Shown here: positions 1-64,000 of the stretch, piece after piece
How positions within the stretch are numbered: position 1 is the first letter of the stretch
How the letters are laid out: every line of letters begins with the position of its first letter
Origin: an uncultured Chloroflexia bacterium
Lineage (GTDB): Bacteria; Chloroflexota; Limnocylindria; Limnocylindrales; CSP1-4
Length of the DNA: 64,000 nucleotides
NCBI GenBank assembly: GCA_963768655.1
Contig: CAVYIM010000003.1
Coordinates: 480,001-544,000 of the forward strand
Direction of reading: 5' to 3'
Position numbers and translations under genes: made by a program
Notes under the pieces: model-generated
What the model saw: only the letters and a program-made list of their open reading frames with translations
Databases searched by the model: none
What the model was told of the DNA's origin: nothing

Positions 1-75
1 TCAAGTGCACATCGAGGTCGTTCGGCGGCCGTCGTGGGTCGCCTCTTAGGGGCTGCCGGAGCTGCCGCCCTTTGA

Positions 76-459
76 CTACTGCCGCCCGAACGCCGCTCTG
101 ACGCGCGGCGTGGTCAGGTACCACAGGGCCACGCCGGCGATGACGATGGTGACGATGTGGCGGACGAGCTCGAGCCGGCCCAGCTGGAGCACCGCCAGCA
201 CGAGGACGATGACCTCGAGGATGACCCCGAGAGTCCAGGCCCACAGCCGAAGCTCCCAGGCGCCGTAGGCGAACACGAGCTCCGATAGCCCGACCGCGAG
301 CAGGATCAGGGCGATCAGCCTCTCGCCGCCGTGGATGCGTGGCAGCCAGAGAAGCCCCTCCGACGCATTCCACCAGGCGCCAGCCCCGAGGAGGGCCAGC
401 ACACCCAGAACCGCGGCGGCAATCGCCAGCACCGCGATACCAACCGGACGTTGTTGCAT
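76..459 (-). CDS. Small integral membrane protein (about 4 TM)
   Basis: Four hydrophobic segments; ATG at 459 with GAGGT upstream. Confidence 0.75.
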   Translation of the reverse strand: MQQRPVGIAVLAIAAAVLGVLALLGAGAWWNASEGLLWLPRIHGGERLIALILLAVGLSELVFAYGAWELRLWAWTLGVILEVIVLVLAVLQLGRLELVRHIVTIVIAGVALWYLTTPRVRAAFGRQ

Positions 460-602
460 CTGTCCTGACCTCAAGTCATGGGCTCGAGCAACCTGCGCTG
501 AGCCGTCGCCAGCAAGTCTATGTCACGAGCGCCGGGCCCAGAGACCCGAGAGCCGAGGCGGGAGGAGACGCCCCGGCTCTCATGGTGAGTTAGCGGCCCG
601 AA

Positions 603-1604
603 TTATCCTGTGAGCGAGCCGGCCAGCAGGCCCCGGACGAAGTACCGGCCAAGGATGATGAAGATCAGCAGAGTTGGCATTGCTGCAATCAGCGCTCCGG
701 CCATCTGCACGTTCCAGTCCGTGATCATGCTGCCCGACAGGTTGTTCAGGGCAACGGTGACCGGCCAGTTCTTCTGACTGGGGATGAGCGTGACCGCGAA
801 GAGGAAGTCGTTCCAGACCGAATTGAATTGCCAGATCAGGACGACCACGAAGCCCGATGCCGAGAGCGGCAGCAGGATGGAGCGATAGAGCCGGACGAAG
901 CCAGCGCCGTCCACCTTGGCAGCTTCCAGCAGCTCAGTCGGTATCCCGGCGTAGTAGTTTCGGAAGATGAGGGTCGTGATCGGAATGCCATAGATGATGT
1001 GGACGAGCATCAACCCCTGAAGAGAGCCGTACAGCCCGACGGTCGTCATCATCTGCGAGAGCGGGATCAATATGGCCTGGTAGGGGATGAACATGCCGAA
1101 CAGGATTAGCGTGAATATCACTTCGGAGCCCCGGAACTTCCATTTGGCCAGGACGTAGCCATTCAGCGATCCGACGATCGAGGACAGGATCGCGGCGGGT
1201 ATGGCTAGGAACAGGCTGTTTATGAAGTTGGGGGCCAGCGCCTGCCAGGCAGCCTGGAAGCTTCCCATATCGAAGGACGTGGGCAGGGTCCACATCCTGG
1301 AGAGTGTTATTTCGCTGGTTCCTTTGAGGCTTGTCACGACCAGGAGATAGATCGGCGTCAGGTACCAGGCCGCGAACAGGAAGAGCAGCGCATACAGGAA
1401 GAAGCGCGCCAGCCGCGCCCCGGGCGAACGCGAGCGCAGACCCCGGCCGCCATGCCCGGCCGCGAGGAGACTCCTGGTCGGGAGCGCTTCATCCTCGTCG
1501 GAGGTCACCAGGCGGAACGGATCGGTCTCGCGCGCCGGCCGCTGGCCGGAGGAAGTCGGCTCGCCGATCGGAACGGCGGGCTTCGGCTTGGAATTGGAGC
1601 TCAT
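603..1604 (-). CDS. Carbohydrate ABC transporter permease (MalG-like)
   Basis: EAA loop ELLEAAKVDGAG, WNDFLFA, multiple TM segments. Confidence 0.95.
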   Translation of the reverse strand: MSSNSKPKPAVPIGEPTSSGQRPARETDPFRLVTSDEDEALPTRSLLAAGHGGRGLRSRSPGARLARFFLYALLFLFAAWYLTPIYLLVVTSLKGTSEITLSRMWTLPTSFDMGSFQAAWQALAPNFINSLFLAIPAAILSSIVGSLNGYVLAKWKFRGSEVIFTLILFGMFIPYQAILIPLSQMMTTVGLYGSLQGLMLVHIIYGIPITTLIFRNYYAGIPTELLEAAKVDGAGFVRLYRSILLPLSASGFVVVLIWQFNSVWNDFLFAVTLIPSQKNWPVTVALNNLSGSMITDWNVQMAGALIAAMPTLLIFIILGRYFVRGLLAGSLTG

Positions 1605-2584
1605 GCCTCGGCCCCCCGTCGGCGGTTCCAGACGAGATACGGAACGACGACCATCGCGACGAGGACCAGCATGACGATGGCCACGGCCGCCCCACGCCCG
1701 AACTCACTGTCACGGAACGCCGTCTGCCACATGAACAGAGCAGGCGTGTCCGTTGCAAAGCCAGGGCCGGACCCGGACATCGCCACGGTCAGGTCGTAGA
1801 TCTTCAGGCTGATATGGCCGAGGATGATCATCGCCGAGAGGGTGATCGGTGTAAGCAGCGGGAAGACCACATGTCGGAAGATCTTCCATTCGCTGGCTCC
1901 ATCGACGCGGGCGGCCTCTTTGAGCTGGTCAGGTATCGCTCGCAACCCGGCGAGATACAGGATCATCACGAAGCCTGACATCTGCCATACGGCCGCCAGG
2001 ACGATCGACAACAGGGCGATCGGCACGCCGATGTTGGGGCTGGTGATGAACCCCAGACCGATGTCGTGCAGGATACCGTAGACTGGACTGTCCGGGGCTA
2101 TATAGACGACGTGGGCGTCCGTAAGCCATCGGTTCGACGCCGGATCCAGCCCGAACAGCTGGTTGACTCCCTGGGCGTTGCCGACCTGGCCCGGCGAGAG
2201 AATCCACTTCCAGACGACACCAGTGACGATGAAGCTGACTGCCATCGGAAATAGAATGATGCTCCGGAATACCGCCTCCCCCCGTATCTGACGATCAATC
2301 AGATTGGCCAGCAGAAGGCCGATCGCGAGCGAAACAGAGATGAAGCAGATCGTGAAGACAACCGTGTTGCGGATGTCCATAAGGAACCGGTTGGTCGCGA
2401 AGATGGCCATGTAGTTGGCCAGGCCGACCGGCGTGTAGTCAGGACGCAGCGTGTCCCACTTGACGGTCGAAATATAGCCCGTCCAGAAGATGAGTCCGTA
2501 GACGAAGATCGCCACCGCCACGATGGACGGTCCGATAACGAGCAGGGAGATGATTCTGTCGCGGCTGAGTCTCATGTTCCGCAT
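1601..2584 (-). CDS. Carbohydrate ABC transporter permease (MalF-like)
   Basis: LAGLRAIPDQLKEAARVDGA; ATGA overlap with the downstream permease. Confidence 0.95.
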   Translation of the reverse strand: MRNMRLSRDRIISLLVIGPSIVAVAIFVYGLIFWTGYISTVKWDTLRPDYTPVGLANYMAIFATNRFLMDIRNTVVFTICFISVSLAIGLLLANLIDRQIRGEAVFRSIILFPMAVSFIVTGVVWKWILSPGQVGNAQGVNQLFGLDPASNRWLTDAHVVYIAPDSPVYGILHDIGLGFITSPNIGVPIALLSIVLAAVWQMSGFVMILYLAGLRAIPDQLKEAARVDGASEWKIFRHVVFPLLTPITLSAMIILGHISLKIYDLTVAMSGSGPGFATDTPALFMWQTAFRDSEFGRGAAVAIVMLVLVAMVVVPYLVWNRRRGAEA

Positions 2585-2604
2585 CGTTCCTGGGGAGGGG
2601 GAAA

Positions 2605-2635
2605 GCGGAGGGGGCGAACGCGTCGCCCCCTCCGC
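2605..2635 (-). terminator. Intergenic GC-rich hairpin after the substrate-binding protein gene
   Basis: GCGGAGGGGGCGA-acgcg-TCGCCCCCTCCGC inverted repeat. Confidence 0.6.
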
Positions 2636-2661
2636 AAGAGGAACCTACGTCTACGGCGCGG

Positions 2662-4035
2662 TTAGCTGCAGACGTTCGCGTCTTTGCAGGCCTGGACCAG
2701 AGCCGACTGGAGCGTCGGCACGTCCGGGTTCGCAACGAACGTGGTGACAGCCGTTTCCCATTCTCCCTTCCAGGCCGGAGAGGCGGCGGCGCCGTGCTCG
2801 AGGCTCGGAACGATGGTGTCGGCCTTCCACTCTCCCATGGCCCACTGCTGGTACGTGCTGTACTGCTTCTGGCCAGCAGGGGGGTTCCCGGCGGTGGAGT
2901 TGGCCGGGATGGAGCCCTTCCACGGGTTGAAGATGTCCTGGCCCGTGGCGGAGCCCATGAAGGTCAGGAACTTCTTGACGGCGTCCTTGTGCTGGGCCGC
3001 GGTCGGCAGGCCGAAGGAGTCGGCAAGAGCGTCGTAGACGCCACCCGTGCCGGGTGCGGCGACCCAGCCGTAGTCGGTGAAGTTCTTGTTGTCGAACTCA
3101 CCGGCAGCCCAGTCACCCATCATCGTCATCGCGGCCTGGGGCTGTGCGCCAGCGGACTTGGGGATGAGGTAGTCGGCGGCCTGGTCCCACGTGAGGGACG
3201 AGTGGTCGGTGTTGATGTACTTGAGAACGCTCTGGAAGGTGGTGATGGCGGTGGTCACAGCGGCGCTTGACCAATCGGTCGCGCCGGTCCAGAGACCGTC
3301 ATACCCCTGCGCGCCCAGCTGGGCGATGAGGATCACTTCGAGGAGCATGCCGCTGGCCCAGATGCCGTTGTCGCCCACGGCCAGCGGGGTGATCCCCTTG
3401 GCCTGGAGCGTGGCCGCGTCGGTCAGGAAGTCGGCCCACGTGGTGGGCGGCGTCAGGTTGTTGGAGCTGAAGACGGTTTTGTTGTACCAGAGCACGTTGG
3501 CCCGGTGGATGTCCAGCGGGACGCTGTAGTAGTGCGTCGTGCCCGAGGAATCCTTAGCGCTGACGATGCTGAGAACGCCCGCCGGGAACTCCGACGTCCA
3601 GCCGTTGGCCGCATAGAGATCGTCGAGATTGTCCATGTAGCCCGGCGTGACGTACGTGTCGAGCAGCTCGTGGCCCATGTGAACCTGGAACGTGTCGGGC
3701 GGATCACCATTCAGGACGCGAGTCTTGAGCGCGGCCTGCGCGTTGGACCCGGCGCCGCCGGCGATGGCGCTGTTGGTGACGAAGATCCCAGGATTGGCGC
3801 AGTTGAACGCGTTGATGAGGGCGTTGAAGCCAGCTGCCTCGCCGCCGGTCGTCCACCAGGAAACGGCCTCAACCTGCGTATCGCTTGCGGTGGACGGGCA
3901 GATGCTCGCGCCTGCACTTGCCGCCGGCGCACTGCCGGCCGAGCTGGCGGATGGGGTGGCACTGCTGGAGCAGGCCGACCCGACGAGGGCGACGATAGAC
4001 AACAGTGCAAGGGCCCGCTTGTACGGGAGTTTCAC
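2662..4035 (-). CDS. Sugar ABC substrate-binding lipoprotein (glucose/mannose-binding family)
   Basis: Lipobox GSAC, SWWTTGGE, PPDTFQVH, MMGDWA; GTG at 4035 with GAGGTG RBS. Confidence 0.9.
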   Translation of the reverse strand: MKLPYKRALALLSIVALVGSACSSSATPSASSAGSAPAASAGASICPSTASDTQVEAVSWWTTGGEAAGFNALINAFNCANPGIFVTNSAIAGGAGSNAQAALKTRVLNGDPPDTFQVHMGHELLDTYVTPGYMDNLDDLYAANGWTSEFPAGVLSIVSAKDSSGTTHYYSVPLDIHRANVLWYNKTVFSSNNLTPPTTWADFLTDAATLQAKGITPLAVGDNGIWASGMLLEVILIAQLGAQGYDGLWTGATDWSSAAVTTAITTFQSVLKYINTDHSSLTWDQAADYLIPKSAGAQPQAAMTMMGDWAAGEFDNKNFTDYGWVAAPGTGGVYDALADSFGLPTAAQHKDAVKKFLTFMGSATGQDIFNPWKGSIPANSTAGNPPAGQKQYSTYQQWAMGEWKADTIVPSLEHGAAASPAWKGEWETAVTTFVANPDVPTLQSALVQACKDANVCS

Positions 4036-4352
4036 GGATAGCACCTCACTCACCTCGGATACGCCGATGGCACCATGGGGTCGAACCGGATGGCATCATC
4101 GGACTGGTCGGCGGGTCTGGCAGGCGCCAGGGACGCGCCTGGCCTCCCCGGCTCTCGAGGGGCCGCACCAGGCGATCGCCTCCCTCACCCAATACTGGCC
4201 TCTACTCACCTCCTCCATCGTGAGCGCCACAACGCCTTCCAAGCGCAGGATGGTCTGGGCGCGACCACTCTCCGCGTGATCAGACGCGAGCCACCCGGGT
4301 TCCTGGCTATGACGGGAGCCGCGGAACTGTTCCTCCGCACGCTAGCCGACGC

Positions 4353-4454
4353 TGATAACGTTGTCAACCCAAACCAAATCGAAACCGTTGCGACTGTTCA
4401 ATCCCCCGCGTTGACGCGGCCGAAGCAAGGATCGAAACTGTGGCAACGATGTCA
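4353..4454. promoter_or_regulatory. Two LacI-family operator palindromes
   Basis: TGATAACGTTGTCA (4353-4366) and TGGCAACGATGTCA (4441-4454) between the divergent ABC operon and the LacI gene. Confidence 0.7.
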
Positions 4455-4510
4455 GCACGGCCGCCTCGTTCCTCGCCGGCGGCCTGCGCGACCGTGCCAA
4501 GCGTAAGTTC

Positions 4511-5671
4511 GTGAGACCGGCCAAGATGAGCGACGAGATGAGCGACTCCCCTGACCTGCCCGACGCGGAGAGCCCGGCCGCGCCGACCTGGTTTCGCCCC
4601 GAGCCCGGGCGGCGCAGGACCGACCCTGCCGGCAAGCGGACCGCGGGCCGCTCGACCGTGCGCCCCGGTCAGGCCACCATGCGCGACGTTGCCCAGGCCG
4701 CCGGCGCCAGCCTGAAGACCGTCTCGCGGGTCGTGAACATGGAGCCGGGCGTCAGGCCGGAGATGCAGCGGCGCGTCGAGGAAGCGATCGTCGCCCTTGG
4801 ATTCCGGCGCAACGTAGTTGCCCACAGCCTTCGAACCGGACACCAGATCGGCAGCATCGGGCTGATCGTCGCCGACCTGATGAACCCTTTCTACTCGAGC
4901 GTGGCCAAGGCCGTGGAGACGGTCGCCGCCCGGCACAACGCGGTGATCATCATCGGTAGCTCCGGCGAGAACGCGACACGGGAGCGGGAGCTGGTCATGA
5001 ACCTGCTTCATCGACCCGTCGACGGATTGATCGTCGTGCCCGCGGGCAGCGACCACCGCTACCTGGAGCCCGAGCGGAGACGGGGCGCGCAGATCGTCTT
5101 CCTGGATCGGGGCGGCGGCAACATCGACGCTGACGCTGTCGTCCTCGACAACTTCGGCGGTGCGAAGCGGGCCGTCGAGCATCTGATCCTGCGCGGCCAC
5201 AGGCGGGTTGGATTCATCGGTGACTCGGACACGGTCCAGACGGCGGTGGAGAGGCTCGAGGGCTACAAGGCTGCCCTGGCCGGCGCCGACATTCCGTACG
5301 ACCCCGAGCTCGTCCGGCTCGGCTCACCCGCCGTCGACATGGCGGAGACCGCCGCCGGCAAGCTGCTGATGCTGGAGGATCGGGTCACGGCCATCTTCGC
5401 GGCCAACAACCGCCAGTGCGTCGGCGTCTTGCGGGCTATCCGGGCATCGCAACGACTGACCGCGCTGGTCGGGTTCGACGACTTCGAGCTGGCCGATCTG
5501 CTCCCAATTCCGGTCTCCGTGATCGCCTACGACCCCGCCGAGCTTGGCCGATCATCGGCCGAGCTACTCTTCGCTCGCCTGGGCGGCGATGCCAGACCGC
5601 CTCAGCGGATCGTGATACCGACCCGGCTGATCCAGCGCGGATCGGGCGAGATCATGTTCCAGATGCCGTAG
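4511..5671 (+). CDS. LacI-family transcriptional regulator
   Basis: TMRDVAQAAGASLKTVSRVVN HTH, VGFDD; true start uncertain. Confidence 0.95.
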   Translation: MRPAKMSDEMSDSPDLPDAESPAAPTWFRPEPGRRRTDPAGKRTAGRSTVRPGQATMRDVAQAAGASLKTVSRVVNMEPGVRPEMQRRVEEAIVALGFRRNVVAHSLRTGHQIGSIGLIVADLMNPFYSSVAKAVETVAARHNAVIIIGSSGENATRERELVMNLLHRPVDGLIVVPAGSDHRYLEPERRRGAQIVFLDRGGGNIDADAVVLDNFGGAKRAVEHLILRGHRRVGFIGDSDTVQTAVERLEGYKAALAGADIPYDPELVRLGSPAVDMAETAAGKLLMLEDRVTAIFAANNRQCVGVLRAIRASQRLTALVGFDDFELADLLPIPVSVIAYDPAELGRSSAELLFARLGGDARPPQRIVIPTRLIQRGSGEIMFQMP

Positions 5672-5741
5672 GGTGTAGCCGTTCGCGCATTGAGGTGCGG
5701 TCTGGCGTACCTTCGAGCGCCGCGAAAGGACGAGACGAGAC

Positions 5742-6587
5742 ATGGCAGCCCGATACGGAGCCCCCGAGAGCGAGATCGCGCACTACACCTGCCATCGAAC
5801 GGCGAACCCAGGGCCTCTCGACGGTACAGCGGACGGACCGGACTGGCGGGCGGCGCCCCGCTCGCCTCGCTTCGTCGACATGGTGACCGGCGAGCCCGGC
5901 TACTTCGACACCCGCGCCGCAGCGCTCTGGGATCAGGACAACCTTTATGTCTCGTTCTGGGTCGAGGAGCCGTTCCCCGAGGCCCGCATGACCGAGCGCG
6001 ACGGGATCGTCTTCGCCGAGAACGACGTCGAGATCTTCGTCGACGGCGGGGATTGCTACTACGAGCTCGAGCTGAACGCGGCGAACACCGTCTACGAGGT
6101 GTTCTTCATCTGGCAGGATGCCTACCGGCGAGGTGGGCGCTTCGACGTCCCGCAGTTCGATCTGCTCGATCGGCACGCGCTGTCGTTTGGGGGCGACTAC
6201 GACCGCCAGCCGCGGAGCTTCTGGCGTGGCACGCACCCGCGCGGGCTCCGCTGGGCCTTCCGGGAGTGGGACCTGTCCGGCCTGCGTACCGCGGTGTACG
6301 TCGATGGCAAGCTCAACGACCGGTTCTCCGTCAGCAAAGGCTGGAGCGCGCAGGTGGTGCTCCCCTGGAAAGGCATGGAGTGGCTGGCGAACGGCCGGTC
6401 GCTGCCGCCCCGGGAGGGCGACGTGTGGCGGATGTTCTTCGGCCGGTTCGAGAAGATGACGGCCGGCGGGATCGAGATTCAGCCCCACCCCGCCTGGTGC
6501 TGGAACAGGCACGGCGTCATGGACACTCACGTGCCGGAGTGCTTCACGTACGTGCATTTCACGGACGCGGCGGTCGAAGAGCTGTAG
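5742..6587 (+). CDS. Carbohydrate-binding family 9-like (DOMON-like) protein
   Basis: LDGTAD..DW, LWDQDNLYV, NDVEIFVD..YYELELN motifs; no signal peptide. Confidence 0.75.
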   Translation: MAARYGAPESEIAHYTCHRTANPGPLDGTADGPDWRAAPRSPRFVDMVTGEPGYFDTRAAALWDQDNLYVSFWVEEPFPEARMTERDGIVFAENDVEIFVDGGDCYYELELNAANTVYEVFFIWQDAYRRGGRFDVPQFDLLDRHALSFGGDYDRQPRSFWRGTHPRGLRWAFREWDLSGLRTAVYVDGKLNDRFSVSKGWSAQVVLPWKGMEWLANGRSLPPREGDVWRMFFGRFEKMTAGGIEIQPHPAWCWNRHGVMDTHVPECFTYVHFTDAAVEEL

Positions 6588-6803
6588 GCCGGCCGAAGGA
6601 TAGGCTGTCGGTACATCCGCGCCGCGCCCGCACTCGACTTCAGCCGCCCGCCGCAGCCCGAAGCTCTGGCGCCTGGTTGCGGTTTCCTACCCGTTCCGGG
6701 CATTTGGCTTCACTCCGCGCGCGTACTGTTCGCCCCTGAAGGTGTTCCGGCCGACTTTCGGCCGTTTGTCAACGCGAGAGGCGCCCGGGGCCCTCTTACG
6801 TGA

Positions 6804-7310
6804 GTGAAGGGAGCCAGCGTACTCGTGGGGGTACGAGACAGGTTCGATGCGGATTACAACCAGTTCTTCTCGGATCTCACGAGGCTCTGTCGTGCCCTCG
6901 GCGCCGGCGCCAGTGCCGAGGACATCGCGCAGGACACCATCCTCCACGCGCGCGAGCATCATCAACAACTCCGCGACGAGTCGAAGCTCGAGCCGTGGCT
7001 GCGCCGCATCGCTGCCCGGCGAACCTTCGAGCACCTCCGGCGGCAGAAGCGCCACGAGACGGAGGACGCCGTCGTCGCCTTCCTGCCGGCCGATCCCGCT
7101 CTCTCGATCGACGTCTCGGCGGCGATCACCCGCCTGCCCGAGCGCGAGCGCGTGGCCGTGGTCCTGGTCTATGCCCTCGGGTACGAGCAGGAGGAGGCCG
7201 CAGCCGTGATGAACGTCACTCGCGGCACCGTGGCCACGCTGCTCCACAGGGCACGTCGCCACCTGGCCGAACGCCTCGCGAGCTATGCCGAGGAGAGGGA
7301 TCTGCCGTGA
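6804..7310 (+). CDS. ECF RNA polymerase sigma factor
   Basis: AEDIAQDT, PWLRRIA (region 2); LPERER...GTVATLLHRAR (region 4). Confidence 0.92.
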   Translation: MKGASVLVGVRDRFDADYNQFFSDLTRLCRALGAGASAEDIAQDTILHAREHHQQLRDESKLEPWLRRIAARRTFEHLRRQKRHETEDAVVAFLPADPALSIDVSAAITRLPERERVAVVLVYALGYEQEEAAAVMNVTRGTVATLLHRARRHLAERLASYAEERDLP

Positions 7311-8953
7311 GCTCCATGTCGGGCCACGTCTCATCCGATCGACTGGGCGAGGCCGCCCAGCACGGCGGGGTCGACTTCCTGCGCGAAGCCGAGAGCCGCC
7401 ACGTGGCCGGCTGCGACCGGTGCCGGCGCCTCTACGCCGGCTACCGCCTCACCGATCGCCTCCTCGCAGCGTCCTGGCGCGACGTCAAGCTGCCGCCGGC
7501 CGCGGTGGCCCGGCCGTCGAGGCTCGGCGCTCTGGCCGACTTCGGAAAGCGCCTGGATGCCCGCTCGATGGCTCCTGCCGTCGCGGCGATCGGCGTCATC
7601 GTCCTGATCGGAGCGGCACTTGCCCTGCCGCAACTCATCCCCACACCGCCACCCGCAAGCACCCACTCGCCCATCGCCTCGATCACCGCATCGCCTTCGC
7701 CATCGGCGCCCGCGTTCCAGACAGTGTCGCCCTTCGGCTCGGGCCAGCCATCGCAATCGCCTGAGGCACAGGCGTCCGGGCCCAGCGTAACCGGCCCCAC
7801 ATCTGCCCCGGGACTCACGGGCGCGCCCACTCCGGCGCCTACAGCGAGTGGATCCGGCGGCAAAGAGGTCCTCGCGATCACGGAGGTCGGCGGGGCGCCC
7901 ATCGCATGGTCGTCCGACGGCGCCCACCTCCTGATGTGGGGGCCGGCTCCCACGCGGCAGCTCCAGATTCGCGACGCCGCAGGCCGGATCGACGGCACCG
8001 CCACTGCCGACGCGGCGGCCTGGGTCAGCTCGACGACGATCGCGATCGCGACCAGTTCGCCGGCCGCCTCCCCGAGCGCCTCTCCGAGTAGCCCTGGCCA
8101 CCACAGCAGGGTCGGACCCGGCCGCGGCGGCGGAGGTGGCGGCGGAAGTGGCGGCGGCGAGACGGTCAGCATCCTCGATCTGAGCGGCCACCAGCTCGCC
8201 ACGCTTCCGGGCAGCTACGCCATCGGCGGCGGTGTGGCGGGTGGAATGATCGTCGGCAGCGGCACAGGCGAGTTCACGATCGCCAGTCAGGGCGGCCTCG
8301 GCCTGGCCGGATCGAGCTTCGTCCTGTGGAACGGCTCCGTCAGCGCCGTGCAGGACGGCGTGCCGATCGCCTTCTCGCAGGACGGCCAGAGGCTGGCAGT
8401 TCTTCATCCGTCGAGCGCGTCCGTCAGCGGAGTGACGGGCTGGCTCGAGATCCTGGCGGTCCCGTCGCTCGACACCGTGTCGTCATTCCCGCACTTGACC
8501 CTTCGAGTCGGAAGCGGTAGCCGGGGCTCGGGCTACGGCTTCGACGCCGCCTTCAGCCCGGGCGACGGGTACCTGCTCGCCTCGGGAACTCTGGTCGATC
8601 TATCGGACGGCTCCACGATCATCACGGGCAAGGGCGGCTGGCTGCCCGACGGGACGCTGGTTACTGCTTCCAACGCCGGATTGCTCCGCTGGCAGGGGAC
8701 GCATTCCAGCCTCGACTCCCGTTTCCCGGGCCCCGGCACCGTCGAGACCTCACGCCACGGCGATCTCATCTACTTCTACGGCGACGGTCGACCTCCGCTC
8801 CTGCTGGAGGCGAACGGGTCGCTGACGTCCCTGTCGTTGCCGGGCGTTCGCTCGATCGGAGCCCTGCTCATCTCCCCCAACGGGCGGGCGATCGCCCTCG
8901 ACGGCCGGGCCACGGACGGATCGTCGATCACAGCCGTGGCTGCGCTCCCGTGA
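7307..8953 (+). CDS. ZAS-type anti-sigma factor with TM helix, Ser/Pro linker and beta-propeller-like extracellular domain
   Basis: HVAGCDRC (HxxxCxxC), one TM, repeated WSSDG/FSQDG/FSPGD/ISPNG; GTGA overlap with the sigma gene. Confidence 0.8.
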   Translation: MSSMSGHVSSDRLGEAAQHGGVDFLREAESRHVAGCDRCRRLYAGYRLTDRLLAASWRDVKLPPAAVARPSRLGALADFGKRLDARSMAPAVAAIGVIVLIGAALALPQLIPTPPPASTHSPIASITASPSPSAPAFQTVSPFGSGQPSQSPEAQASGPSVTGPTSAPGLTGAPTPAPTASGSGGKEVLAITEVGGAPIAWSSDGAHLLMWGPAPTRQLQIRDAAGRIDGTATADAAAWVSSTTIAIATSSPAASPSASPSSPGHHSRVGPGRGGGGGGGSGGGETVSILDLSGHQLATLPGSYAIGGGVAGGMIVGSGTGEFTIASQGGLGLAGSSFVLWNGSVSAVQDGVPIAFSQDGQRLAVLHPSSASVSGVTGWLEILAVPSLDTVSSFPHLTLRVGSGSRGSGYGFDAAFSPGDGYLLASGTLVDLSDGSTIITGKGGWLPDGTLVTASNAGLLRWQGTHSSLDSRFPGPGTVETSRHGDLIYFYGDGRPPLLLEANGSLTSLSLPGVRSIGALLISPNGRAIALDGRATDGSSITAVAALP

Positions 8954-9069
8954 GGTGCGATCACGAACGGAAGCCGCGCAATGCCCGCGACCGGCACGAC
9001 AGGTCGTGACCGAAAACCAGCTCACCAGGCCACCCACCACCACATCGGATGTCAGGCAGAGGAGACGAT

Positions 9070-10164
9070 ATGAAACACCGAAACCGAAACATGCTGGCGG
9101 CGCTGCTCGCTGCCGGCCTGCTTGTGCTCTCGGCCTTCGGCAGCACCGCCCTGGCGCACGGCGGTCCCGGCGGCGGCCCCGGCTTCGGCGGTCACGACCC
9201 GGGGTCGTCTCCGAAGCCGCACCCGAGCGTCGCACCGACCCAGAAGGCCAAGCCCAGTCACGACGTCAAGGTGACCGGGCCCGGATGGCATCTCCCGAGC
9301 CCGATTGACTGCAGCAAGATCTCGGCGCCGAGCGGTTCGCCGGCTCCGACCGCCGCCTCGACTGGCGCCGTCTCGGACAACGTGAATCCACACTTCAAGC
9401 CCGCGGACACGTTCATTCTCGAGCTCTCGAAGATCGCCGATAGCTGGGGTCGCAACTTCGACGGGACCGTGCGTGCCCAGCTCTGTTCCGTCCAGGCGAT
9501 CCAGACCTCAGCCGACAAGGAGATCGCCTCGCAGGTCAAGATGCTCGGCAATCTCGCCGTCCGGGTGGGCAAGATCACGGGTCTCTCGTCCGCCGATCAG
9601 GCGATTCTCACGGGTGAGATCAACGGGCTCACCGGCGACCTGAACGCGCTCAAGGCGAAGATCGACGCCGAGACGACGCTGGCCGGTGCCCAGGCCGACC
9701 TCGTGACCCTGTCCAATGACTCCGTCTACGCCCGCTCGATCGGCTACCAGGTGAGGCTCATCGCCTGCGCCGAGTCCGCGATCGCGCAGGGCACCAAGCT
9801 CGGCACTCTGGCCACCACCCTGGCAGGCCAGATCGCGGCGGCGCCGTCCGGCATCGATACTGCGGCCGCTCAGACCTACCTGACCGACATGAACACGCAG
9901 GTCGCCTCCGCCGCAGCGCTGGTCGGCCCGCTGCCGGCGAGCTTGCTGGCCCTCACGCCGGCGCAGCTCCAGGCGGGTAAGGGTGATCCGACGCTCGCCA
10001 AGGCAGGCGCCGACCTGTGGCAGGCTTCATTCGACCTCTGGAAGGCCGGCAGCGACGGTCGGATCATCACGTGGATCCTGGCCGGCAAGCCCGCTTACGA
10101 CGGTGGCCACCAAAAGTCACCGGCTTGTTCGCCGACGCCCGCGCCGGTTTCCTCTCCGATCTGA
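9070..10164 (+). CDS. Secreted alpha-helical hypothetical protein
   Basis: Signal peptide ending ALA, GAGGAG RBS, host-like codon usage. Confidence 0.8.
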   Translation: MKHRNRNMLAALLAAGLLVLSAFGSTALAHGGPGGGPGFGGHDPGSSPKPHPSVAPTQKAKPSHDVKVTGPGWHLPSPIDCSKISAPSGSPAPTAASTGAVSDNVNPHFKPADTFILELSKIADSWGRNFDGTVRAQLCSVQAIQTSADKEIASQVKMLGNLAVRVGKITGLSSADQAILTGEINGLTGDLNALKAKIDAETTLAGAQADLVTLSNDSVYARSIGYQVRLIACAESAIAQGTKLGTLATTLAGQIAAAPSGIDTAAAQTYLTDMNTQVASAAALVGPLPASLLALTPAQLQAGKGDPTLAKAGADLWQASFDLWKAGSDGRIITWILAGKPAYDGGHQKSPACSPTPAPVSSPI

Positions 10165-10174
10165 GTAGTTCACC

Positions 10175-10261
10175 GCCGGGTTCGTCCGGCTGAGGTCACG
10201 AGCCGGGTTCGCCCGGCTGCCGTCACGCCGCCGCCTTCTCCCTCCGGCGGCGGCGTGACGG
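10175..10261. terminator. Hairpin cluster between convergent genes
   Basis: Two 26-bp near-identical units with CCGG-(G)TTCG-CCGG hairpins, then a long CCGTCACGCCGCCG/CGGCGGCGTGACGG stem. Confidence 0.55.
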
Positions 10262-10335
10262 TGTCCGAAGCCCGCCGCAGGATGGCGCCGGCCAAGGCAG
10301 CGCCGCGAGCCGGGCTCGAGCAGACGCGATCACTC

Positions 10336-10755
10336 CTACGCGATGAACTTCTCCAGCGCCTGCTCGTCCGCGGCCGAGAGATGGCCGTGACGCGACTTCA
10401 GCTCGAGGGCCGGGACGTTCGTCTTGCCTGTCAGCGCGGCCCGCATCCCGGGGAACTGGCTGCCGGTCGCGAGCAGGTATGTCGTGAAGAGGGCGACGCG
10501 CGGCCGCTTCGTTGCGGGCATGTCTCGGACGAAGGCCAGCCACGGTTCGTCGGGGTGCTGAAGGACCACGAAAAGGCCGCTCGTCCAGCAGCCCAGAAAC
10601 AGATAGTCGGTGTCCGCCAGGGTCGCAAAGTCGCAGTCGCCGACGGATGCCACGGTCGTCGCGATGCCGTGCCGGGTCAGGCAGGCGCCGATCTCCTCGC
10701 CGTAGCGACGAGTCACGCCCGAGTGGCTGCGATAGACCACGACCGCCTTGCTCAC
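10336..10755 (-). CDS. Flavodoxin-family protein
   Basis: VVYRSHSGVTRRYGEEI, DYLFLGCWTSG. Confidence 0.8.
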   Translation of the reverse strand: MSKAVVVYRSHSGVTRRYGEEIGACLTRHGIATTVASVGDCDFATLADTDYLFLGCWTSGLFVVLQHPDEPWLAFVRDMPATKRPRVALFTTYLLATGSQFPGMRAALTGKTNVPALELKSRHGHLSAADEQALEKFIA

Positions 10756-10906
10756 CTTCGTCTCCCTGTCTACGCTCGATTTCACCAGAGGCTCGATTTG
10801 GCTCGCGGCCGGGACCAGGGCCGTCGGTCACAGTCCATCTGACCCTTCGCCGCCTCGCGGTCGGATGCGAAACTGTCGGGCATCGACCACGGCCATAGGG
10901 GATCGA

Positions 10907-11371
10907 ATGACCACCAAGAAGCAGATCGACGACTTCCTCGCCCTCAAGCGCATCGCCTTCGTCGGCGTCTCGCACAACCCCAAGGAGTTCTCGTACGTGC
11001 TCTGGCAGGAGTTCCGCCAGCGCCGCTATGATGCCGTCCCCGTCAACCCGAACGTGGCGGTCCTTGACGGCCAGACCTCCTACAAGCGGGTCCAGGACAT
11101 CAAGCCCGGCGTCGAAGGCGCGCTGATCATGACCTCTTCCAAGGCCACGGAGCAGATCGTCCGCGATTGCGCCGAAGCTGGCGTGAAGCATGTTTGGATG
11201 TACAAGGGCATCGCCGCCGGCGCAGTGAACAAGGCCGCCGTCGCCTTCTGCGAGGCCAACGGCATCGACGTCGTCGAGGGCTTCTGCCCCTACATGTTCC
11301 TCAAGGGCACGCCCTTCTTCCATGCCCCGCACCGCTGGATGAAGAAGCTGACTGGCAGCTATCCCGGGTAG
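10907..11371 (+). CDS. CoA-binding protein (YccU-like)
   Basis: IAFVGVSHNP, PVNP, GVKHVWM, GFCPYM. Confidence 0.9.
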   Translation: MTTKKQIDDFLALKRIAFVGVSHNPKEFSYVLWQEFRQRRYDAVPVNPNVAVLDGQTSYKRVQDIKPGVEGALIMTSSKATEQIVRDCAEAGVKHVWMYKGIAAGAVNKAAVAFCEANGIDVVEGFCPYMFLKGTPFFHAPHRWMKKLTGSYPG

Positions 11372-11468
11372 CCTTCGGCAGTTCCGAGGGGTTCGGGCGA
11401 GGCATCCGCGCGGGGCTGGCGAGCTGGCCGCCCGGGCGGGCGAGCCGGCCGCCTGATAGTCTCGCTTC

Positions 11469-12338
11469 GTGGGCGATGAAGTCGACATCCTGGGCGGATC
11501 GATCGGGCGAATCGTGCTGGCCGACAACCTCGATGTGCTCGGCTCGCTGCCCGAGGATTCGATCGATCTCGTGTACATCGACCCGCCCTTCAACACCGGT
11601 AAGCGGCAGACGCTGCGGCGGCTACGTACGGTCCATGACGAGGCGGCGGGCGATCGGACCGGCTTCGGTGGGCGGCGCTACCGAACGATCCGACTGGGCG
11701 CGCAGAGCTACCTCGACGTCCACGACGACTACCTGGACTTCCTCGAGCCGCGCCTGGTCGAGATCCGGCGCGTCCTGCGCCCGACCGGCAGCCTCTATCT
11801 GCACCTGGACTACCGCGAGGTGCATTACGCCAAGGTCCTGTGCGACGCCGTCTTCGGGCGCGAGTGCTTCCTCAACGAGGTGATCTGGGCGTACGACTAC
11901 GGCGCCCGGACGAAGCGGCGGTGGCCGGCCAAGCACGACGACATCCTGGTCTACGTCAAGGACCCGGGGCGCTTCTGGTTCGACGCGGACGCGGTGGAGC
12001 GGATCCCGTACATGGCGCCGGGGCTCGTGGGGCCCGAGAAGGCGGCCCGTGGCAAGCTGCCGACCGATACTTGGTGGCAGACGATCGTGCCGCCCGGCGG
12101 CGCAGAGCGGACCGGCTATCCCACCCAGAAGCCGGTCGCCGTGCTGCGGCGGGTCGTTGCCGCGTCGTGCCCGGCCGGCGGCATCGTGGCTGACTTCTTC
12201 GCGGGGAGCGGCACGACCGGCGCCGCGGCGCTGGAGCTTGGCCGGCGCTTCCTGCTCGTAGACTCGAACCCCGATGCGGTGGCGGTGATGAGGCGCCGGC
12301 TGGGCGAAGTGGCAGGCGTGGAGGTCGTCGGGGAGTAG
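11469..12338 (+). CDS. Orphan beta-class N6/N4 DNA methyltransferase
   Basis: DLVYIDPPF, YPTQKP, DFFAGSGTT; no adjacent nuclease. Confidence 0.92.
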   Translation: MGDEVDILGGSIGRIVLADNLDVLGSLPEDSIDLVYIDPPFNTGKRQTLRRLRTVHDEAAGDRTGFGGRRYRTIRLGAQSYLDVHDDYLDFLEPRLVEIRRVLRPTGSLYLHLDYREVHYAKVLCDAVFGRECFLNEVIWAYDYGARTKRRWPAKHDDILVYVKDPGRFWFDADAVERIPYMAPGLVGPEKAARGKLPTDTWWQTIVPPGGAERTGYPTQKPVAVLRRVVAASCPAGGIVADFFAGSGTTGAAALELGRRFLLVDSNPDAVAVMRRRLGEVAGVEVVGE

Positions 12339-12574
12339 GGCAGCGCCGCTCGCCCGACGCCGCGGCTATCTTGCGGCTGTCCGACTCAGCCGGACAGGAA
12401 TCGGCCCCGGGGCACGATCCGGCGGCCGTCGGCGCCTCTGGGCCGCCATATGCGCTCAGGTAAGCCGCAGTAGAGCGCCGCGGGCCATGCTCCGGTCTGC
12501 AGGAGGCGATTTCGGGCTCGTGAGACGCTCGTGAGACGGTTGATCGCGAGGGAAGAGCCGAAGCTGTCCGGTGC

Positions 12575-12953
12575 AACCGGACATCCAGGACAGCTTCGGC
12601 AGCTTCAACGCCAAACGCCACTACCTGGGGACAGATCTCGCCCCCCGCACGGAGTCCCGCGCTGGCATAGCGAAACACACGTCATCGCCGCCCTCTGGTC
12701 GGCAGAGGTACTGCGCGCTCTCCGCTCCCACCGCGCCAGCTTCGGGAGCGTCTGCCCGGACGGGCCGGCGGCGTTCGAGGCCTGGTGGCGCGGCGAGCCG
12801 CCACCTTCCGGCCGCCGCCCGATCCTGCTCCTGTTCGGCCCGGTCGAGGGGCGGCGATGTGACCGGCGCCGTTGGGCGGGCCTCGGCGAGCTCGAGGGCC
12901 TGCGGCCGCGCTATCGCGATTACTCGGACGCGGCCGCAGCGCTGAGGCCGTAG
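12575..12953 (+). pseudogene. 5'-truncated, frameshifted remnant of a hypothetical protein
   Basis: Protein-like text PDIQDSFGSFNAKRHYLG continues in another frame as SETHVIAALWSAEVL...FEAWWRGEPP; no start or RBS. Confidence 0.45.
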
Positions 12954-13016
12954 CGCTCAGACCGTCCGCGCGGCTTCGGCGCCTCGCCCGGTGTCACAGT
13001 GCGCAAGAATCGCGGC

Positions 13017-13964
13017 ATGGAACGCGACTGGGAGAGAGCGCACACGTTCTTCGACATGCCGCCGGCGGAAATCGAGGCGCGGGTCCACGCCGCCTTGCCC
13101 GAGGCGCGAGTCACTGCGGCCCGGCCGCTGGCGACCGGCCTGCGCAACACCAACTACCGGCTCGAGATCGAGGGCGGCCCATCCCCTCTGGTGCTCCGCC
13201 TGTACGTCGCCGATCCGGAAGCCTGCCCCCGCGAGGCGGCCGTGCTGGCGAGGGTTGCCGGCCGTGTTCCGGCGCCGCGCGTCGTCCACTCGAGCCCGGC
13301 GTCCAACCCGCCATTCGCGCTGCTCCGCTGGCTCGACGGCCGGCCGCTCGACCAGGTGCTGCGCGACTGCGACGAGGCCGCGGCACTTCAGCTGGCCGCT
13401 GCCTGCGGGACGGCACTGGTCGCCGTCCACGAGACCCGATTCCCCGCCCCGGGTTTCCTCGGCCCGGAGGCGACGGTCGTCCGGCCCATGCCCGCCTGGG
13501 CGCCGACCGTCATTTCGACGCTGGACGGCCCGGCGGGCGAGCGACTCGGGCCGCGCCTGGCGACGAAGATCAGGCATGCCGTCGAGTCGAACGCGCCGAT
13601 GGTCGAGGTGGCCTGGTCGGAAGCGGTGCTCGTCCACGGAGACTTCAAGCCGTTGAACCTCCTGGCCCGGCGGCGGGCGGGTGGCTGGCGGTTGACCGGC
13701 ATCCTCGACTGGGAGTTCGCCTGCGCCGGTTCGAAGCTGCTCGACTTCGCGACCTTCCTGCGCGACGAAGCCGGCCGGCCCCCTGACTTCGGCGCGGTCT
13801 TCGCTGCCGCCTATCGAAGCGCCGGCGGAACGCTGCCGCAAGACTGGCGCCGGCTGACGCGCCTGATCGACCTGCTCAACCTGATGCAGATGCTCGAATG
13901 GTCGGGCGAGCAGGGGACCGAGGACCTCGTCCGCCTGACCGCCGGGACGCTCGACGCGATCTGA
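13017..13964 (+). CDS. APH/choline-kinase-family phosphotransferase
   Basis: GLRNTNY, LVHGDFKPLN, ILDWEFA. Confidence 0.9.
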   Translation: MERDWERAHTFFDMPPAEIEARVHAALPEARVTAARPLATGLRNTNYRLEIEGGPSPLVLRLYVADPEACPREAAVLARVAGRVPAPRVVHSSPASNPPFALLRWLDGRPLDQVLRDCDEAAALQLAAACGTALVAVHETRFPAPGFLGPEATVVRPMPAWAPTVISTLDGPAGERLGPRLATKIRHAVESNAPMVEVAWSEAVLVHGDFKPLNLLARRRAGGWRLTGILDWEFACAGSKLLDFATFLRDEAGRPPDFGAVFAAAYRSAGGTLPQDWRRLTRLIDLLNLMQMLEWSGEQGTEDLVRLTAGTLDAI

Positions 13965-13970
13965 GCTGCC

Positions 13971-14462
13971 TCAGCGGATCCGCGGGGCTGCCTCAGCCAG
14001 ATCGAGCATCGCAGCCGAATTCGTCCCCAGCCGGTCGACGGCCCGCCGGACGGAGGCGAGACGGACGTCCACCTCGAGCAGCAGCTCGGACACGTCGACG
14101 CCGGCGCGGTCACCCCAGCTCGGGTCGAGTTCGATCGACGTTGCCAGGTGCTTGCGCGCCCCCTCCAGGTTGCGGACCATGCCTATCGGATTGCCGCGGA
14201 CGACGTGGACGTAGCCGGCCGCGAGCTTGATCAAGCCCTGGTACAGGGCTCGCTCGGCCAGGTCCGACGTGCCCATCCAGGCCGGTTCGAGGAGCTCGTG
14301 CGCCTCGAAGAAGTCGCCGCGCTCGTACGCCGCCAGGCCCGCCTCGAGAGCGGCGCGGCGCCGCTCCGGCGGTATCGGCCGATAGGCCTTGGGCCGGTCC
14401 CCCTGCATGATCGTGCCCGGCCTGACGCGCCGGGCGCGATTCGCCTCGCCTGGAACAGGCAT
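13971..14462 (-). CDS. DUF309 domain protein
   Basis: FFEAHELLEPAW, YQGLIKLAAG. Confidence 0.85.
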   Translation of the reverse strand: MPVPGEANRARRVRPGTIMQGDRPKAYRPIPPERRRAALEAGLAAYERGDFFEAHELLEPAWMGTSDLAERALYQGLIKLAAGYVHVVRGNPIGMVRNLEGARKHLATSIELDPSWGDRAGVDVSELLLEVDVRLASVRRAVDRLGTNSAAMLDLAEAAPRIR

Positions 14463-14476
14463 CGGCTGCTCTCTCG

Positions 14477-14914
14477 TCAGGACAGATCCTCCAGGCGGCG
14501 GCGCGACTCGAAACCCTCCGTCGTTTCGTGCCACCACTCGACCCGCTCCTCGCCGAGCCGCCAGCACAGGAAGATCGGCCGGCCCGAGACGAGCGCCGGG
14601 AAGTCCACGAGCCCGGTTTCGATCTGGCGCAGGTGGATGCCCCAGCCATCGATCTGGACCGCGGCCGCCTGCATCTGGTCGACCATGCCCTGGAGTCGCA
14701 GGCGAAGCAGGCGGGTCTCCTCGTCCACCTCGGCGTGGCGCGCTCCGGCGGGCGCGGCGGTCGCGGCCCCGGCCAGGGCCCACGGCGCGTTCAGCTCCAC
14801 GATCCGATCCCGCAGCGCGATCACCTCGCTGCGCAGATCGCGGAGGCGCAGCAGAGTCTCGCGCAGCTCGGGCAGCATGGCGTTGGCGCGGTCGATGTCG
14901 TAGAAGTCGGGCAT
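14477..14914 (-). CDS. DUF2203 domain protein
   Basis: ANAMLP, GLVDFP, FLCWRLGE, WWHETTEGFESRR. Confidence 0.85.
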   Translation of the reverse strand: MPDFYDIDRANAMLPELRETLLRLRDLRSEVIALRDRIVELNAPWALAGAATAAPAGARHAEVDEETRLLRLRLQGMVDQMQAAAVQIDGWGIHLRQIETGLVDFPALVSGRPIFLCWRLGEERVEWWHETTEGFESRRRLEDLS

Positions 14915-15033
14915 GCCGGCATGGTAGCGGCGGCAACGCAGGACTTCAGCGACCCGTTTGGGCGGCGCGCTGCCCGAGACTTGCGAGCCGAGGGCGGCCC
15001 GCCCGATCCAGCCCGGCGCGGTTCGGATCCGCC

Positions 15034-17400
15034 CTACCGCCCCTCGGCGGCCGCCAGCCCATCGCGCAGGCGGTGCAGTCGGTCGGGCCGTTCGCGGACG
15101 AATCGCTCGATGGCCTCGAGGATATGGCCGGCATCCAGGTGAGCTTCCTCCATGACCTCCTCGACCGAGCCGCCGGTCCGCCAGCGGTCGTCCCAGTCGG
15201 AGCTGAGCGAGTACTCGTGGACGATCGGGTCGTCGGCCCAATCGCGCATCAGCTTGTAGGCGCCGTTGGTGATGACCATCGAATCGAAGCGATCGGCCGC
15301 CTCCACGGTGGCGGCGCGGTAGGCGGCGTCCTGGCGGGCGAAGAGCTGCGGGCTGATCGCGGCCACGATCTTGACGTTGAGGCCGCGCCGGTCCAGCTCG
15401 GGCAGGACCTTCACCAGATTGGCCGTCGGCATCGTGCCCCGGACGAAGATCGTGCCGGCTTTGGGCTCTCCCCCGCGGAACGGGCGCATGACGTACGCGC
15501 CGCGCGCCGCCGCGAAATGGCCCGGCATCCCGAGCGCGGCGCGGTCCGGGATCTCGATGGGCGGCCGTGTGAGGTGCAATGCCACGATCGGTGCGTCCGT
15601 GGCGAAGGCCGCGGCCAGGACCACGGGCACCTCGTTGTACTCCCAGGGATGGAGGTCGATGAGCTGACCCTCCGGGAAGAGCTGCGTCACGCCCGTCTCG
15701 AAGATCCCGAAATGCGTCCGCGAATCCTCGGCCGTCTCCGGTCCGGAGTGCCCGGCCACGTACAGCACCTTGCCGACGCGCAGGTCGCCGTCCTGGGCGA
15801 GCTGGCTGAACAGGCGCAGCGGGCCGTACTTGAGGTAGCTGAACGAGGCGTAGGTGGAGCAGGCGCCCCAGAAACCCTCGAACTGGTGGAACGGATCGGC
15901 CGCGAAGTTGACCGTCGCCAGGCCGGCCATCATGCCGGCGTTCGTGAACTCGGTGATCTCTGTCGGGAGGAGCGCGCCGGCCGGGTTCGAGTCGCGTTCG
16001 AAGTTGCCAAAGCCGGGCATCTCGCCGAACGGCTTTGCGAAGCCGGCGATGTTGGTCGACTCGGCCAGGTCCGCCGAGCAAGCGATGAACAGCGGGCGGC
16101 CGAAGTCGCGCTTCGCGACGGCGTTGACGTATGAGCCCCAGGTCGCGAGGGCGGCCCGGTTGGGCTGGCGATCGCCGAGCTTGCGCCACATTGCCTCCGG
16201 ATAGTGCTCGAAGTCGAAGATGGCCGGCCCGGGGGCGGAGCCGGGGCGCATGCGCAGGCCCTCGACTTCAGCCGGCACGGTCGCGGCGATCTCGAGCAGC
16301 CGGTCCGAGAGCCAATCGACCAGCTTCTCGTCGCGGCGCAGGACGCTCATCGCGATCCGCAGGTTCGCTTCGGCCTGCGCCGCCAGCGCCGCCGGATCGG
16401 AGGGCGCCGGCTGATCCACGCCCTGATACTCCACGCCGTAGCGGGCCATGAACTCCTTGCGCGGCGTCCAGAACTCCGGCGCGTTGAGCTTGTGCGGGAC
16501 GCCGTGGCTGGCGGCGTCGAGCTTGCCGTAGCCGCGGCCCTTGCGGGTCCGGAACCACGCGACGCTCGGCGCGCCCTCCGGATTGTCGCCGCGGCTCGCC
16601 TCCAGGACGGCCCGCGTGACCGGTCCCCATTCCATGCCGTCTGGAGTGCCCGTGACCCGCCAGCCGTACGGCGCGAACCAATCCTGCGGCGTCCCGTGGA
16701 CGACCGAGGAGGCCGGTCGCTCGTCGATGCCGAAGTCGTTCCAATCGACGAGGAAGACAAGGTTCGAGAGGCCCAGGCCCCAGGCGGAGTTCTTCGTCTC
16801 GTGGGCCGCACCGGGAGTCAGCCCGCCTTCGCCCTCCACGACGAACACCTTGACATCGTCCGCGCCCGCCAGCTTGAGAGCCAGCGCCTCGCCCGCGGCG
16901 AACGGCATGCCGTGGCCGGACGGGCCGGTGTTGGCCTTGAGGAAGAGCGTCCGGCCGGCCATCTCGGCGTGGCCCGGCAGTCCGCCCCGGTGGCGCAAGC
17001 CGAGCAGATGCTCCCACGTGAGGGCGAAGCGGCCGTCTTCGGGGAACGCAAAGCGGGGATCGCCGGTGCGGTCGGCGCGGGCGCGGAGGCCTTCGTTCAG
17101 GACGGCGAGCGTGGCATAGACGAGCGGCACCACGTGGCCGGCAGAGAGCACGAATCGATCGCCGAAGCGAAGCCACGGCCGGCGGATGTCCCAGCGCATC
17201 GACCCGGACAGCAGCAGTGCCACGAGCATGTGGACCTTGGATCGCGAGCCGCCGGGGTGCCCGCTCTGGCGGTAGTTGAGCTCCAGGTCGATGCACTCGT
17301 CGATCAGGTCCTTGAGGACCTCGTAGCGGCCGAAGTCGGGCTCCGCGGCGGCGAAGAGCCGGTCCGGCGCGGAGCCCGCGGCGATCTCGTCGGTCGTCAT
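15034..17400 (-). CDS. Transketolase (long, divergent type)
   Basis: SGHPGGS, DRFVLSAGH, LPGH, TGPSGHG, ADLAEST, GHSG...EDSRTH. Confidence 0.85.
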   Translation of the reverse strand: MTTDEIAAGSAPDRLFAAAEPDFGRYEVLKDLIDECIDLELNYRQSGHPGGSRSKVHMLVALLLSGSMRWDIRRPWLRFGDRFVLSAGHVVPLVYATLAVLNEGLRARADRTGDPRFAFPEDGRFALTWEHLLGLRHRGGLPGHAEMAGRTLFLKANTGPSGHGMPFAAGEALALKLAGADDVKVFVVEGEGGLTPGAAHETKNSAWGLGLSNLVFLVDWNDFGIDERPASSVVHGTPQDWFAPYGWRVTGTPDGMEWGPVTRAVLEASRGDNPEGAPSVAWFRTRKGRGYGKLDAASHGVPHKLNAPEFWTPRKEFMARYGVEYQGVDQPAPSDPAALAAQAEANLRIAMSVLRRDEKLVDWLSDRLLEIAATVPAEVEGLRMRPGSAPGPAIFDFEHYPEAMWRKLGDRQPNRAALATWGSYVNAVAKRDFGRPLFIACSADLAESTNIAGFAKPFGEMPGFGNFERDSNPAGALLPTEITEFTNAGMMAGLATVNFAADPFHQFEGFWGACSTYASFSYLKYGPLRLFSQLAQDGDLRVGKVLYVAGHSGPETAEDSRTHFGIFETGVTQLFPEGQLIDLHPWEYNEVPVVLAAAFATDAPIVALHLTRPPIEIPDRAALGMPGHFAAARGAYVMRPFRGGEPKAGTIFVRGTMPTANLVKVLPELDRRGLNVKIVAAISPQLFARQDAAYRAATVEAADRFDSMVITNGAYKLMRDWADDPIVHEYSLSSDWDDRWRTGGSVEEVMEEAHLDAGHILEAIERFVRERPDRLHRLRDGLAAAEGR

Positions 17401-18599
17401 CGCGCGGCCACGGCCTTCGCGGCCCCGGCCCTGGCGGCCAGTGGCTCCACGACGGCGCGTGTCCGCGTGATCGCTTCGGCGATGTTCTCGCGCGAGTTGG
17501 CGTAGCTGAAGCGCAAGTGGTTGCGTCCGACCCGCCCGAAGGCCGTCCCGGCCAGGGCTGAGACGCCGCCCTCGTTGAGCAGCCGATCCGCCAGCTCGGC
17601 GCCGGTCAGGCCGGTGCCCGAAGTGTCGGGGAAGGCGTAGAAGGCGCCCGACGGCCGCAGGCAGCTGACGCCGGGGATGGCGTTCAGCCCGTCGACGATC
17701 AGATCGCGCCGGGCCCGGAACTCCGCGACCATCGCCGCCACGGAGTCCTGCGGGCCGGTCAGTGCTTCCACGCCGGCCCACTGCGTCGCGGCACTGGTGC
17801 AGCTGACGCTGTTGACGATCAGCCGGCTGAACGGCGTCACCAGCCTCTCGGGCACGATGGCGTAGCCCAGGCGCCAGCCGGTCATGGCGTAGGTCTTGGA
17901 GAAGCCGTCGAGGACGATGGTCCGCTCGGCCATGCCCGGCAGCGAGGCGATCGAGACGTGCTCGCCCTCGTAGATGATCCGGCCGTAGATCTCGTCGGCG
18001 AGGACGACCAGATCGTGCTCGCGGGCGACCGCGGCGATCTGTTCGAGGTCCTGGCGGGTCGAGACACCGCCGGTCGGGTTGGCCGGCGAGTTGATGATGA
18101 CGAGCCTGGTTCGACTGGTGACCAGAGAGGCCAGCTCCGCCGGATCGAGCCGGAAGCCGTTCTCCTGCCGGATGGGGCAGGGGACGGCGGTCCCGCCGAC
18201 GTAGTCCACCATCGACTCGTAGATCGGGAATCCCGGGTCGGGGTAGATGACCTCGTCGCCTTCCTCGATGAGGGCGAGCATCGTGAAGAACATTACCGGC
18301 TTGCCGCCCGGAACGACGACGACCCGGTCCGGTGAGACGGTGAAGCACTTGCGGGCGGTGGCGTCGGCGGCGATCGCGGCGCGCAGCTCCGGGATGCCGA
18401 CGGTCGGCGAGTAGTGGGTCGCGCCGCCATCGAGGGCCCGCTTGGCCGCCTCGCGGATGTTGGCCGGCGTGTCGAAGTCGGGTTCGCCGATCTCGAGGTG
18501 TATGACCGATCGGCCGGTCGCCTCGAGCGCCCTGGCTCGTGCGGCGGCCTCGAAGGCCGTCTCGGTCCCGATCCGATCCATGCGCGCCGCGAGCCTCAT
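17397..18599 (-). CDS. PLP-dependent class I/II aminotransferase
   Basis: IGEPDF, NSPANPTG, DEIY, GFSKTYAMTGWRLG. Confidence 0.95.
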   Translation of the reverse strand: MRLAARMDRIGTETAFEAAARARALEATGRSVIHLEIGEPDFDTPANIREAAKRALDGGATHYSPTVGIPELRAAIAADATARKCFTVSPDRVVVVPGGKPVMFFTMLALIEEGDEVIYPDPGFPIYESMVDYVGGTAVPCPIRQENGFRLDPAELASLVTSRTRLVIINSPANPTGGVSTRQDLEQIAAVAREHDLVVLADEIYGRIIYEGEHVSIASLPGMAERTIVLDGFSKTYAMTGWRLGYAIVPERLVTPFSRLIVNSVSCTSAATQWAGVEALTGPQDSVAAMVAEFRARRDLIVDGLNAIPGVSCLRPSGAFYAFPDTSGTGLTGAELADRLLNEGGVSALAGTAFGRVGRNHLRFSYANSRENIAEAITRTRAVVEPLAARAGAAKAVAAR

Positions 18600-18913
18600 G
18601 GCTGCTACCTCATCTATGTCGCTCGGCGGCCGGCGGGTTCCGTCGTTGACTCTTACGCGCCTCGTTCGCGCACCTCCGGGTGCGCTCGCTTCGGTGCTCG
18701 CAGCCGCCTGGGACTGCGTTCGGCGGCCCGCGCGACGCCACACACTCGGCGGCAGCCGCCGGCGTCAGTTTCGACCGAGCATGGCAGCGGCCTTTGCGTA
18801 TATCAAGTTCAGCTTGCTCACGTAATGATGAAGCCGAGCTAAACTGTTGCGTGAGCCCGCGCGACCCCCACCGAGTGCCGGCAAGCGCGGCCCCGACGTC
18901 GGAGTCGTTGTCC

Positions 18914-19864
18914 ATGCTCGGTGTCTGGCGGTTGCAGCTCCTGCGCGAGGTGTCGCGGCGCGGCTCGATCAAGGCCGCCGCCGAGGCGATGAGCATCAGT
19001 CCATCGGCGGTCAGCCAGCAGCTGGCCATCCTCGAGCGCGAGGCGGGCGTCCAGCTGCTCGAGAAGAGCGGCCGCCGCGTGCGCCTGACCGACGCCGCGC
19101 AGCTGCTCGTCCGCCACGCCGACACGATCACCGGCGCCATCGCGGCGGCCGAGGCGGACCTCGCCTCGATGCAGCAACTCGTCATCGGGACGCTGCGAGT
19201 GGCTGCCTTCCCGACCGCGGCCCGCGCCATCCTGCCCGACGTGATGACCGCGCTCAGCCGCCAGCATCCCGCGCTGCGCGTCACCCTGCGGGACCTCGAG
19301 GCGGCCGAAAGCCTGACGGCACTCCAGATGGACGAGATCGACCTCGCCATCGTGGACGAGTACGACGAGCCGGCGCGAGTCTCCGACGGCGGCCTCGAGT
19401 TCTGCGAGTTCATGCGCGACCCGCTATACGTGGCGCTGCCGCCGCAGGAGTCGAGCCCGCCCCGGCCAGCGATGCGGCGGGGCCAGGTCCCCGGCGCGGC
19501 CGTTCGGCTCTCAGACCTTCGGGACGCCTTCTGGATCATGGACACCGAGGACAGCCACCTCGGCCAGGTGACGCTGCGAGCCTGCCGGTCGAGCGGATTC
19601 GAGCCGCACGTTCGATCCAACTGCAAGGACTTCAGCGTGATCATCGCCCTGGTCGAGGCCGGCCTGGGCGTCGGCATGCTGCCCGGCCTGGCGATCCACG
19701 ACCGCCCGGTCCGGGCCTCGATCCACCCGACCGATCCGCCGCTGGCTCGCCGAATCGCCTCCGTCATCCGTCCCGAGCGCCGTTCCCACCCGATGATCGT
19801 CTCGGCCCTGGCCGAGCTGGAGCGCTTCGGAGCCGTATACGCTCCGCCGAGTCTCTTAGGCTAG
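18914..19864 (+). CDS. LysR-family regulator
   Basis: GSIKAAAEAMSISPSAVSQQLAILERE...RVRLT. Confidence 0.93.
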   Translation: MLGVWRLQLLREVSRRGSIKAAAEAMSISPSAVSQQLAILEREAGVQLLEKSGRRVRLTDAAQLLVRHADTITGAIAAAEADLASMQQLVIGTLRVAAFPTAARAILPDVMTALSRQHPALRVTLRDLEAAESLTALQMDEIDLAIVDEYDEPARVSDGGLEFCEFMRDPLYVALPPQESSPPRPAMRRGQVPGAAVRLSDLRDAFWIMDTEDSHLGQVTLRACRSSGFEPHVRSNCKDFSVIIALVEAGLGVGMLPGLAIHDRPVRASIHPTDPPLARRIASVIRPERRSHPMIVSALAELERFGAVYAPPSLLG

Positions 19865-20114
19865 AGCTCGGGAATGCCACCGATTCGATGGTGCAGATCG
19901 CCAATTGTCACCGAATGTTAGGCCACTGAGCCTGATAGCCGATGCCATCCGGGCTGTGGCATGTCGGCCGGCGAACGCCAGACTGGGACCACTGCATCGA
20001 GCGGCGCCGCTCTCCGAGCCGATCGGAAGGCCACCGCGACAACTGTCGGGCCGTTTGGGGCGCGGGGGCGAAGCCTCGACGGGGACGGTTCCGGCATTGG
20101 AGGGTTTCCGGCCG

Positions 20115-21380
20115 ATGGCGACCGAACAACTCGTCACCCAGATCAACGCCTGGGACGTGGCGCAGCGCCAGTTCGACCTGGCGGCCGAGCGCCTGCAGCT
20201 CCCGGGCGGCCTGCGCAGGGTTCTGCGAGAGCCAAAGAGGGCCCTGACCGTCCACTTCCCGGTCAAGATGGATGACGGTGAGGTCGAGGTCTTCACCGGC
20301 TATCGCGTCCAGCACAACCTGTCGCGCGGTCCGGCCAAGGGCGGCATCCGCTATCACCAGGACGTGACGCTGGACGAGGTCAAGGCCCTGGCCATGTGGA
20401 TGACCTGGAAGTGCGCCGTCGTCGGCGTGCCGTTCGGCGGCGGCAAAGGCGGCGTCGTGGTCGACCCCGCGAATCTCAGTCTGCGCGAGCTCGAGGGCCT
20501 GACGCGCCGCTTCGCGACGGAGCTGTCCATCATCATCGGCCCCGAGCGCGACATTCCGGCCCCGGACGTGAACACCAACCACCAGACGATGGCCTGGATC
20601 ATGGATACCTATTCGATGAACGTCGGCCACACCGTCCCGGCCGTCGTCACCGGCAAGCCGATCGCCCTCGGCGGCTCCGAAGGACGGACCGAGGCGACGG
20701 CCCAGGGCGTCGTCTACACCATCCAGGACGCCGCGCGCCACCTTGGCATGGACCTGAACAAGTGCCGCGTCGCCGTCCAGGGCTTCGGCAACGTGGGCGG
20801 CATCTCGGCGCGGTTGATGGCGGGGGAAGGCGCGACGGTCGTCGCCGTCAGCGACGTGCGCGGCGCGATCCATCGCCCAGAGGGTCTCGACATCGAGGCG
20901 GTCACCGCCTGGAGCCGCAAGACCGGCAGCGTCGTCGGGTTCCCCGGCTCCCGCGACATCAGCAACGCCGAGCTGCTCGAGCTGGACGTTGACATCCTGA
21001 TCCCGGCGGCGATGGAGAACCAGATCACGGCCGCGAACGCCGGCCGGATCGGGGCGCGCCTGATCGCCGAGGGCGCGAACGGACCGACGACTCCCGAAGC
21101 GGACGAGATTCTCTACGCCGACGGCAAGTTCCTGATCCCCGACATCCTATGCAACGCCGGCGGCGTGACCGTCAGCTATTTCGAATGGGTCCAGAACCTC
21201 GATCGCGATCTCTGGAGCATCGAGCACGTCAACGCCAAGCTGCATGAGATCATGACCCGGGCCTTCGCCGGCACGTTGGCAATGAGCCTTCGAGAGCAGG
21301 TGAACATGAGGACGGCCGCCTACCTGCTGGCCGTGCAGCGGGTCGCGGACGCGACTTCTGTTCGAGGCCTGTATCCTTAA
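20115..21380 (+). CDS. gdhA: Glutamate dehydrogenase (Glu/Leu/Phe/Val family)
   Basis: GPAKGGIRY, GGGKGG, PAPD, VQGFGNVG, EGANGP, GVTVSYFEW. Confidence 0.93.
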   Translation: MATEQLVTQINAWDVAQRQFDLAAERLQLPGGLRRVLREPKRALTVHFPVKMDDGEVEVFTGYRVQHNLSRGPAKGGIRYHQDVTLDEVKALAMWMTWKCAVVGVPFGGGKGGVVVDPANLSLRELEGLTRRFATELSIIIGPERDIPAPDVNTNHQTMAWIMDTYSMNVGHTVPAVVTGKPIALGGSEGRTEATAQGVVYTIQDAARHLGMDLNKCRVAVQGFGNVGGISARLMAGEGATVVAVSDVRGAIHRPEGLDIEAVTAWSRKTGSVVGFPGSRDISNAELLELDVDILIPAAMENQITAANAGRIGARLIAEGANGPTTPEADEILYADGKFLIPDILCNAGGVTVSYFEWVQNLDRDLWSIEHVNAKLHEIMTRAFAGTLAMSLREQVNMRTAAYLLAVQRVADATSVRGLYP

Positions 21381-21497
21381 TTGCGTTGCTTCGCTAATCC
21401 CTTGCGGCCCCGACGCTCCCCCTCGCGCCGGGGCCGCTTTCTATGTGCGGCGCGGATGGCGAGGCGCGGGGTCCAAGGGCGACTGGCGAGCGGCCGC

Positions 21498-23526
21498 TCA
21501 GGGCGCAGCGGTGGCCGAAGGTGCGGCAGTCGGGGCGGCCGCTGGCGCCGGCGGTGCGCCGCAGGGGTAATAGGGATGCAGCAGCGACGAAGTGCAGGCC
21601 TGGTATTGGGCCGCGGGAGAGGGGTTCGTGGTCTGGCCCGGACCGAAGAACGGATACGCGGCCACGATCGAGATGACGAGATAGGCGAGGACCAGCCAGA
21701 GCGGGCTGACGCGTTTGATCAGCCACCACGTGGCCAGAACGATGGTGAGCGGCAGCAGACCGGCGAAGATCGGATCCAGCAGCCCGGCCTGGAGGTTCAG
21801 GCTGGCGCCGGCGATCGTGACTGTCGGAGCGAGGTAGGCCACTACGAACCTGGCCGCCAGGGCGCCGAGGACCAGATTGCCCAGGACGCCGGCCCCGATG
21901 AGGACGCGGTTGATCGCGCCGGATCGGAGCAGGTCCGTCACGACGGCCCGGCCCCGTACGTAGCCCTGGGTCCAGGCGACGTAGCCGATGGTGATGACGG
22001 CCGCCGAGATCAGGATGGCATAGACGATGGCGCCGATGGGGTTCCCCGTGGCCGTGTTCGTGAGGGTCGGGATCCCCGCAGAACCGCTGCCTATGCTGAT
22101 GTTGGCGGTGCCGCCGGCGAGGCCGATACCGAGCGCGAGCAGGATCGGAGTGACGGTGCCCTGGCTGATCGAGTCGCCGATGCCGGCCATCGGCCCCATC
22201 AGCCCGGACTTGACCGAGTTGATGGCGTCGTCATCGATCGGCGCTCCGTTGGCCCGCTGCTCCTCCATCGCGATGACCGCGCCGTGGACGACATTGCCGA
22301 AGTTGGGCTCGGTGTTGAAGAAGACCAGGTGGCGCTGCAGGGCAGCCCGGATCTCCTCGGGAGTCTGGTAGAGGCGCCTGATGATCGGCGTCATGGCGTG
22401 AGCGAAGCCGGTTCCCTGGAGCCGCTCGTAGTTGTAGTTGGCCTGTGAGAAGAAGGTCCACAGCATCCACGACCGGATCAGGTCGCCGCGCGTGACCCGG
22501 ATCGTCCGGCCCTCGTCCGCGCCGGCCGTACCGGGCGCGGCAGATGGGGCGCCCGGGCCGGGCCCCGTCGCGCCGGCCGGCGTTCCGGCCTCGGCGGCAG
22601 CCGCGTCGGCGGTCTTGCCGGCCTCGGCCACGGGGCTCGGCCGTTCGAACGACAGATGCAGCCACGCCAGCGCGACGCCCAACACTGCGATCGTGATGAG
22701 GACGCGGCTGTCGTCGGCGGCTGTCGACGGATCGTTCATCGACATCCACAGGATGAAGCCGATGAAGAAATAGGGGATGGCCGAGCCGCGGAAGATGAAG
22801 CGCATCGTGAGGGCGATACCGATGGCCGGCAGGATTCCGCCGGCGATGACCAGCCCGTTGGTGAACCAGAAGGGCAGCTGATTTCAGCGCGTCCTGGACG
22901 GCCGAAGGTCCGTTGAGCGCAAGGAAGAAGACCGGCACGAAGCTGATGACGAAGAGGAAGATCTGAGGCGGCACCACGTTCATGAAGGCAACGCCACGAA
23001 CGTCCGCCTTTTCGGCCCTCGCATCGGCCCAGTGGGCGAAGAGCGGATCTACAGCCATGCGCCCGTAGAAAAGCACGGTTCCGAGGAGTCCCAGCGGCAC
23101 GGCGATGGCGATGGCGCTGGCCGGCGAGAGCCCACCAGCCAGGGCGATCGTGGTGCCGATCCAGCCGGGCAGGCTCGGGTCCACCGGCAGGCTTCCCCCG
23201 GCCGAGATGAAGCCCAGGTACGGCACGTTGATGGCCGCCCCGACGAGCGTTCCCTCGGCGGGGTTGCCCAGGATGCAGCCGACGACGAAACCGGCGACCA
23301 GCGGCCGATACAGGGTGAAATAGGCCACTCCGAAGAGCCACGGGGAGTTGGCCAGGTAGTAGCCGATGGCGATGAGGGCGGCCTGCCAGGCAGCGACCGT
23401 GATCGTGCTCGGGCCAGCCGGGGCGCCGGCCGGCACGCTCGCGCCCAGGGCCGCACCGGGCATCGCCGTGGCCACCAGCGCTGCCAGCATCAGGGCGGCG
23501 CTGGCCGCCGCCAATCTCCTGTACAT
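21498..23526 (-). pseudogene. Fused mannose-family PTS EIIC-EIID split by a 1-nt insertion (possibly a sequencing error)
   Basis: IIC motif YRPLVAG; removing one base of the run at 22882-22884 gives LNQLPFWFTNGLVIAGGILPAIG in frame with IID motifs NYERLQG, HLVFFNTEP, LMGPMAGIGDS. Confidence 0.85.
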
Positions 23527-23570
23527 GCCTCTCCTCTCCCAGCCAGCCGGCCGTTCGCGGCCGCCCGCGA

Positions 23571-24053
23571 TCAGTTGCTCAGATCCAGCGACCGGAACGG
23601 GATCGGCCGATCGTCGGCGACGATCTGGATCTCGACCCGCGTGCCCGTCTGCTCCAGCTCCCGCAGCTCCCGGATCTCGTCCGGGCTGATGGAGATTGTC
23701 TTGTGAAGGCGTCGCCGGCCCGGCCCGGCGCCCATGCCTCCGAGATCCACCGTTTCGATCGGGACGCCGGCGTGACGCAGCGCCAGCACGGTCCTGGGCA
23801 TGCGGGCCAGAACGATGACCGGCTCCGGCGTAGCGGCCAGCACTATCAGGCGGGCAGCGCCGTCGGCCACGTCGTGGACTTCGACCGGGACGCCCTGCGG
23901 CGCCGCCAGCATCAGCACCTCCCGCAGGAACTCATCGCGGGCCGTGGCGTCGTCGACGATCACGATCCTCTGCGCGCCGAGGGCGCGCAGCCAGCCGGCC
24001 ACGACCTGACCGTGGATCAGGCGGTCGTCGATGCGGACGAGGCGGAGGCTCAC
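23571..24053 (-). CDS. Mannose-family PTS EIIB
   Basis: LVRIDDRLIHGQV. Confidence 0.93.
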   Translation of the reverse strand: MSLRLVRIDDRLIHGQVVAGWLRALGAQRIVIVDDATARDEFLREVLMLAAPQGVPVEVHDVADGAARLIVLAATPEPVIVLARMPRTVLALRHAGVPIETVDLGGMGAGPGRRRLHKTISISPDEIRELRELEQTGTRVEIQIVADDRPIPFRSLDLSN

Positions 24054-24069
24054 GCGCGCGAACCTCTCT

Positions 24070-24477
24070 TCAGGAGACCCGGCGAGCGCGGTGGCGCTCA
24101 GTCTCGACGATGCCGTTCCGGCCGACCTCGACAAGTCGCTCGACCAGCGCATCGTCCAGAGTCGCGGTGGTAAGGGCCGCTTCCACGACCATAGCCAGGT
24201 TCGCGCCGGCGATGGAGATCACACGTGGGGATCGGCGTGCGATGGCCGAAGCAACATTGAACGGCGTGCCGCCGAGCAGGTCGCACAGCACCAGCACGGG
24301 TCGGTGGTCGTGCCCGATCGCGGCGCGCAGCCCATCGGCATAGTGGTCGGGCGTCTCCGTGGCCTCGAGCCCGACCGCCGCCAGATCCGGGATCCGGCCG
24401 CAGATCAGCTCGGCCGTCGCCAGCAGGGCAGCCGGCAGCGAGCCATGTCCGGTAATGACGATCCGAAACGAGCGCAC
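24070..24477 (-). CDS. Mannose-family PTS EIIA
   Basis: IVITGHG, DLLGGTPFN, GANLAM. Confidence 0.92.
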   Translation of the reverse strand: MRSFRIVITGHGSLPAALLATAELICGRIPDLAAVGLEATETPDHYADGLRAAIGHDHRPVLVLCDLLGGTPFNVASAIARRSPRVISIAGANLAMVVEAALTTATLDDALVERLVEVGRNGIVETERHRARRVS

Positions 24478-24654
24478 CCGATTCCTCCGCAACGCAGCCC
24501 AGGAGCCTTCGTCGTGCTCTTTGCCGGCTTCCGCACACCCGGGGACGTGCGGAAGTTATTCCTGCAAAGATTCTCGCGACATGGCTTGCAATGGTTGTAT
24601 TGGCGGTATACTCGGGGCTGAGGGTCGGGATTGTCAAGCCGAGGGCAGGCAGTG

Positions 24655-25674
24655 ATGGATGAGATTGCGAGCGGCGAGGCGCCCGGGCTCGAATCCGATC
24701 AATCGGCGTCGAGCCAGCGCGAGATGCTGCGGCTCGTCTCGGAGCTGTACTACGTCCGCTCGCTCGGCCAGCCCGAGATCGCAGCGCTGACCGGGTTCTC
24801 GATCTCGAAAGTGTCGCGCCTGCTCGCCACGGCCCGAGCTGCCGGCGTCGTGCGGATCTACGTGGAAAGCGCCCCGCACGAGCCGGCGCCGCTGGCGCGT
24901 GCACTTTCGGCCGCGCTCGGCGTGGAGGTTTGGGTGACGCCGGGCCACGAAACCGCTCCTGCCCTGGCGGCGCGGCTGTGCGGCGTGGCGGCCGCGCCAC
25001 GGTTGGCGGGGGAACTACCCGAGGACGGCGCGATCGGGTTGACAGGCGGCTACACGGTGGAGTCGCTGGTCGGGGCGCTGCCGGCGGCGAGCCTGCCACG
25101 GGCCGTGGTGGTGCCACTGGTAGGTGGGTGGGATTCGAGCAATCCGCACCTCAACAGCAACGAGATCGCGCGCCGGATGGCCGAGAGGCTGGGGGCGTCC
25201 GTGCGAATGCTCCACGCCCCGGGCCTGCTCGATGACGAGGCGACGACGGCGGCCCTTCTCGCCGACAGCGCGGTCACCGCCACGACCCGTTTCTGGGGGG
25301 AGTTGCGCCTGGCCCTCGTCGGCATGAGCGGCGCGCCGCGCCATTCGCCCGGCTACGGCACGGTGATGGACCGTCTCGACGACGCAGGGAGGAGCCGCCT
25401 TGAAGCCCGAGGAGCGGTCGGCGACGTGGCCGGCCATCTCGTGCGCCTGGACGGCTCTTTCGTCGCCGACGAATGGGAACGCCGAACCATCTCCATTCCG
25501 ATCGAGACGCTGCGCCGGGTGCCGCGTGTCATCGGCATCGCCGCCGGCTCGAACAAGGTGGAGACGATCGTCGCCGGTGCGCGGACCGGACTTCTGCACC
25601 TCCTGATCACTGACGAGCCGACCGCCACGGCTGCCCTCGCGCTCCTGTCCGGCGGAACCGCACCGGCCGGCTAG
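24655..25674 (+). CDS. SorC/DeoR-type sugar-binding transcriptional regulator
   Basis: LYYVRSLGQPEIA...KVSRLL, GAVGDVAG, LITDE; divergent from the PTS genes. Confidence 0.9.
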   Translation: MDEIASGEAPGLESDQSASSQREMLRLVSELYYVRSLGQPEIAALTGFSISKVSRLLATARAAGVVRIYVESAPHEPAPLARALSAALGVEVWVTPGHETAPALAARLCGVAAAPRLAGELPEDGAIGLTGGYTVESLVGALPAASLPRAVVVPLVGGWDSSNPHLNSNEIARRMAERLGASVRMLHAPGLLDDEATTAALLADSAVTATTRFWGELRLALVGMSGAPRHSPGYGTVMDRLDDAGRSRLEARGAVGDVAGHLVRLDGSFVADEWERRTISIPIETLRRVPRVIGIAAGSNKVETIVAGARTGLLHLLITDEPTATAALALLSGGTAPAG

Positions 25675-25841
25675 CCAGGGTCCGCCGGTGGTGCCGCAGA
25701 TCGCCGGCCCGATGAGATGCGGATGGCGATCCGGCGGGTCCGGGCTTGGCCGCGGCGCTATAGTCCCGTCCAGGACGCCGCGCGCCGGTCCGGGCCGGTT
25801 CGGCCGCCCGGGCCGGCGCGGCCGCAAGCGGGGGATCGCGA

Positions 25842-26294
25842 ATGAAGGCTGATGTCTCTGCGAGAGCGAGGGCTGGTCGGGCGGCCAGGCTGAGCGCGGT
25901 CGGCTTCGGCGCCTTCGGCACCGGCCTCGTGCTGGCCGGAGTCATCTCGATTGCCACAGGCATACCCCATCGGGCCTACAACCTTGCCCCGCTCGCCGGA
26001 CCGGCGGATCTCGGTCGGCGTCTGGGCGAGATATCGCCGCTGCTCGCGGCCGTGCTTGCGGCCGCTGTCGCGGCGTGGATCGTGCTGATGCTGGCGACCC
26101 GCAAGCTGCGCCCTGTCGCGGCCGCATCCGAGCTGATCGTGCTCGGGGCGGCGATCGAGGTCTGCGTCGTCGGCGCGATCGGCCGCATCGGGTACTCGGC
26201 CGACGGGTCGGTTCTGCTGGCCGGGATCTTCTGCCTCACCGGCGGCGTCTCGGTCCTTGCGGCGGGCTTGCTCGCAGTACTGGTGACCGAATGA
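25842..26294 (+). CDS. Membrane protein (about 4 TM)
   Basis: Hydrophobic segments; ATGA coupling to the Kelch gene. Confidence 0.65.
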   Translation: MKADVSARARAGRAARLSAVGFGAFGTGLVLAGVISIATGIPHRAYNLAPLAGPADLGRRLGEISPLLAAVLAAAVAAWIVLMLATRKLRPVAAASELIVLGAAIEVCVVGAIGRIGYSADGSVLLAGIFCLTGGVSVLAAGLLAVLVTE

Positions 26295-27652
26295 GGCCGC
26301 CGCCGACCGCTCCGCGTCTGGGGAGCGCGCAGCACGGGCCCTCCATCATCCTGGCCATCGACGCGCTCGCCCTGGCCCTGGTGCTGACTACCGCGCCGGC
26401 CGCGTTCATCTGGCTCGATGGCTCGAGGCCCAGCCCCGTAAGCACCGTCATGCCGGGGCCGTCGAGCGTGTTGCCCTCGCCGGGCGTCTCGGCGAGTCCC
26501 GGGGCCGCAACCCAGGCGCCCTCGCCCGCGGCGCCTTCGGCAACGCCCGTTCCGAGCGCGACGCTCACCTACGGCGATGGGACGTGGGCTCGGCTGCCAC
26601 CGATGCCGCAGTCGCTCTGGGGTGCCGCCGCGGTGGTCCTCACGGACGGTCGCGTGCTTGTCGTCGGAGGTACGTCCGGACCTTCGAGCACATCGGCTCT
26701 CGCCACCGCCGAACTGTTCGATCCAGGGTCGAACAGCTGGTCCGCGGCCGCTCCAATGCTGCAGGCGCGCGCCTACCCGGGCGCTGTGACCCTCGCGGAC
26801 GGATCGGTCCTCGTGATCGGCGGGTCGCGCGGCGGAGTGCCACTCGACAGCGCCGAGCGCTACTACCCGGACACGGGCACATGGGTCTCCGCCGGGACGA
26901 TGAGCGCGCCGCGGACTCAGGCCACGGCCACCGTCCTGCTCGACGGCCGCGTCCTGGTTCTCGGTGGTGGCTCGCAGGGATCGCCCGGCTTCGCGTCCAC
27001 CAACACCGCCGAGATATTCGACCCGGGGACCGGCGCGTGGACGCCAACCGCTCCGATGTCGGTGGCCCGCGCCTCCCAGACGGCGACGCTCCTGCCCGAC
27101 GGCGAGGTCCTCGTGACGGGCGGCGCGACCAGCTATCACGGGCCAAGGGGCACGGTCACGGCCACGGCCGAGATCTACGACCCGAAGTCCGCCACCTGGC
27201 GCAGCGCGGCCAGGATGTCCGTGGCCCGATACCACCACATGGCGGCGCTGCTCCCCGACGGGCGCGTGCTCGTCGCCGGCGGTTGGGCGCTCACTTCGAA
27301 CAGCGACAAGAGTCTTGCCACGGCCGAGATCTACGACCCCGCGACCGACACGTGGACCGCAACGGGCTCTATGGCCACGGGGCGGGCCCGCGGCAACATC
27401 GCGGCACTTCCCGACGGGCGCGTGCTCGTCGTGGATGGCGTGGACACGGCCTATCACGTCATGGCCACGTCGGAGCTCTGGGACCCGGCGAGCGGGCGCT
27501 GGCGGCTCACCGGCCGGCTCGGCACCGCGGTCATGTGGCCCGTGCTCGCGGTGCTCGACGACGGACGGGTCTTGCTGGCCGGAGGAGCCCTCGATGCCGG
27601 GGCTTCACACGAGACGGCGGTGAGCGAAATCTTCGCGCCTCCGGCGCCGTGA
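26291..27652 (+). CDS. Membrane-anchored or secreted Kelch-repeat protein
   Basis: Repeated LxDGRVLVxGG...AEIYDP..W units. Confidence 0.9.
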   Translation: MRPPPTAPRLGSAQHGPSIILAIDALALALVLTTAPAAFIWLDGSRPSPVSTVMPGPSSVLPSPGVSASPGAATQAPSPAAPSATPVPSATLTYGDGTWARLPPMPQSLWGAAAVVLTDGRVLVVGGTSGPSSTSALATAELFDPGSNSWSAAAPMLQARAYPGAVTLADGSVLVIGGSRGGVPLDSAERYYPDTGTWVSAGTMSAPRTQATATVLLDGRVLVLGGGSQGSPGFASTNTAEIFDPGTGAWTPTAPMSVARASQTATLLPDGEVLVTGGATSYHGPRGTVTATAEIYDPKSATWRSAARMSVARYHHMAALLPDGRVLVAGGWALTSNSDKSLATAEIYDPATDTWTATGSMATGRARGNIAALPDGRVLVVDGVDTAYHVMATSELWDPASGRWRLTGRLGTAVMWPVLAVLDDGRVLLAGGALDAGASHETAVSEIFAPPAP

Positions 27653-27765
27653 CCCGCGGCGTGGCGGCACTCCCGCAGCGGTAGCAGAATGGCGATGGGC
27701 GGCGCGCTCCGGCCGGAGCGCTGGCGCCAGGCGGGCGGGGCTCTTACGGGAGGTTCAGGCGAAGA

Positions 27766-28890
27766 ATGGTGGAGCCATCGCCGGATGGTCAGGACGCTTC
27801 CGAGAGCGAATACGGGCCGAGGCCAGCCACCGGTCCCGTCCTCGCGCTCGTGGTCGTGGCGGGCCTGTGCCTGATCTGCGTAGCGGTCGTCCTGCCGTGG
27901 ATCCGGTGGGGCTTCTCCGCCGTGAACGTTGGATCCACCGTCAGTCTGTGGGATCTGGTGTCCCGAAGTGACGAGGACGAATTCGGGGCCGCCTGGATGC
28001 TCCCGGTGGCCGCCGGCATGGTCGCCGCCCTTGCCGGGTCCCTGTTCGAGCTGTTCCGGCGGCCGGTCAACCGCGCCCCGAGATGGCTCGCCCTGGCCGG
28101 TTTCGGGGTCGTTGTCAGCTTCTCCTGCATCGGCCTGTTCGCTGGCGTCGCCTCGTCCACGAGCTCGACCGCCTTTGCGTTCTCCCCCTCCCTGTCTTCG
28201 ACCCTGGACCTTGGCTTCTGGGTGGCCCTCGGCATCTCCGTCGTCGGCGCGGTCGCGTCGCTGGTCCTCGTGGGCGAAACCCCCAACCCTGCCCGCCGGC
28301 CGGAGCCGTTTGCCCCAAGCCCGTGGGGCCCCCCGCCGGGCATCCTGCCCCCGGGGTATTACCCGCCTGGGACCGAATGGTCCGAATACGTGTCGCGCGG
28401 ACAGGTTCCGCCCGGCTACGTGCCAGCCTCGTACCGGCCGGCCATCTACCCGACTCCGGGGTTCGTGACACGTGCATACGTCATGCCCGGCCAGCCCACG
28501 GGGTTGGGGCTCCCAGTCGGTCAGATGCCGGGCGACGTCGCGACGTACTCGACCGACACGGCCGGCCCGACGACCGGCACGCCGACGACCGGCCACCTCG
28601 CCGTCGTCGAGGCCGGCGGCTCGAAGGTGATCGCCGTCGAGCCCGGACAACGGCTGCTCGTGGGTCGGGATCCGGACGCGGAGATTCATGTCTCCGATCC
28701 CAAGGTTGGCGAGCGCCACGCGACGATCGAGCGGCTCGGCAACGGCTGGGCCGTTCAGGACGTCGACGCGGTCCGGCCCACGCGACTCATCGACGCATGG
28801 GGCACGAACCGCCAGGTCCGCGGCGAGACGACCATCTCGTCCGGGCAGCTTGTCGTCGGCGACGTGCTCATCACGCTCTACGTGAACTAG
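27766..28890 (+). CDS. Membrane protein with C-terminal FHA domain
   Basis: 4 TM, Pro/Tyr-rich linker, VGRDP...VGERHATI. Confidence 0.8.
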   Translation: MVEPSPDGQDASESEYGPRPATGPVLALVVVAGLCLICVAVVLPWIRWGFSAVNVGSTVSLWDLVSRSDEDEFGAAWMLPVAAGMVAALAGSLFELFRRPVNRAPRWLALAGFGVVVSFSCIGLFAGVASSTSSTAFAFSPSLSSTLDLGFWVALGISVVGAVASLVLVGETPNPARRPEPFAPSPWGPPPGILPPGYYPPGTEWSEYVSRGQVPPGYVPASYRPAIYPTPGFVTRAYVMPGQPTGLGLPVGQMPGDVATYSTDTAGPTTGTPTTGHLAVVEAGGSKVIAVEPGQRLLVGRDPDAEIHVSDPKVGERHATIERLGNGWAVQDVDAVRPTRLIDAWGTNRQVRGETTISSGQLVVGDVLITLYVN

Positions 28891-30019
28891 TGTCCCGAGC
28901 CGCTGCAGGGTAACTGGTTTGCAGCTACGATTCGGCTATGCCGAACCATCCAGCTCCGCCGTTGGTAATCAGCGAGTCTGAACGAGCATCCCTACTGGCC
29001 CTGATACGAGCGGGTACGACCGAGCAGCGACTCGCGATGCGGGCCCGGATCGTGCTTGCGGCAGCGGCCGGCACGGCGAACGAGCGGATTGCGGCCGAGA
29101 TCGGGGTCACCCCCTTGACGGTGCGCGACTGGCGTACTCGTTTCGAGGCCGACCGCATGGCCGGCCTGGCTGATGCGCCTCGGCCCGGCCGAGTGCCAAC
29201 CTACGACCGGGCCGCTAGGGACCGGGTCATCGCCTTCACCTTGGAGCCGCCGCCGTTCGGGACCAGCCACTGGAGTTCGCGAGCGATGGCTGCCCGGACA
29301 GGCATCAGTGTCACGACCATCCAGCGCATCTGGCGCGAGGCTGGTCTCAAGCCGCATCGGGTCGAGACGTTCAAGTTCAGTACCGATCCCGACCTGGTGG
29401 CCAAGGTCCGTGACGTCGTGGGCCTCTATCTCGCTCCGCCCGAGCGGGCTATCGTGCTGTCCGTTGACGAGAAGACCCAGATCCAGGCTCTCGATCGAAC
29501 GGCCCCGATGCTGCCCATGAAGCCCGGCCAGGTGGAGCGCCACACCCACGACTACAAACGGAACGGCACCACCCACCTCTTTGCCGCTCTGGAAGTCGCC
29601 ACCGGCAAGGTCACCACGCAGACCCGCACCCACCATACCGGCGCCGACTTCTTAGCCTTCCTGGCGCAGGTTGAGCGAGCCTATCCGGAGAAAGACCTCG
29701 CAGTCGTGCTCGATAACGTCAGCTCCCACGAGACGCCAGACGTTCACAAGTGGCTCGAAGCTCATCCGCGAGTCAGCTTCCACTTCACGCCCACATCCGC
29801 ATCCTGGATGAACCAGATCGAGACCTGGTTCGGCATCCTGAGCCGTCAGGCCATCCGCCGTGGCAGCTTTCGCTCGGTCAAGGAACTCGTCGCGATGATC
29901 AACGGCTTCACGGCGCAATGGAACGAGGGTGCAACGCCCTTTCTCTGGGTCAAGACGGCCGACCAGATTCTGGCCAAGGCAGTGCGGAAGCCGCTAGCGA
30001 CCGGCGAATCGGGACACTA
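28888..30019 (+). mobile_element. IS630-family insertion sequence with TA duplication
   Basis: Inverted ends CTAGTGTCCCGA (28887-28898) and TCGGGACACTAG (30009-30020). Confidence 0.93.
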
Positions 30020-30020
30020 G
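28938..30020 (+). CDS. IS630 transposase
   Basis: DAPRPGR, VDEKTQIQA, LDNVSSH, SWMNQIETWF (DDE). Confidence 0.95.
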   Translation: MPNHPAPPLVISESERASLLALIRAGTTEQRLAMRARIVLAAAAGTANERIAAEIGVTPLTVRDWRTRFEADRMAGLADAPRPGRVPTYDRAARDRVIAFTLEPPPFGTSHWSSRAMAARTGISVTTIQRIWREAGLKPHRVETFKFSTDPDLVAKVRDVVGLYLAPPERAIVLSVDEKTQIQALDRTAPMLPMKPGQVERHTHDYKRNGTTHLFAALEVATGKVTTQTRTHHTGADFLAFLAQVERAYPEKDLAVVLDNVSSHETPDVHKWLEAHPRVSFHFTPTSASWMNQIETWFGILSRQAIRRGSFRSVKELVAMINGFTAQWNEGATPFLWVKTADQILAKAVRKPLATGESGH

Positions 30021-30185
30021 CCCCTGAATTGGGCTGGCCTGGCCGCCCCCGCTCTGCGCCGCGAAACCCCGGCGCCGGGCGCGTGGCGGCGTCGGGCGCC
30101 GGCAGGCTACTATTCCCGGGCGCACAGAGATCGCGGCCGCCGTTCGAGCTCGCCGCTTCGCAACTGCGCCAGGCATGCGTCTCGA

Positions 30186-30260
30186 GGGCCGTTAGCTCAG
30201 TGGTAGAGCCGCCGACTTTTAATCGGCTGGTCGTGGGTCCGAATCCCACACGGCCCTCCA
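30186..30260 (+). tRNA. tRNA-Lys(TTT)
   Basis: Cloverleaf with GGGCCGT/ACGGCCC acceptor stem, anticodon loop CTTTTAA and encoded CCA. Confidence 0.93.
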
Positions 30261-30261
30261 A
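30216..30261 (+). repeat. Left att core (46 bp)
   Basis: CTTTTAATCGG...CGGCCCTCCAA, identical to 46550-46595. Confidence 0.95.
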
Positions 30262-30305
30262 GTTCACGCTCAGACTCCCCTTCCTAAGTCTCACTATCCG
30301 GTACT

Positions 30306-30327
30306 TGGCAGCTTCGCGGCATCTTCG
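30306..30327 (+). promoter_or_regulatory. Putative integrase arm-type sites (left)
   Basis: TGGCAGCTTCG-CGGCATCTTCG; the same pair occurs at 46433-46455. Confidence 0.7.
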
Positions 30328-30410
30328 CTGGTGTAGACTCCGAATGGCGCGAAGGCCCGCTGGAGCACGCCGCTGGCCTTCAGATGCCCTCCTGATCGGG
30401 AGGACGGCCC

Positions 30411-31607
30411 GTGGGCCAGGCTACCAAGCCACGCAGATCCGCCGGCGAGGGTGCCATCTACGACACCGCGGACGGACGACTCCGCGGCTCGCTGCTCGTC
30501 CAGTTCCCAGATGGCCGGACCAAGCGCGTCTATGTCAGCGGTCGGACCCGAGCCGAAGTCGTGCGCAAGCTCGATGCCAAGCGCAAGGAAGGCGCGTCCG
30601 GGGCCCTGACGGGTGAGACCCTGGAGGCCTTCCTGACCCGCTGGCTACAGGTTCACGAGACGCGCATCCGCCCATCGACGCAGGCCGAATATCAGCGGAT
30701 CGTCCGGCAGTACTGGCTCGGCGTCAGCTTCACGGCCGACCTCAGGAAGCGAGCGATGACGCGCCTGCAGCCGATCGACGTCGAGCAGCGCATGGCCGAA
30801 CTCCTGGCGCGGAAGCTCTCGCCCACCACTGTCCGCTACGCACGAGGGGTCCTTCGGCGAGCGCTGAATGACGGCATGCGCGAGGGCCTCCTCAATCGCA
30901 ACGTTGCGGCCCTGGCGCGACCGCCCCGACTAGCAGCCCGTGAGATGCGGGCTCTGTCCCCTGCCGAAGCATCGCGACTTCTAAACGGGACCAACGATGA
31001 TCCGATGGGGCCGCTATACGCCCTCGCACTCGGCACCGGATGCCGGCTTGGCGAATTGCTAGGCCTAGCCTGGAGCGACCTCGCGGCCGATGGCTCGGCG
31101 CTGACTGTCCGACGAGCTCTGGCTGAATCCGGTCGAGTCGCCGACGATAAGGGGCACCGGCACACCACATGGAGTCTGGCGGAGCCGAAGACCCGGCGGA
31201 GTCGCCGGACCATCATGGTGCCTACGTTCGTGCGCGAGGCCCTGCGGCGCCAGAAGGCAGCCCAGGCCGCGCAGCGGCTGGCAGCCGGCACAGCGTGGCA
31301 GGACCAGGCCGATCTCATCTTCACCGACGCCATGGGCAATCCTATGCGACCGGATGCGGTATCCCGCATCTTCCACGAGACGGCCACGCGCCTCGGTCTT
31401 CAGCCGGTCCAATTCCACGATCTGCGGCACAGCGCGGCAAGTCTGATGCTCGCCCAAGGCGTCCCATTGAAGACGGTCAGCGAGGCGCTGGGCCATGCCT
31501 CGATCGCCATCACTGCGGACGTCTATGCGCACGTGACTCCAGACCTTCGGCGGGAGGCCGCCGACGCGCTGGACCGAGCGCTGCAAGTGAAGGCCGCGGC
31601 AGACTGA
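30411..31607 (+). CDS. int: Tyrosine integrase
   Basis: GEGAIY, GCRLGEL, FHDLRH, LGHASIAITADVYAH. Confidence 0.96.
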   Translation: MGQATKPRRSAGEGAIYDTADGRLRGSLLVQFPDGRTKRVYVSGRTRAEVVRKLDAKRKEGASGALTGETLEAFLTRWLQVHETRIRPSTQAEYQRIVRQYWLGVSFTADLRKRAMTRLQPIDVEQRMAELLARKLSPTTVRYARGVLRRALNDGMREGLLNRNVAALARPPRLAAREMRALSPAEASRLLNGTNDDPMGPLYALALGTGCRLGELLGLAWSDLAADGSALTVRRALAESGRVADDKGHRHTTWSLAEPKTRRSRRTIMVPTFVREALRRQKAAQAAQRLAAGTAWQDQADLIFTDAMGNPMRPDAVSRIFHETATRLGLQPVQFHDLRHSAASLMLAQGVPLKTVSEALGHASIAITADVYAHVTPDLRREAADALDRALQVKAAAD

Positions 31608-31637
31608 ACGAAAGGACCCATTTGAGCGTCGCTTCGG

Positions 31638-31892
31638 TCACTCGTGCCCTGACGCGACCTCGATGATGGCCGATGACGGAACCAATCGTCGCCGGCCGAC
31701 CTTGACGCTCCTGATGCGTCCCGCCCCGATTTCCGAATAGAGGGCGGTCCGACCGATGCCGAGAGCCCGGGCGGCCTGCTCGATGCTCATCAGGCGATCG
31801 GGCTCGCGCTCACTCGGGCGACGTTCGGTGGCGATCTCATCTCGTAGCGCGGCTACGAGCTCCGCCACGGCCGTCGCGAGCCGGTCGCTCAT
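31638..31892 (-). CDS. xis: Excisionase-family HTH protein
   Basis: LMSIEQAARALGIGRTALY...SVKVGRRRLV. Confidence 0.85.
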   Translation of the reverse strand: MSDRLATAVAELVAALRDEIATERRPSEREPDRLMSIEQAARALGIGRTALYSEIGAGRIRSVKVGRRRLVPSSAIIEVASGHE

Positions 31893-32020
31893 CGGACCAC
31901 GCGCGCTCGAGAGCACGACGGGCAGGAGCGTCGGCCTGTCGATCTGGGCCTGGCTTCGTAACGACTGCCGTCCGGATCGGCGAGGTCGCTCTGGGGCAGG
32001 CTTGCGAATTGGCAGCTCGT

Positions 32021-33482
32021 TCATAGCGCGGACCGATGCCGGGACCAGTGGCGTGCGGCGCGCGTCGACATGATCCGCTTCTGCTCCGACCCAGTAGCAC
32101 CGATGGGCCCCGAACGACCCGACGGGGACGAGCCTCCACGGATACTCGCGGCCACAGCCCGCTCGGCCGGACTCAGCCCCGATCCGGCGTAGTGGAAGCT
32201 CCGCCGGATGACGACCTGGTCGCCGACGGCCTTGGCACGGATCTGGGTGAGCCAGGGGTCGGCCGCGGCTCGATACTCCGCCCGGACGGCTCGCAACGCC
32301 GCGAAGGTGACCGAGTAGCGACGGGCCTTGGTCAGGAAGTGGCCACGGAAGCCCAGGTTATGGGCCCAGCGTGGGCTCAGGGTCCAGGCCGATCGCATCA
32401 GCGCGCGGGCATGATCCGAGAGTTCGGCTCGCTCGATCACTCCCTCCACCCGGATCCGTCGGTCCAGACCACCGCCTGATTGCGCGTCCTTGGTGGCGTA
32501 CTTGGCGAGGTAGCCCGCGACGCCGGCTCCGTGCCCCTCGCCGGCGCGCTGGCCACCGGTGTTCAGCGGTCTCGTGTCGATCTGGCTACCCCAGCGGATC
32601 ACGAGCTCACGTCCACCCGGTCCCGCCACCGTGACCGCTACGCGCGCCGCGGTGCGGGCGACGGCCTCCGCTAGACGCTGCGCCGTCGCTCCGCCCGCGG
32701 GCGCGGTGTCGGGACCGTCGGGGCCGTCGAGCCGGATGACCGCATGGACGTGTACCGATCCACGGGCCTGGAACTCGGCGACCTTGGCATAGGCGACACG
32801 GACCTGGGCTCGCAGGGCCGCTACGCTCAGATCCGCTCAAGGCTGCGAGCTCGCGCGGCAGGTACGTGATCGTTCGCCGCCACAGGGCTCCAAGGTTCGC
32901 GTTCCACAGAGCCGCGGCCTCGTAGTCATAGCAGTCCGGACAGATTGCCTGGCCGATCCGGGGATCGTCCTCGGCGTGACGATCGAGACAGCGCATCGGG
33001 ATGCCGTGCGAGCAAACCTCTGCCTGGCCACCGAGCCGGCAGCTGCGGACGCCACCGGCATCGACAACTCGGCGATGCACCGCCCCGAACGAGGGTGCGG
33101 TGAACGTCGCGAAGACGAGCGGGTGCGAGGCAACCGCGGAGGAGACTCCTCGGGCCTCGTCGCCTCTGAGTCCCGCTGCGACGAGGAAGTAGGCGTCGCG
33201 GCGATACCGCTCCGAGCAGGGCGGACAGCGCGACTCGCGTCGGTTGCCACAGGCGACGAGGACGAAGCCTGGGGCCTGAGACCGCGTCGATCGCCGGGCG
33301 ACGACTGCGCCGGTCCTTGCCGAGACCGCCACCGACTCGCCTTCCAGGCGGATCGGCGAGGTGCAGCCGCCGGTCCGCCGGATCAGTTCCACGACCGCCG
33401 GTGCGCCGGCTCCGTAGCGGTGCGCGAGGACCGCGAGCGGCGCCGGCGATAGAAGCGGCGATGGGGACGCAGGAGGAACCAC
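32021..33482 (-). pseudogene. RepSA-family (pSAM2-like) rolling-circle initiator with a 1-nt frameshift near 32831
   Basis: CGNRRESRCPPC, FATFTAPSFG, CPDCYDY; after the shift KVAEFQARGSVHVHAVIRLDG, YLAKYATK, WAHNLGFRGH; start uncertain. Confidence 0.88.
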
Positions 33483-33493
33483 GGGGACCGGTC

Positions 33494-33919
33494 CTAGCCG
33501 GCCTGCTCGGGGCGGCGCAGAGGCTGCGGGACCTGGGCCTTCGGTGTCGCTGCGCGGACGGCGGTGGCCCGGAACGACCACGCCAGGCGCGGGCGAGAGC
33601 CCGAGGTATCCACGTAGCCGGTTGCCGTCAGGCCCTCGAACGAAACGGCCGGGAACGGCGATCCCGCCGGCGCCTGTGGCAGAACGGGCGGGTTGCGGGC
33701 CGCGATCTTGACCTTCACGACCTTGGTCCGCGCCTCGGGATCGGCGTCGAACACCGAGATCGCCCACAGTGGCAGACCAGTTTCGCGATCGTGCGCCTGG
33801 ACACGCTGCTCTGGCGTAGAGGCATCGAAGTCGATGACTTGCTCTACGGCTCCGATCGCGTATGCCCCCGAAGGGAAGACCTGGTCCATCGTGACGGGGA
33901 TGTGTCTGCCAATTGCCAT
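33494..33919 (-). CDS. AICE-associated 'plasmid replication, integration and excision activator'-like protein
   Basis: VFPSGAY...DRETGLPLW...DADPEA...FEGLTATGY...RLAWSFRA; AAGGAGG RBS; lies upstream of the rep gene. Confidence 0.75.
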   Translation of the reverse strand: MAIGRHIPVTMDQVFPSGAYAIGAVEQVIDFDASTPEQRVQAHDRETGLPLWAISVFDADPEARTKVVKVKIAARNPPVLPQAPAGSPFPAVSFEGLTATGYVDTSGSRPRLAWSFRATAVRAATPKAQVPQPLRRPEQAG

Positions 33920-34306
33920 GTCATGACCTCCTTGTCTGATTTCGAACAGCCAGAATCAGCCGACGCTTTGCTCACAGCTATCGCAAGCTGAGGAGCTCGT
34001 GCGGCTCCGAAAACTGGGGGCGAGCGCTCGTTCTTCGGTCCGGAATGCCTTACCGGGACCTGGGCCAGTCGCCATCCAAGACGCTAGGCCGACCAACCGG
34101 GAGAGTCAAGGCTTCTGCGTACCATCCCGCGTACCATCGGCGACAAATTCCGATGAAATCACCGTCATGAGGTGTGGAGACGTCACCCCTGAGCTAGAAC
34201 GACAGCCGAAAGGGTCCTCGAAGCCGACAGGCGCACGCTGGAGAGCGGAACCGTTTGCGACTTCGTCGGATCGCTGCGACCGGCGAGTGTGGCCCGATGC
34301 GCGGGG

Positions 34307-34720
34307 TCATCGGGCGGGTTCGCCTCCTATCGCCGCGATCCGCTCATGGAGGTCGCCGGGAGGGGCGGGGCTTGTTACAACTTTCTCTACTGCATCAAGA
34401 CCCGTGATCGTGCCTGCGGAGCGGGCGGCGCGGGCCGCCAGCGAAACATCGGCTCGATCTTCCATGGTGTAGACGTCGGTGCAGTTCTGGCTGCCGGCGG
34501 GTGACGGCGCGATGGGTGCAACGGTGCTCGGCGCTATGGACGCGGACGCGCTGGGCATGCTTTCGGACGAGATCGCAATGATCGAAGGGGTGGGTCCGGG
34601 CGTTGGGGATGCTGCCATGGATCCGGTGGAGGCGACCCGGATGGACAGAGCCGCCAACACGAAGACTACGAGGACTGCGATCAGTGAGAGAGCAGGATTT
34701 GCTCGGCGCACGGTTTTCAC
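34307..34720 (-). pseudogene. 3'-truncated exported protein, paralogue of 35016-35738
   Basis: Signal/TM segment, Ser/Pro linker, C...SLAARAARSAGTITG, then loss of similarity. Confidence 0.55.
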
Positions 34721-34925
34721 GGGTAGACCGCCTTGATGCCCGAAACGTCACCAGACTGGGGCGTGTAGAAGTTCTCCGGTCCCTGTTTCATGATTTCTGT
34801 AAGGCCGGTGTGGCCAAGGCCCTCCGCGTGACCGAACTCGTGGGTAAGGACTTTGCGCGAGTCGGCGTGGTAGACGTTGCAGCCGCAGGTGGGGTCGTAC
34901 GGATCCGACCAGTCGAAGCCGGGGC
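34717..34925 (-). pseudogene. 5'-truncated metzincin (matrixin-like) metalloprotease fragment
   Basis: Hand translation THEFGHAEGLGHTGLTEIMKQGPENFYTPQSGDVSGIKAVYP*; in-frame stop upstream at 34960-34962; GTGA overlap with the next gene. Confidence 0.8.
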
Positions 34926-35015
34926 GCCTCAGCGCACCAGGCTTGCGGCAATCGGTCGCTCATGCCCCGCTCCGGCCCGAGCGGAGCCTGGGCCGTGGCC
35001 AACATGGGCCAGGAG

Positions 35016-35738
35016 CTACGGCACGCGGGAGGTCGACAGCAGCGCACTCGGCGACATCTGACTCCCATCCGGCAGGACTACGCTGCCATTCGTGATGGGC
35101 CAGTTGTCGACCACATCGAAGTCGGCGGCGGGAGCAGCCGTTAGCGATGGCTGGCTCTTGGATGTCAGGAACCAAATGGCACTCAGGCCGACCGAAGCGT
35201 CCGGCTGGCCTGACAGGATGTATGTGCTGCAGCCGACCATGCCGCCGAAGATGCGGACGCGAACCTGACCACCGGCGACTGCCTTGGCAACAGACGAGGC
35301 GTCCGTCTTGCCAACGCCAGTGACCGCGACGGTGACGACCCGATAGACGTCCGTGGCTTCTGGGTTCTTGGTAGGCCTGGAGCCGTCAGCCGTATCAAAC
35401 CGACCGGCACTTACCGCAACGATCGAACCGCTGACCACCGCATCGGAGTGGGCGCTCCAGTCCTTGACGGATGGCTGCAGGGTGAGCGGCTCGGAGATCA
35501 CGGTCTGGCAAGCGGATGAACTGGCTGGCATGACCGAGGCGGCTTCCGACCCCGCAGCTCCGGGGCTACTCGATGGATCTTGGACTGCACCGGCAACCGA
35601 AGTTCCAGACGGGGCGGCGGGCTCTCCGGTCGAGTAGACCCGTGGCAGTATGACCACAACCGCGAGAATGGCGACGATGACGGCGGCGGCCCCAACTTGA
35701 GCTGCCTGACGACGTCCTGGTTGACTCTGACTCCGCAT
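35016..35738 (-). CDS. Exported protein with a possible OB/NTR(TIMP)-like domain
   Basis: N-terminal TM, Ser/Pro linker, SDAVVSGSIVAV...YRVVTVAV..VGK...VRVRIFGG..GC...AIWFL. Confidence 0.7.
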   Translation of the reverse strand: MRSQSQPGRRQAAQVGAAAVIVAILAVVVILPRVYSTGEPAAPSGTSVAGAVQDPSSSPGAAGSEAASVMPASSSACQTVISEPLTLQPSVKDWSAHSDAVVSGSIVAVSAGRFDTADGSRPTKNPEATDVYRVVTVAVTGVGKTDASSVAKAVAGGQVRVRIFGGMVGCSTYILSGQPDASVGLSAIWFLTSKSQPSLTAAPAADFDVVDNWPITNGSVVLPDGSQMSPSALLSTSRVP

Positions 35739-35837
35739 TTCCCACCCCTTCCGCCAAGAGCGGTCGCTCCGAGATCGGCGCTCTCTATGAGTGAGGACAT
35801 CCTGTCGCCTAGAGGCGCGGCAACGGCGCAACCTGCC

Positions 35838-35990
35838 TTACCAAGTCGGCCTTGATTTTGGTGGAACGCACGACACGCAGAAACTCGAGTTGTAGAGGAA
35901 CTGCAGACCCGCGACGTCGCCGCCGGAACTCTGCGCCACTGTGGTCGGAGTTTCTCCCATGTATACCGAATTCGGCCAACTCGGGTACAG
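35838..35990 (-). pseudogene. Extreme C-terminal fragment of a second metzincin-like gene
   Basis: SVYMG...GDVAGLQFLY resembles IMKQG...GDVSGIKAVY; HExxH absent. Confidence 0.45.
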
Positions 35991-36135
35991 GGCTAGAGCT
36001 ATGGTGCGCCAGCTATTGAGACAGAAAGCCAGCAGGAACACGAGGCCTCATCGGGCGGTCGCATGAGACCAGTGGCCGCCGCAGACGAGTTGGCATGCGA
36101 GTGCCAATGGGACATTCAGGTCGCCACGCGCCGCA

Positions 36136-36326
36136 ACTCCTCTCGCCCCGAAGACACCCAGCACATCCGATGACCCACGGACGAGAGCCAACGCGTCATG
36201 CACAGCGCACCGAGCGCAGAGGCGGCCTGGCGCCGCCCATAGTCACGAGCACGCGGCCCCGGTGGAGACGTGGGATCCAGATCCCCGAGGAGCGGGTTAG
36301 CCTAGGCCCGACTCCTCTCGCCCCGA
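36136..36326 (+). repeat. 16-bp direct repeat ACTCCTCTCGCCCCGA (36136-36151 and 36311-36326), tRNA-Pro 3'-end-like
   Basis: Exact repeat; the second copy extends to ...CCCCGACCA. Confidence 0.8.
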
Positions 36327-37788
36327 CCATAACAACCAATCGAGCCCCATTCCAGGCCCCGTCCCACCCTTGAGCCTTCGCTGACGCGCTCGGGTGCAGC
36401 CTCACTTTCCGAGACCCCAGCACATCGATACGCTCGAAGAGAGCCTCCGCTAGCAGCTTGCGACCGGACGGCTCGGCGTCATCCCAGAGCTTGGGCAACT
36501 CGCGAAGCGACTCGACTGCCTCTTGCGGTGTCAGCCCGCCGGCGCGTTCGCCTCTGGCGGCCTGCTCTTCCTGATCGAGCGCCCGCATGGTCGCCTCGAG
36601 GGCATCCGGGTCGCGGTCGCGGCGGTAGCGGGCCATGGCGGCATCACGATCGCGCTCGATGCGCGCGAGGGTCACCGGATCGGGTCCGGACTCATCGGCG
36701 CCGAGCCGGTCAACGACGGCACCCGCAAGCTCGGCATTGGCGCTGACATAGCCCAGAGCCTGGCGGACGAGCCCCTCGAACGCCTCGGCTGGATAGCTCA
36801 CGCCCTTGTGGCGCTTGTCGGTCGAGTTGCGAAAGACCCGTGGCGCGGGCCGTCCGGCGCCCAGCCAATCAGGGCAAGGGAAGTTGTGCCGATAGCGGGC
36901 TTGCTGGCCGATGAGGTGACGGCCGCAGGCGGCGCAGTGGAGCATCGAGAGCGCATAGGGCCGCCGGGTTGTCGGGCGGCCCGGATGGCGGCGGCTGAAC
37001 CGGGAGCGGGCGAGCTGCACGCGGTCCCAGGTGAGCTGATCGATCACGGCCGGAACACGAGTCGCGGTGCCATCACGCAGCCGGCCGATATAGACCGGGT
37101 TGGTCAGGATGCCCCGTGCGGTGTAGAACGGCAGTCCTGTCGCCTCGGCGACTTGCGCGTCGGTCATGCCCTCGGCCGCAGCTGCGAAGGCGGCGCGGAC
37201 CCGCTCGATCTGGGCGGGCACCGGCTCCAGGACCGGCGGCCTGCCGGATCTGATGTAGCCGTATGGCGGCTGGCCGCCGGGCTCACCCAGACGGCGGCGC
37301 TTGGCGGCGAGACCCTCGGATACGCGACGGCCGAGCTTGCGGCTGTAGGACTCGGCCTCGTGAGCCTCCCGCACGAAGTCGTCCCAGCGGTCCGAGTCGG
37401 TGCTGATGATCCGCTCGTCGCAGAACAGGACCGCTACCCCGGCGGCGTGGAGGTCATCGACCGCGATGAGGGTTTGCTTGAGGTTGCGCTGGAAGCGGCT
37501 CACATACCCGACCAGGAGCAGGTCGTATCGGCCTGCTCGCGCGGCTTCGGTCATTGCCGCGAACTCGGGCGCCTGGTACACGGTCCGGCCCGAGGCGGCG
37601 CTCTGCCAGACAAGCCCGGTGTCGACGAGGCCAAAGCGCTCGATGGTCCGGTCCTGAAGCTCGCGCTGGGAGTCCGGACCCCAGTTGTCGTACTGCCCGG
37701 TGGTGGACTCGCGTACCCAGCGGGCCACGCGTAGCCCGGCGATCTGGTCGGTGGAGCGGGGCAGGGCGTGCACGATAGGGCGAGTCAT
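36196..37788 (-). CDS. Large serine recombinase
   Basis: WVRESTTGQ (catalytic Ser), SRFQRN, PPYGY, ILTNPVYIG, LHCAACG ribbon, coiled coil. Confidence 0.92.
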   Translation of the reverse strand: MTRPIVHALPRSTDQIAGLRVARWVRESTTGQYDNWGPDSQRELQDRTIERFGLVDTGLVWQSAASGRTVYQAPEFAAMTEAARAGRYDLLLVGYVSRFQRNLKQTLIAVDDLHAAGVAVLFCDERIISTDSDRWDDFVREAHEAESYSRKLGRRVSEGLAAKRRRLGEPGGQPPYGYIRSGRPPVLEPVPAQIERVRAAFAAAAEGMTDAQVAEATGLPFYTARGILTNPVYIGRLRDGTATRVPAVIDQLTWDRVQLARSRFSRRHPGRPTTRRPYALSMLHCAACGRHLIGQQARYRHNFPCPDWLGAGRPAPRVFRNSTDKRHKGVSYPAEAFEGLVRQALGYVSANAELAGAVVDRLGADESGPDPVTLARIERDRDAAMARYRRDRDPDALEATMRALDQEEQAARGERAGGLTPQEAVESLRELPKLWDDAEPSGRKLLAEALFERIDVLGSRKVRLHPSASAKAQGWDGAWNGARLVVMVGARGVGPRLTRSSGIWIPRLHRGRVLVTMGGARPPLRSVRCA

Positions 37789-37968
37789 AGCTCAATCACG
37801 GCATAGAGTCCAGAGACCGGCGGCCGGCCCGGCGGGCGTGAGCCTGGCGGATGCAGACCGCCAGCGCCCGGACCAGCGGGTCAGGGGCAGCCAACCCGGC
37901 GGACTCCCGCGCCGGAACCAGCCGGCCCTGACGTTGCCCGGCTCCGTTGGACCGCCGGGCCTGGCCGC

Positions 37969-38874
37969 TCATCGGGCCTTGCCGCCTTGCCGGCCGGCTC
38001 TGGCTGGCTTGCGGCCGGCTGCAGGGTTCCGGCTGGGGCCGTGCGTGCTGGCACCACCCTGGACCTTGGCTGGTCGCGCGCCGGATGTAGCTGGCTTTCG
38101 GCTGGGCGCTGGCTTGCGGGCGGCTGAACGTCTGCCGGACGAGGCTGGCTTGGGGTTGGCCGTTGGCTTGCCGCCCGGTTTCGTCGAGCTTCCTCGCTGG
38201 GCACGGGGGCCAGCCTGGGCCAGCCTGGTGCTGGCCAGGCGGACCGCCCGCTGGGCCACGTCTCCACCGACCACGCTCGCTCCCCGCTCTGCGGCTCCCA
38301 CCAGCAGGGCTCCCGAGCCGCAGAAGGGGTCCACCACCAGGGAACCCCTGCCAATGGCGGCCATCGCGGCTAGCTCACGGCCCAGGCCATCGGGCTTCAT
38401 CGTCGGATACCGTCCAGCCGTGCCAGGCCCGACAGCGGCCACCGATACGAGATCAACGCCAGAGAGAGTCCGGGAGCCAGCAAGGCGCCCAACCAGCACG
38501 AACTCGGTCTGGTGGCGCAGGCCAGCCCCGAGCCCTGGGTACTGACGGTCCCAGGTGATGGTCCGGATGCCGGAGAAGCCAGCCCGCTCCAAGGCGCCGA
38601 TGGCCTCGTGCAGGCCGTCGTTGTTGGTCATGGCCATGAGGACCCCATGGGGCTTGAGCTTGCGGCGGGCAAGCGCGAAGACCCGCCCGATCTGGGGCCA
38701 GGTCAGGCCGCCCGTGAACCAGTCGCGCAGGTGACCGCTGGTCGGGCTGCGGTTGATGCTCGTATACGGCGGGTCCGTGATGACGAGATCGATCGAGCGA
38801 TCGGGCAGCGAGCCCAACAGGCGTTCGGCCGAGACCAGCTCGACGCGGACACGCTCGGACGGCTTAGTGCTCAT
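37969..38874 (-). CDS. Beta-class N6/N4 DNA methyltransferase with basic low-complexity tail
   Basis: DLVITDPPY, YPTMKP, DPFCGSG; start overlaps the rep stop. Confidence 0.88.
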   Translation of the reverse strand: MSTKPSERVRVELVSAERLLGSLPDRSIDLVITDPPYTSINRSPTSGHLRDWFTGGLTWPQIGRVFALARRKLKPHGVLMAMTNNDGLHEAIGALERAGFSGIRTITWDRQYPGLGAGLRHQTEFVLVGRLAGSRTLSGVDLVSVAAVGPGTAGRYPTMKPDGLGRELAAMAAIGRGSLVVDPFCGSGALLVGAAERGASVVGGDVAQRAVRLASTRLAQAGPRAQRGSSTKPGGKPTANPKPASSGRRSAARKPAPSRKPATSGARPAKVQGGASTHGPSRNPAAGRKPARAGRQGGKAR

Positions 38875-40336
38875 AGGGCAGTCCTCCCTCAGGCGGTGGA
38901 GTCCAGGCATACCCTCCACCGGGTAGCCGGTGCGTTTCGAGGCGGCGACGAACGATCGGGAACTCCCAGTCGTCTTCGGTCGTGGCGGCGCCGCAGGTGG
39001 GGCAGATGCGCGGCACGCGGTATTGCTCGAAGCCGAGGTCTCGCAGGACCAGCTCGTCGGCACGCGGCGGTTCTTGCTCTTCGACCTGGACGCGGTAGAG
39101 CGAGCCGAAGCCGGAGACGAGCTTCTGGCGGCGGGTGGCCCAGACGTACTCCCCGATCCGCTCGGGGTCGAGTGAGTCGACGATCCCGTGGGGCTTGCCC
39201 ACGTACTTGAGGACCTCTCGGATCGCACCCTGGCGCGCGGCCGGATCGTCGCGGCTGACGGCCTCCACCCAGACCGACCAGGAGCCCTCGCAGCGCGAGC
39301 TACGGCCATGGCGGCAGTGCTCCCGCTTGCAGGTGATGGTCTGCCAGGTGTCGCGCATCTCGCCCCAGTCGATCCAGGGCGAGTCCATGAGGGTGTGGAG
39401 GTGGGGATGCCAGGTCATCGTGTCTTCGGCGAAGGTGAGATCGCAGGCGACGGCGCCTCCGGCGACCCGCTCGTGGCGATAGGTCTCGCAGTTGCGGTCG
39501 CGGCGGTGGCCCGCATGGACGCATTGCCGCGGGCAGCCTTGGGCGTGGACTTCGCTTGGCGGGTGCACCGGGCAGCGGCTCCGCTGTCGGCCGGTCCGGG
39601 TGGGGCAGCCGGGTTCGCAGCCGGCGGCATGCGCCTCACCCCCGCGGGCGCTGCAGCCCTCGACGCAACGAGGCAGCCGGCAGTCCGGCGCCGCTACCGG
39701 AAGATGGCAAGGATGACCGGGCGCGCCGTCGGGTTCGCCATCGGGTCCGAGGGCGGGCCAGCGCCAGCGGCACGCTCCGCCCGCGATGATGGCCCGGCGA
39801 CGGAGCCTACCGAAGTCGCTCCTCAGCCGCCGAATGCCGGCCTCCAGCTCACCCTGCGCGACGTTGCGAATGGTGAACGTCCAGAAGGCCGGCCGCGCCA
39901 TCTTCTGGGCGAGAGCGTCGTATCGCTCCAGAAGACGGGCCACTCGGGCTCGTTCGCAGTCGGGACAACCCCGGACGTGGCAGGAGAAGGGCGTAGCGAC
40001 GCCAGACCCGCAGCCCTGATGGACGAGAACCCGGACCTGGGTGCAGTCGCGCAGGGCTCCGGCCCGCTCGTCGAACCAGAAGGCGCGCTCCACCTCGCGC
40101 TCCTCGTGAGCGCGACGGCCGCACTCGGAAAGAACATCCGCGAGGTCGAGCTTCGACGCCTCGCGTTGCGCCGGATCGCGGAAGAGCTTGGAGAGTGGGT
40201 CCGCTTGTCCTCTTTGGCGCCTTCTGCGGGCCGATTTCGTGCTGCCACTGTTGGCTTGGTGCCATGTATGGACAGAAGTGGGATGCGCGCGCCGGGCGGG
40301 GACGGGAGCAGTTGCGAGCGCCACCAGACCGTTCAC
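38864..40336 (-). CDS. HUH rolling-circle replication protein (Rep_1-like) with Cys/His-rich insertion
   Basis: CHVRGCPDC, motif I FWTFT, motif II WHPHLHTLM, motif III EVLKYVGK, C-terminal CPTCG. Confidence 0.88.
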   Translation of the reverse strand: MNGLVALATAPVPARRAHPTSVHTWHQANSGSTKSARRRRQRGQADPLSKLFRDPAQREASKLDLADVLSECGRRAHEEREVERAFWFDERAGALRDCTQVRVLVHQGCGSGVATPFSCHVRGCPDCERARVARLLERYDALAQKMARPAFWTFTIRNVAQGELEAGIRRLRSDFGRLRRRAIIAGGACRWRWPALGPDGEPDGAPGHPCHLPVAAPDCRLPRCVEGCSARGGEAHAAGCEPGCPTRTGRQRSRCPVHPPSEVHAQGCPRQCVHAGHRRDRNCETYRHERVAGGAVACDLTFAEDTMTWHPHLHTLMDSPWIDWGEMRDTWQTITCKREHCRHGRSSRCEGSWSVWVEAVSRDDPAARQGAIREVLKYVGKPHGIVDSLDPERIGEYVWATRRQKLVSGFGSLYRVQVEEQEPPRADELVLRDLGFEQYRVPRICPTCGAATTEDDWEFPIVRRRLETHRLPGGGYAWTPPPEGGLPYEH

Positions 40337-40557
40337 GGCTGTGCGCCCCGCCGTTCACACTTAGGGCGCGAAGTGGGCCGATGGCCCATCGCAGGAGTGA
40401 AAGAGGCCTGGCGTGCCTTCAGAGCGCCAGACGCGGGATGATCGGGCCTACTCGCGAGACTCAGACGCTTGCGGCACAGATCGGTGCAGGTCCGACGGTC
40501 TGCCCGGCTCCATGTCGGGAGGGGCGTGCCACAGGAGCGGCAGCGGCCCTTGTTCAT
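40333..40557 (-). CDS. Small Zn-finger protein
   Basis: CRSCG...RTCTDLCR; ATGA coupling on both sides. Confidence 0.7.
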   Translation of the reverse strand: MNKGRCRSCGTPLPTWSRADRRTCTDLCRKRLSLASRPDHPASGALKARQASFTPAMGHRPTSRPKCERRGAQP

Positions 40558-40751
40558 TGGAGGAACCTCGTCGCAAGGACCGCGCCCATGGCTTCCGCGT
40601 CAGAGCGCAACCTCGTCTCGCAGGCCCGGCAACGCGGCCGGCTGCACTTCGCTCGGGATTTCCAGGCATGGCCGCAGCGGGCGCAGACACGCCACGGCCG
40701 GAGCGTCACCTGGACCGTCAGAACCGCTGTTTCGTCTCGCACGCTTGTCAT
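40554..40751 (-). CDS. Small Zn-ribbon protein
   Basis: CARCGHAW...PRCRAC; GAGAGGG RBS. Confidence 0.65.
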   Translation of the reverse strand: MTSVRDETAVLTVQVTLRPWRVCARCGHAWKSRAKCSRPRCRACETRLRSDAEAMGAVLATRFLQ

Positions 40752-40837
40752 CTCGACCCTCTCGTTCGTCGGGCGCAGAGGGTTTCTTACAGCGACAATT
40801 GACGTCGAGGCAAACCAGCCGGCCTCGCGGCCGAGCA

Positions 40838-41941
40838 ATGCTCATGCGTGGAACGCGAGAATTGAGCGTGGAAAGTCACGAGGAATTGAGGGCCCGCGGA
40901 AAGGCCTTTCGGCGCGAGCTGGCGGCCTGGCTCATGGCCGATCCGGAAGACAAACCGGACGGGCGGCCCGCCCTGTCGTCCATTCGTCTCACGCGCAGCT
41001 CCCTCTCCGGCGGCGAGGCGTGGGTCGGCAATGCAGCCGTCTCCCTCGATCCCAAGGTCCTGTCGGCACTCGCGTCGGATCGCGACTCGCCCTTCTACGA
41101 CTCGCTCTTCGGGACCGTCCTGCGCGCCTCCGAGCGGGCTATCGATCCGTCGCGCTGGTCCGAGCGAACGGAGCCTCTCATCGTTCGGTATGGACGGGTT
41201 CGGGTCGGGCTCTTCGATTGGACGACCGATCGCGACGCCTTCATCGAGGCGCTACTGGGTCGGCCGGTTCCGTCGACGCCGAGATACGAGCAGCGGGGAC
41301 CGATCCTGCCTGTGATGTCGAGGAGCGACTTCGACTCCGTCCGCGAGCTGCTCGGGGCACGGATGGAGGACAAGATCGCCCTTCTCCACGTAACCGGAGC
41401 CAGGATCGCAAACGGGCTCGACCCTCTCGTGAAGCTGGCAGCGGCCACCTCGTGTTGCGATCCGGTTCGAGCTGCCGTCGGGTATGCGCTGCTGCGCATC
41501 GACCCCCAGGGTTTCGCAGCATCACCATCGGGTCGGATGACGCTGCGGGCCATGGGGGCGGCACCGCGGGGGCGCACGCCTCGGCTAGACATGGAGCTTG
41601 CCGGCGTCTTCGACATCGACCTTGCCGGCTATCTCGGGCTGGTCTTCTGGAGCGGCGCGAAGCAGCTGCGCTCATACCGGGCCACCATGGCGGCGCATCT
41701 GCGGTATCTGTTCGACTACGAGGTCGCGCCACAATGCCGCTGGCCCGACGAGCGCACGCGGCGCGAGGCGCTGATGGTCTGGTTCATGGATCGGTTGGCC
41801 CGCTTGGCGGAGCCTGGTCAGCGCGTTACCAGATCGAAGATCGCCCGGGCCTTGCGCCGGGAGCACCCAGGCGACTACGAAGGCGAAAACGAGGCTGTGA
41901 CTGTCCGTAGGGTGTACCGAGTTTCGGCAAAGCTTACGTAA
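40838..41941 (+). CDS. Hypothetical protein, possible C-terminal HTH
   Basis: Long ORF with globular composition, divergent from the rep operon; start at 40838 or 40868. Confidence 0.65.
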   Translation: MLMRGTRELSVESHEELRARGKAFRRELAAWLMADPEDKPDGRPALSSIRLTRSSLSGGEAWVGNAAVSLDPKVLSALASDRDSPFYDSLFGTVLRASERAIDPSRWSERTEPLIVRYGRVRVGLFDWTTDRDAFIEALLGRPVPSTPRYEQRGPILPVMSRSDFDSVRELLGARMEDKIALLHVTGARIANGLDPLVKLAAATSCCDPVRAAVGYALLRIDPQGFAASPSGRMTLRAMGAAPRGRTPRLDMELAGVFDIDLAGYLGLVFWSGAKQLRSYRATMAAHLRYLFDYEVAPQCRWPDERTRREALMVWFMDRLARLAEPGQRVTRSKIARALRREHPGDYEGENEAVTVRRVYRVSAKLT

Positions 41942-42385
41942 GAGCGACCCAAGTCGAACAATTCAGGCGACCAGCAGACCATGGCTGGGAGGCGAGCTAC
42001 TTCGCGAAGACGCGTCCGCCCGGTCGCGGCCCGCCGAGGGCCGGCAGGAGGCAACCCGTGTGTCGTCCGCCAGATCGTCGCTTCCGACCGAATTCTAGGA
42101 GGCGCGCCGCACCAATTCGCAGCAACCGCCCGCAGGGGTGCGGGAACTAGCCACCCTGGGGGCGTGCATCTGAATCCCGGCGAGCCAGAACTGGGCGACG
42201 TGCCTCTTGTCGGTGACGACGACGTGGCCCTCGCCTGTAGAGACTTGCTGGTAGTCCACCTGAACGACCGCCTAGCAGAGGCCTGGCAGTCGACAACATC
42301 GGCGAGTCCGCGGAAGCCACGTTCCCCGTTCCTGCCAACAATCTGGCGTTCGTTTTGCACAACATGTTGGGAGGGAGTTGCGCTG

Positions 42386-42868
42386 GTGAACACAGACGCG
42401 TTCGACGACCGATATGAGGAGCTGCTCGCGGACTTGCGTCGCGTGTGCCGGGCGGTCGGTGCCGGGGACGAAGCGGAGGACGTGGCTCAGGAGACGCTCT
42501 GGTATGCCAGGGCCCGGCTAAGCGAGCTCCGTGATGACTCGAGACTGGTGCCTTGGCTAAGGAAGATCGCAGTGCGCCACGCCTGGCGGGCTCATGGGAG
42601 GCCCGTCGAAGACCTCCATAGCGTCCTCATCGCGGCACCGACGATCCCCGTCGAGCTTGCCATCGACGAGCGTCGCGCATTGGTTGCCCTCCCACGACGT
42701 GAGCGGGAGGTCGTGATGCTGGTGTACATCGCTGGCTTTCGAGAGGAAGAGGTGGCATCGATGCTCGGCGTGTCAAGAGGAACGGTGGCGAAGACTCTCT
42801 GGAGAGCCCGATGCAGCCTCTCTCGATCACTATCGGACTACTCAAGGAGCGGAATGCCATGTGGTTGA
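42386..42868 (+). CDS. ECF sigma factor, paralogue of 6804-7310
   Basis: DLRRVCRAVGAG..AEDVAQET..LRDDSRLVPWLRKIA; GGAGGG RBS. Confidence 0.9.
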   Translation: MNTDAFDDRYEELLADLRRVCRAVGAGDEAEDVAQETLWYARARLSELRDDSRLVPWLRKIAVRHAWRAHGRPVEDLHSVLIAAPTIPVELAIDERRALVALPRREREVVMLVYIAGFREEEVASMLGVSRGTVAKTLWRARCSLSRSLSDYSRSGMPCG

Positions 42869-44262
42869 AAGCCCGCGGCCATCTCGATGACGAATGCATC
42901 TCCAGGTTTGTAGACCATGTGCGGGAGCTCAATTCACGCCAGCGTAGCCACCTCGACAAGTGCGACGCATGTCGCGCCAGGGTCGAAGGACACAGGCGGG
43001 CGCGCGACATGCTGCTCCGATTGAACGAAACAGTGCCTCTGCCGACATCCGGCCGCAGGAGTGGCCTTCGTGAGGCTGGAGCTCATCCGCTTCTGGTGGC
43101 CGGTGCCGCCGTGATCGTGATGGTCCTAGTCGTAAAGGTTGTCGTGGCTGGCCGTGGCGGCTACGTTAGCGCTGACTTGGGTGCGGCCACAGCCAAATCC
43201 ACCACGCCGTCGCCATCCTCGTCCGCCTCGCCATCCTCGTCCGCCTCGCCGTCCCCTTACTACAGCGGCGACTGGATTAGGCTTGGATCATCTGAGGTCA
43301 TGGGCGTGGTATGGTCGCCTGACGGTTCGCATCTGTTGGTCTGGTCCGAGCCCTATGCTGGGCAGACGCGCCACTTCCAGTTGCTCGATGCCAACGGTAG
43401 CGTGGTGAGGTCATTCGACGCGGAGGCTGCCGCTTGGATGGATTCGAGCACGTACGTCGTCCAAGAGTCAAGCACATCGCTCTTCGAAGGTCTCGGCAAC
43501 AACCAGGAGGCTAATGCGGGGGTATCGCTGGGCTCGGGATTGCTCAGCAACGGCCATGGAGCCGTCGCGTACATAGCGAACGATGGACAGGCGGTCTCGG
43601 ATCGACCCGGGCTTTCGGATCGGTTCGCCGTTCTCACCCGCAACGGCGCGACGCAGCCGATGCCAGGACGTCCAGCGGCGTGGTCGGAGGATGGCAGCGA
43701 GCTTGCTGTCTGGCACTACACCAGTGGATCTGGAGGAGTGGGAGGGCAGCCCTCAGGGTCGATGTCGGTGCTCGAATGGCCGGGATTGAGACAACTCGCA
43801 CAGTGGCCGGACATTGCCGTGGGCTCGACTCCCGTTCGCTTTGATCCAACCGGACGATACCTTGAGGTTGCCGGGTCGGCGTTTAGCATCCTGGACATCG
43901 CGACGGGTCGCGTTGTACGACCCAGTGGTGCTACTGGCCAGACGCCCGTCTGGGACGCCTCCTCTCACCTCATCGTCCCGAGACTCGATGGGACCGCGGC
44001 TACGTATGCCCTGGACGGCAGCCTCAAGGCGACGCAGGCGGCGGCAAATTCTGCAGCGGGCTCGGCGAACGGACAGACCGTGCTGTACTTCTGGTGGGAG
44101 TCACAGCGACCAATTCTCGTATCGATTGGCGCCTCTGTGCGAGATGTCGATGTGCCGGGAGTCCTCTGGACCTACCCGGAGGTGTCAGCCGACGGATCGA
44201 GGATCGCTATTCTGTGTCGTGTTTCGTCTGACTATGAAGCGTTTCTCCTCACGAGCCAGTAG
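42859..44262 (+). CDS. ZAS anti-sigma with TM and beta-propeller-like domain, paralogue of 7307-8953
   Basis: HLDKCDAC, TM, WSPDGSHLLVW, WSEDG. Confidence 0.8.
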   Translation: MWLKARGHLDDECISRFVDHVRELNSRQRSHLDKCDACRARVEGHRRARDMLLRLNETVPLPTSGRRSGLREAGAHPLLVAGAAVIVMVLVVKVVVAGRGGYVSADLGAATAKSTTPSPSSSASPSSSASPSPYYSGDWIRLGSSEVMGVVWSPDGSHLLVWSEPYAGQTRHFQLLDANGSVVRSFDAEAAAWMDSSTYVVQESSTSLFEGLGNNQEANAGVSLGSGLLSNGHGAVAYIANDGQAVSDRPGLSDRFAVLTRNGATQPMPGRPAAWSEDGSELAVWHYTSGSGGVGGQPSGSMSVLEWPGLRQLAQWPDIAVGSTPVRFDPTGRYLEVAGSAFSILDIATGRVVRPSGATGQTPVWDASSHLIVPRLDGTAATYALDGSLKATQAAANSAAGSANGQTVLYFWWESQRPILVSIGASVRDVDVPGVLWTYPEVSADGSRIAILCRVSSDYEAFLLTSQ

Positions 44263-44495
44263 ACGAGTGCAGGTTCCGCCGGTTCTGCCACCTGATTCCG
44301 TCGCGGACTGAGGTGGCCAATTCCGTGGAGTGCGCAGACGAGGGCGGTTGCGCGGCCGGGCTCGTGAATTCACGGCACAGAAATGTCAATCGAGTGGAGG
44401 TGCCACGCCTACTTCGGCAACTTCTGCATGACGGGCGCCGAGACACTGACCGACCCCGGCGCCCATCATACGATCATATGTGCCCCACACCAGTC

Positions 44496-45829
44496 TCAGT
44501 TGGCCTGGGCAGTGCTCACTTTGTATGCATGCCCACTGATGGGGTCAACATAAACGTCACCGCCACTGCCGTCCTGTCCATGCACGAACGGCGTAAAGGG
44601 CGAATTGCTGCCATCAATTGACGCCCAGACAAGGTGCCCGTCCCCATGCAGCCCGGCCGTCTGCATGATACTCCCCCGCTCAGTCGTCGAAGTCAGATCC
44701 CAGCCATCGGGAAGCGTGGAGGCTCCTGCATATGTGTAGCCGTTGGGGCCGTCGGCCACCATCGCGACTGCACGAACTTCCGCCCCCACCCGGACCTCAA
44801 CGAGCTCGTATGGCGCAACATCCGGCGAGAACGAGTCGACATGAGTAATGGCTCCGAGCGTGTAGCCTGTCAGGTCAATTCCGAGCCTGCCCTTGTCCAC
44901 TTCGTTCACGGCCAAGCCGTCGGCTACTGCGGCGGCTACTGTCGGTCGGGTTATGGCGGGCCCGAGCATCTTGCCGCTCATCGTGTCCTGAGTCACTGAC
45001 GTTGATCTGCTTGTCTGACCCGCCGTCGCTGCTGCTGCTGCCGCTCCGTTGTACTGGCTGGCCTGCCAATCGCCGTACGTCTCGCCCGGGCTGTCGCTGG
45101 GGACGGCATTCGCATACATCTGAAGAACGGTTACGTAGTAACTCGTCCAGAAGGGCCCCGCACCACCATAGCCACTCATGTTCGGACTCAGCCAGGAGCT
45201 CGTGTTCCAGGTCGAGATGGGAACGTTCGAATGCGCGTTCGTGTATGGATCGAACACGTAGAAACTGCTGATTGAGTCGGTGCCGTCAGAAAACGGGTCT
45301 CGAGTCGTGACGTAACCAGTGGTCAGGATCGCGTGACGTCCGGAATTGACGATAGCGCCATCAGGTCGCCCGGTTCCCCTAATGCCGTAGACCAGTTCCC
45401 AGTCTGCCGTGAAGGCACTGCTGTACCGGTAGTCGTTGAAGAACCAATTGCCAGGTGTATGCCAGTAAAGTGCCCAGCCTCGCCACGCGGATCGTGACCA
45501 TAGGTGCCGCTACCATCAGAGCACGGGCCGCTACTGTGCGCCTTCCAGTTGTACTTGTCCCCTTGGGAACTGTTGTCGACGGTGCTGGTTATCTGCGCGC
45601 TTAGCGACGATTGACTGGGATGAGTGGCACCGGGCACGTAATTCAGCCATGACAGGCTCGAAGCCACGACGCACCAACACGCCGTTTGCTGGTGGACGTC
45701 ATACCCGGACTGCCAGGAGTCTTGAGTGTACGCAGCAGCTCCCGCTGGCGAGAGGCCGGCCATCAAGAACGCCAGGGCGGTCGCGGCGAACGCGCGATTC
45801 CGCTGGCTCGGCCCTGCAAAGTGCACCAT
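44496..45829 (-). pseudogene. Secreted papain-like (C39-like) peptidase with a 1-nt deletion near 45477
   Basis: Signal peptide, QQTACWCVVAS; after frame correction WALYW...GRHAILTTGY...YVFDP joins ORF 44496-45257. Confidence 0.72.
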
Positions 45830-46432
45830 AGGAAGTCCTCCCCGCACAGACACGCTCTGTCGACGGATGTCTGCGCCTACCTCTGGGCGATCATGTCCAC
45901 GCGCCCTCTGCACGTGGTGCTCGCCCAGAGGAAGCGTATCACCCGCTCTGTTCTCGGGGAAAGCTCCGGCGTGTGACGGGCAGGCCGTCGCTACGACAGC
46001 CGCTTTGTCGGCTGCAATATCCAAGGCTGGACAGCAAGGATGGGGACGGCGACCGCGGATCGGAGTGACGTTCGACCTCAGCGGTCAGCAACACCCAACA
46101 TGGCGAGGATCCAGAAAGAGCACCGACACGGCCAAGATCCAGACTCGGTGACCCAGTCTCTGGATCATGTCAGCGTTTTGCCGCCCCCATCGACGAGCAA
46201 GTGGAGTGTAACCCCCGGGTGCGCAGTCAGGCGCCCGTCGCGCCGACCACTACGGCTACGGTCGGGCGGTGCGCGTGGATCATCCGCCTCGCAGGGCGTC
46301 GATCATGGCAGCCGAGGATGTCGCATCTGGAACCACCCCGCGAAGATCGGCCGGCTAGCTTGTTATCTCGGCCTCAAGTCCAGTGGAGTCGACCAACTCT
46401 TCCGTCCCAAGCGTCCGGAGGCGCAGCTCGTC

Positions 46433-46520
46433 TGGCAGCTTCGTTGGCATCTTCGCCCGCGAACGGTAGCGGTCAGGAACCATCCAAATAGAACGCCGCC
46501 CACGCATAAATAGAACGCCG
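46433..46520 (+). promoter_or_regulatory. Putative arm-type and Xis-binding repeats (right)
   Basis: TGGCAGCTTCG-T-TGGCATCTTCG; AAATAGAACGCCG twice at a 22-bp period (46486, 46508). Confidence 0.65.
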
Positions 46521-46549
46521 ACGAACACCCGCGACCTCTCTGGTGCGCC

Positions 46550-46595
46550 CTTTTAATCGGCTGGTCGTGGGTCCGAATCCCACACGGCCCTCCAA
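46550..46595 (+). repeat. Right att core, duplicated 3' half of tRNA-Lys
   Basis: 46-bp identity with 30216-30261. Confidence 0.95.
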
Positions 46596-46620
46596 CATCG
46601 CGCCGTCGGCCGGCGCGATG
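46596..46620 (+). terminator. Hairpin after the right att site (likely the displaced tRNA terminator)
   Basis: CATCGCGCCG-tcggc-CGGCGCGATG. Confidence 0.6.
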
Positions 46621-46658
46621 GACTCAGTGGCGGTTCGCCGTCAGCGGGCGGCCGCGCC

Positions 46659-48101
46659 TCAGGCTACGGGCGTCGCGGAGTGGCCCGCCGGCTCGTAGCG
46701 GCGGAGAGGGTGAGTCGCACGCACGACCGACCGCAGAGCGGCGAGATCGCCGCTGATGAGACCGCGCGCCCGGGCCTGCACCAGGACGTTCCCGAGCGCC
46801 GTGGCCTCGACCGGGCCGGCGATGACGGGCAGGCCGCAGGCCTCCGCCGTGAGCCGGCACAGCAGCTCATTGCGGCTGCCGCCGCCGACGACGTGGACGA
46901 CGTCGATGTCCACCCCAGAAAGCCGGCGGGCGTCGGCGATCGCACGAGCGAACGCCGACGCCAGGCTGTCGAGGATGCAGCGCACGAACGCCGGCCGTGA
47001 GGATGGGACCGGTTGATCAGTTGTCCGGCAGTGGGCGGCGATCCGGGCCGGCATGTCGCCCGGCGGCAGCAAGTCCGCCTCGTCGGGGTCGATTAGGCTG
47101 CCGCCCGGAGGCAGATCGGCGGCCGCGGCGAGCAGTTCGGTGAGATCCATGCGCCCGCCTTCGCGTTCCCAGACACGCATCAATTCCTGGAGCAGCCAGA
47201 GCCCCATCACGTTGCGCAGGTACCGGGTCCGGCCGTCGACGCCCAGCTCGTTGGTGAAGTTCGCCTTCTGGCTTGCCACGCCCAGAACGGGTGCGCCGAG
47301 CTCGACGCCGACCAGCGCCCAGGTTCCGCACGAGATGTACGCGAACCGCTCGTCGGCCGCAGGCACGCCGACAACCGCGGAAGCGGTGTCGTGGGATCCG
47401 ACCGCGGCCAGGACCGCGTCGCGCGAAAGCCCGGTGTCGGCCATCACTTCCGGCCGAATGGGGCCGAGCGCGTCGCCGGCCTGGACGAGCTCCGGCAGGA
47501 TCGATGGGGGCAGGCCGAGCTCGCGGACCAGGTCCAGCGCCCAGGACCCGGCTACGGGATCGAACAGGCCCGTCGTCGACGCGTTGGTCGCCTCGACGTG
47601 GATGCCTCCGGCGAGCCAGTATCCGATGAGGTCCGGGATCATGAGCAGGACGCCGGCCGCTTCGAGCTCCGCGGTTCCGAGCGCCGCGGCGAGCTGGTAG
47701 ACGGTGTTGATCGGCAGGAACTGGGTGCCGGTCTTCGCGTAGAGGCGATCCTGAGGCACCGCGGCGTGGACCCGCTCCACTCCGAGGGCAGTCCGAGCGT
47801 CGCGGTAGTGGTGTGGATTGCCCAGGAGCCGTCCCGCAGGATCAAGCAACCCGTAGTCCACGCCCCAGCCGTCGACTCCGACACTCGCGATCGAGGGTGT
47901 CGCCCGGGCGGCGCGGCGCAGTCCTTCGATGATGTCGTGATACAGCCGCAACACGTCCCAGTGCAGGCCGTCGGGCAGCATGACGGGATCGTTGGCGAAC
48001 CGGTAGGTCTCCTCGAGCTCGAGGGTGTGCGGGCCGACGTGGCCGACCATCACGCGCCCGGACGAGGCGCCGAGATCGACGGCCGCGACGGTATCGGTCA
48101 C
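46659..48101 (-). CDS. rhaB: Rhamnulokinase
   Basis: AVDLGASSGRV, WGVDYGL, GSHDTASA, GTWALVGVE, GPVEATALGN. Confidence 0.92.
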   Translation of the reverse strand: MTDTVAAVDLGASSGRVMVGHVGPHTLELEETYRFANDPVMLPDGLHWDVLRLYHDIIEGLRRAARATPSIASVGVDGWGVDYGLLDPAGRLLGNPHHYRDARTALGVERVHAAVPQDRLYAKTGTQFLPINTVYQLAAALGTAELEAAGVLLMIPDLIGYWLAGGIHVEATNASTTGLFDPVAGSWALDLVRELGLPPSILPELVQAGDALGPIRPEVMADTGLSRDAVLAAVGSHDTASAVVGVPAADERFAYISCGTWALVGVELGAPVLGVASQKANFTNELGVDGRTRYLRNVMGLWLLQELMRVWEREGGRMDLTELLAAAADLPPGGSLIDPDEADLLPPGDMPARIAAHCRTTDQPVPSSRPAFVRCILDSLASAFARAIADARRLSGVDIDVVHVVGGGSRNELLCRLTAEACGLPVIAGPVEATALGNVLVQARARGLISGDLAALRSVVRATHPLRRYEPAGHSATPVA

Positions 48102-48141
48102 TTCACGAGACCCGCCGCGACCAGGCGCGGCGTCTCGATTC

Positions 48142-49332
48142 TCACGCGCCCCACCCGGCCTGCTGGCCACCGACTCTCTCCGCCGCGACCTTCTCGGCGT
48201 AGCCGGAGCGGGCGAATGCTGCCATGGGGTCCGGGTCCAGGTTCATGTCCGCCCGGACGTCTCGGAGCAGCGGGCGAACGTCCGTGTCGTAGGCGTCCAT
48301 CAAGATGGCGTGCGCCCCGAGGACGTCACCGGCCTGCTGCGCCGCCTCGAGCGCTTTCTGATCGACCAGCAGCGCCTTGGCGGTCGCCTCCTGGACGTTC
48401 ATCACGCTGCGGATCTGACCCGGGATCTTCGCCTCGATGTTGTGGCACTGATCGAGCATGAAGGCGACGCCACTCTCCGGTCGCAGGGCGTCCGCCTTCA
48501 CGCACTCGTGCATGATCCGGAACAGCTGGAAGGGATCGGCTGCGCCGACCATCAGGTCGTCGTCCGCGTAGAAGCGCGAGTTGAAGTCGAAGCCGCCGAG
48601 CTTGTCCGCGCGGAGGAGCTGGGCGACGATGAACTCGATGTTCGTGCCCGGCGCGTGGTGGCCCGTGTCGACGACGACCTTTGCCTTGGGGCCGAGGGCC
48701 ACGCAGTGGGAGAACGACGTGCCCCAGTCCGGCACGTCGGTGTGGTAGAAGGCAGGCTCGAAGAGCTTGTACTCGAGGACCATGCGCTGGTTGGGGCCGA
48801 GCCGCTTGTAGACCTGCGCCAGCGACTCTGCCAGGCGGTCCTGGCGAGCCCGGATGTCGTCCTGGCCGGGGTAGTTGGTGCCGTCGGAGAACCACAGCTT
48901 GAGGTCGCGCGACCCCGTCTTGTCCATGATGTCGACGCACTCGAGGAGGTGGTCGACCGCCTTGCGCCGGACGCGTGCGTCGGGGTGGCAGACGCTGCCG
49001 AGCATGTAGTCGTCGTCCTGGAAGGTGTTCGAGTTGATGGTGCCGAGCGCGACGCCCTTCTCGGCGGCGTGCCGACCCAGGTCCGCATAGTCGTCGACCT
49101 TGTCCCAGGGGATGTGGAGCGCGACGGTCGGCGCGACGCCCGTGTACTTGTTGACCTGGGCCGCGTCGTCGACCTTCTCGTAGGGCGTCCGCGGGACGCC
49201 TTTCTGCGCGAAAACCTTGAACCGGGTGCCGGAGTTGCCGAAGGCCCATGAGGGGAGCTCGATCCGCTGGGTTCGAAGCGCAGCCCTTGCGGACCGACTG
49301 TCGGGAGCTGTCGAAGTCACGGTCGTCTCCAT
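48142..49332 (-). CDS. rhaI: L-rhamnose isomerase (RhaI type)
   Basis: IELPSWAFGNSGTRF, ALHIPWD, EYKLFEP, YADDDL, DQCHNIE. Confidence 0.92.
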   Translation of the reverse strand: METTVTSTAPDSRSARAALRTQRIELPSWAFGNSGTRFKVFAQKGVPRTPYEKVDDAAQVNKYTGVAPTVALHIPWDKVDDYADLGRHAAEKGVALGTINSNTFQDDDYMLGSVCHPDARVRRKAVDHLLECVDIMDKTGSRDLKLWFSDGTNYPGQDDIRARQDRLAESLAQVYKRLGPNQRMVLEYKLFEPAFYHTDVPDWGTSFSHCVALGPKAKVVVDTGHHAPGTNIEFIVAQLLRADKLGGFDFNSRFYADDDLMVGAADPFQLFRIMHECVKADALRPESGVAFMLDQCHNIEAKIPGQIRSVMNVQEATAKALLVDQKALEAAQQAGDVLGAHAILMDAYDTDVRPLLRDVRADMNLDPDPMAAFARSGYAEKVAAERVGGQQAGWGA

Positions 49333-49469
49333 CCCTGTCCACCTGGCGGACGCGCTCAGGCGGACGCGCTCAAACGGTCACCGCGGCCTCGCGCGAAGGG
49401 TCCGCCGAAGGCCCGCGGCGACGGCAGCCACCAGCTTGCCACAGGTTCCGATTAGTTTCAATCTCCTCG

Positions 49470-49499
49470 TTGACAGTTCGATTGCTTCTCGTCTACTGT
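49470..49499 (+). promoter_or_regulatory. Sigma70-like promoter of the rhamnose regulator/transport operon
   Basis: TTGACA-N18-TACTGT in an AT-rich divergent region. Confidence 0.55.
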
Positions 49500-49568
49500 T
49501 TCAACACCCGCTAGCATTCGAAAGTAATGATCCGCACGCGCGGCATCGCCGAAGGAGTTTCTGGCTGG

Positions 49569-50435
49569 ATGGAAACGGGCGATCACCGGGAAGTGTTCGC
49601 GCGTGAGCGCCAGCAGCACATCGCCCGAAGCGTCGAGGAGCAGGGCCGAGTGCGCGTCACTGACCTCGCCGAGAGATTCGCGGTTTCCGAAGTAACCATC
49701 CGGAAGGATCTCCGCGTGCTCGAGACTGAGGGGCGAGTAGTCCGCGCTCACGGCGGCGCGCTGGCGCCCAGCCGGAGCCAGCCGGAGCGCGCCTTCGAGA
49801 TCCGCGAACGCCTCCAGCGCGCGGAGAAGGACCGAATCGGGGCCGCGGCGGCAGCCCTGGTGATCGACGGCGAAAGCATCGCTCTGGATGCGAGCACGAC
49901 CGCCCTGGCCATGGCCCGCCACCTGCGTGCCCGCGGCCACTGGGTGCACCTGACCGTCATAACGAACGGGCTCCGCATCGCCTCGGAGCTCGCGGGCAGC
50001 CGCGGCATCACCGTGGCTCTGCCGGGCGGCTTCGTTCGCTGGGAGGCGCTGTCCGTTGTCGGCCCGCTCGGCGGAGGGCTGCTCGAGAAGGTGAATATCC
50101 AGAAGGCGTTCATGGGCGCCGCCGGTTTCACGCTCGATACGGGCCTGAGCGACGCGACCGACGAGGAGGCGCAGATGAAGCGCCTGATCGTCGCCTCGGC
50201 CAGCGAGGTCGTGGCGCTCGTCGACCACACGAAATGGGGGCGGGCTGCGTTCTCGACGTTCTGCCCCACCGACAGGCTGACTGCCGTCGTGACCGACGAA
50301 GACGCCCCGGACGGTATGACGACCGAGCTGCGCGGGCGTCGGGTCGCCGTTCACATTGCGGCGGCGCTGGAGAAGACACCCGCGCCGGGCATCCGACGGC
50401 CATCGGGCTCCACCCCGCTGGAGACGCCATCATGA
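49569..50435 (+). CDS. DeoR/GlpR-family regulator (rhamnose)
   Basis: VSEVTIRKDL..RAHGGA, LDASTT, DHTKWG. Confidence 0.93.
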   Translation: METGDHREVFARERQQHIARSVEEQGRVRVTDLAERFAVSEVTIRKDLRVLETEGRVVRAHGGALAPSRSQPERAFEIRERLQRAEKDRIGAAAAALVIDGESIALDASTTALAMARHLRARGHWVHLTVITNGLRIASELAGSRGITVALPGGFVRWEALSVVGPLGGGLLEKVNIQKAFMGAAGFTLDTGLSDATDEEAQMKRLIVASASEVVALVDHTKWGRAAFSTFCPTDRLTAVVTDEDAPDGMTTELRGRRVAVHIAAALEKTPAPGIRRPSGSTPLETPS

Positions 50436-52000
50436 GCCAGGAACCGTCTATTGCCGCAGCCGCGGGCGGCGTCACGGGCACCGACGTCGCGAGTGCGTCT
50501 CCTCCCGTCGCACTCGCCGGCGTCTCGAAGAGGTTCGCCGCCACTCAGGCGCTCTCGGACGTCTCGCTGGAATTGATGCCCGGCGAGATCCATGGACTCG
50601 TCGGCGAGAACGGGGCCGGCAAGAGCACGATCGTCAAAGTGCTGGCCGGCGTCCATCAGCCCGATTCCGGCACCGTGCTGCTTGACGGCAAGCCGGTGTT
50701 GATTCACGGACCCGCGCATGCACGCTCGCTCGGCATCGCCACCGTCCACCAGGAGCCGCGTCTGTTCCCCGACCTGACGGTGGCGGAGAACGTCTTCATG
50801 GGCCACGCTCCGACCGGCCGGTTCGGTTCCGTGAACTGGCGAGAGATGCGGCGGTCGGCGGAGGGCTTCTTCGACAGCCTCAGTGTCCAACTGGATCCCA
50901 CGGCGGTCGTCCGCGGTCTATCGATGGCCGACCAGCAGCTCATCGAGATCGCCAAGGCACTCTCGATCGACGCAAGAGTGCTCATCCTCGACGAGCCGAC
51001 GGCATCGCTCTCCGCGCACGAGGTCGATCGGCTGTTTGCCATCGTCCGCCAGACCCGTGACCGCGGCGTGGCCGTCCTGTTTGTCAGCCACCGTCTCGAA
51101 GAGGTGTTCCAGCTGTGCGGCCGCGCGACCGTCGTCCGCGACGGGCGCCACGTGATCACGGCACCGACGTCCGAGCTGACGGCCGCCGACCTGGTGCGCC
51201 ACATGGTCGGCCGTGCCGTGTCGCTCTTCCCGAGGAGCGCCTCGAAGATCGGCGACGTCCTCCTCGACGTCCGGGGGCTGACTCGGATCGGCGCCTTCCG
51301 CGACGTCACGTTCTCCGTCCGGTCGGGTGAGATCGTGGGCCTTGCGGGCCTCGTCGGCGCCGGTCGCACCGAGATTGCCCGCGTCCTGTTCGGCATCGAT
51401 CGCGCCGACGCCGGCGAGGTGTTGCTCGCCGGCCGGCGGGTGCGCTTCGGTACCCCGTCGGAAGCGTTGCAGGCCGGCGTCGCGTACGTCCCGGAGGATC
51501 GGCACCTGGACGGTCTCGTGCCCGGCTTCTCGATCGCGGAGAACGTGTCCCTGCCGATCATTCCGCGACTCTTCCCGCACCTCTTCATCCGACCCAGTCG
51601 CGAGCGCAATCTCGCCGGCGGCTACATCGAGCGGCTGCGAATCCGCTCGACCGGTGCCGGCGAGCTCATCGAAGCGCTCTCCGGCGGGAATCAGCAGAAA
51701 GTGGTCATCGCGAAATGGTTGGCCTCGGAGCCGCGGGTGCTCATCCTCGATGAGCCCACTCGCGGCGTCGACATCGGCGCGAAGGTGGAGGTCCATCGGA
51801 TCATCTCGGACCTCGCGGCTGCGGGCCTCGGAATAGTCCTCATATCGAGCGAGCTTCCTGAAGTCCTCGCCATGAGCGACCGGATCATCGTGCTCCACGA
51901 GGGTCGAATTACCGCCGAGATCCCGCGGGCCGAGGCCTCCGAGGAACGGGTCATGTTCGCAGCGACAGGGCAGGCGGAGGAGACGCACAGTGGCGCTTAG
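50432..52000 (+). CDS. Rhamnose ABC transporter ATP-binding protein
   Basis: GENGAGKST, LSGGNQQKV, DEPTRGVD. Confidence 0.95.
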   Translation: MSQEPSIAAAAGGVTGTDVASASPPVALAGVSKRFAATQALSDVSLELMPGEIHGLVGENGAGKSTIVKVLAGVHQPDSGTVLLDGKPVLIHGPAHARSLGIATVHQEPRLFPDLTVAENVFMGHAPTGRFGSVNWREMRRSAEGFFDSLSVQLDPTAVVRGLSMADQQLIEIAKALSIDARVLILDEPTASLSAHEVDRLFAIVRQTRDRGVAVLFVSHRLEEVFQLCGRATVVRDGRHVITAPTSELTAADLVRHMVGRAVSLFPRSASKIGDVLLDVRGLTRIGAFRDVTFSVRSGEIVGLAGLVGAGRTEIARVLFGIDRADAGEVLLAGRRVRFGTPSEALQAGVAYVPEDRHLDGLVPGFSIAENVSLPIIPRLFPHLFIRPSRERNLAGGYIERLRIRSTGAGELIEALSGGNQQKVVIAKWLASEPRVLILDEPTRGVDIGAKVEVHRIISDLAAAGLGIVLISSELPEVLAMSDRIIVLHEGRITAEIPRAEASEERVMFAATGQAEETHSGA

Positions 52001-53015
52001 CGCTCCGGCGAACGTCACAGCACCGAGCCGTCTCGGCACCTTGATCGGTCGGGCGGCGCGGTCCCGTGAGTTGACGCTCGCGGCCGTGGTGGTCGTGCTG
52101 TCGGCGCTCGTCGCGACTCGCGCCCCCAACTTCCTGTCGCCGGACAACCTGGAGCCTGTGACGACGCTGGCGGCGATCATCGTCATCGCGGCCGTCGGCG
52201 AGGCCCTCGTCATCATCACCAAGAACATCGACCTCTCCGTCGAGTCGACCATGGGTCTCGTCGCTTTCGTCGTCGCCGAGATGCTGAAAGGTCAGACCCT
52301 CCCCATTCCGGCGGCCTGGGCGCTCGGGATCGGGCTCGGCCTCGCGCTGGGCATGGCCAATGGCATCGTCATCACCGTCTTGCGTGTTCCGTCGATCGTG
52401 GCAACGCTTGGCACGCTGAGCATTTATCGCGGCTTGACCTTCTGGGTGGCAAATGGCCGGGAGATCACGACCTCGGACCTCCCGAACGGGTACACGGATC
52501 CGGCCAGCCAGACTTTCTTCGGCGTCCCGCTCTTCGTGATACTGGCCATTGCCGTAGTCATCGTGGTGGGCCTGATTCTTCGATACACCGTATTCGGCCG
52601 GCAGGTCTACGCCGTGGGCAGCAACGCCGAGGCCGCGGCAACCATCGGCATCCAGGCCCGATCGACCGTCTTTCTCGTGTTCGCCCTGGCCGGGATGCTC
52701 GCCGGCGTCGCGGGTGTCCTTTGGGGCATCGAATTCGGGCAGCTCTACGCGTCATCGGCGAGCGGCGAGTCGCTCGCGGTCATAGCCGCTGTCGTCGTCG
52801 GTGGCGTGTCGATCTCTGGCGGCTCGGGGACTGTCGTGGGGGCAGCTATCGGCGCCTTCTTTCTGGCCCTCATCCAGAACGCGCTCGTCGTGCTGAACCT
52901 TCCGCAGGAGTGGCTCCAGGTGATCTACGGGGCCGTGATCCTGCTGGCTGTGGCTACGGATGCGCTGGTCCAGATGCGCACTCAGCGGGCCAGGGCGCGG
53001 AGCCGAATGCGATGA
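51990..53015 (+). CDS. Rhamnose ABC transporter permease
   Basis: NIDLSV, VPSIVATLG, AAVVVGGVSISGGSG. Confidence 0.93.
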   Translation: MALSAPANVTAPSRLGTLIGRAARSRELTLAAVVVVLSALVATRAPNFLSPDNLEPVTTLAAIIVIAAVGEALVIITKNIDLSVESTMGLVAFVVAEMLKGQTLPIPAAWALGIGLGLALGMANGIVITVLRVPSIVATLGTLSIYRGLTFWVANGREITTSDLPNGYTDPASQTFFGVPLFVILAIAVVIVVGLILRYTVFGRQVYAVGSNAEAAATIGIQARSTVFLVFALAGMLAGVAGVLWGIEFGQLYASSASGESLAVIAAVVVGGVSISGGSGTVVGAAIGAFFLALIQNALVVLNLPQEWLQVIYGAVILLAVATDALVQMRTQRARARSRMR

Positions 53016-54133
53016 CGCAAGATCCACGCTCCACCGGCGGGCCAGGTGCACCGCAACCCGCTGCCGAGATGCCGATCGCTGCCGCTGGTCCTTCGGCCAG
53101 CGTCATGAGCCGCATAGGGCGGTATCTGCTCGCGGCCGCCCGCATGGAAACGTTCCTCATCATCCTTCTGGCCCTCGTGGTCTTGTGGGGCGTGCACCTG
53201 TCGCCCTTCTTCCTTACCTGGTCCAACTTCGGCTTCTCTGTTCAGGCCGTCATTGAGATCTCGATCATGTCCCTGGCCATGACCCCGATCATCATCACCG
53301 GCGAAATCGACCTCTCGGTCGAGTCGATGGTCGGCCTCTCGAGCTGCGTTCTGGGGTGGCTGTGGGCCTCGGGTGTTCCCCTCGAGGTGTGTATTCCGAT
53401 CGTTCTGGCGGTTGGCGTCCTGGGCGGCCTCTTCAACGGCGTGTTCGTGGTCCGGTGGGGGCTGCCATCGCTCGTCGTGACCCTCGCGACGTACGCCCTG
53501 TTCCGCGGGCTCGGCCACGTCATCCTGGGCTCGACGGTCGTCACCAACTTCCCCGACTATTTCACCAACATCGGCTTCGGATACGTGCCGGGCACGAATG
53601 TCCCGTGGACGCTCTTCATATTCGTGTTTCTCGCCGTGGTCACCGTGGCAATCGTCCACGGAACCTGGATCGGACGTCAGGTGTTTGCGGCCGGCAAGAA
53701 CAAGGAAGCGGCCCGATATTCCGGCGTTCGCGTCGGGGCCCTCAAGATGGGGCTGTTCGCCGTATCGGGTCTGGTGGCCGCGCTTGCCGGAATCCTGCTC
53801 ACGTCGCGCACCTCGGCCGCTACGCCGGACGCCGGGCTCAATTTCACGCTGGCGGTCGTCACGATCGTGGTACTCGGTGGCGTGGACATCAATGGCGGCA
53901 AAGGCACCGTGCCTGGCGTCATCCTTGCCGTCCTGATCCTCGGGACGCTGAAGAGCGCGTTGACCGAAGCCGGTGTGTCGACGGACTACCAGAACGTAGC
54001 CATCGGGCTGCTTCTGATCGTTTCCGTGGTAACTCCCCAACTGGCTCGCCTGACGCGGGAACTGGTTGGTCGCAATCGTCTCGGACGAAGGCGGCCGGCT
54101 CACGACCCGGCGACGGGCGAGGTCGTTCGTTAG
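53012..54133 (+). CDS. Rhamnose ABC transporter permease
   Basis: EIDLSV, LPSLVVTL, VLGGVDINGGKG. Confidence 0.93.
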   Translation: MTQDPRSTGGPGAPQPAAEMPIAAAGPSASVMSRIGRYLLAAARMETFLIILLALVVLWGVHLSPFFLTWSNFGFSVQAVIEISIMSLAMTPIIITGEIDLSVESMVGLSSCVLGWLWASGVPLEVCIPIVLAVGVLGGLFNGVFVVRWGLPSLVVTLATYALFRGLGHVILGSTVVTNFPDYFTNIGFGYVPGTNVPWTLFIFVFLAVVTVAIVHGTWIGRQVFAAGKNKEAARYSGVRVGALKMGLFAVSGLVAALAGILLTSRTSAATPDAGLNFTLAVVTIVVLGGVDINGGKGTVPGVILAVLILGTLKSALTEAGVSTDYQNVAIGLLLIVSVVTPQLARLTRELVGRNRLGRRRPAHDPATGEVVR

Positions 54134-54215
54134 TGCAGGAAGAGAGGAGTGGTTGATCCAACAGGCCCAACTGAGTCGTCCAATGTTCCGTAGCGTTGTA
54201 AGGAGGAGCAGTTCT

Positions 54216-55376
54216 ATGTCCCATCGTTTGCCGCGAGCGGCCGCAGGTGTGGCCCTCGTATTCATACTCGCGGGCTGCAGTTCGTCTGCAACCCCGAGCC
54301 CGACGGTCCCCCCGACCGCTCCGCCCGTCGTCACGCCCGCCCCGGTAGTCACCCCTGCCCCGGTGGTCACGCCGACCGCGGCCCCCGCGACTCCGACGGC
54401 CGCCCCGACCGGGACGCCGTGTCCGACGGGTGGCATCACCGGTAGCATCGTCATGCTCCCGAAGCAGATCAACAATCCGTACTTCGACGTCGCCTACAAG
54501 GGCGCCCAGAACGCGGCCTGCGATCTCGGCGGCACCCTGACCGAGGTCGGCCCGAGCAGCGCAGACGCGACGCTGCAGATCCCGTTCATTCAGACCGCAA
54601 CCACCCAGGGCGCGAAGGCGATCCTCGTCTCCGCGGACGACGCTAACGTGATCGCCCCGGCCCTGAAGGCGGCGATGGCCGCCGGCATCAAGGTCGTCGG
54701 CTATGACTCGAGCCCTGCCGTTGGTGCCTACACCGTGTTCGTGAACCAGGCTGACACGGCCGGCATCGGCAAGGGCCTCGCCGACATGGCTTGCGACGAA
54801 GCTCCGAGCTGCACCGGCGAGATCGCCGTTCTCTCGGCTGCCCAGACCGCGACGAACCAGAACGCCTGGATCGCCGCCATGAAGACAACGCTGACGGGCT
54901 CGAAGTACGCCGGCCTCAAGCTTGACGGCGTCTACTACGGCAACGACGACCCGACGATCAGCACGCAGCAGACCACGGCCATGCTCGCTGCTCACCCGAA
55001 CCTCAAGGTGATCATCGCCCCGACGACCGTTGGTATCGTCGCCGCGGCGCAGGTCATCACGCAGCAGAATCTCATCGGCAAGGTCTTTGTGACCGGCCTC
55101 GGCACTCCGATGGGTATGCAGACCTTCGTCAAGTCGGGCGCGGCTCCGGAGTTCGCTCTCTGGAACGTTACTGACCTTGGCTACCTGGCCTACGCGGTGG
55201 CCGCGGACCTCATCAAGGGCACCATCACGGGCAAGGTGGGCGACACGTTCACCGTGCCGTCCCTCAACGGCGGCGCGCCGTACACGATCGGCGCCAACAG
55301 CGTCGTCGTTCTCGGTCCTCCGTTCGTCTTTAACGCCCAGAACATCGACCAATACGTCGCATCCTTCGGCTTCTAG
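54216..55376 (+). CDS. rhaS: Rhamnose ABC substrate-binding lipoprotein
   Basis: Lipobox LAGC, PKQINNPYF, TATNQNAWI, APTTVG, FALWN; AGGAGG RBS. Confidence 0.88.
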   Translation: MSHRLPRAAAGVALVFILAGCSSSATPSPTVPPTAPPVVTPAPVVTPAPVVTPTAAPATPTAAPTGTPCPTGGITGSIVMLPKQINNPYFDVAYKGAQNAACDLGGTLTEVGPSSADATLQIPFIQTATTQGAKAILVSADDANVIAPALKAAMAAGIKVVGYDSSPAVGAYTVFVNQADTAGIGKGLADMACDEAPSCTGEIAVLSAAQTATNQNAWIAAMKTTLTGSKYAGLKLDGVYYGNDDPTISTQQTTAMLAAHPNLKVIIAPTTVGIVAAAQVITQQNLIGKVFVTGLGTPMGMQTFVKSGAAPEFALWNVTDLGYLAYAVAADLIKGTITGKVGDTFTVPSLNGGAPYTIGANSVVVLGPPFVFNAQNIDQYVASFGF

Positions 55377-55397
55377 CAACAGCTTCCAGCCACACAT

Positions 55398-55434
55398 GCA
55401 CCGACCCCGGCCCACACGGCGCCGGGGTCGGTGC
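55398..55434 (+). terminator. Hairpin after the substrate-binding protein gene
   Basis: GCACCGACCCCGG...CCGGGGTCGGTGC. Confidence 0.6.
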
Positions 55435-55458
55435 TATTGAGAGAACGAGAGCGCGCGA

Positions 55459-55773
55459 ATGGAACGTGTCGCGTTTGCGATGAAGCTCCTCCCGGGAGCC
55501 GAGGCCGAGTACCGGCGGCGCCACGCCGCGGTCTGGCCCGAGATGCTCGAAGCACTCAAGGCGGCGGGAGCACGTAACTACTCCATCTATCTTCATGACG
55601 ACGATCTGTTCGGCGTCCTGGAAGTCGACGATTTCGACCGCTTCCGAAAGATGATGGACGAAGCGCCTGTCAACGCCCCCTGGCAGGCGGACATGGCGGC
55701 CCTCATCGAACCTTGCATCGATCCGGCGACCGGCTTCCACCGCCGCCTCGACGAGGTATTCCATCTCGACTGA
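55459..55773 (+). CDS. rhaM: L-rhamnose mutarotase
   Basis: EYRRRHAAVWPEM, NYSIYL, EVFHLD. Confidence 0.93.
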   Translation: MERVAFAMKLLPGAEAEYRRRHAAVWPEMLEALKAAGARNYSIYLHDDDLFGVLEVDDFDRFRKMMDEAPVNAPWQADMAALIEPCIDPATGFHRRLDEVFHLD

Positions 55774-55895
55774 ACCCGGCTGCGGCCGTGGGCAGTCCCG
55801 AACCGTGGGACTTCGGGTTCGCGCAGGCTACGATCCGCAGAGTGGTGCTCCGATCCACAGGCTACGCCCGCCAACAAGGAGGTCATCGGAGAAAC

Positions 55896-56759
55896 ATGGC
55901 GCTGAAGGAACCACTCCCGGACCTCGAGGAGATCCTCGCCTCCATCGGGGCGGGCGGCGGCCGTATCGCCGCCATCGACGCCAGCGAGGGCGCCGCCGGC
56001 AATATCTCGGTCTACGTCGGTTGGCCAATGGAGGTCCGCCGCAGGTTCCCGATCGTCGAAGAGATCGAACTGCCGCAGCCTGCGCCGCACCTCGCGAACA
56101 ACCTGGTCATCGTCACCGGCTCAGGCAGGCGCCTGCGCGAGATCCAGGTCGACCCGGTCGCCAACCTGGGAGTCGTGCGAGTCTCGCCCGACGGCACTGC
56201 GGGCGTGCTCCACACCGCGCCGGGCCGGCTGTTCGAGCGGGTCACCTCCGAGTGGAACTCCCACCTCGGGGTGCATGACGACGTGGTGGCGCGAACCGAC
56301 ACCAACTTCCACGCCATCGTCCACGCCCAGCCGCCGCGTCTCACATTCCTCAGCCACGTCCCCGAGTATCGCGACGAGGGCTATCTGAACCGGCGACTGC
56401 TGCGCTGGGAGCCGGAGACGATCATCAACCTGCCGGCCGGGATCGGCGTGCTGCCGTTCATGCTCCCCGGCTCCGCTCCACTTATGGAGGCGAACGTCGA
56501 GAGCCTGCGCACGCACCGCATAGTCATCTGGGCGAAGCACGGCGTCATGGCGCGCTCCAGCATTTCCGTGAAACGGGCAGTCGATCGGATCGAGTATGCC
56601 GAGACGACGGCCAGCTACGAGTACATGGACCTGATGACAGGCGGTCGGGCAGAAGGCCTGACGCTCGACGAGCTACGGGCCGTCGTGGCCGCCTTCGACG
56701 TCGAGACGACGCAGGCATGGCTCGTCGCGCCAGCTGGGGCGCCCCCGAAGTCCAGGTAG
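55896..56759 (+). CDS. rhaD: Class II aldolase, probable rhamnulose-1-phosphate aldolase
   Basis: EGAAGNISV, TGSG, TSEWNSH, HAIVHAQP, WAKHGV; operon context. Confidence 0.8.
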   Translation: MALKEPLPDLEEILASIGAGGGRIAAIDASEGAAGNISVYVGWPMEVRRRFPIVEEIELPQPAPHLANNLVIVTGSGRRLREIQVDPVANLGVVRVSPDGTAGVLHTAPGRLFERVTSEWNSHLGVHDDVVARTDTNFHAIVHAQPPRLTFLSHVPEYRDEGYLNRRLLRWEPETIINLPAGIGVLPFMLPGSAPLMEANVESLRTHRIVIWAKHGVMARSSISVKRAVDRIEYAETTASYEYMDLMTGGRAEGLTLDELRAVVAAFDVETTQAWLVAPAGAPPKSR

Positions 56760-56840
56760 CCAGGCACGCGCGGCCGCCGCTTGGCCGCTCTCGCCAGCCG
56801 GGCCGGCGGTGCCGGCATCTGCGCCGGCGATGTCCGCCGC

Positions 56841-58754
56841 CTACTGGCTCAGGTCGGCCACGGCGGCGAGCAGCTGCGCGTCCCCGGAGGACTGGAGACT
56901 CACGGCCGTCATCCCGCCCAGGTTGATCGGGTCGATCGGAGCGGCGCCGCTCGGCAGGGCAACCGTCTGGTCGGGCGTGATGCCCTTGCCGAAGATCAGA
57001 TGGCCATCGGGCGTGAGCCAATCCTCGATGCCGAGCAGGATCACCGACCCGTCGGACAACGTGAATGGCTCGAGAACGGTGCCCGTGCCGACGGTGGTCA
57101 GCCCGACGATGCTGGCGCGGCCGGAGTCCTGCAGCGCTCCGGCGACGATCTCCGCCGCGCTGGCGGTGTCGTGATCGACGAGCACCACCATTGGCCACCC
57201 GTCGGTTTCAGCCTCGGTGCTGGCAAATGAGGTGTCCACAGTGATCGGCGTCTGCTTCCCGGACGCGTCCTGTTCGAGGTAGACATTGCCCTTCGAGAGG
57301 AACTCGCTGGCGACGCTGCGGGCCTGCTCGGCGAGGCCGCCCGGGTCCCCTCGCAGATCGAGCACGATCGCCGTGGCGCCTGCTGCTTTGGCCCCGTCGA
57401 TGGCCTGCTTCACCTGGTCGGACGCGCCGTCGTCGAACTCGTACAGGGCGATGTCGGCGATGTGTGTGCCCGGCACGATGCCCCAGTCGACGATCGGTGC
57501 GGTCACCGTGGCGCGCGTCATCGTGATGTCCACGCTGGTCGTGGCGCCCGGATGAATCACCGAGATCGTCACCTTCGTTCCCGGGTCGCCCCGGATCGCG
57601 GCGGCCAGCTGGTCGAAGGTCATGCCCGAGGTGGACGTGCCGTTCACGGCCGTGATCTGGTCTCCGGCCAGGACGCCGGCTCCCGCTGCCGGCGAGCCCG
57701 CGATCACGCGCTCGACCAGCAGCTCGCCGTTCGACTGCGTGACCAGGACGCCGATCCCGGCAACCGTGCCGCTGAGCTCGCTCATCTCCTGCTTGTACTC
57801 CTCGGGCGTGAGGAACCGGCTGTGGCCGGTGTCGCCCAGGGCGTCGACCATGCCGCTGATGGAGCCGTACAGGAGCTGCTGGTCGGTGATCGAAGAACTG
57901 CCGACGTAGTTCTGGCGGATGTCCTGCACCGCCTGGTCGTAGATGGTGAAGTCCTTGAGTGGCTCGTTCTGCGCCGTCTGTTGCGCGGACACGGTGAGAT
58001 GGTCGACGACCATGCCGCCGGCGAAGGCGATCATGACCGCGGCCACCGCCGAGAGGATCAGCGGCAGACGGCTGGGCCGGCGGTGCGTCTGTGAGTCGGG
58101 GCTCACGAGCCGGCCCGCGCCATCGAAGACCAGGTCCGCCGGAGGGGTTGGCGGCCAGGTGGGCGAGGCCGAAGTCGAACGGGGCGAAGGCGGGGTCTGG
58201 GGCGCGGTCGGCCAGCTTTGCTGGGCGGGCGGCCAGGCCTGCGGGGAAGGCGGCCAGCCTTGCGGGGAAGGCGGCCAGCCTTGCGGGGCTTGCGGTTGCT
58301 GGGCGGGCGGCCAGGCCTGCGGCGAAGGCGGCCAGGCCTGCTGGGCGGGCGGCCAGGCCTGCGGCGAAGGCGGCCAGCCTTGTGGGGCGGGCGGCCAGCC
58401 CTGCGGGGCCTGCGGTTGCTGGGCGGGCGGCAACCCCTGGGCCGCGGGCGGCCAGGCGCCGGGAGCGGGCGGCAAGCCCTGGGCCGCGGGCGGCAAGCCT
58501 TGGGCCGCGGGCGGCAAGCCTTGGGCCGCGGGCGGCCAGCCTTGGGCCGCGGGCGGCCAGCCGGGCTGTGTCGGTGGCCCGCCCGCGGGGGCGGTCGGTC
58601 CGGCGGCCTGCGGCGCCGTCGGTCCCTCGGAAGGTCCCGAAGCCGGCCCCGCGGCCGGTTCGGCGGGGCTCGTGCCCTGCGTCTGGTCAGAGCCAGTTGC
58701 GTCTTCGGGGGGCGTCCCCGACTGCTCCGATTGCCGCTCGTCGTCGATCGTCAT
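56841..58754 (-). CDS. S41-family peptidase with PDZ domain and N-terminal Pro/Gln/Trp repeats
   Basis: GIGV..GSPA (PDZ), LDLRGDPGG, TASAAEI, GITPD. Confidence 0.9.
   Translation of the reverse strand: MTIDDERQSEQSGTPPEDATGSDQTQGTSPAEPAAGPASGPSEGPTAPQAAGPTAPAGGPPTQPGWPPAAQGWPPAAQGLPPAAQGLPPAAQGLPPAPGAWPPAAQGLPPAQQPQAPQGWPPAPQGWPPSPQAWPPAQQAWPPSPQAWPPAQQPQAPQGWPPSPQGWPPSPQAWPPAQQSWPTAPQTPPSPRSTSASPTWPPTPPADLVFDGAGRLVSPDSQTHRRPSRLPLILSAVAAVMIAFAGGMVVDHLTVSAQQTAQNEPLKDFTIYDQAVQDIRQNYVGSSSITDQQLLYGSISGMVDALGDTGHSRFLTPEEYKQEMSELSGTVAGIGVLVTQSNGELLVERVIAGSPAAGAGVLAGDQITAVNGTSTSGMTFDQLAAAIRGDPGTKVTISVIHPGATTSVDITMTRATVTAPIVDWGIVPGTHIADIALYEFDDGASDQVKQAIDGAKAAGATAIVLDLRGDPGGLAEQARSVASEFLSKGNVYLEQDASGKQTPITVDTSFASTEAETDGWPMVVLVDHDTASAAEIVAGALQDSGRASIVGLTTVGTGTVLEPFTLSDGSVILLGIEDWLTPDGHLIFGKGITPDQTVALPSGAAPIDPINLGGMTAVSLQSSGDAQLLAAVADLSQ
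58195..58565 (-). repeat. Coding ~21-bp tandem repeats (WPPAAQG/LPPAAQG/WPPSPQA)
   Basis: Heptapeptide array inside the S41 ORF. Confidence 0.85.
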
Positions 58755-58856
58755 GCCCGCTTCTCCATCGTCGCTGATCGCCACATGATGGCGCACCTTG
58801 CGGATCGAGACCGAGCGTGAGGGCGCCGGACCGCAAGCCGGAGCGCCCGGAGTACG

Positions 58857-59717
58857 ATGCGTGCCGTGGCGAGATTGCGGTTGCCGGGTGCCGAGCCAGT
58901 CGCGAGGGGCTCCACCAGCCCAGGCGGGGGATGGCGCGACCACCCGGATACGGTCGAGCCAACCGTGCTGGTTCTGGGCGGATTCCTCACTGCCCCGCCG
59001 ATGTACCGCCGATTCGTCGAAAGGCTCCGCGCGCGAGGTGCGGCCGGCGTGGTGGTGGCCGGCGTCTGGACGCCCGACTGGCTGATCGCCTCCGCTCGCG
59101 GCCCCGGCGCGATCGCCACCCGCTCCGGGCGGGCGCTGCTCGAGGCGGGCCGTCTGGCGGCCGAGGTCTCAGACGGGGCGCCGGTGCTGGTCGTGGGCCA
59201 CTCGGCGGGGGGTCTGCTCGCGCGGATCCTGACCGCGGCCGAGCCGCTGCCGGGGAAACGATTCGGGGCGGCGTGGCGGATGGCGGCGATCGTCACGCTC
59301 GGCACTCCGCATGTCCCGTCGACGGGGGAGGGGATCGGCGGGCGGTTGAACACCGTCGTTACGGAGGTCGCGGAAGAGGCCGCGCCTGGAGCCTGCCACT
59401 CCCCGGAGATCGGGTACGTGTCGGTGGCCTCGCGGGCGATCCGCAGCGACCCCTCGGGCACGGGCCGTGAGCGAGTCGCGCACCTGCTCTACCGCTCCGT
59501 CATGGGCCGCGCGGCGGTGCCCGGAACCGAAGGCGACGGCCTGGTCCCGGTGGCCTCGGCAATGCTCGAAGGGTCGGCGCAGATCGTCGTGGACGGCGCC
59601 GTCCACGGCCCGAGCGCCGGGGCGCCCTGGTACGGCACGGACGGCCCCATGGAAGTTTGGTGGCCTGCGGCCCTCTCGGCCTGGCACGAAGCCTTGCGGT
59701 ATCGCGCCGCGCACTGA
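58857..59717 (+). CDS. Alpha/beta hydrolase (lipase/esterase-like)
   Basis: VGHSAGG, TLGTPH, GDGLVP, H; start uncertain. Confidence 0.85.
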   Translation: MRAVARLRLPGAEPVARGSTSPGGGWRDHPDTVEPTVLVLGGFLTAPPMYRRFVERLRARGAAGVVVAGVWTPDWLIASARGPGAIATRSGRALLEAGRLAAEVSDGAPVLVVGHSAGGLLARILTAAEPLPGKRFGAAWRMAAIVTLGTPHVPSTGEGIGGRLNTVVTEVAEEAAPGACHSPEIGYVSVASRAIRSDPSGTGRERVAHLLYRSVMGRAAVPGTEGDGLVPVASAMLEGSAQIVVDGAVHGPSAGAPWYGTDGPMEVWWPAALSAWHEALRYRAAH

Positions 59718-59800
59718 TCGCCGATGCCGGCGGCCACGGAGCCGAGAACCTGGCGGCCGGCGGGGCCCGGCGCGGCGAGGCACCAGCCACGGGATTTCGT

Positions 59801-59829
59801 TTGACGCAACCGAGGCCCACCGCTACAGT
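59801..59829 (+). promoter_or_regulatory. Sigma70 promoter of tRNA-fMet
   Basis: TTGACG-N17-TACAGT, 6 nt before the tRNA. Confidence 0.75.
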
Positions 59830-59835
59830 TCCCGG

Positions 59836-59910
59836 CGCGGGGTGGAGCAGCGGCAGCTCGTCGGGCTCATAACCCGAAGGTCGGCGGTTCGAATCCGTCC
59901 CCCGCAACCA
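59836..59910 (+). tRNA. Initiator tRNA-fMet(CAT)
   Basis: Cloverleaf, C1:A72 mismatch, GGG/CCC anticodon stem, CCA end. Confidence 0.95.
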
Positions 59911-59922
59911 AGCTCTGAACGT

Positions 59923-59948
59923 GAAACCCGGTCATCGGACCGGGTTTC
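59923..59948 (+). terminator. tRNA terminator hairpin
   Basis: GAAACCCGGTC-atcg-GACCGGGTTTC. Confidence 0.75.
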
Positions 59949-60090
59949 GTCGTCTCTGGCGAGGGCCCTGACCACATCCAGAGAACATTTCGCATGCCGC
60001 CGGGGCCGCTCCGGGTGGATCAAGGGCCCGATTTGGGCGTTTCTGGTCCTGGCGAGGGTCGCCCGGATCACCAGCGGGCATGGTCAGGGC

Positions 60091-60774
60091 AGTGAACGTT
60101 CCCTGCTGACCAGCAACGACCCCTGCGATGCCCACCAATTGCTGGCTTTGGTAGGACAGGATGGTTGGTAGGCTGCGGCCGAGCGGCTACCCGCGCTATC
60201 GCGGCGTCGTGACGAGCCAAGCCGCGGGTGACTCACCGGCCGTCGCGTAAACCCTCGCTGTCGTTTCTCCGAGGCTTCCGTCGATGAGCGCGAGGGGGTA
60301 TTCCGAAGACACTTGGCAGGCGCTGAAGCGGGCCGTGAGAAGCACCGCCGTGACGGCTTGCAGAAGTGGGCCGCCACTGGGAGGCTGGACGACAACCTTG
60401 CCGTCCTCGCTGGCCTGGGGACGATCGACTCCGAGGCTGCCGCTCAACGACTGATCAAGGCAGCCAGGTCGCCCACCAGCGACGTCCGTGCCGAGGCAGC
60501 TCATGGCCTCGCCCGGCAGAGTTCGCCGACAGCGGCTGCGGCTCTCGCCGAGCTGAAAGTCGATAAGGACTACTTCGTCCGGTACGCCGCATTCTTCGCT
60601 GTCGCCTTGCTTCAACCGCCGGTGGAAGGGGAACCTGCGCAAATGCGTCCGATAAGACTTGCTCACGAGTCGGCGGTCGCGGCTGGGGTGGAGCGAGAGC
60701 GGGCCTGGAAGTGGCGGGGCCGAGTTAGCCAACCTGACCATCACCCTCTCGTGTTTGCCGACGATCTGGCTTGA
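60091..60774 (+). pseudogene. Degraded HEAT-repeat protein
   Basis: SDVRAEAAHGLA and DYFVRYAA repeats; in-frame stops at 60169 and 60229, no convincing start. Confidence 0.5.
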
Positions 60775-60979
60775 CCGACGCCAGATGGCCAAGGCGGTAT
60801 GAGGCATTTGCGGCGTCCGAGGCAGGTCGGCGTCCGATAAGATCAACAGTGGACAAGCCAAGAAAGCACGAGCTCAAGCTATGGGGTCGAATGTTGGGTC
60901 GCCGGTCCCATTGCCCTGTCGTGGTCGTCCGTTAGGTCGGCAACGCAGCTCTTGATCGACGTGCCTAGGAGGGATCGAA

Positions 60980-62014
60980 ATGCTCACTCAGTGCCCGAAG
61001 TGTGGGGCCCCGCGCGTGGGCGACGAGCCGGTCTGCCGGACCTGCGGCTCGGAACTGGGCAATCTTGGTTCTTCCGTGACGGTGGAGGGGGCGGCCGCTC
61101 CCGCACAAGGAGGAGCTCCTGCTGCTCCGGCTCCTGCAACGGCTCCGGCTCCGGCAACAGCTCCAGGTCCTGTTGCGGCCGGACAAGCCTGGACGTGGCC
61201 GGGAGCGCCCCCTGCCATACCTTCTCCCGCCTCCCCATGGCCGACCAACCCGAACCCCATCGCGGACGCGGGTTCTCCCCTAACGGGAATGCCACCGACG
61301 ATGGGCGGCAACCCTCCTGGGTTTCCCCAGACTCCTGGGTTTCCTCCGACTAACTGCTGGCGCTGCCAGGCGCCCTTGTACCCAGGCCAGCCATACTGCG
61401 CCAACTGCGGTTTCGCTTACCGAACTATGGGGATGGCCCCTGCCCGGAAGCGCCGCACGAAACTGGTCGTGATCGGTGCGATTGTCGCGGTCGTACTCGT
61501 TGCTGTGGGTGGATTCGCCGTTCTCAACCAGTCGAGCGGCTGGACCCCTGCCGCCGAGCCGTCGCCCTCGGGCACCTGGTACTCGTTCACGTCCCCCGAC
61601 AACGCCTGGAGCGTCATGTTCCCCAGCTCCGATACGCCTCAGGAAATGTCGCTGTCGATCCCGCTCGGGACGACTCAAGTCCAGATGAATTGCTACATGG
61701 TGAGAAGCGACGGCATTGTCTACGAGGCCGGGGCCGAAGACATTCCGGGCGATCAGTTGAGCACCGATCCGAATACCAACCTTGACTCGTTCGAACAGGG
61801 CATCAAGGTATTCGGGACCGTCACCGACTCCCGCGACCTTACTTTCCAAGGCTTTCAGGCCCGGGAAGTCAGGTTCACATACACGAGCCTGAGCTTCGAG
61901 GGATATATCAGGTTCTGGGTATCGGGCAGCCGAGTGTACGTGATGATGGTCGTGGGCCAGCCAGGCTCCACGATGTACCCCGAACACTTCTTCGACACCT
62001 TCACAGCGAGCTGA
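60980..62014 (+). CDS. Zinc-ribbon membrane protein with extracellular PsbP-like domain
   Basis: CPKCG..CRTCG, CWRC..CANCG, Pro-rich linker, TM, beta-rich C-terminus; GGAGGG RBS. Confidence 0.75.
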   Translation: MLTQCPKCGAPRVGDEPVCRTCGSELGNLGSSVTVEGAAAPAQGGAPAAPAPATAPAPATAPGPVAAGQAWTWPGAPPAIPSPASPWPTNPNPIADAGSPLTGMPPTMGGNPPGFPQTPGFPPTNCWRCQAPLYPGQPYCANCGFAYRTMGMAPARKRRTKLVVIGAIVAVVLVAVGGFAVLNQSSGWTPAAEPSPSGTWYSFTSPDNAWSVMFPSSDTPQEMSLSIPLGTTQVQMNCYMVRSDGIVYEAGAEDIPGDQLSTDPNTNLDSFEQGIKVFGTVTDSRDLTFQGFQAREVRFTYTSLSFEGYIRFWVSGSRVYVMMVVGQPGSTMYPEHFFDTFTAS

Positions 62015-62147
62015 ACAGTCACGAGGAAATCAGTCCCTGGTGCGGTGTTGATCTGGGCGAGGACGCTCCCTGCAAGTCGCAGCTGCGAGCAGACATCAGC
62101 TGCTTGTTACGTGAGCTAACCTTTGGCGCAGAGGAGGGTTCAGCACA

Positions 62148-63248
62148 ATGAAGTACCAGCGTCTCTCGCGCCAAGCCTGGGTCGGGCTCATGGCCGCGCT
62201 GCTGCTGCTTGGGGCATGCTCGCAGTCCGGGTCCGTGGCATCTGCGACCACCACCGCCCCGACCACCGTTTCGGCGACCGCGGCGGCAGCGACTGTCCCG
62301 ACTGCGACCGCGGCTCCGATCGCCACCGCGGCCAAGACCGCCGCCAAGACCGCAGCCGCCCCCACTCCTACCGCACCCCATGTGCCGGCCCCGCCCAGCA
62401 GTGCCACCGCGCAGGACCTCTCCCTGGGCGACATCAGCAAGTGCACCGCCGAGGACGCCCACGCCGATATCTGCATCCTGCTCAAGTGGACCGCGCCGGC
62501 CGGCAACATCAGCGGCTACCGCGTCTACACCGGCCGGGACGGGGGAACAGTGATCGGCCCGCCACCGGCGGGTTTCTACACCTGCCCCCAGGGCAGCCAA
62601 CCGGGCGGCACCGCAGCCACGGTCCCGGCGGGAACGACGAGCTACTATCTGCCCCTCATCGGTGAGTACTCTCCGACCTGCGTGGCCGTGAGCGCGTACA
62701 ACGGCGCGGGCGAGTCAGTGTGGGACGTGGTCCTGGTGGAGAGCACAGGCCAGGGCCCGGTTGGCTCCACCTGGCAGACATACCCAGACCCGCGCCAGTT
62801 CGGGTTCAAGGTGGACTATCCGACCCAGGGCTACCACGAGGTCGACCTGGCCTCGACGACGGCCGGCGGCTACGCCTACACGGAGGACACGTTCTACGTG
62901 CCCGTCGGCTCGGAGACGAACCCGCAGCTGGTGTTGGCCGCCGAGAAGGTCGTGTTCTCAGGAGCCACGCCCCCCAACACGAGCAAGGACCTGATCGCGT
63001 TCTACGAGAAGACGCTCGCCTACTACGCGCCCTACTGCAGCAGCAGCGGCACTCTGTCTGACGTGACCGCCGCCACGCTCGATGGGCACGGTGGCTACTC
63101 GTTCACTTTGACCGAGGGCTCCAGCGTGCAGAAGGGCAAGGTCGCCCTCATCAACGGGCAACTCTACGGGATCCTGGCCGGCGGCCCAGCCGGCAGTGCC
63201 AACTCGAGCGTCATCACCAAGTTCCTGGCGTCCTTCCACCTCGACTGA
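62148..63248 (+). CDS. Lipoprotein with Fn3-like and PsbP-like domains
   Basis: Lipobox LGAC, Ala/Thr linker, LKWTAP..GYRVY...VSAYNGAGES, FKVDYP...KFLASFHL. Confidence 0.75.
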   Translation: MKYQRLSRQAWVGLMAALLLLGACSQSGSVASATTTAPTTVSATAAAATVPTATAAPIATAAKTAAKTAAAPTPTAPHVPAPPSSATAQDLSLGDISKCTAEDAHADICILLKWTAPAGNISGYRVYTGRDGGTVIGPPPAGFYTCPQGSQPGGTAATVPAGTTSYYLPLIGEYSPTCVAVSAYNGAGESVWDVVLVESTGQGPVGSTWQTYPDPRQFGFKVDYPTQGYHEVDLASTTAGGYAYTEDTFYVPVGSETNPQLVLAAEKVVFSGATPPNTSKDLIAFYEKTLAYYAPYCSSSGTLSDVTAATLDGHGGYSFTLTEGSSVQKGKVALINGQLYGILAGGPAGSANSSVITKFLASFHLD

Positions 63249-63668
63249 CGGGCCACGGATCAGCACCCGCGGGCGGTGGGTCCAACCGGGCCGGCCGCGG
63301 CCAATGGCGGCGGGTAGCACCACGCCACGATGACCTGAGTGTCATGGGGTCGCGGGCCTGTTCTCCCGGCAGTGCATCGCGGGGCGATGACCTGGGCCTC
63401 ACTTGTCGCAGCCATTCTCCGAGTTGACTGCCAGGCCGTGCCGGGCGAGACTCAAGGCGCGCCCTTCGCCGCAAGACCCACGTCGTCGGTCACCACCGCT
63501 GAGAAGCCCATGTTTTCGTCGGGGGATCCGAGCCGCTCTGCGGGGCAAGGTACAAACGCTCCACCGTCGTGGGGCGACACATGACCGACTCCTCGCGAGA
63601 ACAACGATGCAGGACCAGTCGGCGCGGCGGATGGTCGACGCGCCGAGCGAAAACAAAGGAGTAACCCA

Positions 63669-64000
63669 ATGCCCCGCGTCGGCGAGCTCGCCCCAGACTT
63701 CAGTCTGCCCGACCAGGATAAGGAACCCGCGACGCTCAGCGACCTGCGTGGACGGCCCGTCATGCTGGTCTTCTTCCCGGCCGCCTTCAGCTCGACCTGC
63801 ACGCGCGAGCTGTGCGAGATCCGCGACGACTTCAGCGCCTACGAACAGCGCGGCGTCACGGTCTTAGGTATCAGTGTCGACTCCACGCACGCGCTGCGGG
63901 CGTGGAGGGAGGCCCAAGGCTACCGTAACCGGTTCCTCTCCGACCGCTGGCCAGTGGGCGCCGTCACCAAGCTCTACGGAGTCTGGAACGAGGATGCCGG
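63669..64000 (+). CDS. Peroxiredoxin (AhpE/BCP-like), runs off the window
   Basis: Hand translation APDFSLPDQ...FFPAAFSSTCTRELC...LGISVDS; AAGGAG RBS. Confidence 0.9.
   Translation, partial: MPRVGELAPDFSLPDQDKEPATLSDLRGRPVMLVFFPAAFSSTCTRELCEIRDDFSAYEQRGVTVLGISVDSTHALRAWREAQGYRNRFLSDRWPVGAVTKLYGVWNEDA

What the first reader, a model, noticed from the sequence alone, without database searches (positions are those of the whole stretch)
36290..36335. tRNA-Pro-like 3' end embedded in the serine recombinase coding sequence
Seen: the + strand at 36313-36329 reads TCCTCTCGCCCCGACCA inside the last ~45 codons of the recombinase (MVGARGV), preceded by GGCCCGAC rather than a T-loop. Known from memory: bacterial tRNA-Pro genes commonly end GGTTCRAATCCTCTCGCCCCGACCA. 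Inference: this is an attP core inside the gene. Integration into tRNA-Pro would swap the enzyme's C-terminus (GARGVGP... to GARGFEP...), giving a possible state-dependent directionality or stability switch. No tRNA is adjacent, so the site looks unrecombined and the module may have entered the island by another route.
Basis: partly seen in the sequence, partly recalled or inferred. Interest (0 to 1): 0.78.

Follow-up and report, generated by a model that had tools for sequence, protein, structure and literature searches.

The report
tRNA-Pro attachment core inside recombinase gene
The 17 bases are the 3' end of this bacterial group's proline tRNA (anticodon CGG), carried within the last conserved codons of a serine integrase as the docking site of mobile elements that pile up in rows next to that tRNA; here one such element sits at a second site inside another island.

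Summary
TCCTCTCGCCCCGACCA lies at 36313-36329, as codons M487-G492 of a 530-aa large serine recombinase.

It is no chance match. The genome holds 12 copies at one mismatch or fewer; the reversed control gives 0. 23 of 24 sampled genus relatives hold it, up to 27 copies each, often in same-strand rows.

In relatives the 17-mer is the exact 3' end of tRNA-Pro(CGG). Homologous recombinase genes converge on that tRNA. Of 33 junctions, 30 read MVGARG exactly and 3 differ by one residue. All then diverge, and the predicted GARG-FEP tail occurs at the tRNA.

So the "att core inside the gene" reading holds. The "unrecombined" reading does not:
- The element's own other arm (module B) lies 10 kb away at 46358-46378.
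- The element (36313-46378) interrupts a site that is continuous in two relatives.
- Its present 38-residue tail comes from an unrelated 175-bp unit (module A).
- It sits inside a 16.3-kb tRNA-Lys island.

The crossover is inferred at GG, core positions 15-16. A functional tail switch is untested.

A 2015 paper I read in passages states that serine integrases were not known to target tRNA genes. I rate this a new variant of a known kind.

The parts
36313..36329 (-). 17-bp core. The + strand reads TCCTCTCGCCCCGACCA, the 3' end of tRNA-Pro(CGG) (T-loop position 60 to CCA). The - strand reads TGGTCGGGGCGAGAGGA, codons M487-G492 of the recombinase. It is the inner part of the P arm. The inferred crossover is at G15G16 of the - strand reading (36315-36314).
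36196..37788 (-). Large serine recombinase gene, 530 aa. The conserved body is residues 1-492. Residues 493-530 are encoded by module A, and the stop is at 36196-36198.
36330..36341 (-). Outer part of the P arm (- strand GATTGGTTGTTA, codons for RLVV). TTGTTAT is the inverted partner of ATAACAA in module B.
36155..36312 (-). Module A, 158 nt. It starts with a P'-like arm (GTCGGGCCTAGGCTAACCCGC), holds the palindrome GGGGATCTGGATCCC at 36272-36286, and supplies the present 38-residue tail of the recombinase. It is a separate repeated unit, not part of this element.
36138..36154 (-). Degenerate second core (- strand TCTTCGGGGCGAGAGGA) closing the ~175-bp A unit.
36103..36137 (-). Module C' (- strand GTTGCGGCGCGTGGCGACCTGAATGTCCCA...), a left-arm type found at the start of many cassettes elsewhere. 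Here it continues into the tRNA-Lys island.
46358..46378 (-). Module B (- strand CTTGAGGCCGAGATAACAAGC). This is the P' arm and left end of the recombinase element. In the recombinase frame it would read LEAEITS plus a stop.
46379..46395 (-). Variant core (- strand TGGTCGACTCCACTGGA) at the left junction. It shares only TGGTCG and the final GGA with the canonical core.
36313..46378 (-). The integrated serine-recombinase element, 10,066 bp. Gene order on the - strand: module B, unknown ORFs, ECF-sigma-like ORF 41981-42868 (+), Rep_1/Zn_Tnp_IS91-like ORF 38864-40336, N6_N4 DNA methylase ORF 37969-39309, recombinase, core.
46396..46549 (-). Segment X, the end of the tRNA-Lys island next to its attR. 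In relatives it forms a recurrent secondary target, joined after the same GGA to A, B, tRNA-like or C'-like arms.
30216..30261 (+). attL of the host island: the 3' 46 nt of tRNA-Lys(TTT), whose gene is at 30186-30260.
46550..46595 (+). attR of the host island: an exact 46-nt repeat of the tRNA-Lys 3' part. The island is 16.3 kb.
30411..33767 (.). Backbone of the host island: tyrosine integrase 30411-31607 (+), HTH_17 (Xis-like) 31638-32024 (-), and pSAM2-type RepSA split into two ORFs, 32021-32629 and 32607-33767 (-).

Best explanation
The 17-mer is the 3' end of the genus' tRNA-Pro(CGG). It is the shared attachment core of a family of roughly 10-14 kb integrative elements, each with a large serine recombinase (LSR) gene at its right end. 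The last conserved codons of that gene (LVVMVGARG) are the P arm of the element's attP. They double as a spare tRNA 3' end that rebuilds the tRNA after integration. The element's left end (module B here) is the P' arm. Inferred steps: the enzyme cuts at a GG two bases from the end of the core (tRNA positions 61-62); the rebuilt tRNA end stays a usable target; so elements, and cassettes without a recombinase, pile up in same-strand rows. In this window the element (36313-46378) is not at tRNA-Pro. It is integrated at a secondary site next to the attR end of a tRNA-Lys island that has a tyrosine integrase and RepSA. Whether it regulates anything is not shown.
For: Shown.
(1) tRNA identity. G001:C6 has tRNA-Pro(CGG) at c[81007,81083] ending with the 17-mer, overlapped by the end of a recombinase 86% identical to ours. 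ARAGORN calls the tRNA in 5 of 5 such loci, including one whose recombinase is only 50% identical (L019), and in 4 of 15 named-MAG loci. In the sister family, 9 of 9 fetched 17-mer loci are tRNA-Pro genes, 5 CGG and 4 TGG.
(2) Breakpoint. Close homologues (81-87% identity) align only to residues 1 to ~498. All 33 junctions diverge after (M)VGARG. VMVGARG is invariant across 11 proteins down to 48% identity.
(3) Tandem rows. G001:C6 has cores at 28, 13837, 39231, 43068, 54831, 68797 and 81007, all on one strand. Recombinase genes end at four of them, and module B sits directly after the core that opens each of three recombinase-bearing intervals.
(4) Same element family. The right 5.6 kb of the window element (Rep_1-like gene, part of the methylase, recombinase) matches those three G001 elements at 68-83%.
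(5) Recombined state. Module B lies behind a variant core at 46358-46395. X and A are continuous in L036 and L039. In a metagenome contig the same B end continues into the canonical core, diverging from the window directly after GGA (run X2, place 46381).
(6) LSR nature. The RESTxGQ serine motif and C285xxC288...H301...C305 are invariant. The top 9 Foldseek hits are full-length serine integrases, E 3e-9 to 2e-6. No tyrosine-recombinase domain lies inside the element.
Inferred: the crossover at G15G16.
- The best dyad centre of a natural P-core-B junction falls between core positions 15 and 16: 14 of 24 matches, with outer TTGTTAT/ATAACAA matching 7 of 7.
- The left and right junctions of the window element share only GGA.
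- The first letter of the 17-mer is changed in 12 of the 47 listed one-mismatch copies, against 24 changes over the 15 inner letters (my hand count).
Against: - No recombination was observed. Contigs of four metagenome runs gave no joints across 36313-46378.
- The two 'empty' loci are only about 80% (X) and 88% (A) identical to the window. Their last ~40 nt before GGA do not align with the window's. They show the kind of site, not the exact pre-insertion allele.
- This assembly has no tRNA-Pro(CGG), so the primary target is inferred from relatives.
- Pfam scores the Recombinase domain below its cut-off (17.5 against 21.1 bits) and finds no zinc-ribbon family.
- The structure model is poor, mean pLDDT 59.
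- From my recall of the field, known LSR att sites usually share only a few bases. A 15-17 bp shared core is unusual, and I explain it by the need to rebuild the tRNA.
- Cassettes without a recombinase carry a different sequence before the core (hairpin GTAGGnnnnCCTAC plus CTGAA or TCGAA). Another enzyme may therefore act on the same core.
- 14 of 24 dyad matches is only moderately above what scanning many centres would give.
Confidence: 0.78

Rival explanations
1. The site is a virgin attP: the element has not recombined here and reached the island by another route. The present C-terminus would be the 'free-state' form.
For: The recombinase ORF is intact at 530 aa. A relative (G024:C15) keeps the same body-core-A arrangement with an 83%-identical 530-aa ORF. 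No tRNA-Pro is adjacent. Module A begins with a P'-like arm, with 11 of 21 positions equal to module B by my own reading.
Against: Module A also occurs without any recombinase body: at G000 C2, C6 and C8, and as tail-only matches in G003, G012, G016, G017 and G020. It is a ~175-bp unit closed by its own degenerate core. In the G001 row, module B directly follows the core that opens each of three recombinase-bearing intervals. An exact module B lies 10 kb upstream in the window. X and A are continuous in L036 and L039.
Confidence: 0.07
2. The tRNA-Pro fragments belong to att sites made by another recombinase, such as a tyrosine integrase acting in trans. On this view the serine recombinase gene merely sits at the element's end, overlapping a tRNA fragment it does not use.
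For: tRNA 3'-end targeting with a long identity block is the hallmark of tyrosine integrases; the Islander paper says only these are known to target tRNA genes (PMC4383910, passages read). Most cassettes in the rows have no serine recombinase and have a different sequence before the core. Tyrosine recombinase genes lie 2.5-6 kb from two other cores in G000, at C7 72332-72835 and C6 182422-182931.
Against: Recombinases only 48-50% identical to ours also end with VMVGARG on the core, and some of them abut the tRNA. No PF00589 hit lies inside the 10-kb element. The two junctions of the window element share only 3 bases. From my recall, that fits a 2-base serine-recombinase crossover and not the 6-8 base overlap of tyrosine enzymes. 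The P and B arms form a dyad of the LSR attP type.
Confidence: 0.1
3. The 17-mer is a dispersed repeat of another kind (an intergenic REP or MIRU-like unit, a ribosome-binding motif, or a small RNA), and its likeness to tRNA-Pro is chance.
For: The - strand reads GAGAGGA, which resembles a Shine-Dalgarno sequence. Copies are mostly intergenic and often sit just after a gene on the same strand. Homology between copies always starts at the core and runs one way.
Against: The 17-mer is the exact end of ARAGORN-called tRNA-Pro genes in two families. Flanks switch exactly at the core, and copies sit in same-strand rows that include recombinase genes and, in G001:C6, end at the tRNA. Rfam gave no hit. 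Module A shows no fold signal, z about 0.
Confidence: 0.02

Closest known systems
Myxophage Mx8 IntP/IntX (tyrosine integrase with attP inside int)
   Same: attP lies within the integrase coding sequence, so integration gives the gene a new 3' end and the protein a new C-terminus (PMC6070905, passages read; PMC4383910 cites Tojo 1996). That the Mx8 target is a tRNA-Asp locus is my recall.
   Different: Mx8 uses a tyrosine recombinase, whereas this is a large serine recombinase. Here only the residues after position 492 change. No change in activity has been shown here.
SSV-type archaeal integrases ('suicidal' integrases)
   Same: The recombination site lies inside the integrase ORF, and the target is a tRNA gene (PMC7253208, search listing and start of abstract only; PMC4383910 passage).
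   Different: SSV integration splits the gene into two pieces and inactivates it. Here the whole conserved protein stays intact and only a tail is exchanged. SSV enzymes are tyrosine recombinases of archaeal viruses.
tRNA-gene genomic islands as defined by Islander
   Same: The element carries a copy of the tRNA 3' end, so integration rebuilds the tRNA. A displaced fragment in direct orientation marks the far end, and tandem arrays occur (PMC4383910 passages).
   Different: [quoted passage not shown] Here the on-board enzyme is a serine recombinase. The rows are much longer than the database's arrays, where only 4 of 3919 islands were in tandems of 3 or more.
SCC elements with Ccr large serine recombinases (SCCmec; enterococcal cassette chromosome)
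   Same: From recall: LSR-driven integration at the 3' end of a conserved gene, which is rebuilt; direct repeats of about 15-18 bp; composite rows including units without a recombinase. The enterococcal paper PMC6222049 was seen only as a search listing.
   Different: The SCC target is the protein gene rlmH/orfX, not a tRNA. The ccr genes lie inside the element and do not carry the att core in their own codons.
Tandem accretion of ICE/IME with CIMEs (cis-mobilizable elements)
   Same: Decayed elements keep attL and attR and stay in rows with intact elements at the end of a target gene (PMC5704250 passages).
   Different: The described cases are mostly tyrosine-integrase elements of Firmicutes. 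According to the same review, serine-recombinase IMEs interrupt dispensable genes rather than rebuild the target.
PhiC31 / Bxb1-type phage serine integrases
   Same: Fold-level match over the whole length; an N-terminal catalytic serine domain; an attP with imperfect dyad symmetry.
   Different: Sequence identity is only 13-16% in the Foldseek alignments. From recall, their targets are protein genes, and their attP is not inside the integrase ORF.
phiRv1 serine integrase targeting the REP13E12 repeat of Mycobacterium tuberculosis (recalled, not checked in a call)
   Same: A large serine integrase with several chromosomal copies of its target, so it has primary and secondary sites.
   Different: That target is a repeated element, not a tRNA, and no in-gene attP is involved.

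Membership tests
Large serine recombinase (serine integrase) | N-terminal resolvase-type catalytic domain with the nucleophilic serine | tested here: met
   Pfam Resolvase PF00239, residues 25-166, E 1.3e-13. PDB sequence hits to serine recombinases and PhiC31 integrase. R26-E27-S28-T29-x-G31-Q32 is invariant in 11 homologues. Equating S28 with S10 of Bxb1 and S12 of PhiC31 rests on the motif, not on a structural superposition.
Large serine recombinase (serine integrase) | Recombinase domain following the catalytic domain | tested here: inconclusive
   Pfam PF07508 gives E 0.0052 and 17.5 bits, below the 21.1-bit cut-off. Foldseek alignments to full-length integrases span about 550 columns, but the model is of low confidence.
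Large serine recombinase (serine integrase) | Zinc-ribbon domain with an embedded coiled coil | tested here: inconclusive
   No Pfam zinc-ribbon hit. C285, C288, H301 and C305 are invariant. Long helices 371-450 are modelled with pLDDT up to 93. Metal binding could not be tested.
Large serine recombinase (serine integrase) | att sites with imperfect dyad symmetry and a 2-bp crossover | tested here: inconclusive
   The dyad centre lies between core positions 15 and 16, with 14 of 24 matches. The junctions of the window element share only GGA. The cleavage position was not measured.
Large serine recombinase (serine integrase) | Recombination directionality factor for excision | not tested
   No candidate was identified. 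Several element ORFs have no Pfam or PHROG hit.
tRNA-gene-targeting integrative element (Islander signature) | Intact tRNA gene at one end and a displaced tRNA fragment in direct orientation at the other, with an integrase gene on board | tested here: met
   Met for relatives: G001:C6 has tRNA-Pro(CGG) at 81007-81083, six further cores on the same strand, and recombinase genes inside. Not met for the window copy, which is at a secondary site with no tRNA-Pro.
tRNA-gene-targeting integrative element (Islander signature) | The element's own sequence rebuilds the tRNA | tested here: met
   The tRNA end overlapping the recombinase gene is identical to the 17-mer, and ARAGORN accepts the gene in 5 of 5 loci. 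tRNA function was not tested.
Integron | Tyrosine integrase IntI with an adjacent attI, and attC hairpin sites bounding promoterless cassettes | tested here: not met
   The enzyme is a serine recombinase. Cassettes of 1.4-24 kb hold genes on both strands. The repeated site derives from a tRNA. Only the row-of-cassettes layout is alike.
AICE (pSAM2-type integrative element), for the host island 30216-46595 only | Tyrosine integrase, Xis and RepSA next to a tRNA att site, plus an FtsK-like transfer gene | tested here: inconclusive
   Int, an HTH_17 protein and RepSA are present, but RepSA is split into two ORFs. tRNA-Lys repeats bound the island. No transfer gene was found among the ORFs scanned.

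The most novel reading that the evidence does not exclude
These Chloroflexota (records titled Chloroflexia / Ca. Limnocylindrales) may run a serine-recombinase, tRNA-anchored cassette system. Because the integrase's last conserved codons are the tRNA-Pro(CGG) 3' end, every integration would rebuild a still-usable target. Autonomous elements and recombinase-less cargo cassettes (toxin-antitoxin, sigma factors, reductases) would then accrete into rows of 8 or more units and spread to secondary sites, including landing pads beside the attP of other integrative elements, on which they could hitch-hike. Internal P-P' junctions look like attP, so the enzyme alone might excise the unit next to the tRNA without a directionality factor. 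The state-dependent C-terminal tail (LEAEITS when free, a tRNA-antisense tail at the tRNA, the A tail here) and convergent tRNA transcription might tune activity, as in Mx8.
Probability: 0.3. Interest if true: 0.78.

Novelty: new variant of a known kind. Interest (0 to 1): 0.62.

Why it matters
tRNA genes are the classic landing sites of genomic islands. The Islander paper (2015; passages read) states that only tyrosine integrases are known to use them.

This is a family of large serine recombinases that converge on tRNA-Pro(CGG). They carry the replacement tRNA end inside their own last codons, and they are tied to same-strand rows of up to 8 cores on a single contig. This extends that rule.

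It also gives a second, independent case of the Mx8/SSV principle of attP inside int, now in the other recombinase superfamily.

It would matter for three reasons:
- Island-finding software restricted to tyrosine integrases would miss these islands.
- It bears on how accessory genes move in little-studied peat and freshwater Chloroflexota.
- It may interest integrase engineering: here is a serine integrase whose natural target is a conserved 30-40 bp tRNA site, with a family of natural arm variants that map its tolerance.

Tried and rejected
- **Rfam** on 35800-36700, both strands, at E up to 10: no match.
- **RNA structure for module A**: alifold of 8 copies shows mostly G-U changes, and the single-sequence z-score is about 0 on both strands. 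Rejected as a structured RNA.
- **Protein coding for module A**: third codon positions vary somewhat more (17 against 11 and 9). However, one copy has +1/-1 indels, and no long ORF ends there in the 'empty' loci. Left open.
- **A 'WDIQV' frame across module C'**: open frames are short and not conserved upstream. Rejected as a gene end.
- **PHROGs** on 8 island or element ORFs: no hit.
- **Pfam** on the remaining element ORFs: only an ECF-sigma-like protein.
- **Excision or circular joints in public runs**: contigs of 4 metagenome runs gave no joints. These are short Logan contigs, so this says nothing about activity.
- **Synteny** to place the missing tRNA-Pro(CGG) of G000: megablast of the G001 interval between its two tRNA-Pro genes gave no hit. 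My earlier guess in the notebook is withdrawn.
- **The hairpin before cassette cores as the native tRNA trailer**: the sister family's trailers are unlike it. Rejected.
- **A second element in G000** (C4 529953-542884): only the recombinase is alike at DNA level, 79% over 1577 nt. It shares the arms but not the cargo.
- **Literature**: searches found no paper describing a serine integrase that targets a tRNA gene. The one double hit (PMC3091744, passages read) is irrelevant. One search found nothing on mobile elements of Limnocylindria.
- **Corrections to my notebook**: there are 8, not 9, exact copies in G000. The variant core is at 46379-46395, not 46376-46392. One search used an element 14 nt too long.
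- **Report hand-in**: I corrected it and sent the same report again.
Full report
**1. The observation**

The + strand reads TCCTCTCGCCCCGACCA at 36313-36329, preceded by ggcccgac. The stretch lies in ORF 36196..37788 on the - strand, 530 aa, whose end reads ...ARLVVMVGARGVGPRLTRSSGIWIPRL...SVRCA. By codon arithmetic from that ORF, the 17-mer covers M487 (from its second base) to G492.

Pfam finds a Resolvase N-terminal domain. The window has no tRNA-Pro, only tRNA-Lys(TTT) at 30186-30260 and tRNA-Met at 59836-59910. A near copy, TCCTCTCGCCCCGAAGA, lies 175 bp away at 36138-36154 on the same strand.

Inside the window alone the count is not remarkable: 2 hits at 3 mismatches or fewer, against 0.66 expected, with 14 of 100 shuffles reaching 2.

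**2. It is a repeat, and it is a tRNA end**

In the whole genome (3.37 Mb, 9 contigs, 88.6% complete) the 17-mer occurs 8 times exactly and 4 times with one mismatch. The reversed control gives 0.

The assembled tRNA-Pro(TGG) and tRNA-Pro(GGG) genes share only CGCCCCGACCA with it. A 69-nt 'tRNA-Pro cgg' call at C3 247196 looks false. No full tRNA-Pro(CGG) is assembled; the longest match is 25 nt at C3 687350-687374.

Across 40 relatives:
- 23 of 24 same-genus genomes hold the 17-mer at one mismatch or fewer, with up to 27 copies.
- 13 of 16 genomes of a small-genome sister family hold 1-2 copies.
- The reversed control gave one hit in all.

In the sister family all 9 fetched loci are real tRNA-Pro genes, 5 CGG and 4 TGG, each ending with the 17-mer.

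In the genus, G001:C6 has tRNA-Pro(CGG) at c[81007,81083]. A recombinase gene 86% identical to ours (79548-81047) runs into its 3' end from the other side.

**3. Homologues break exactly at the motif**

- Homologues at E 1e-10 or better occur in 18 of 24 genus genomes and in 0 of 16 sister-family genomes.
- The closest ones (81-87% identity) align only to residues 1 to ~498. One (G024:C15) keeps all 530 residues. Separate matches to residues ~486-530 alone occur in five other genomes and at three further places in G000.
- A 25-nt stretch (outer P arm plus core, 2 mismatches or fewer) occurs in 25 of 51 genus genomes.
- In the fetched loci I found 33 distinct junctions. Thirty read MVGARG and three differ by one residue. 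The sequence after GGA falls into classes:
  - tRNA body: 5, plus 2 partial tRNA-like arms
  - type E: 5
  - type A: 2
  - type C': 2
  - type B: 1
  - others: 16, many of which keep CCTCCGACC as in the tRNA
- ARAGORN calls tRNA-Pro(CGG) in 5 of 5 of the tRNA-body loci and in 0 of 5 other arms tested, two of them the partial tRNA-like arms. It also calls it in 4 of 15 loci from named MAG records.
- The tails are FEPPTSSSRTMRATKLRHAP... at the tRNA, LEAEITS plus stop with arm B, and VGPRLTRSSGIWIPRL... with arm A.

**4. Anatomy of the elements**

Read on the recombinase strand, homology between copies always begins at the core and runs downstream. I call these downstream modules A (about 160-200 nt), B (about 21-24 nt after the core), C', D and E.

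In G001:C6 the cores at 28, 13837, 39231, 43068, 54831, 68797 and 81007 all lie on one strand, and the last is inside the tRNA. Recombinase genes end at 13837, 54831 and 81007 (85-87% identity) and at 68797 (45%). Module B directly follows the core at 28, 43068 and 68797.

An element is therefore [left arm ... cargo ... recombinase body]-core, and elements stand in tandem.

Other rows (G006:C22 and G007:C69, 8 cores each) have no homologue of this recombinase by tblastn. Their units are 1.4-24 kb and carry varied cargo:
- ORFs whose sequences, by my reading, look like PIN-type toxins, sigma and anti-sigma factors, aldo-keto reductases and dehydrogenases. These were not scanned against a family library.
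- A hairpin GTAGGnnnnCCTAC plus CTGAA or TCGAA directly before the core.

In assemblies with few contigs the cores form one main row plus a few scattered sites.

**5. What the window holds**

The 3' 46 nt of tRNA-Lys (30216-30261) recur exactly at 46550-46595, bounding a 16.3-kb island. The island carries a tyrosine integrase, an HTH_17 protein and a split pSAM2-type RepSA.

Inside it, read on the - strand, the order is:
1. segment X (46549-46396)
2. a variant core TGGTCGACTCCACTGGA (46395-46379)
3. an exact module B (46378-46358)
4. about 10 kb, with a Rep_1/Zn_Tnp_IS91-like ORF, a DNA methylase and the recombinase
5. the canonical core (36329-36313)
6. module A (36312-36155)
7. a degenerate core (36154-36138)
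8. module C'

The right 5.6 kb matches the three B-type elements of G001 at 68-83%. No tyrosine-recombinase domain lies inside.

Segment X has homologues in 17 of 50 other genus genomes. Across the 8 loci read, the same ...CTACTGGA is followed by:
- module A in 2 (L036, L039)
- module B in 2 (the window and L040)
- a tRNA-like arm in 1 (L041)
- a C'-like arm in 1 (L042)
- other sequence in 2 (L037, L038)

In L036, X (81% identity over 120 nt) and A (88% over 186 nt) are 38 nt apart, with no 10-kb insert.

A metagenome contig carries the same B end followed by the canonical core, leaving the window's sequence directly after GGA (run X2, place 46381). Another contig carries A plus core followed by a hairpin-type cassette end (run X1, place 36330).

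Hence the element 36313-46378 (10,066 bp) is integrated at a secondary site. The junction under study is a recombinant one: the element's P arm joined to a foreign arm.

Module A with its degenerate core is a ~175-bp unit found on its own in many places. It may be a miniature element reduced to its two arms; this is inference.

**6. The enzyme**

- Invariant residues in 11 homologues down to 48% identity include R26-E27-S28-T29-G31-Q32, S97-R98-R101, C285, C288, H301, C305, and V486-G492.
- PDB sequence hits are to serine recombinases and PhiC31 integrase.
- The AlphaFold model is weak (mean pLDDT 59), with residues 483-530 below 50.
- Its top nine Foldseek hits are full-length serine integrases, including PhiC31 and Bxb1 complexes, with E from 3e-9 to 2e-6.
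- Pfam's Recombinase domain is below cut-off, and no zinc-ribbon family is hit.

I file it as a large serine recombinase, with two domains supported only indirectly.

**7. Mechanism: shown and inferred**

Shown: the last conserved codons of the gene are the tRNA 3' end, and the flanks switch at the core.

Inferred: the crossover is at G15G16 of TGGTCGGGGCGAGAGGA, which is CC at tRNA positions 61-62. Three lines agree.
- The best dyad centre of a natural P-core-B junction lies between positions 15 and 16. It has 14 of 24 matches, and the outer TTGTTAT/ATAACAA match 7 of 7.
- The two junctions of the window element share only GGA.
- In the 47 listed one-mismatch copies, the first letter is changed 12 times and the last 11 times. 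The 15 inner letters together are changed 24 times (my hand count). The constrained block thus starts just 3' of the proposed cut.

Inferred: the long identity exists because the element must rebuild the tRNA, not because the enzyme needs it.

Inferred: the rebuilt end remains a target, which would explain the rows.

The tail after G492 depends on the neighbour and is modelled without confidence. A regulatory role is possible by analogy with Mx8 but untested. Convergent tRNA transcription is another untested state-dependent effect.

**8. Comparison and novelty**

Papers read in passages:
- A myxophage review says that Mx8 integration creates a new 3' end of int and alters the enzyme's behaviour (PMC6070905).
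- A review of mobilizable elements describes CIMEs and tandem accretion, and says serine-recombinase elements usually disrupt dispensable genes (PMC5704250).

My searches found no report of a serine integrase targeting a tRNA gene. Supplements and the TIGER tables were not visible to me.

Records of relatives are titled as MAGs of Chloroflexia / Ca. Limnocylindrales. One, at 75% identity, is titled Ca. Sulfotelmatobacter.

I rate this a new variant of a known kind: in-gene attP, tRNA targeting and accretion are each known, but not in this combination with a serine recombinase.

**9. Limits**

All of this is comparative. No recombination was seen, and no joints appeared in four runs of short contigs. 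The primary target is missing from this assembly. The 'empty' loci are orthologous, not identical. The agent that moves the recombinase-less cassettes is unknown.

Noticed in passing
window 30186-33767 and 46550-46595: A 16.3-kb island sits at tRNA-Lys(TTT), bounded by exact 46-nt direct repeats. It has a tyrosine integrase, an HTH_17 protein and a pSAM2-type RepSA split into two overlapping ORFs, which is probably a frameshift. This AICE-like backbone lies in a genome whose relatives are titled Chloroflexia / Limnocylindrales. No transfer gene was found.
   Followed up: partly
window 28938-30020 (+): A DDE_3 transposase with HTH_32, HTH_28 and HTH_29 domains; IS630-like is my own label. It lies directly upstream of the tRNA-Lys gene.
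   Followed up: no
window 36155-36312, and copies at G000 C2 55305-, C6 188400-, C8 96126-, C4 545440-: Module A is a conserved ~160-nt unit with the palindrome GGGGATCTGGATCCC; both sides are changed together in the C4 copy. It keeps the same stop in the recombinase frame. No RNA-fold signal and no long ORF were found. Its function is unknown.
   Followed up: partly
G006:C22 (L033-L034), G007:C69 (L030-L032), G001:C6 (L022-L026): Same-strand rows of 7-8 cores bound cargo cassettes of 1.4-24 kb. In G006:C22 and G007:C69 no homologue of this recombinase was found. Most cassettes end with the hairpin GTAGGnnnnCCTAC plus CTGAA or TCGAA directly before the core.
   Followed up: partly
G000 C9 44317-45239; L033 13473-14014; L030 11982-12524: A nearly identical 138-aa ORF (VPRAVLDTNVLVSALISPGG...), which I judge PIN-like from its sequence only, lies directly beside a core in three genomes. 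The units differ in size: about 0.9, 4.6 and 3.2 kb.
   Followed up: no
G000 C4 541422-545528: A second copy of the recombinase (82% identity) has a frameshift near residue 79. A 2.5-kb insertion sits at its core, separating it from a truncated module A. Its left boundary, with a B-type arm, lies at C4 529953.
   Followed up: partly
G000 C8 90827-96239: A fragment of a 44%-identical recombinase end (residues 428-498) sits at core 91002. It is followed by a 5.1-kb C'-type cassette, then core 96109 plus module A. This is the same nesting pattern as in the window.
   Followed up: partly
G000 C3 247196-247264: ARAGORN calls a 69-nt 'tRNA-Pro (cgg)' here. Its sequence does not look like a tRNA-Pro (no CGGGG start, no GGTTCGAATCC). 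The real tRNA-Pro(CGG) appears to be missing from the assembly.
   Followed up: partly
L078 (record titled Ca. Sulfotelmatobacter, 47.9-kb contig): A 75%-identical recombinase abuts a tRNA-Pro(CGG) nearly identical to that of the Chloroflexota relatives. This is either transfer across phyla or a mis-binned contig.
   Followed up: no
window 37969-39309 and 38864-40336 (-): The methylase ORF and the Rep_1-like ORF overlap by 446 nt as listed. One of the two starts is probably called too far upstream.
   Followed up: no
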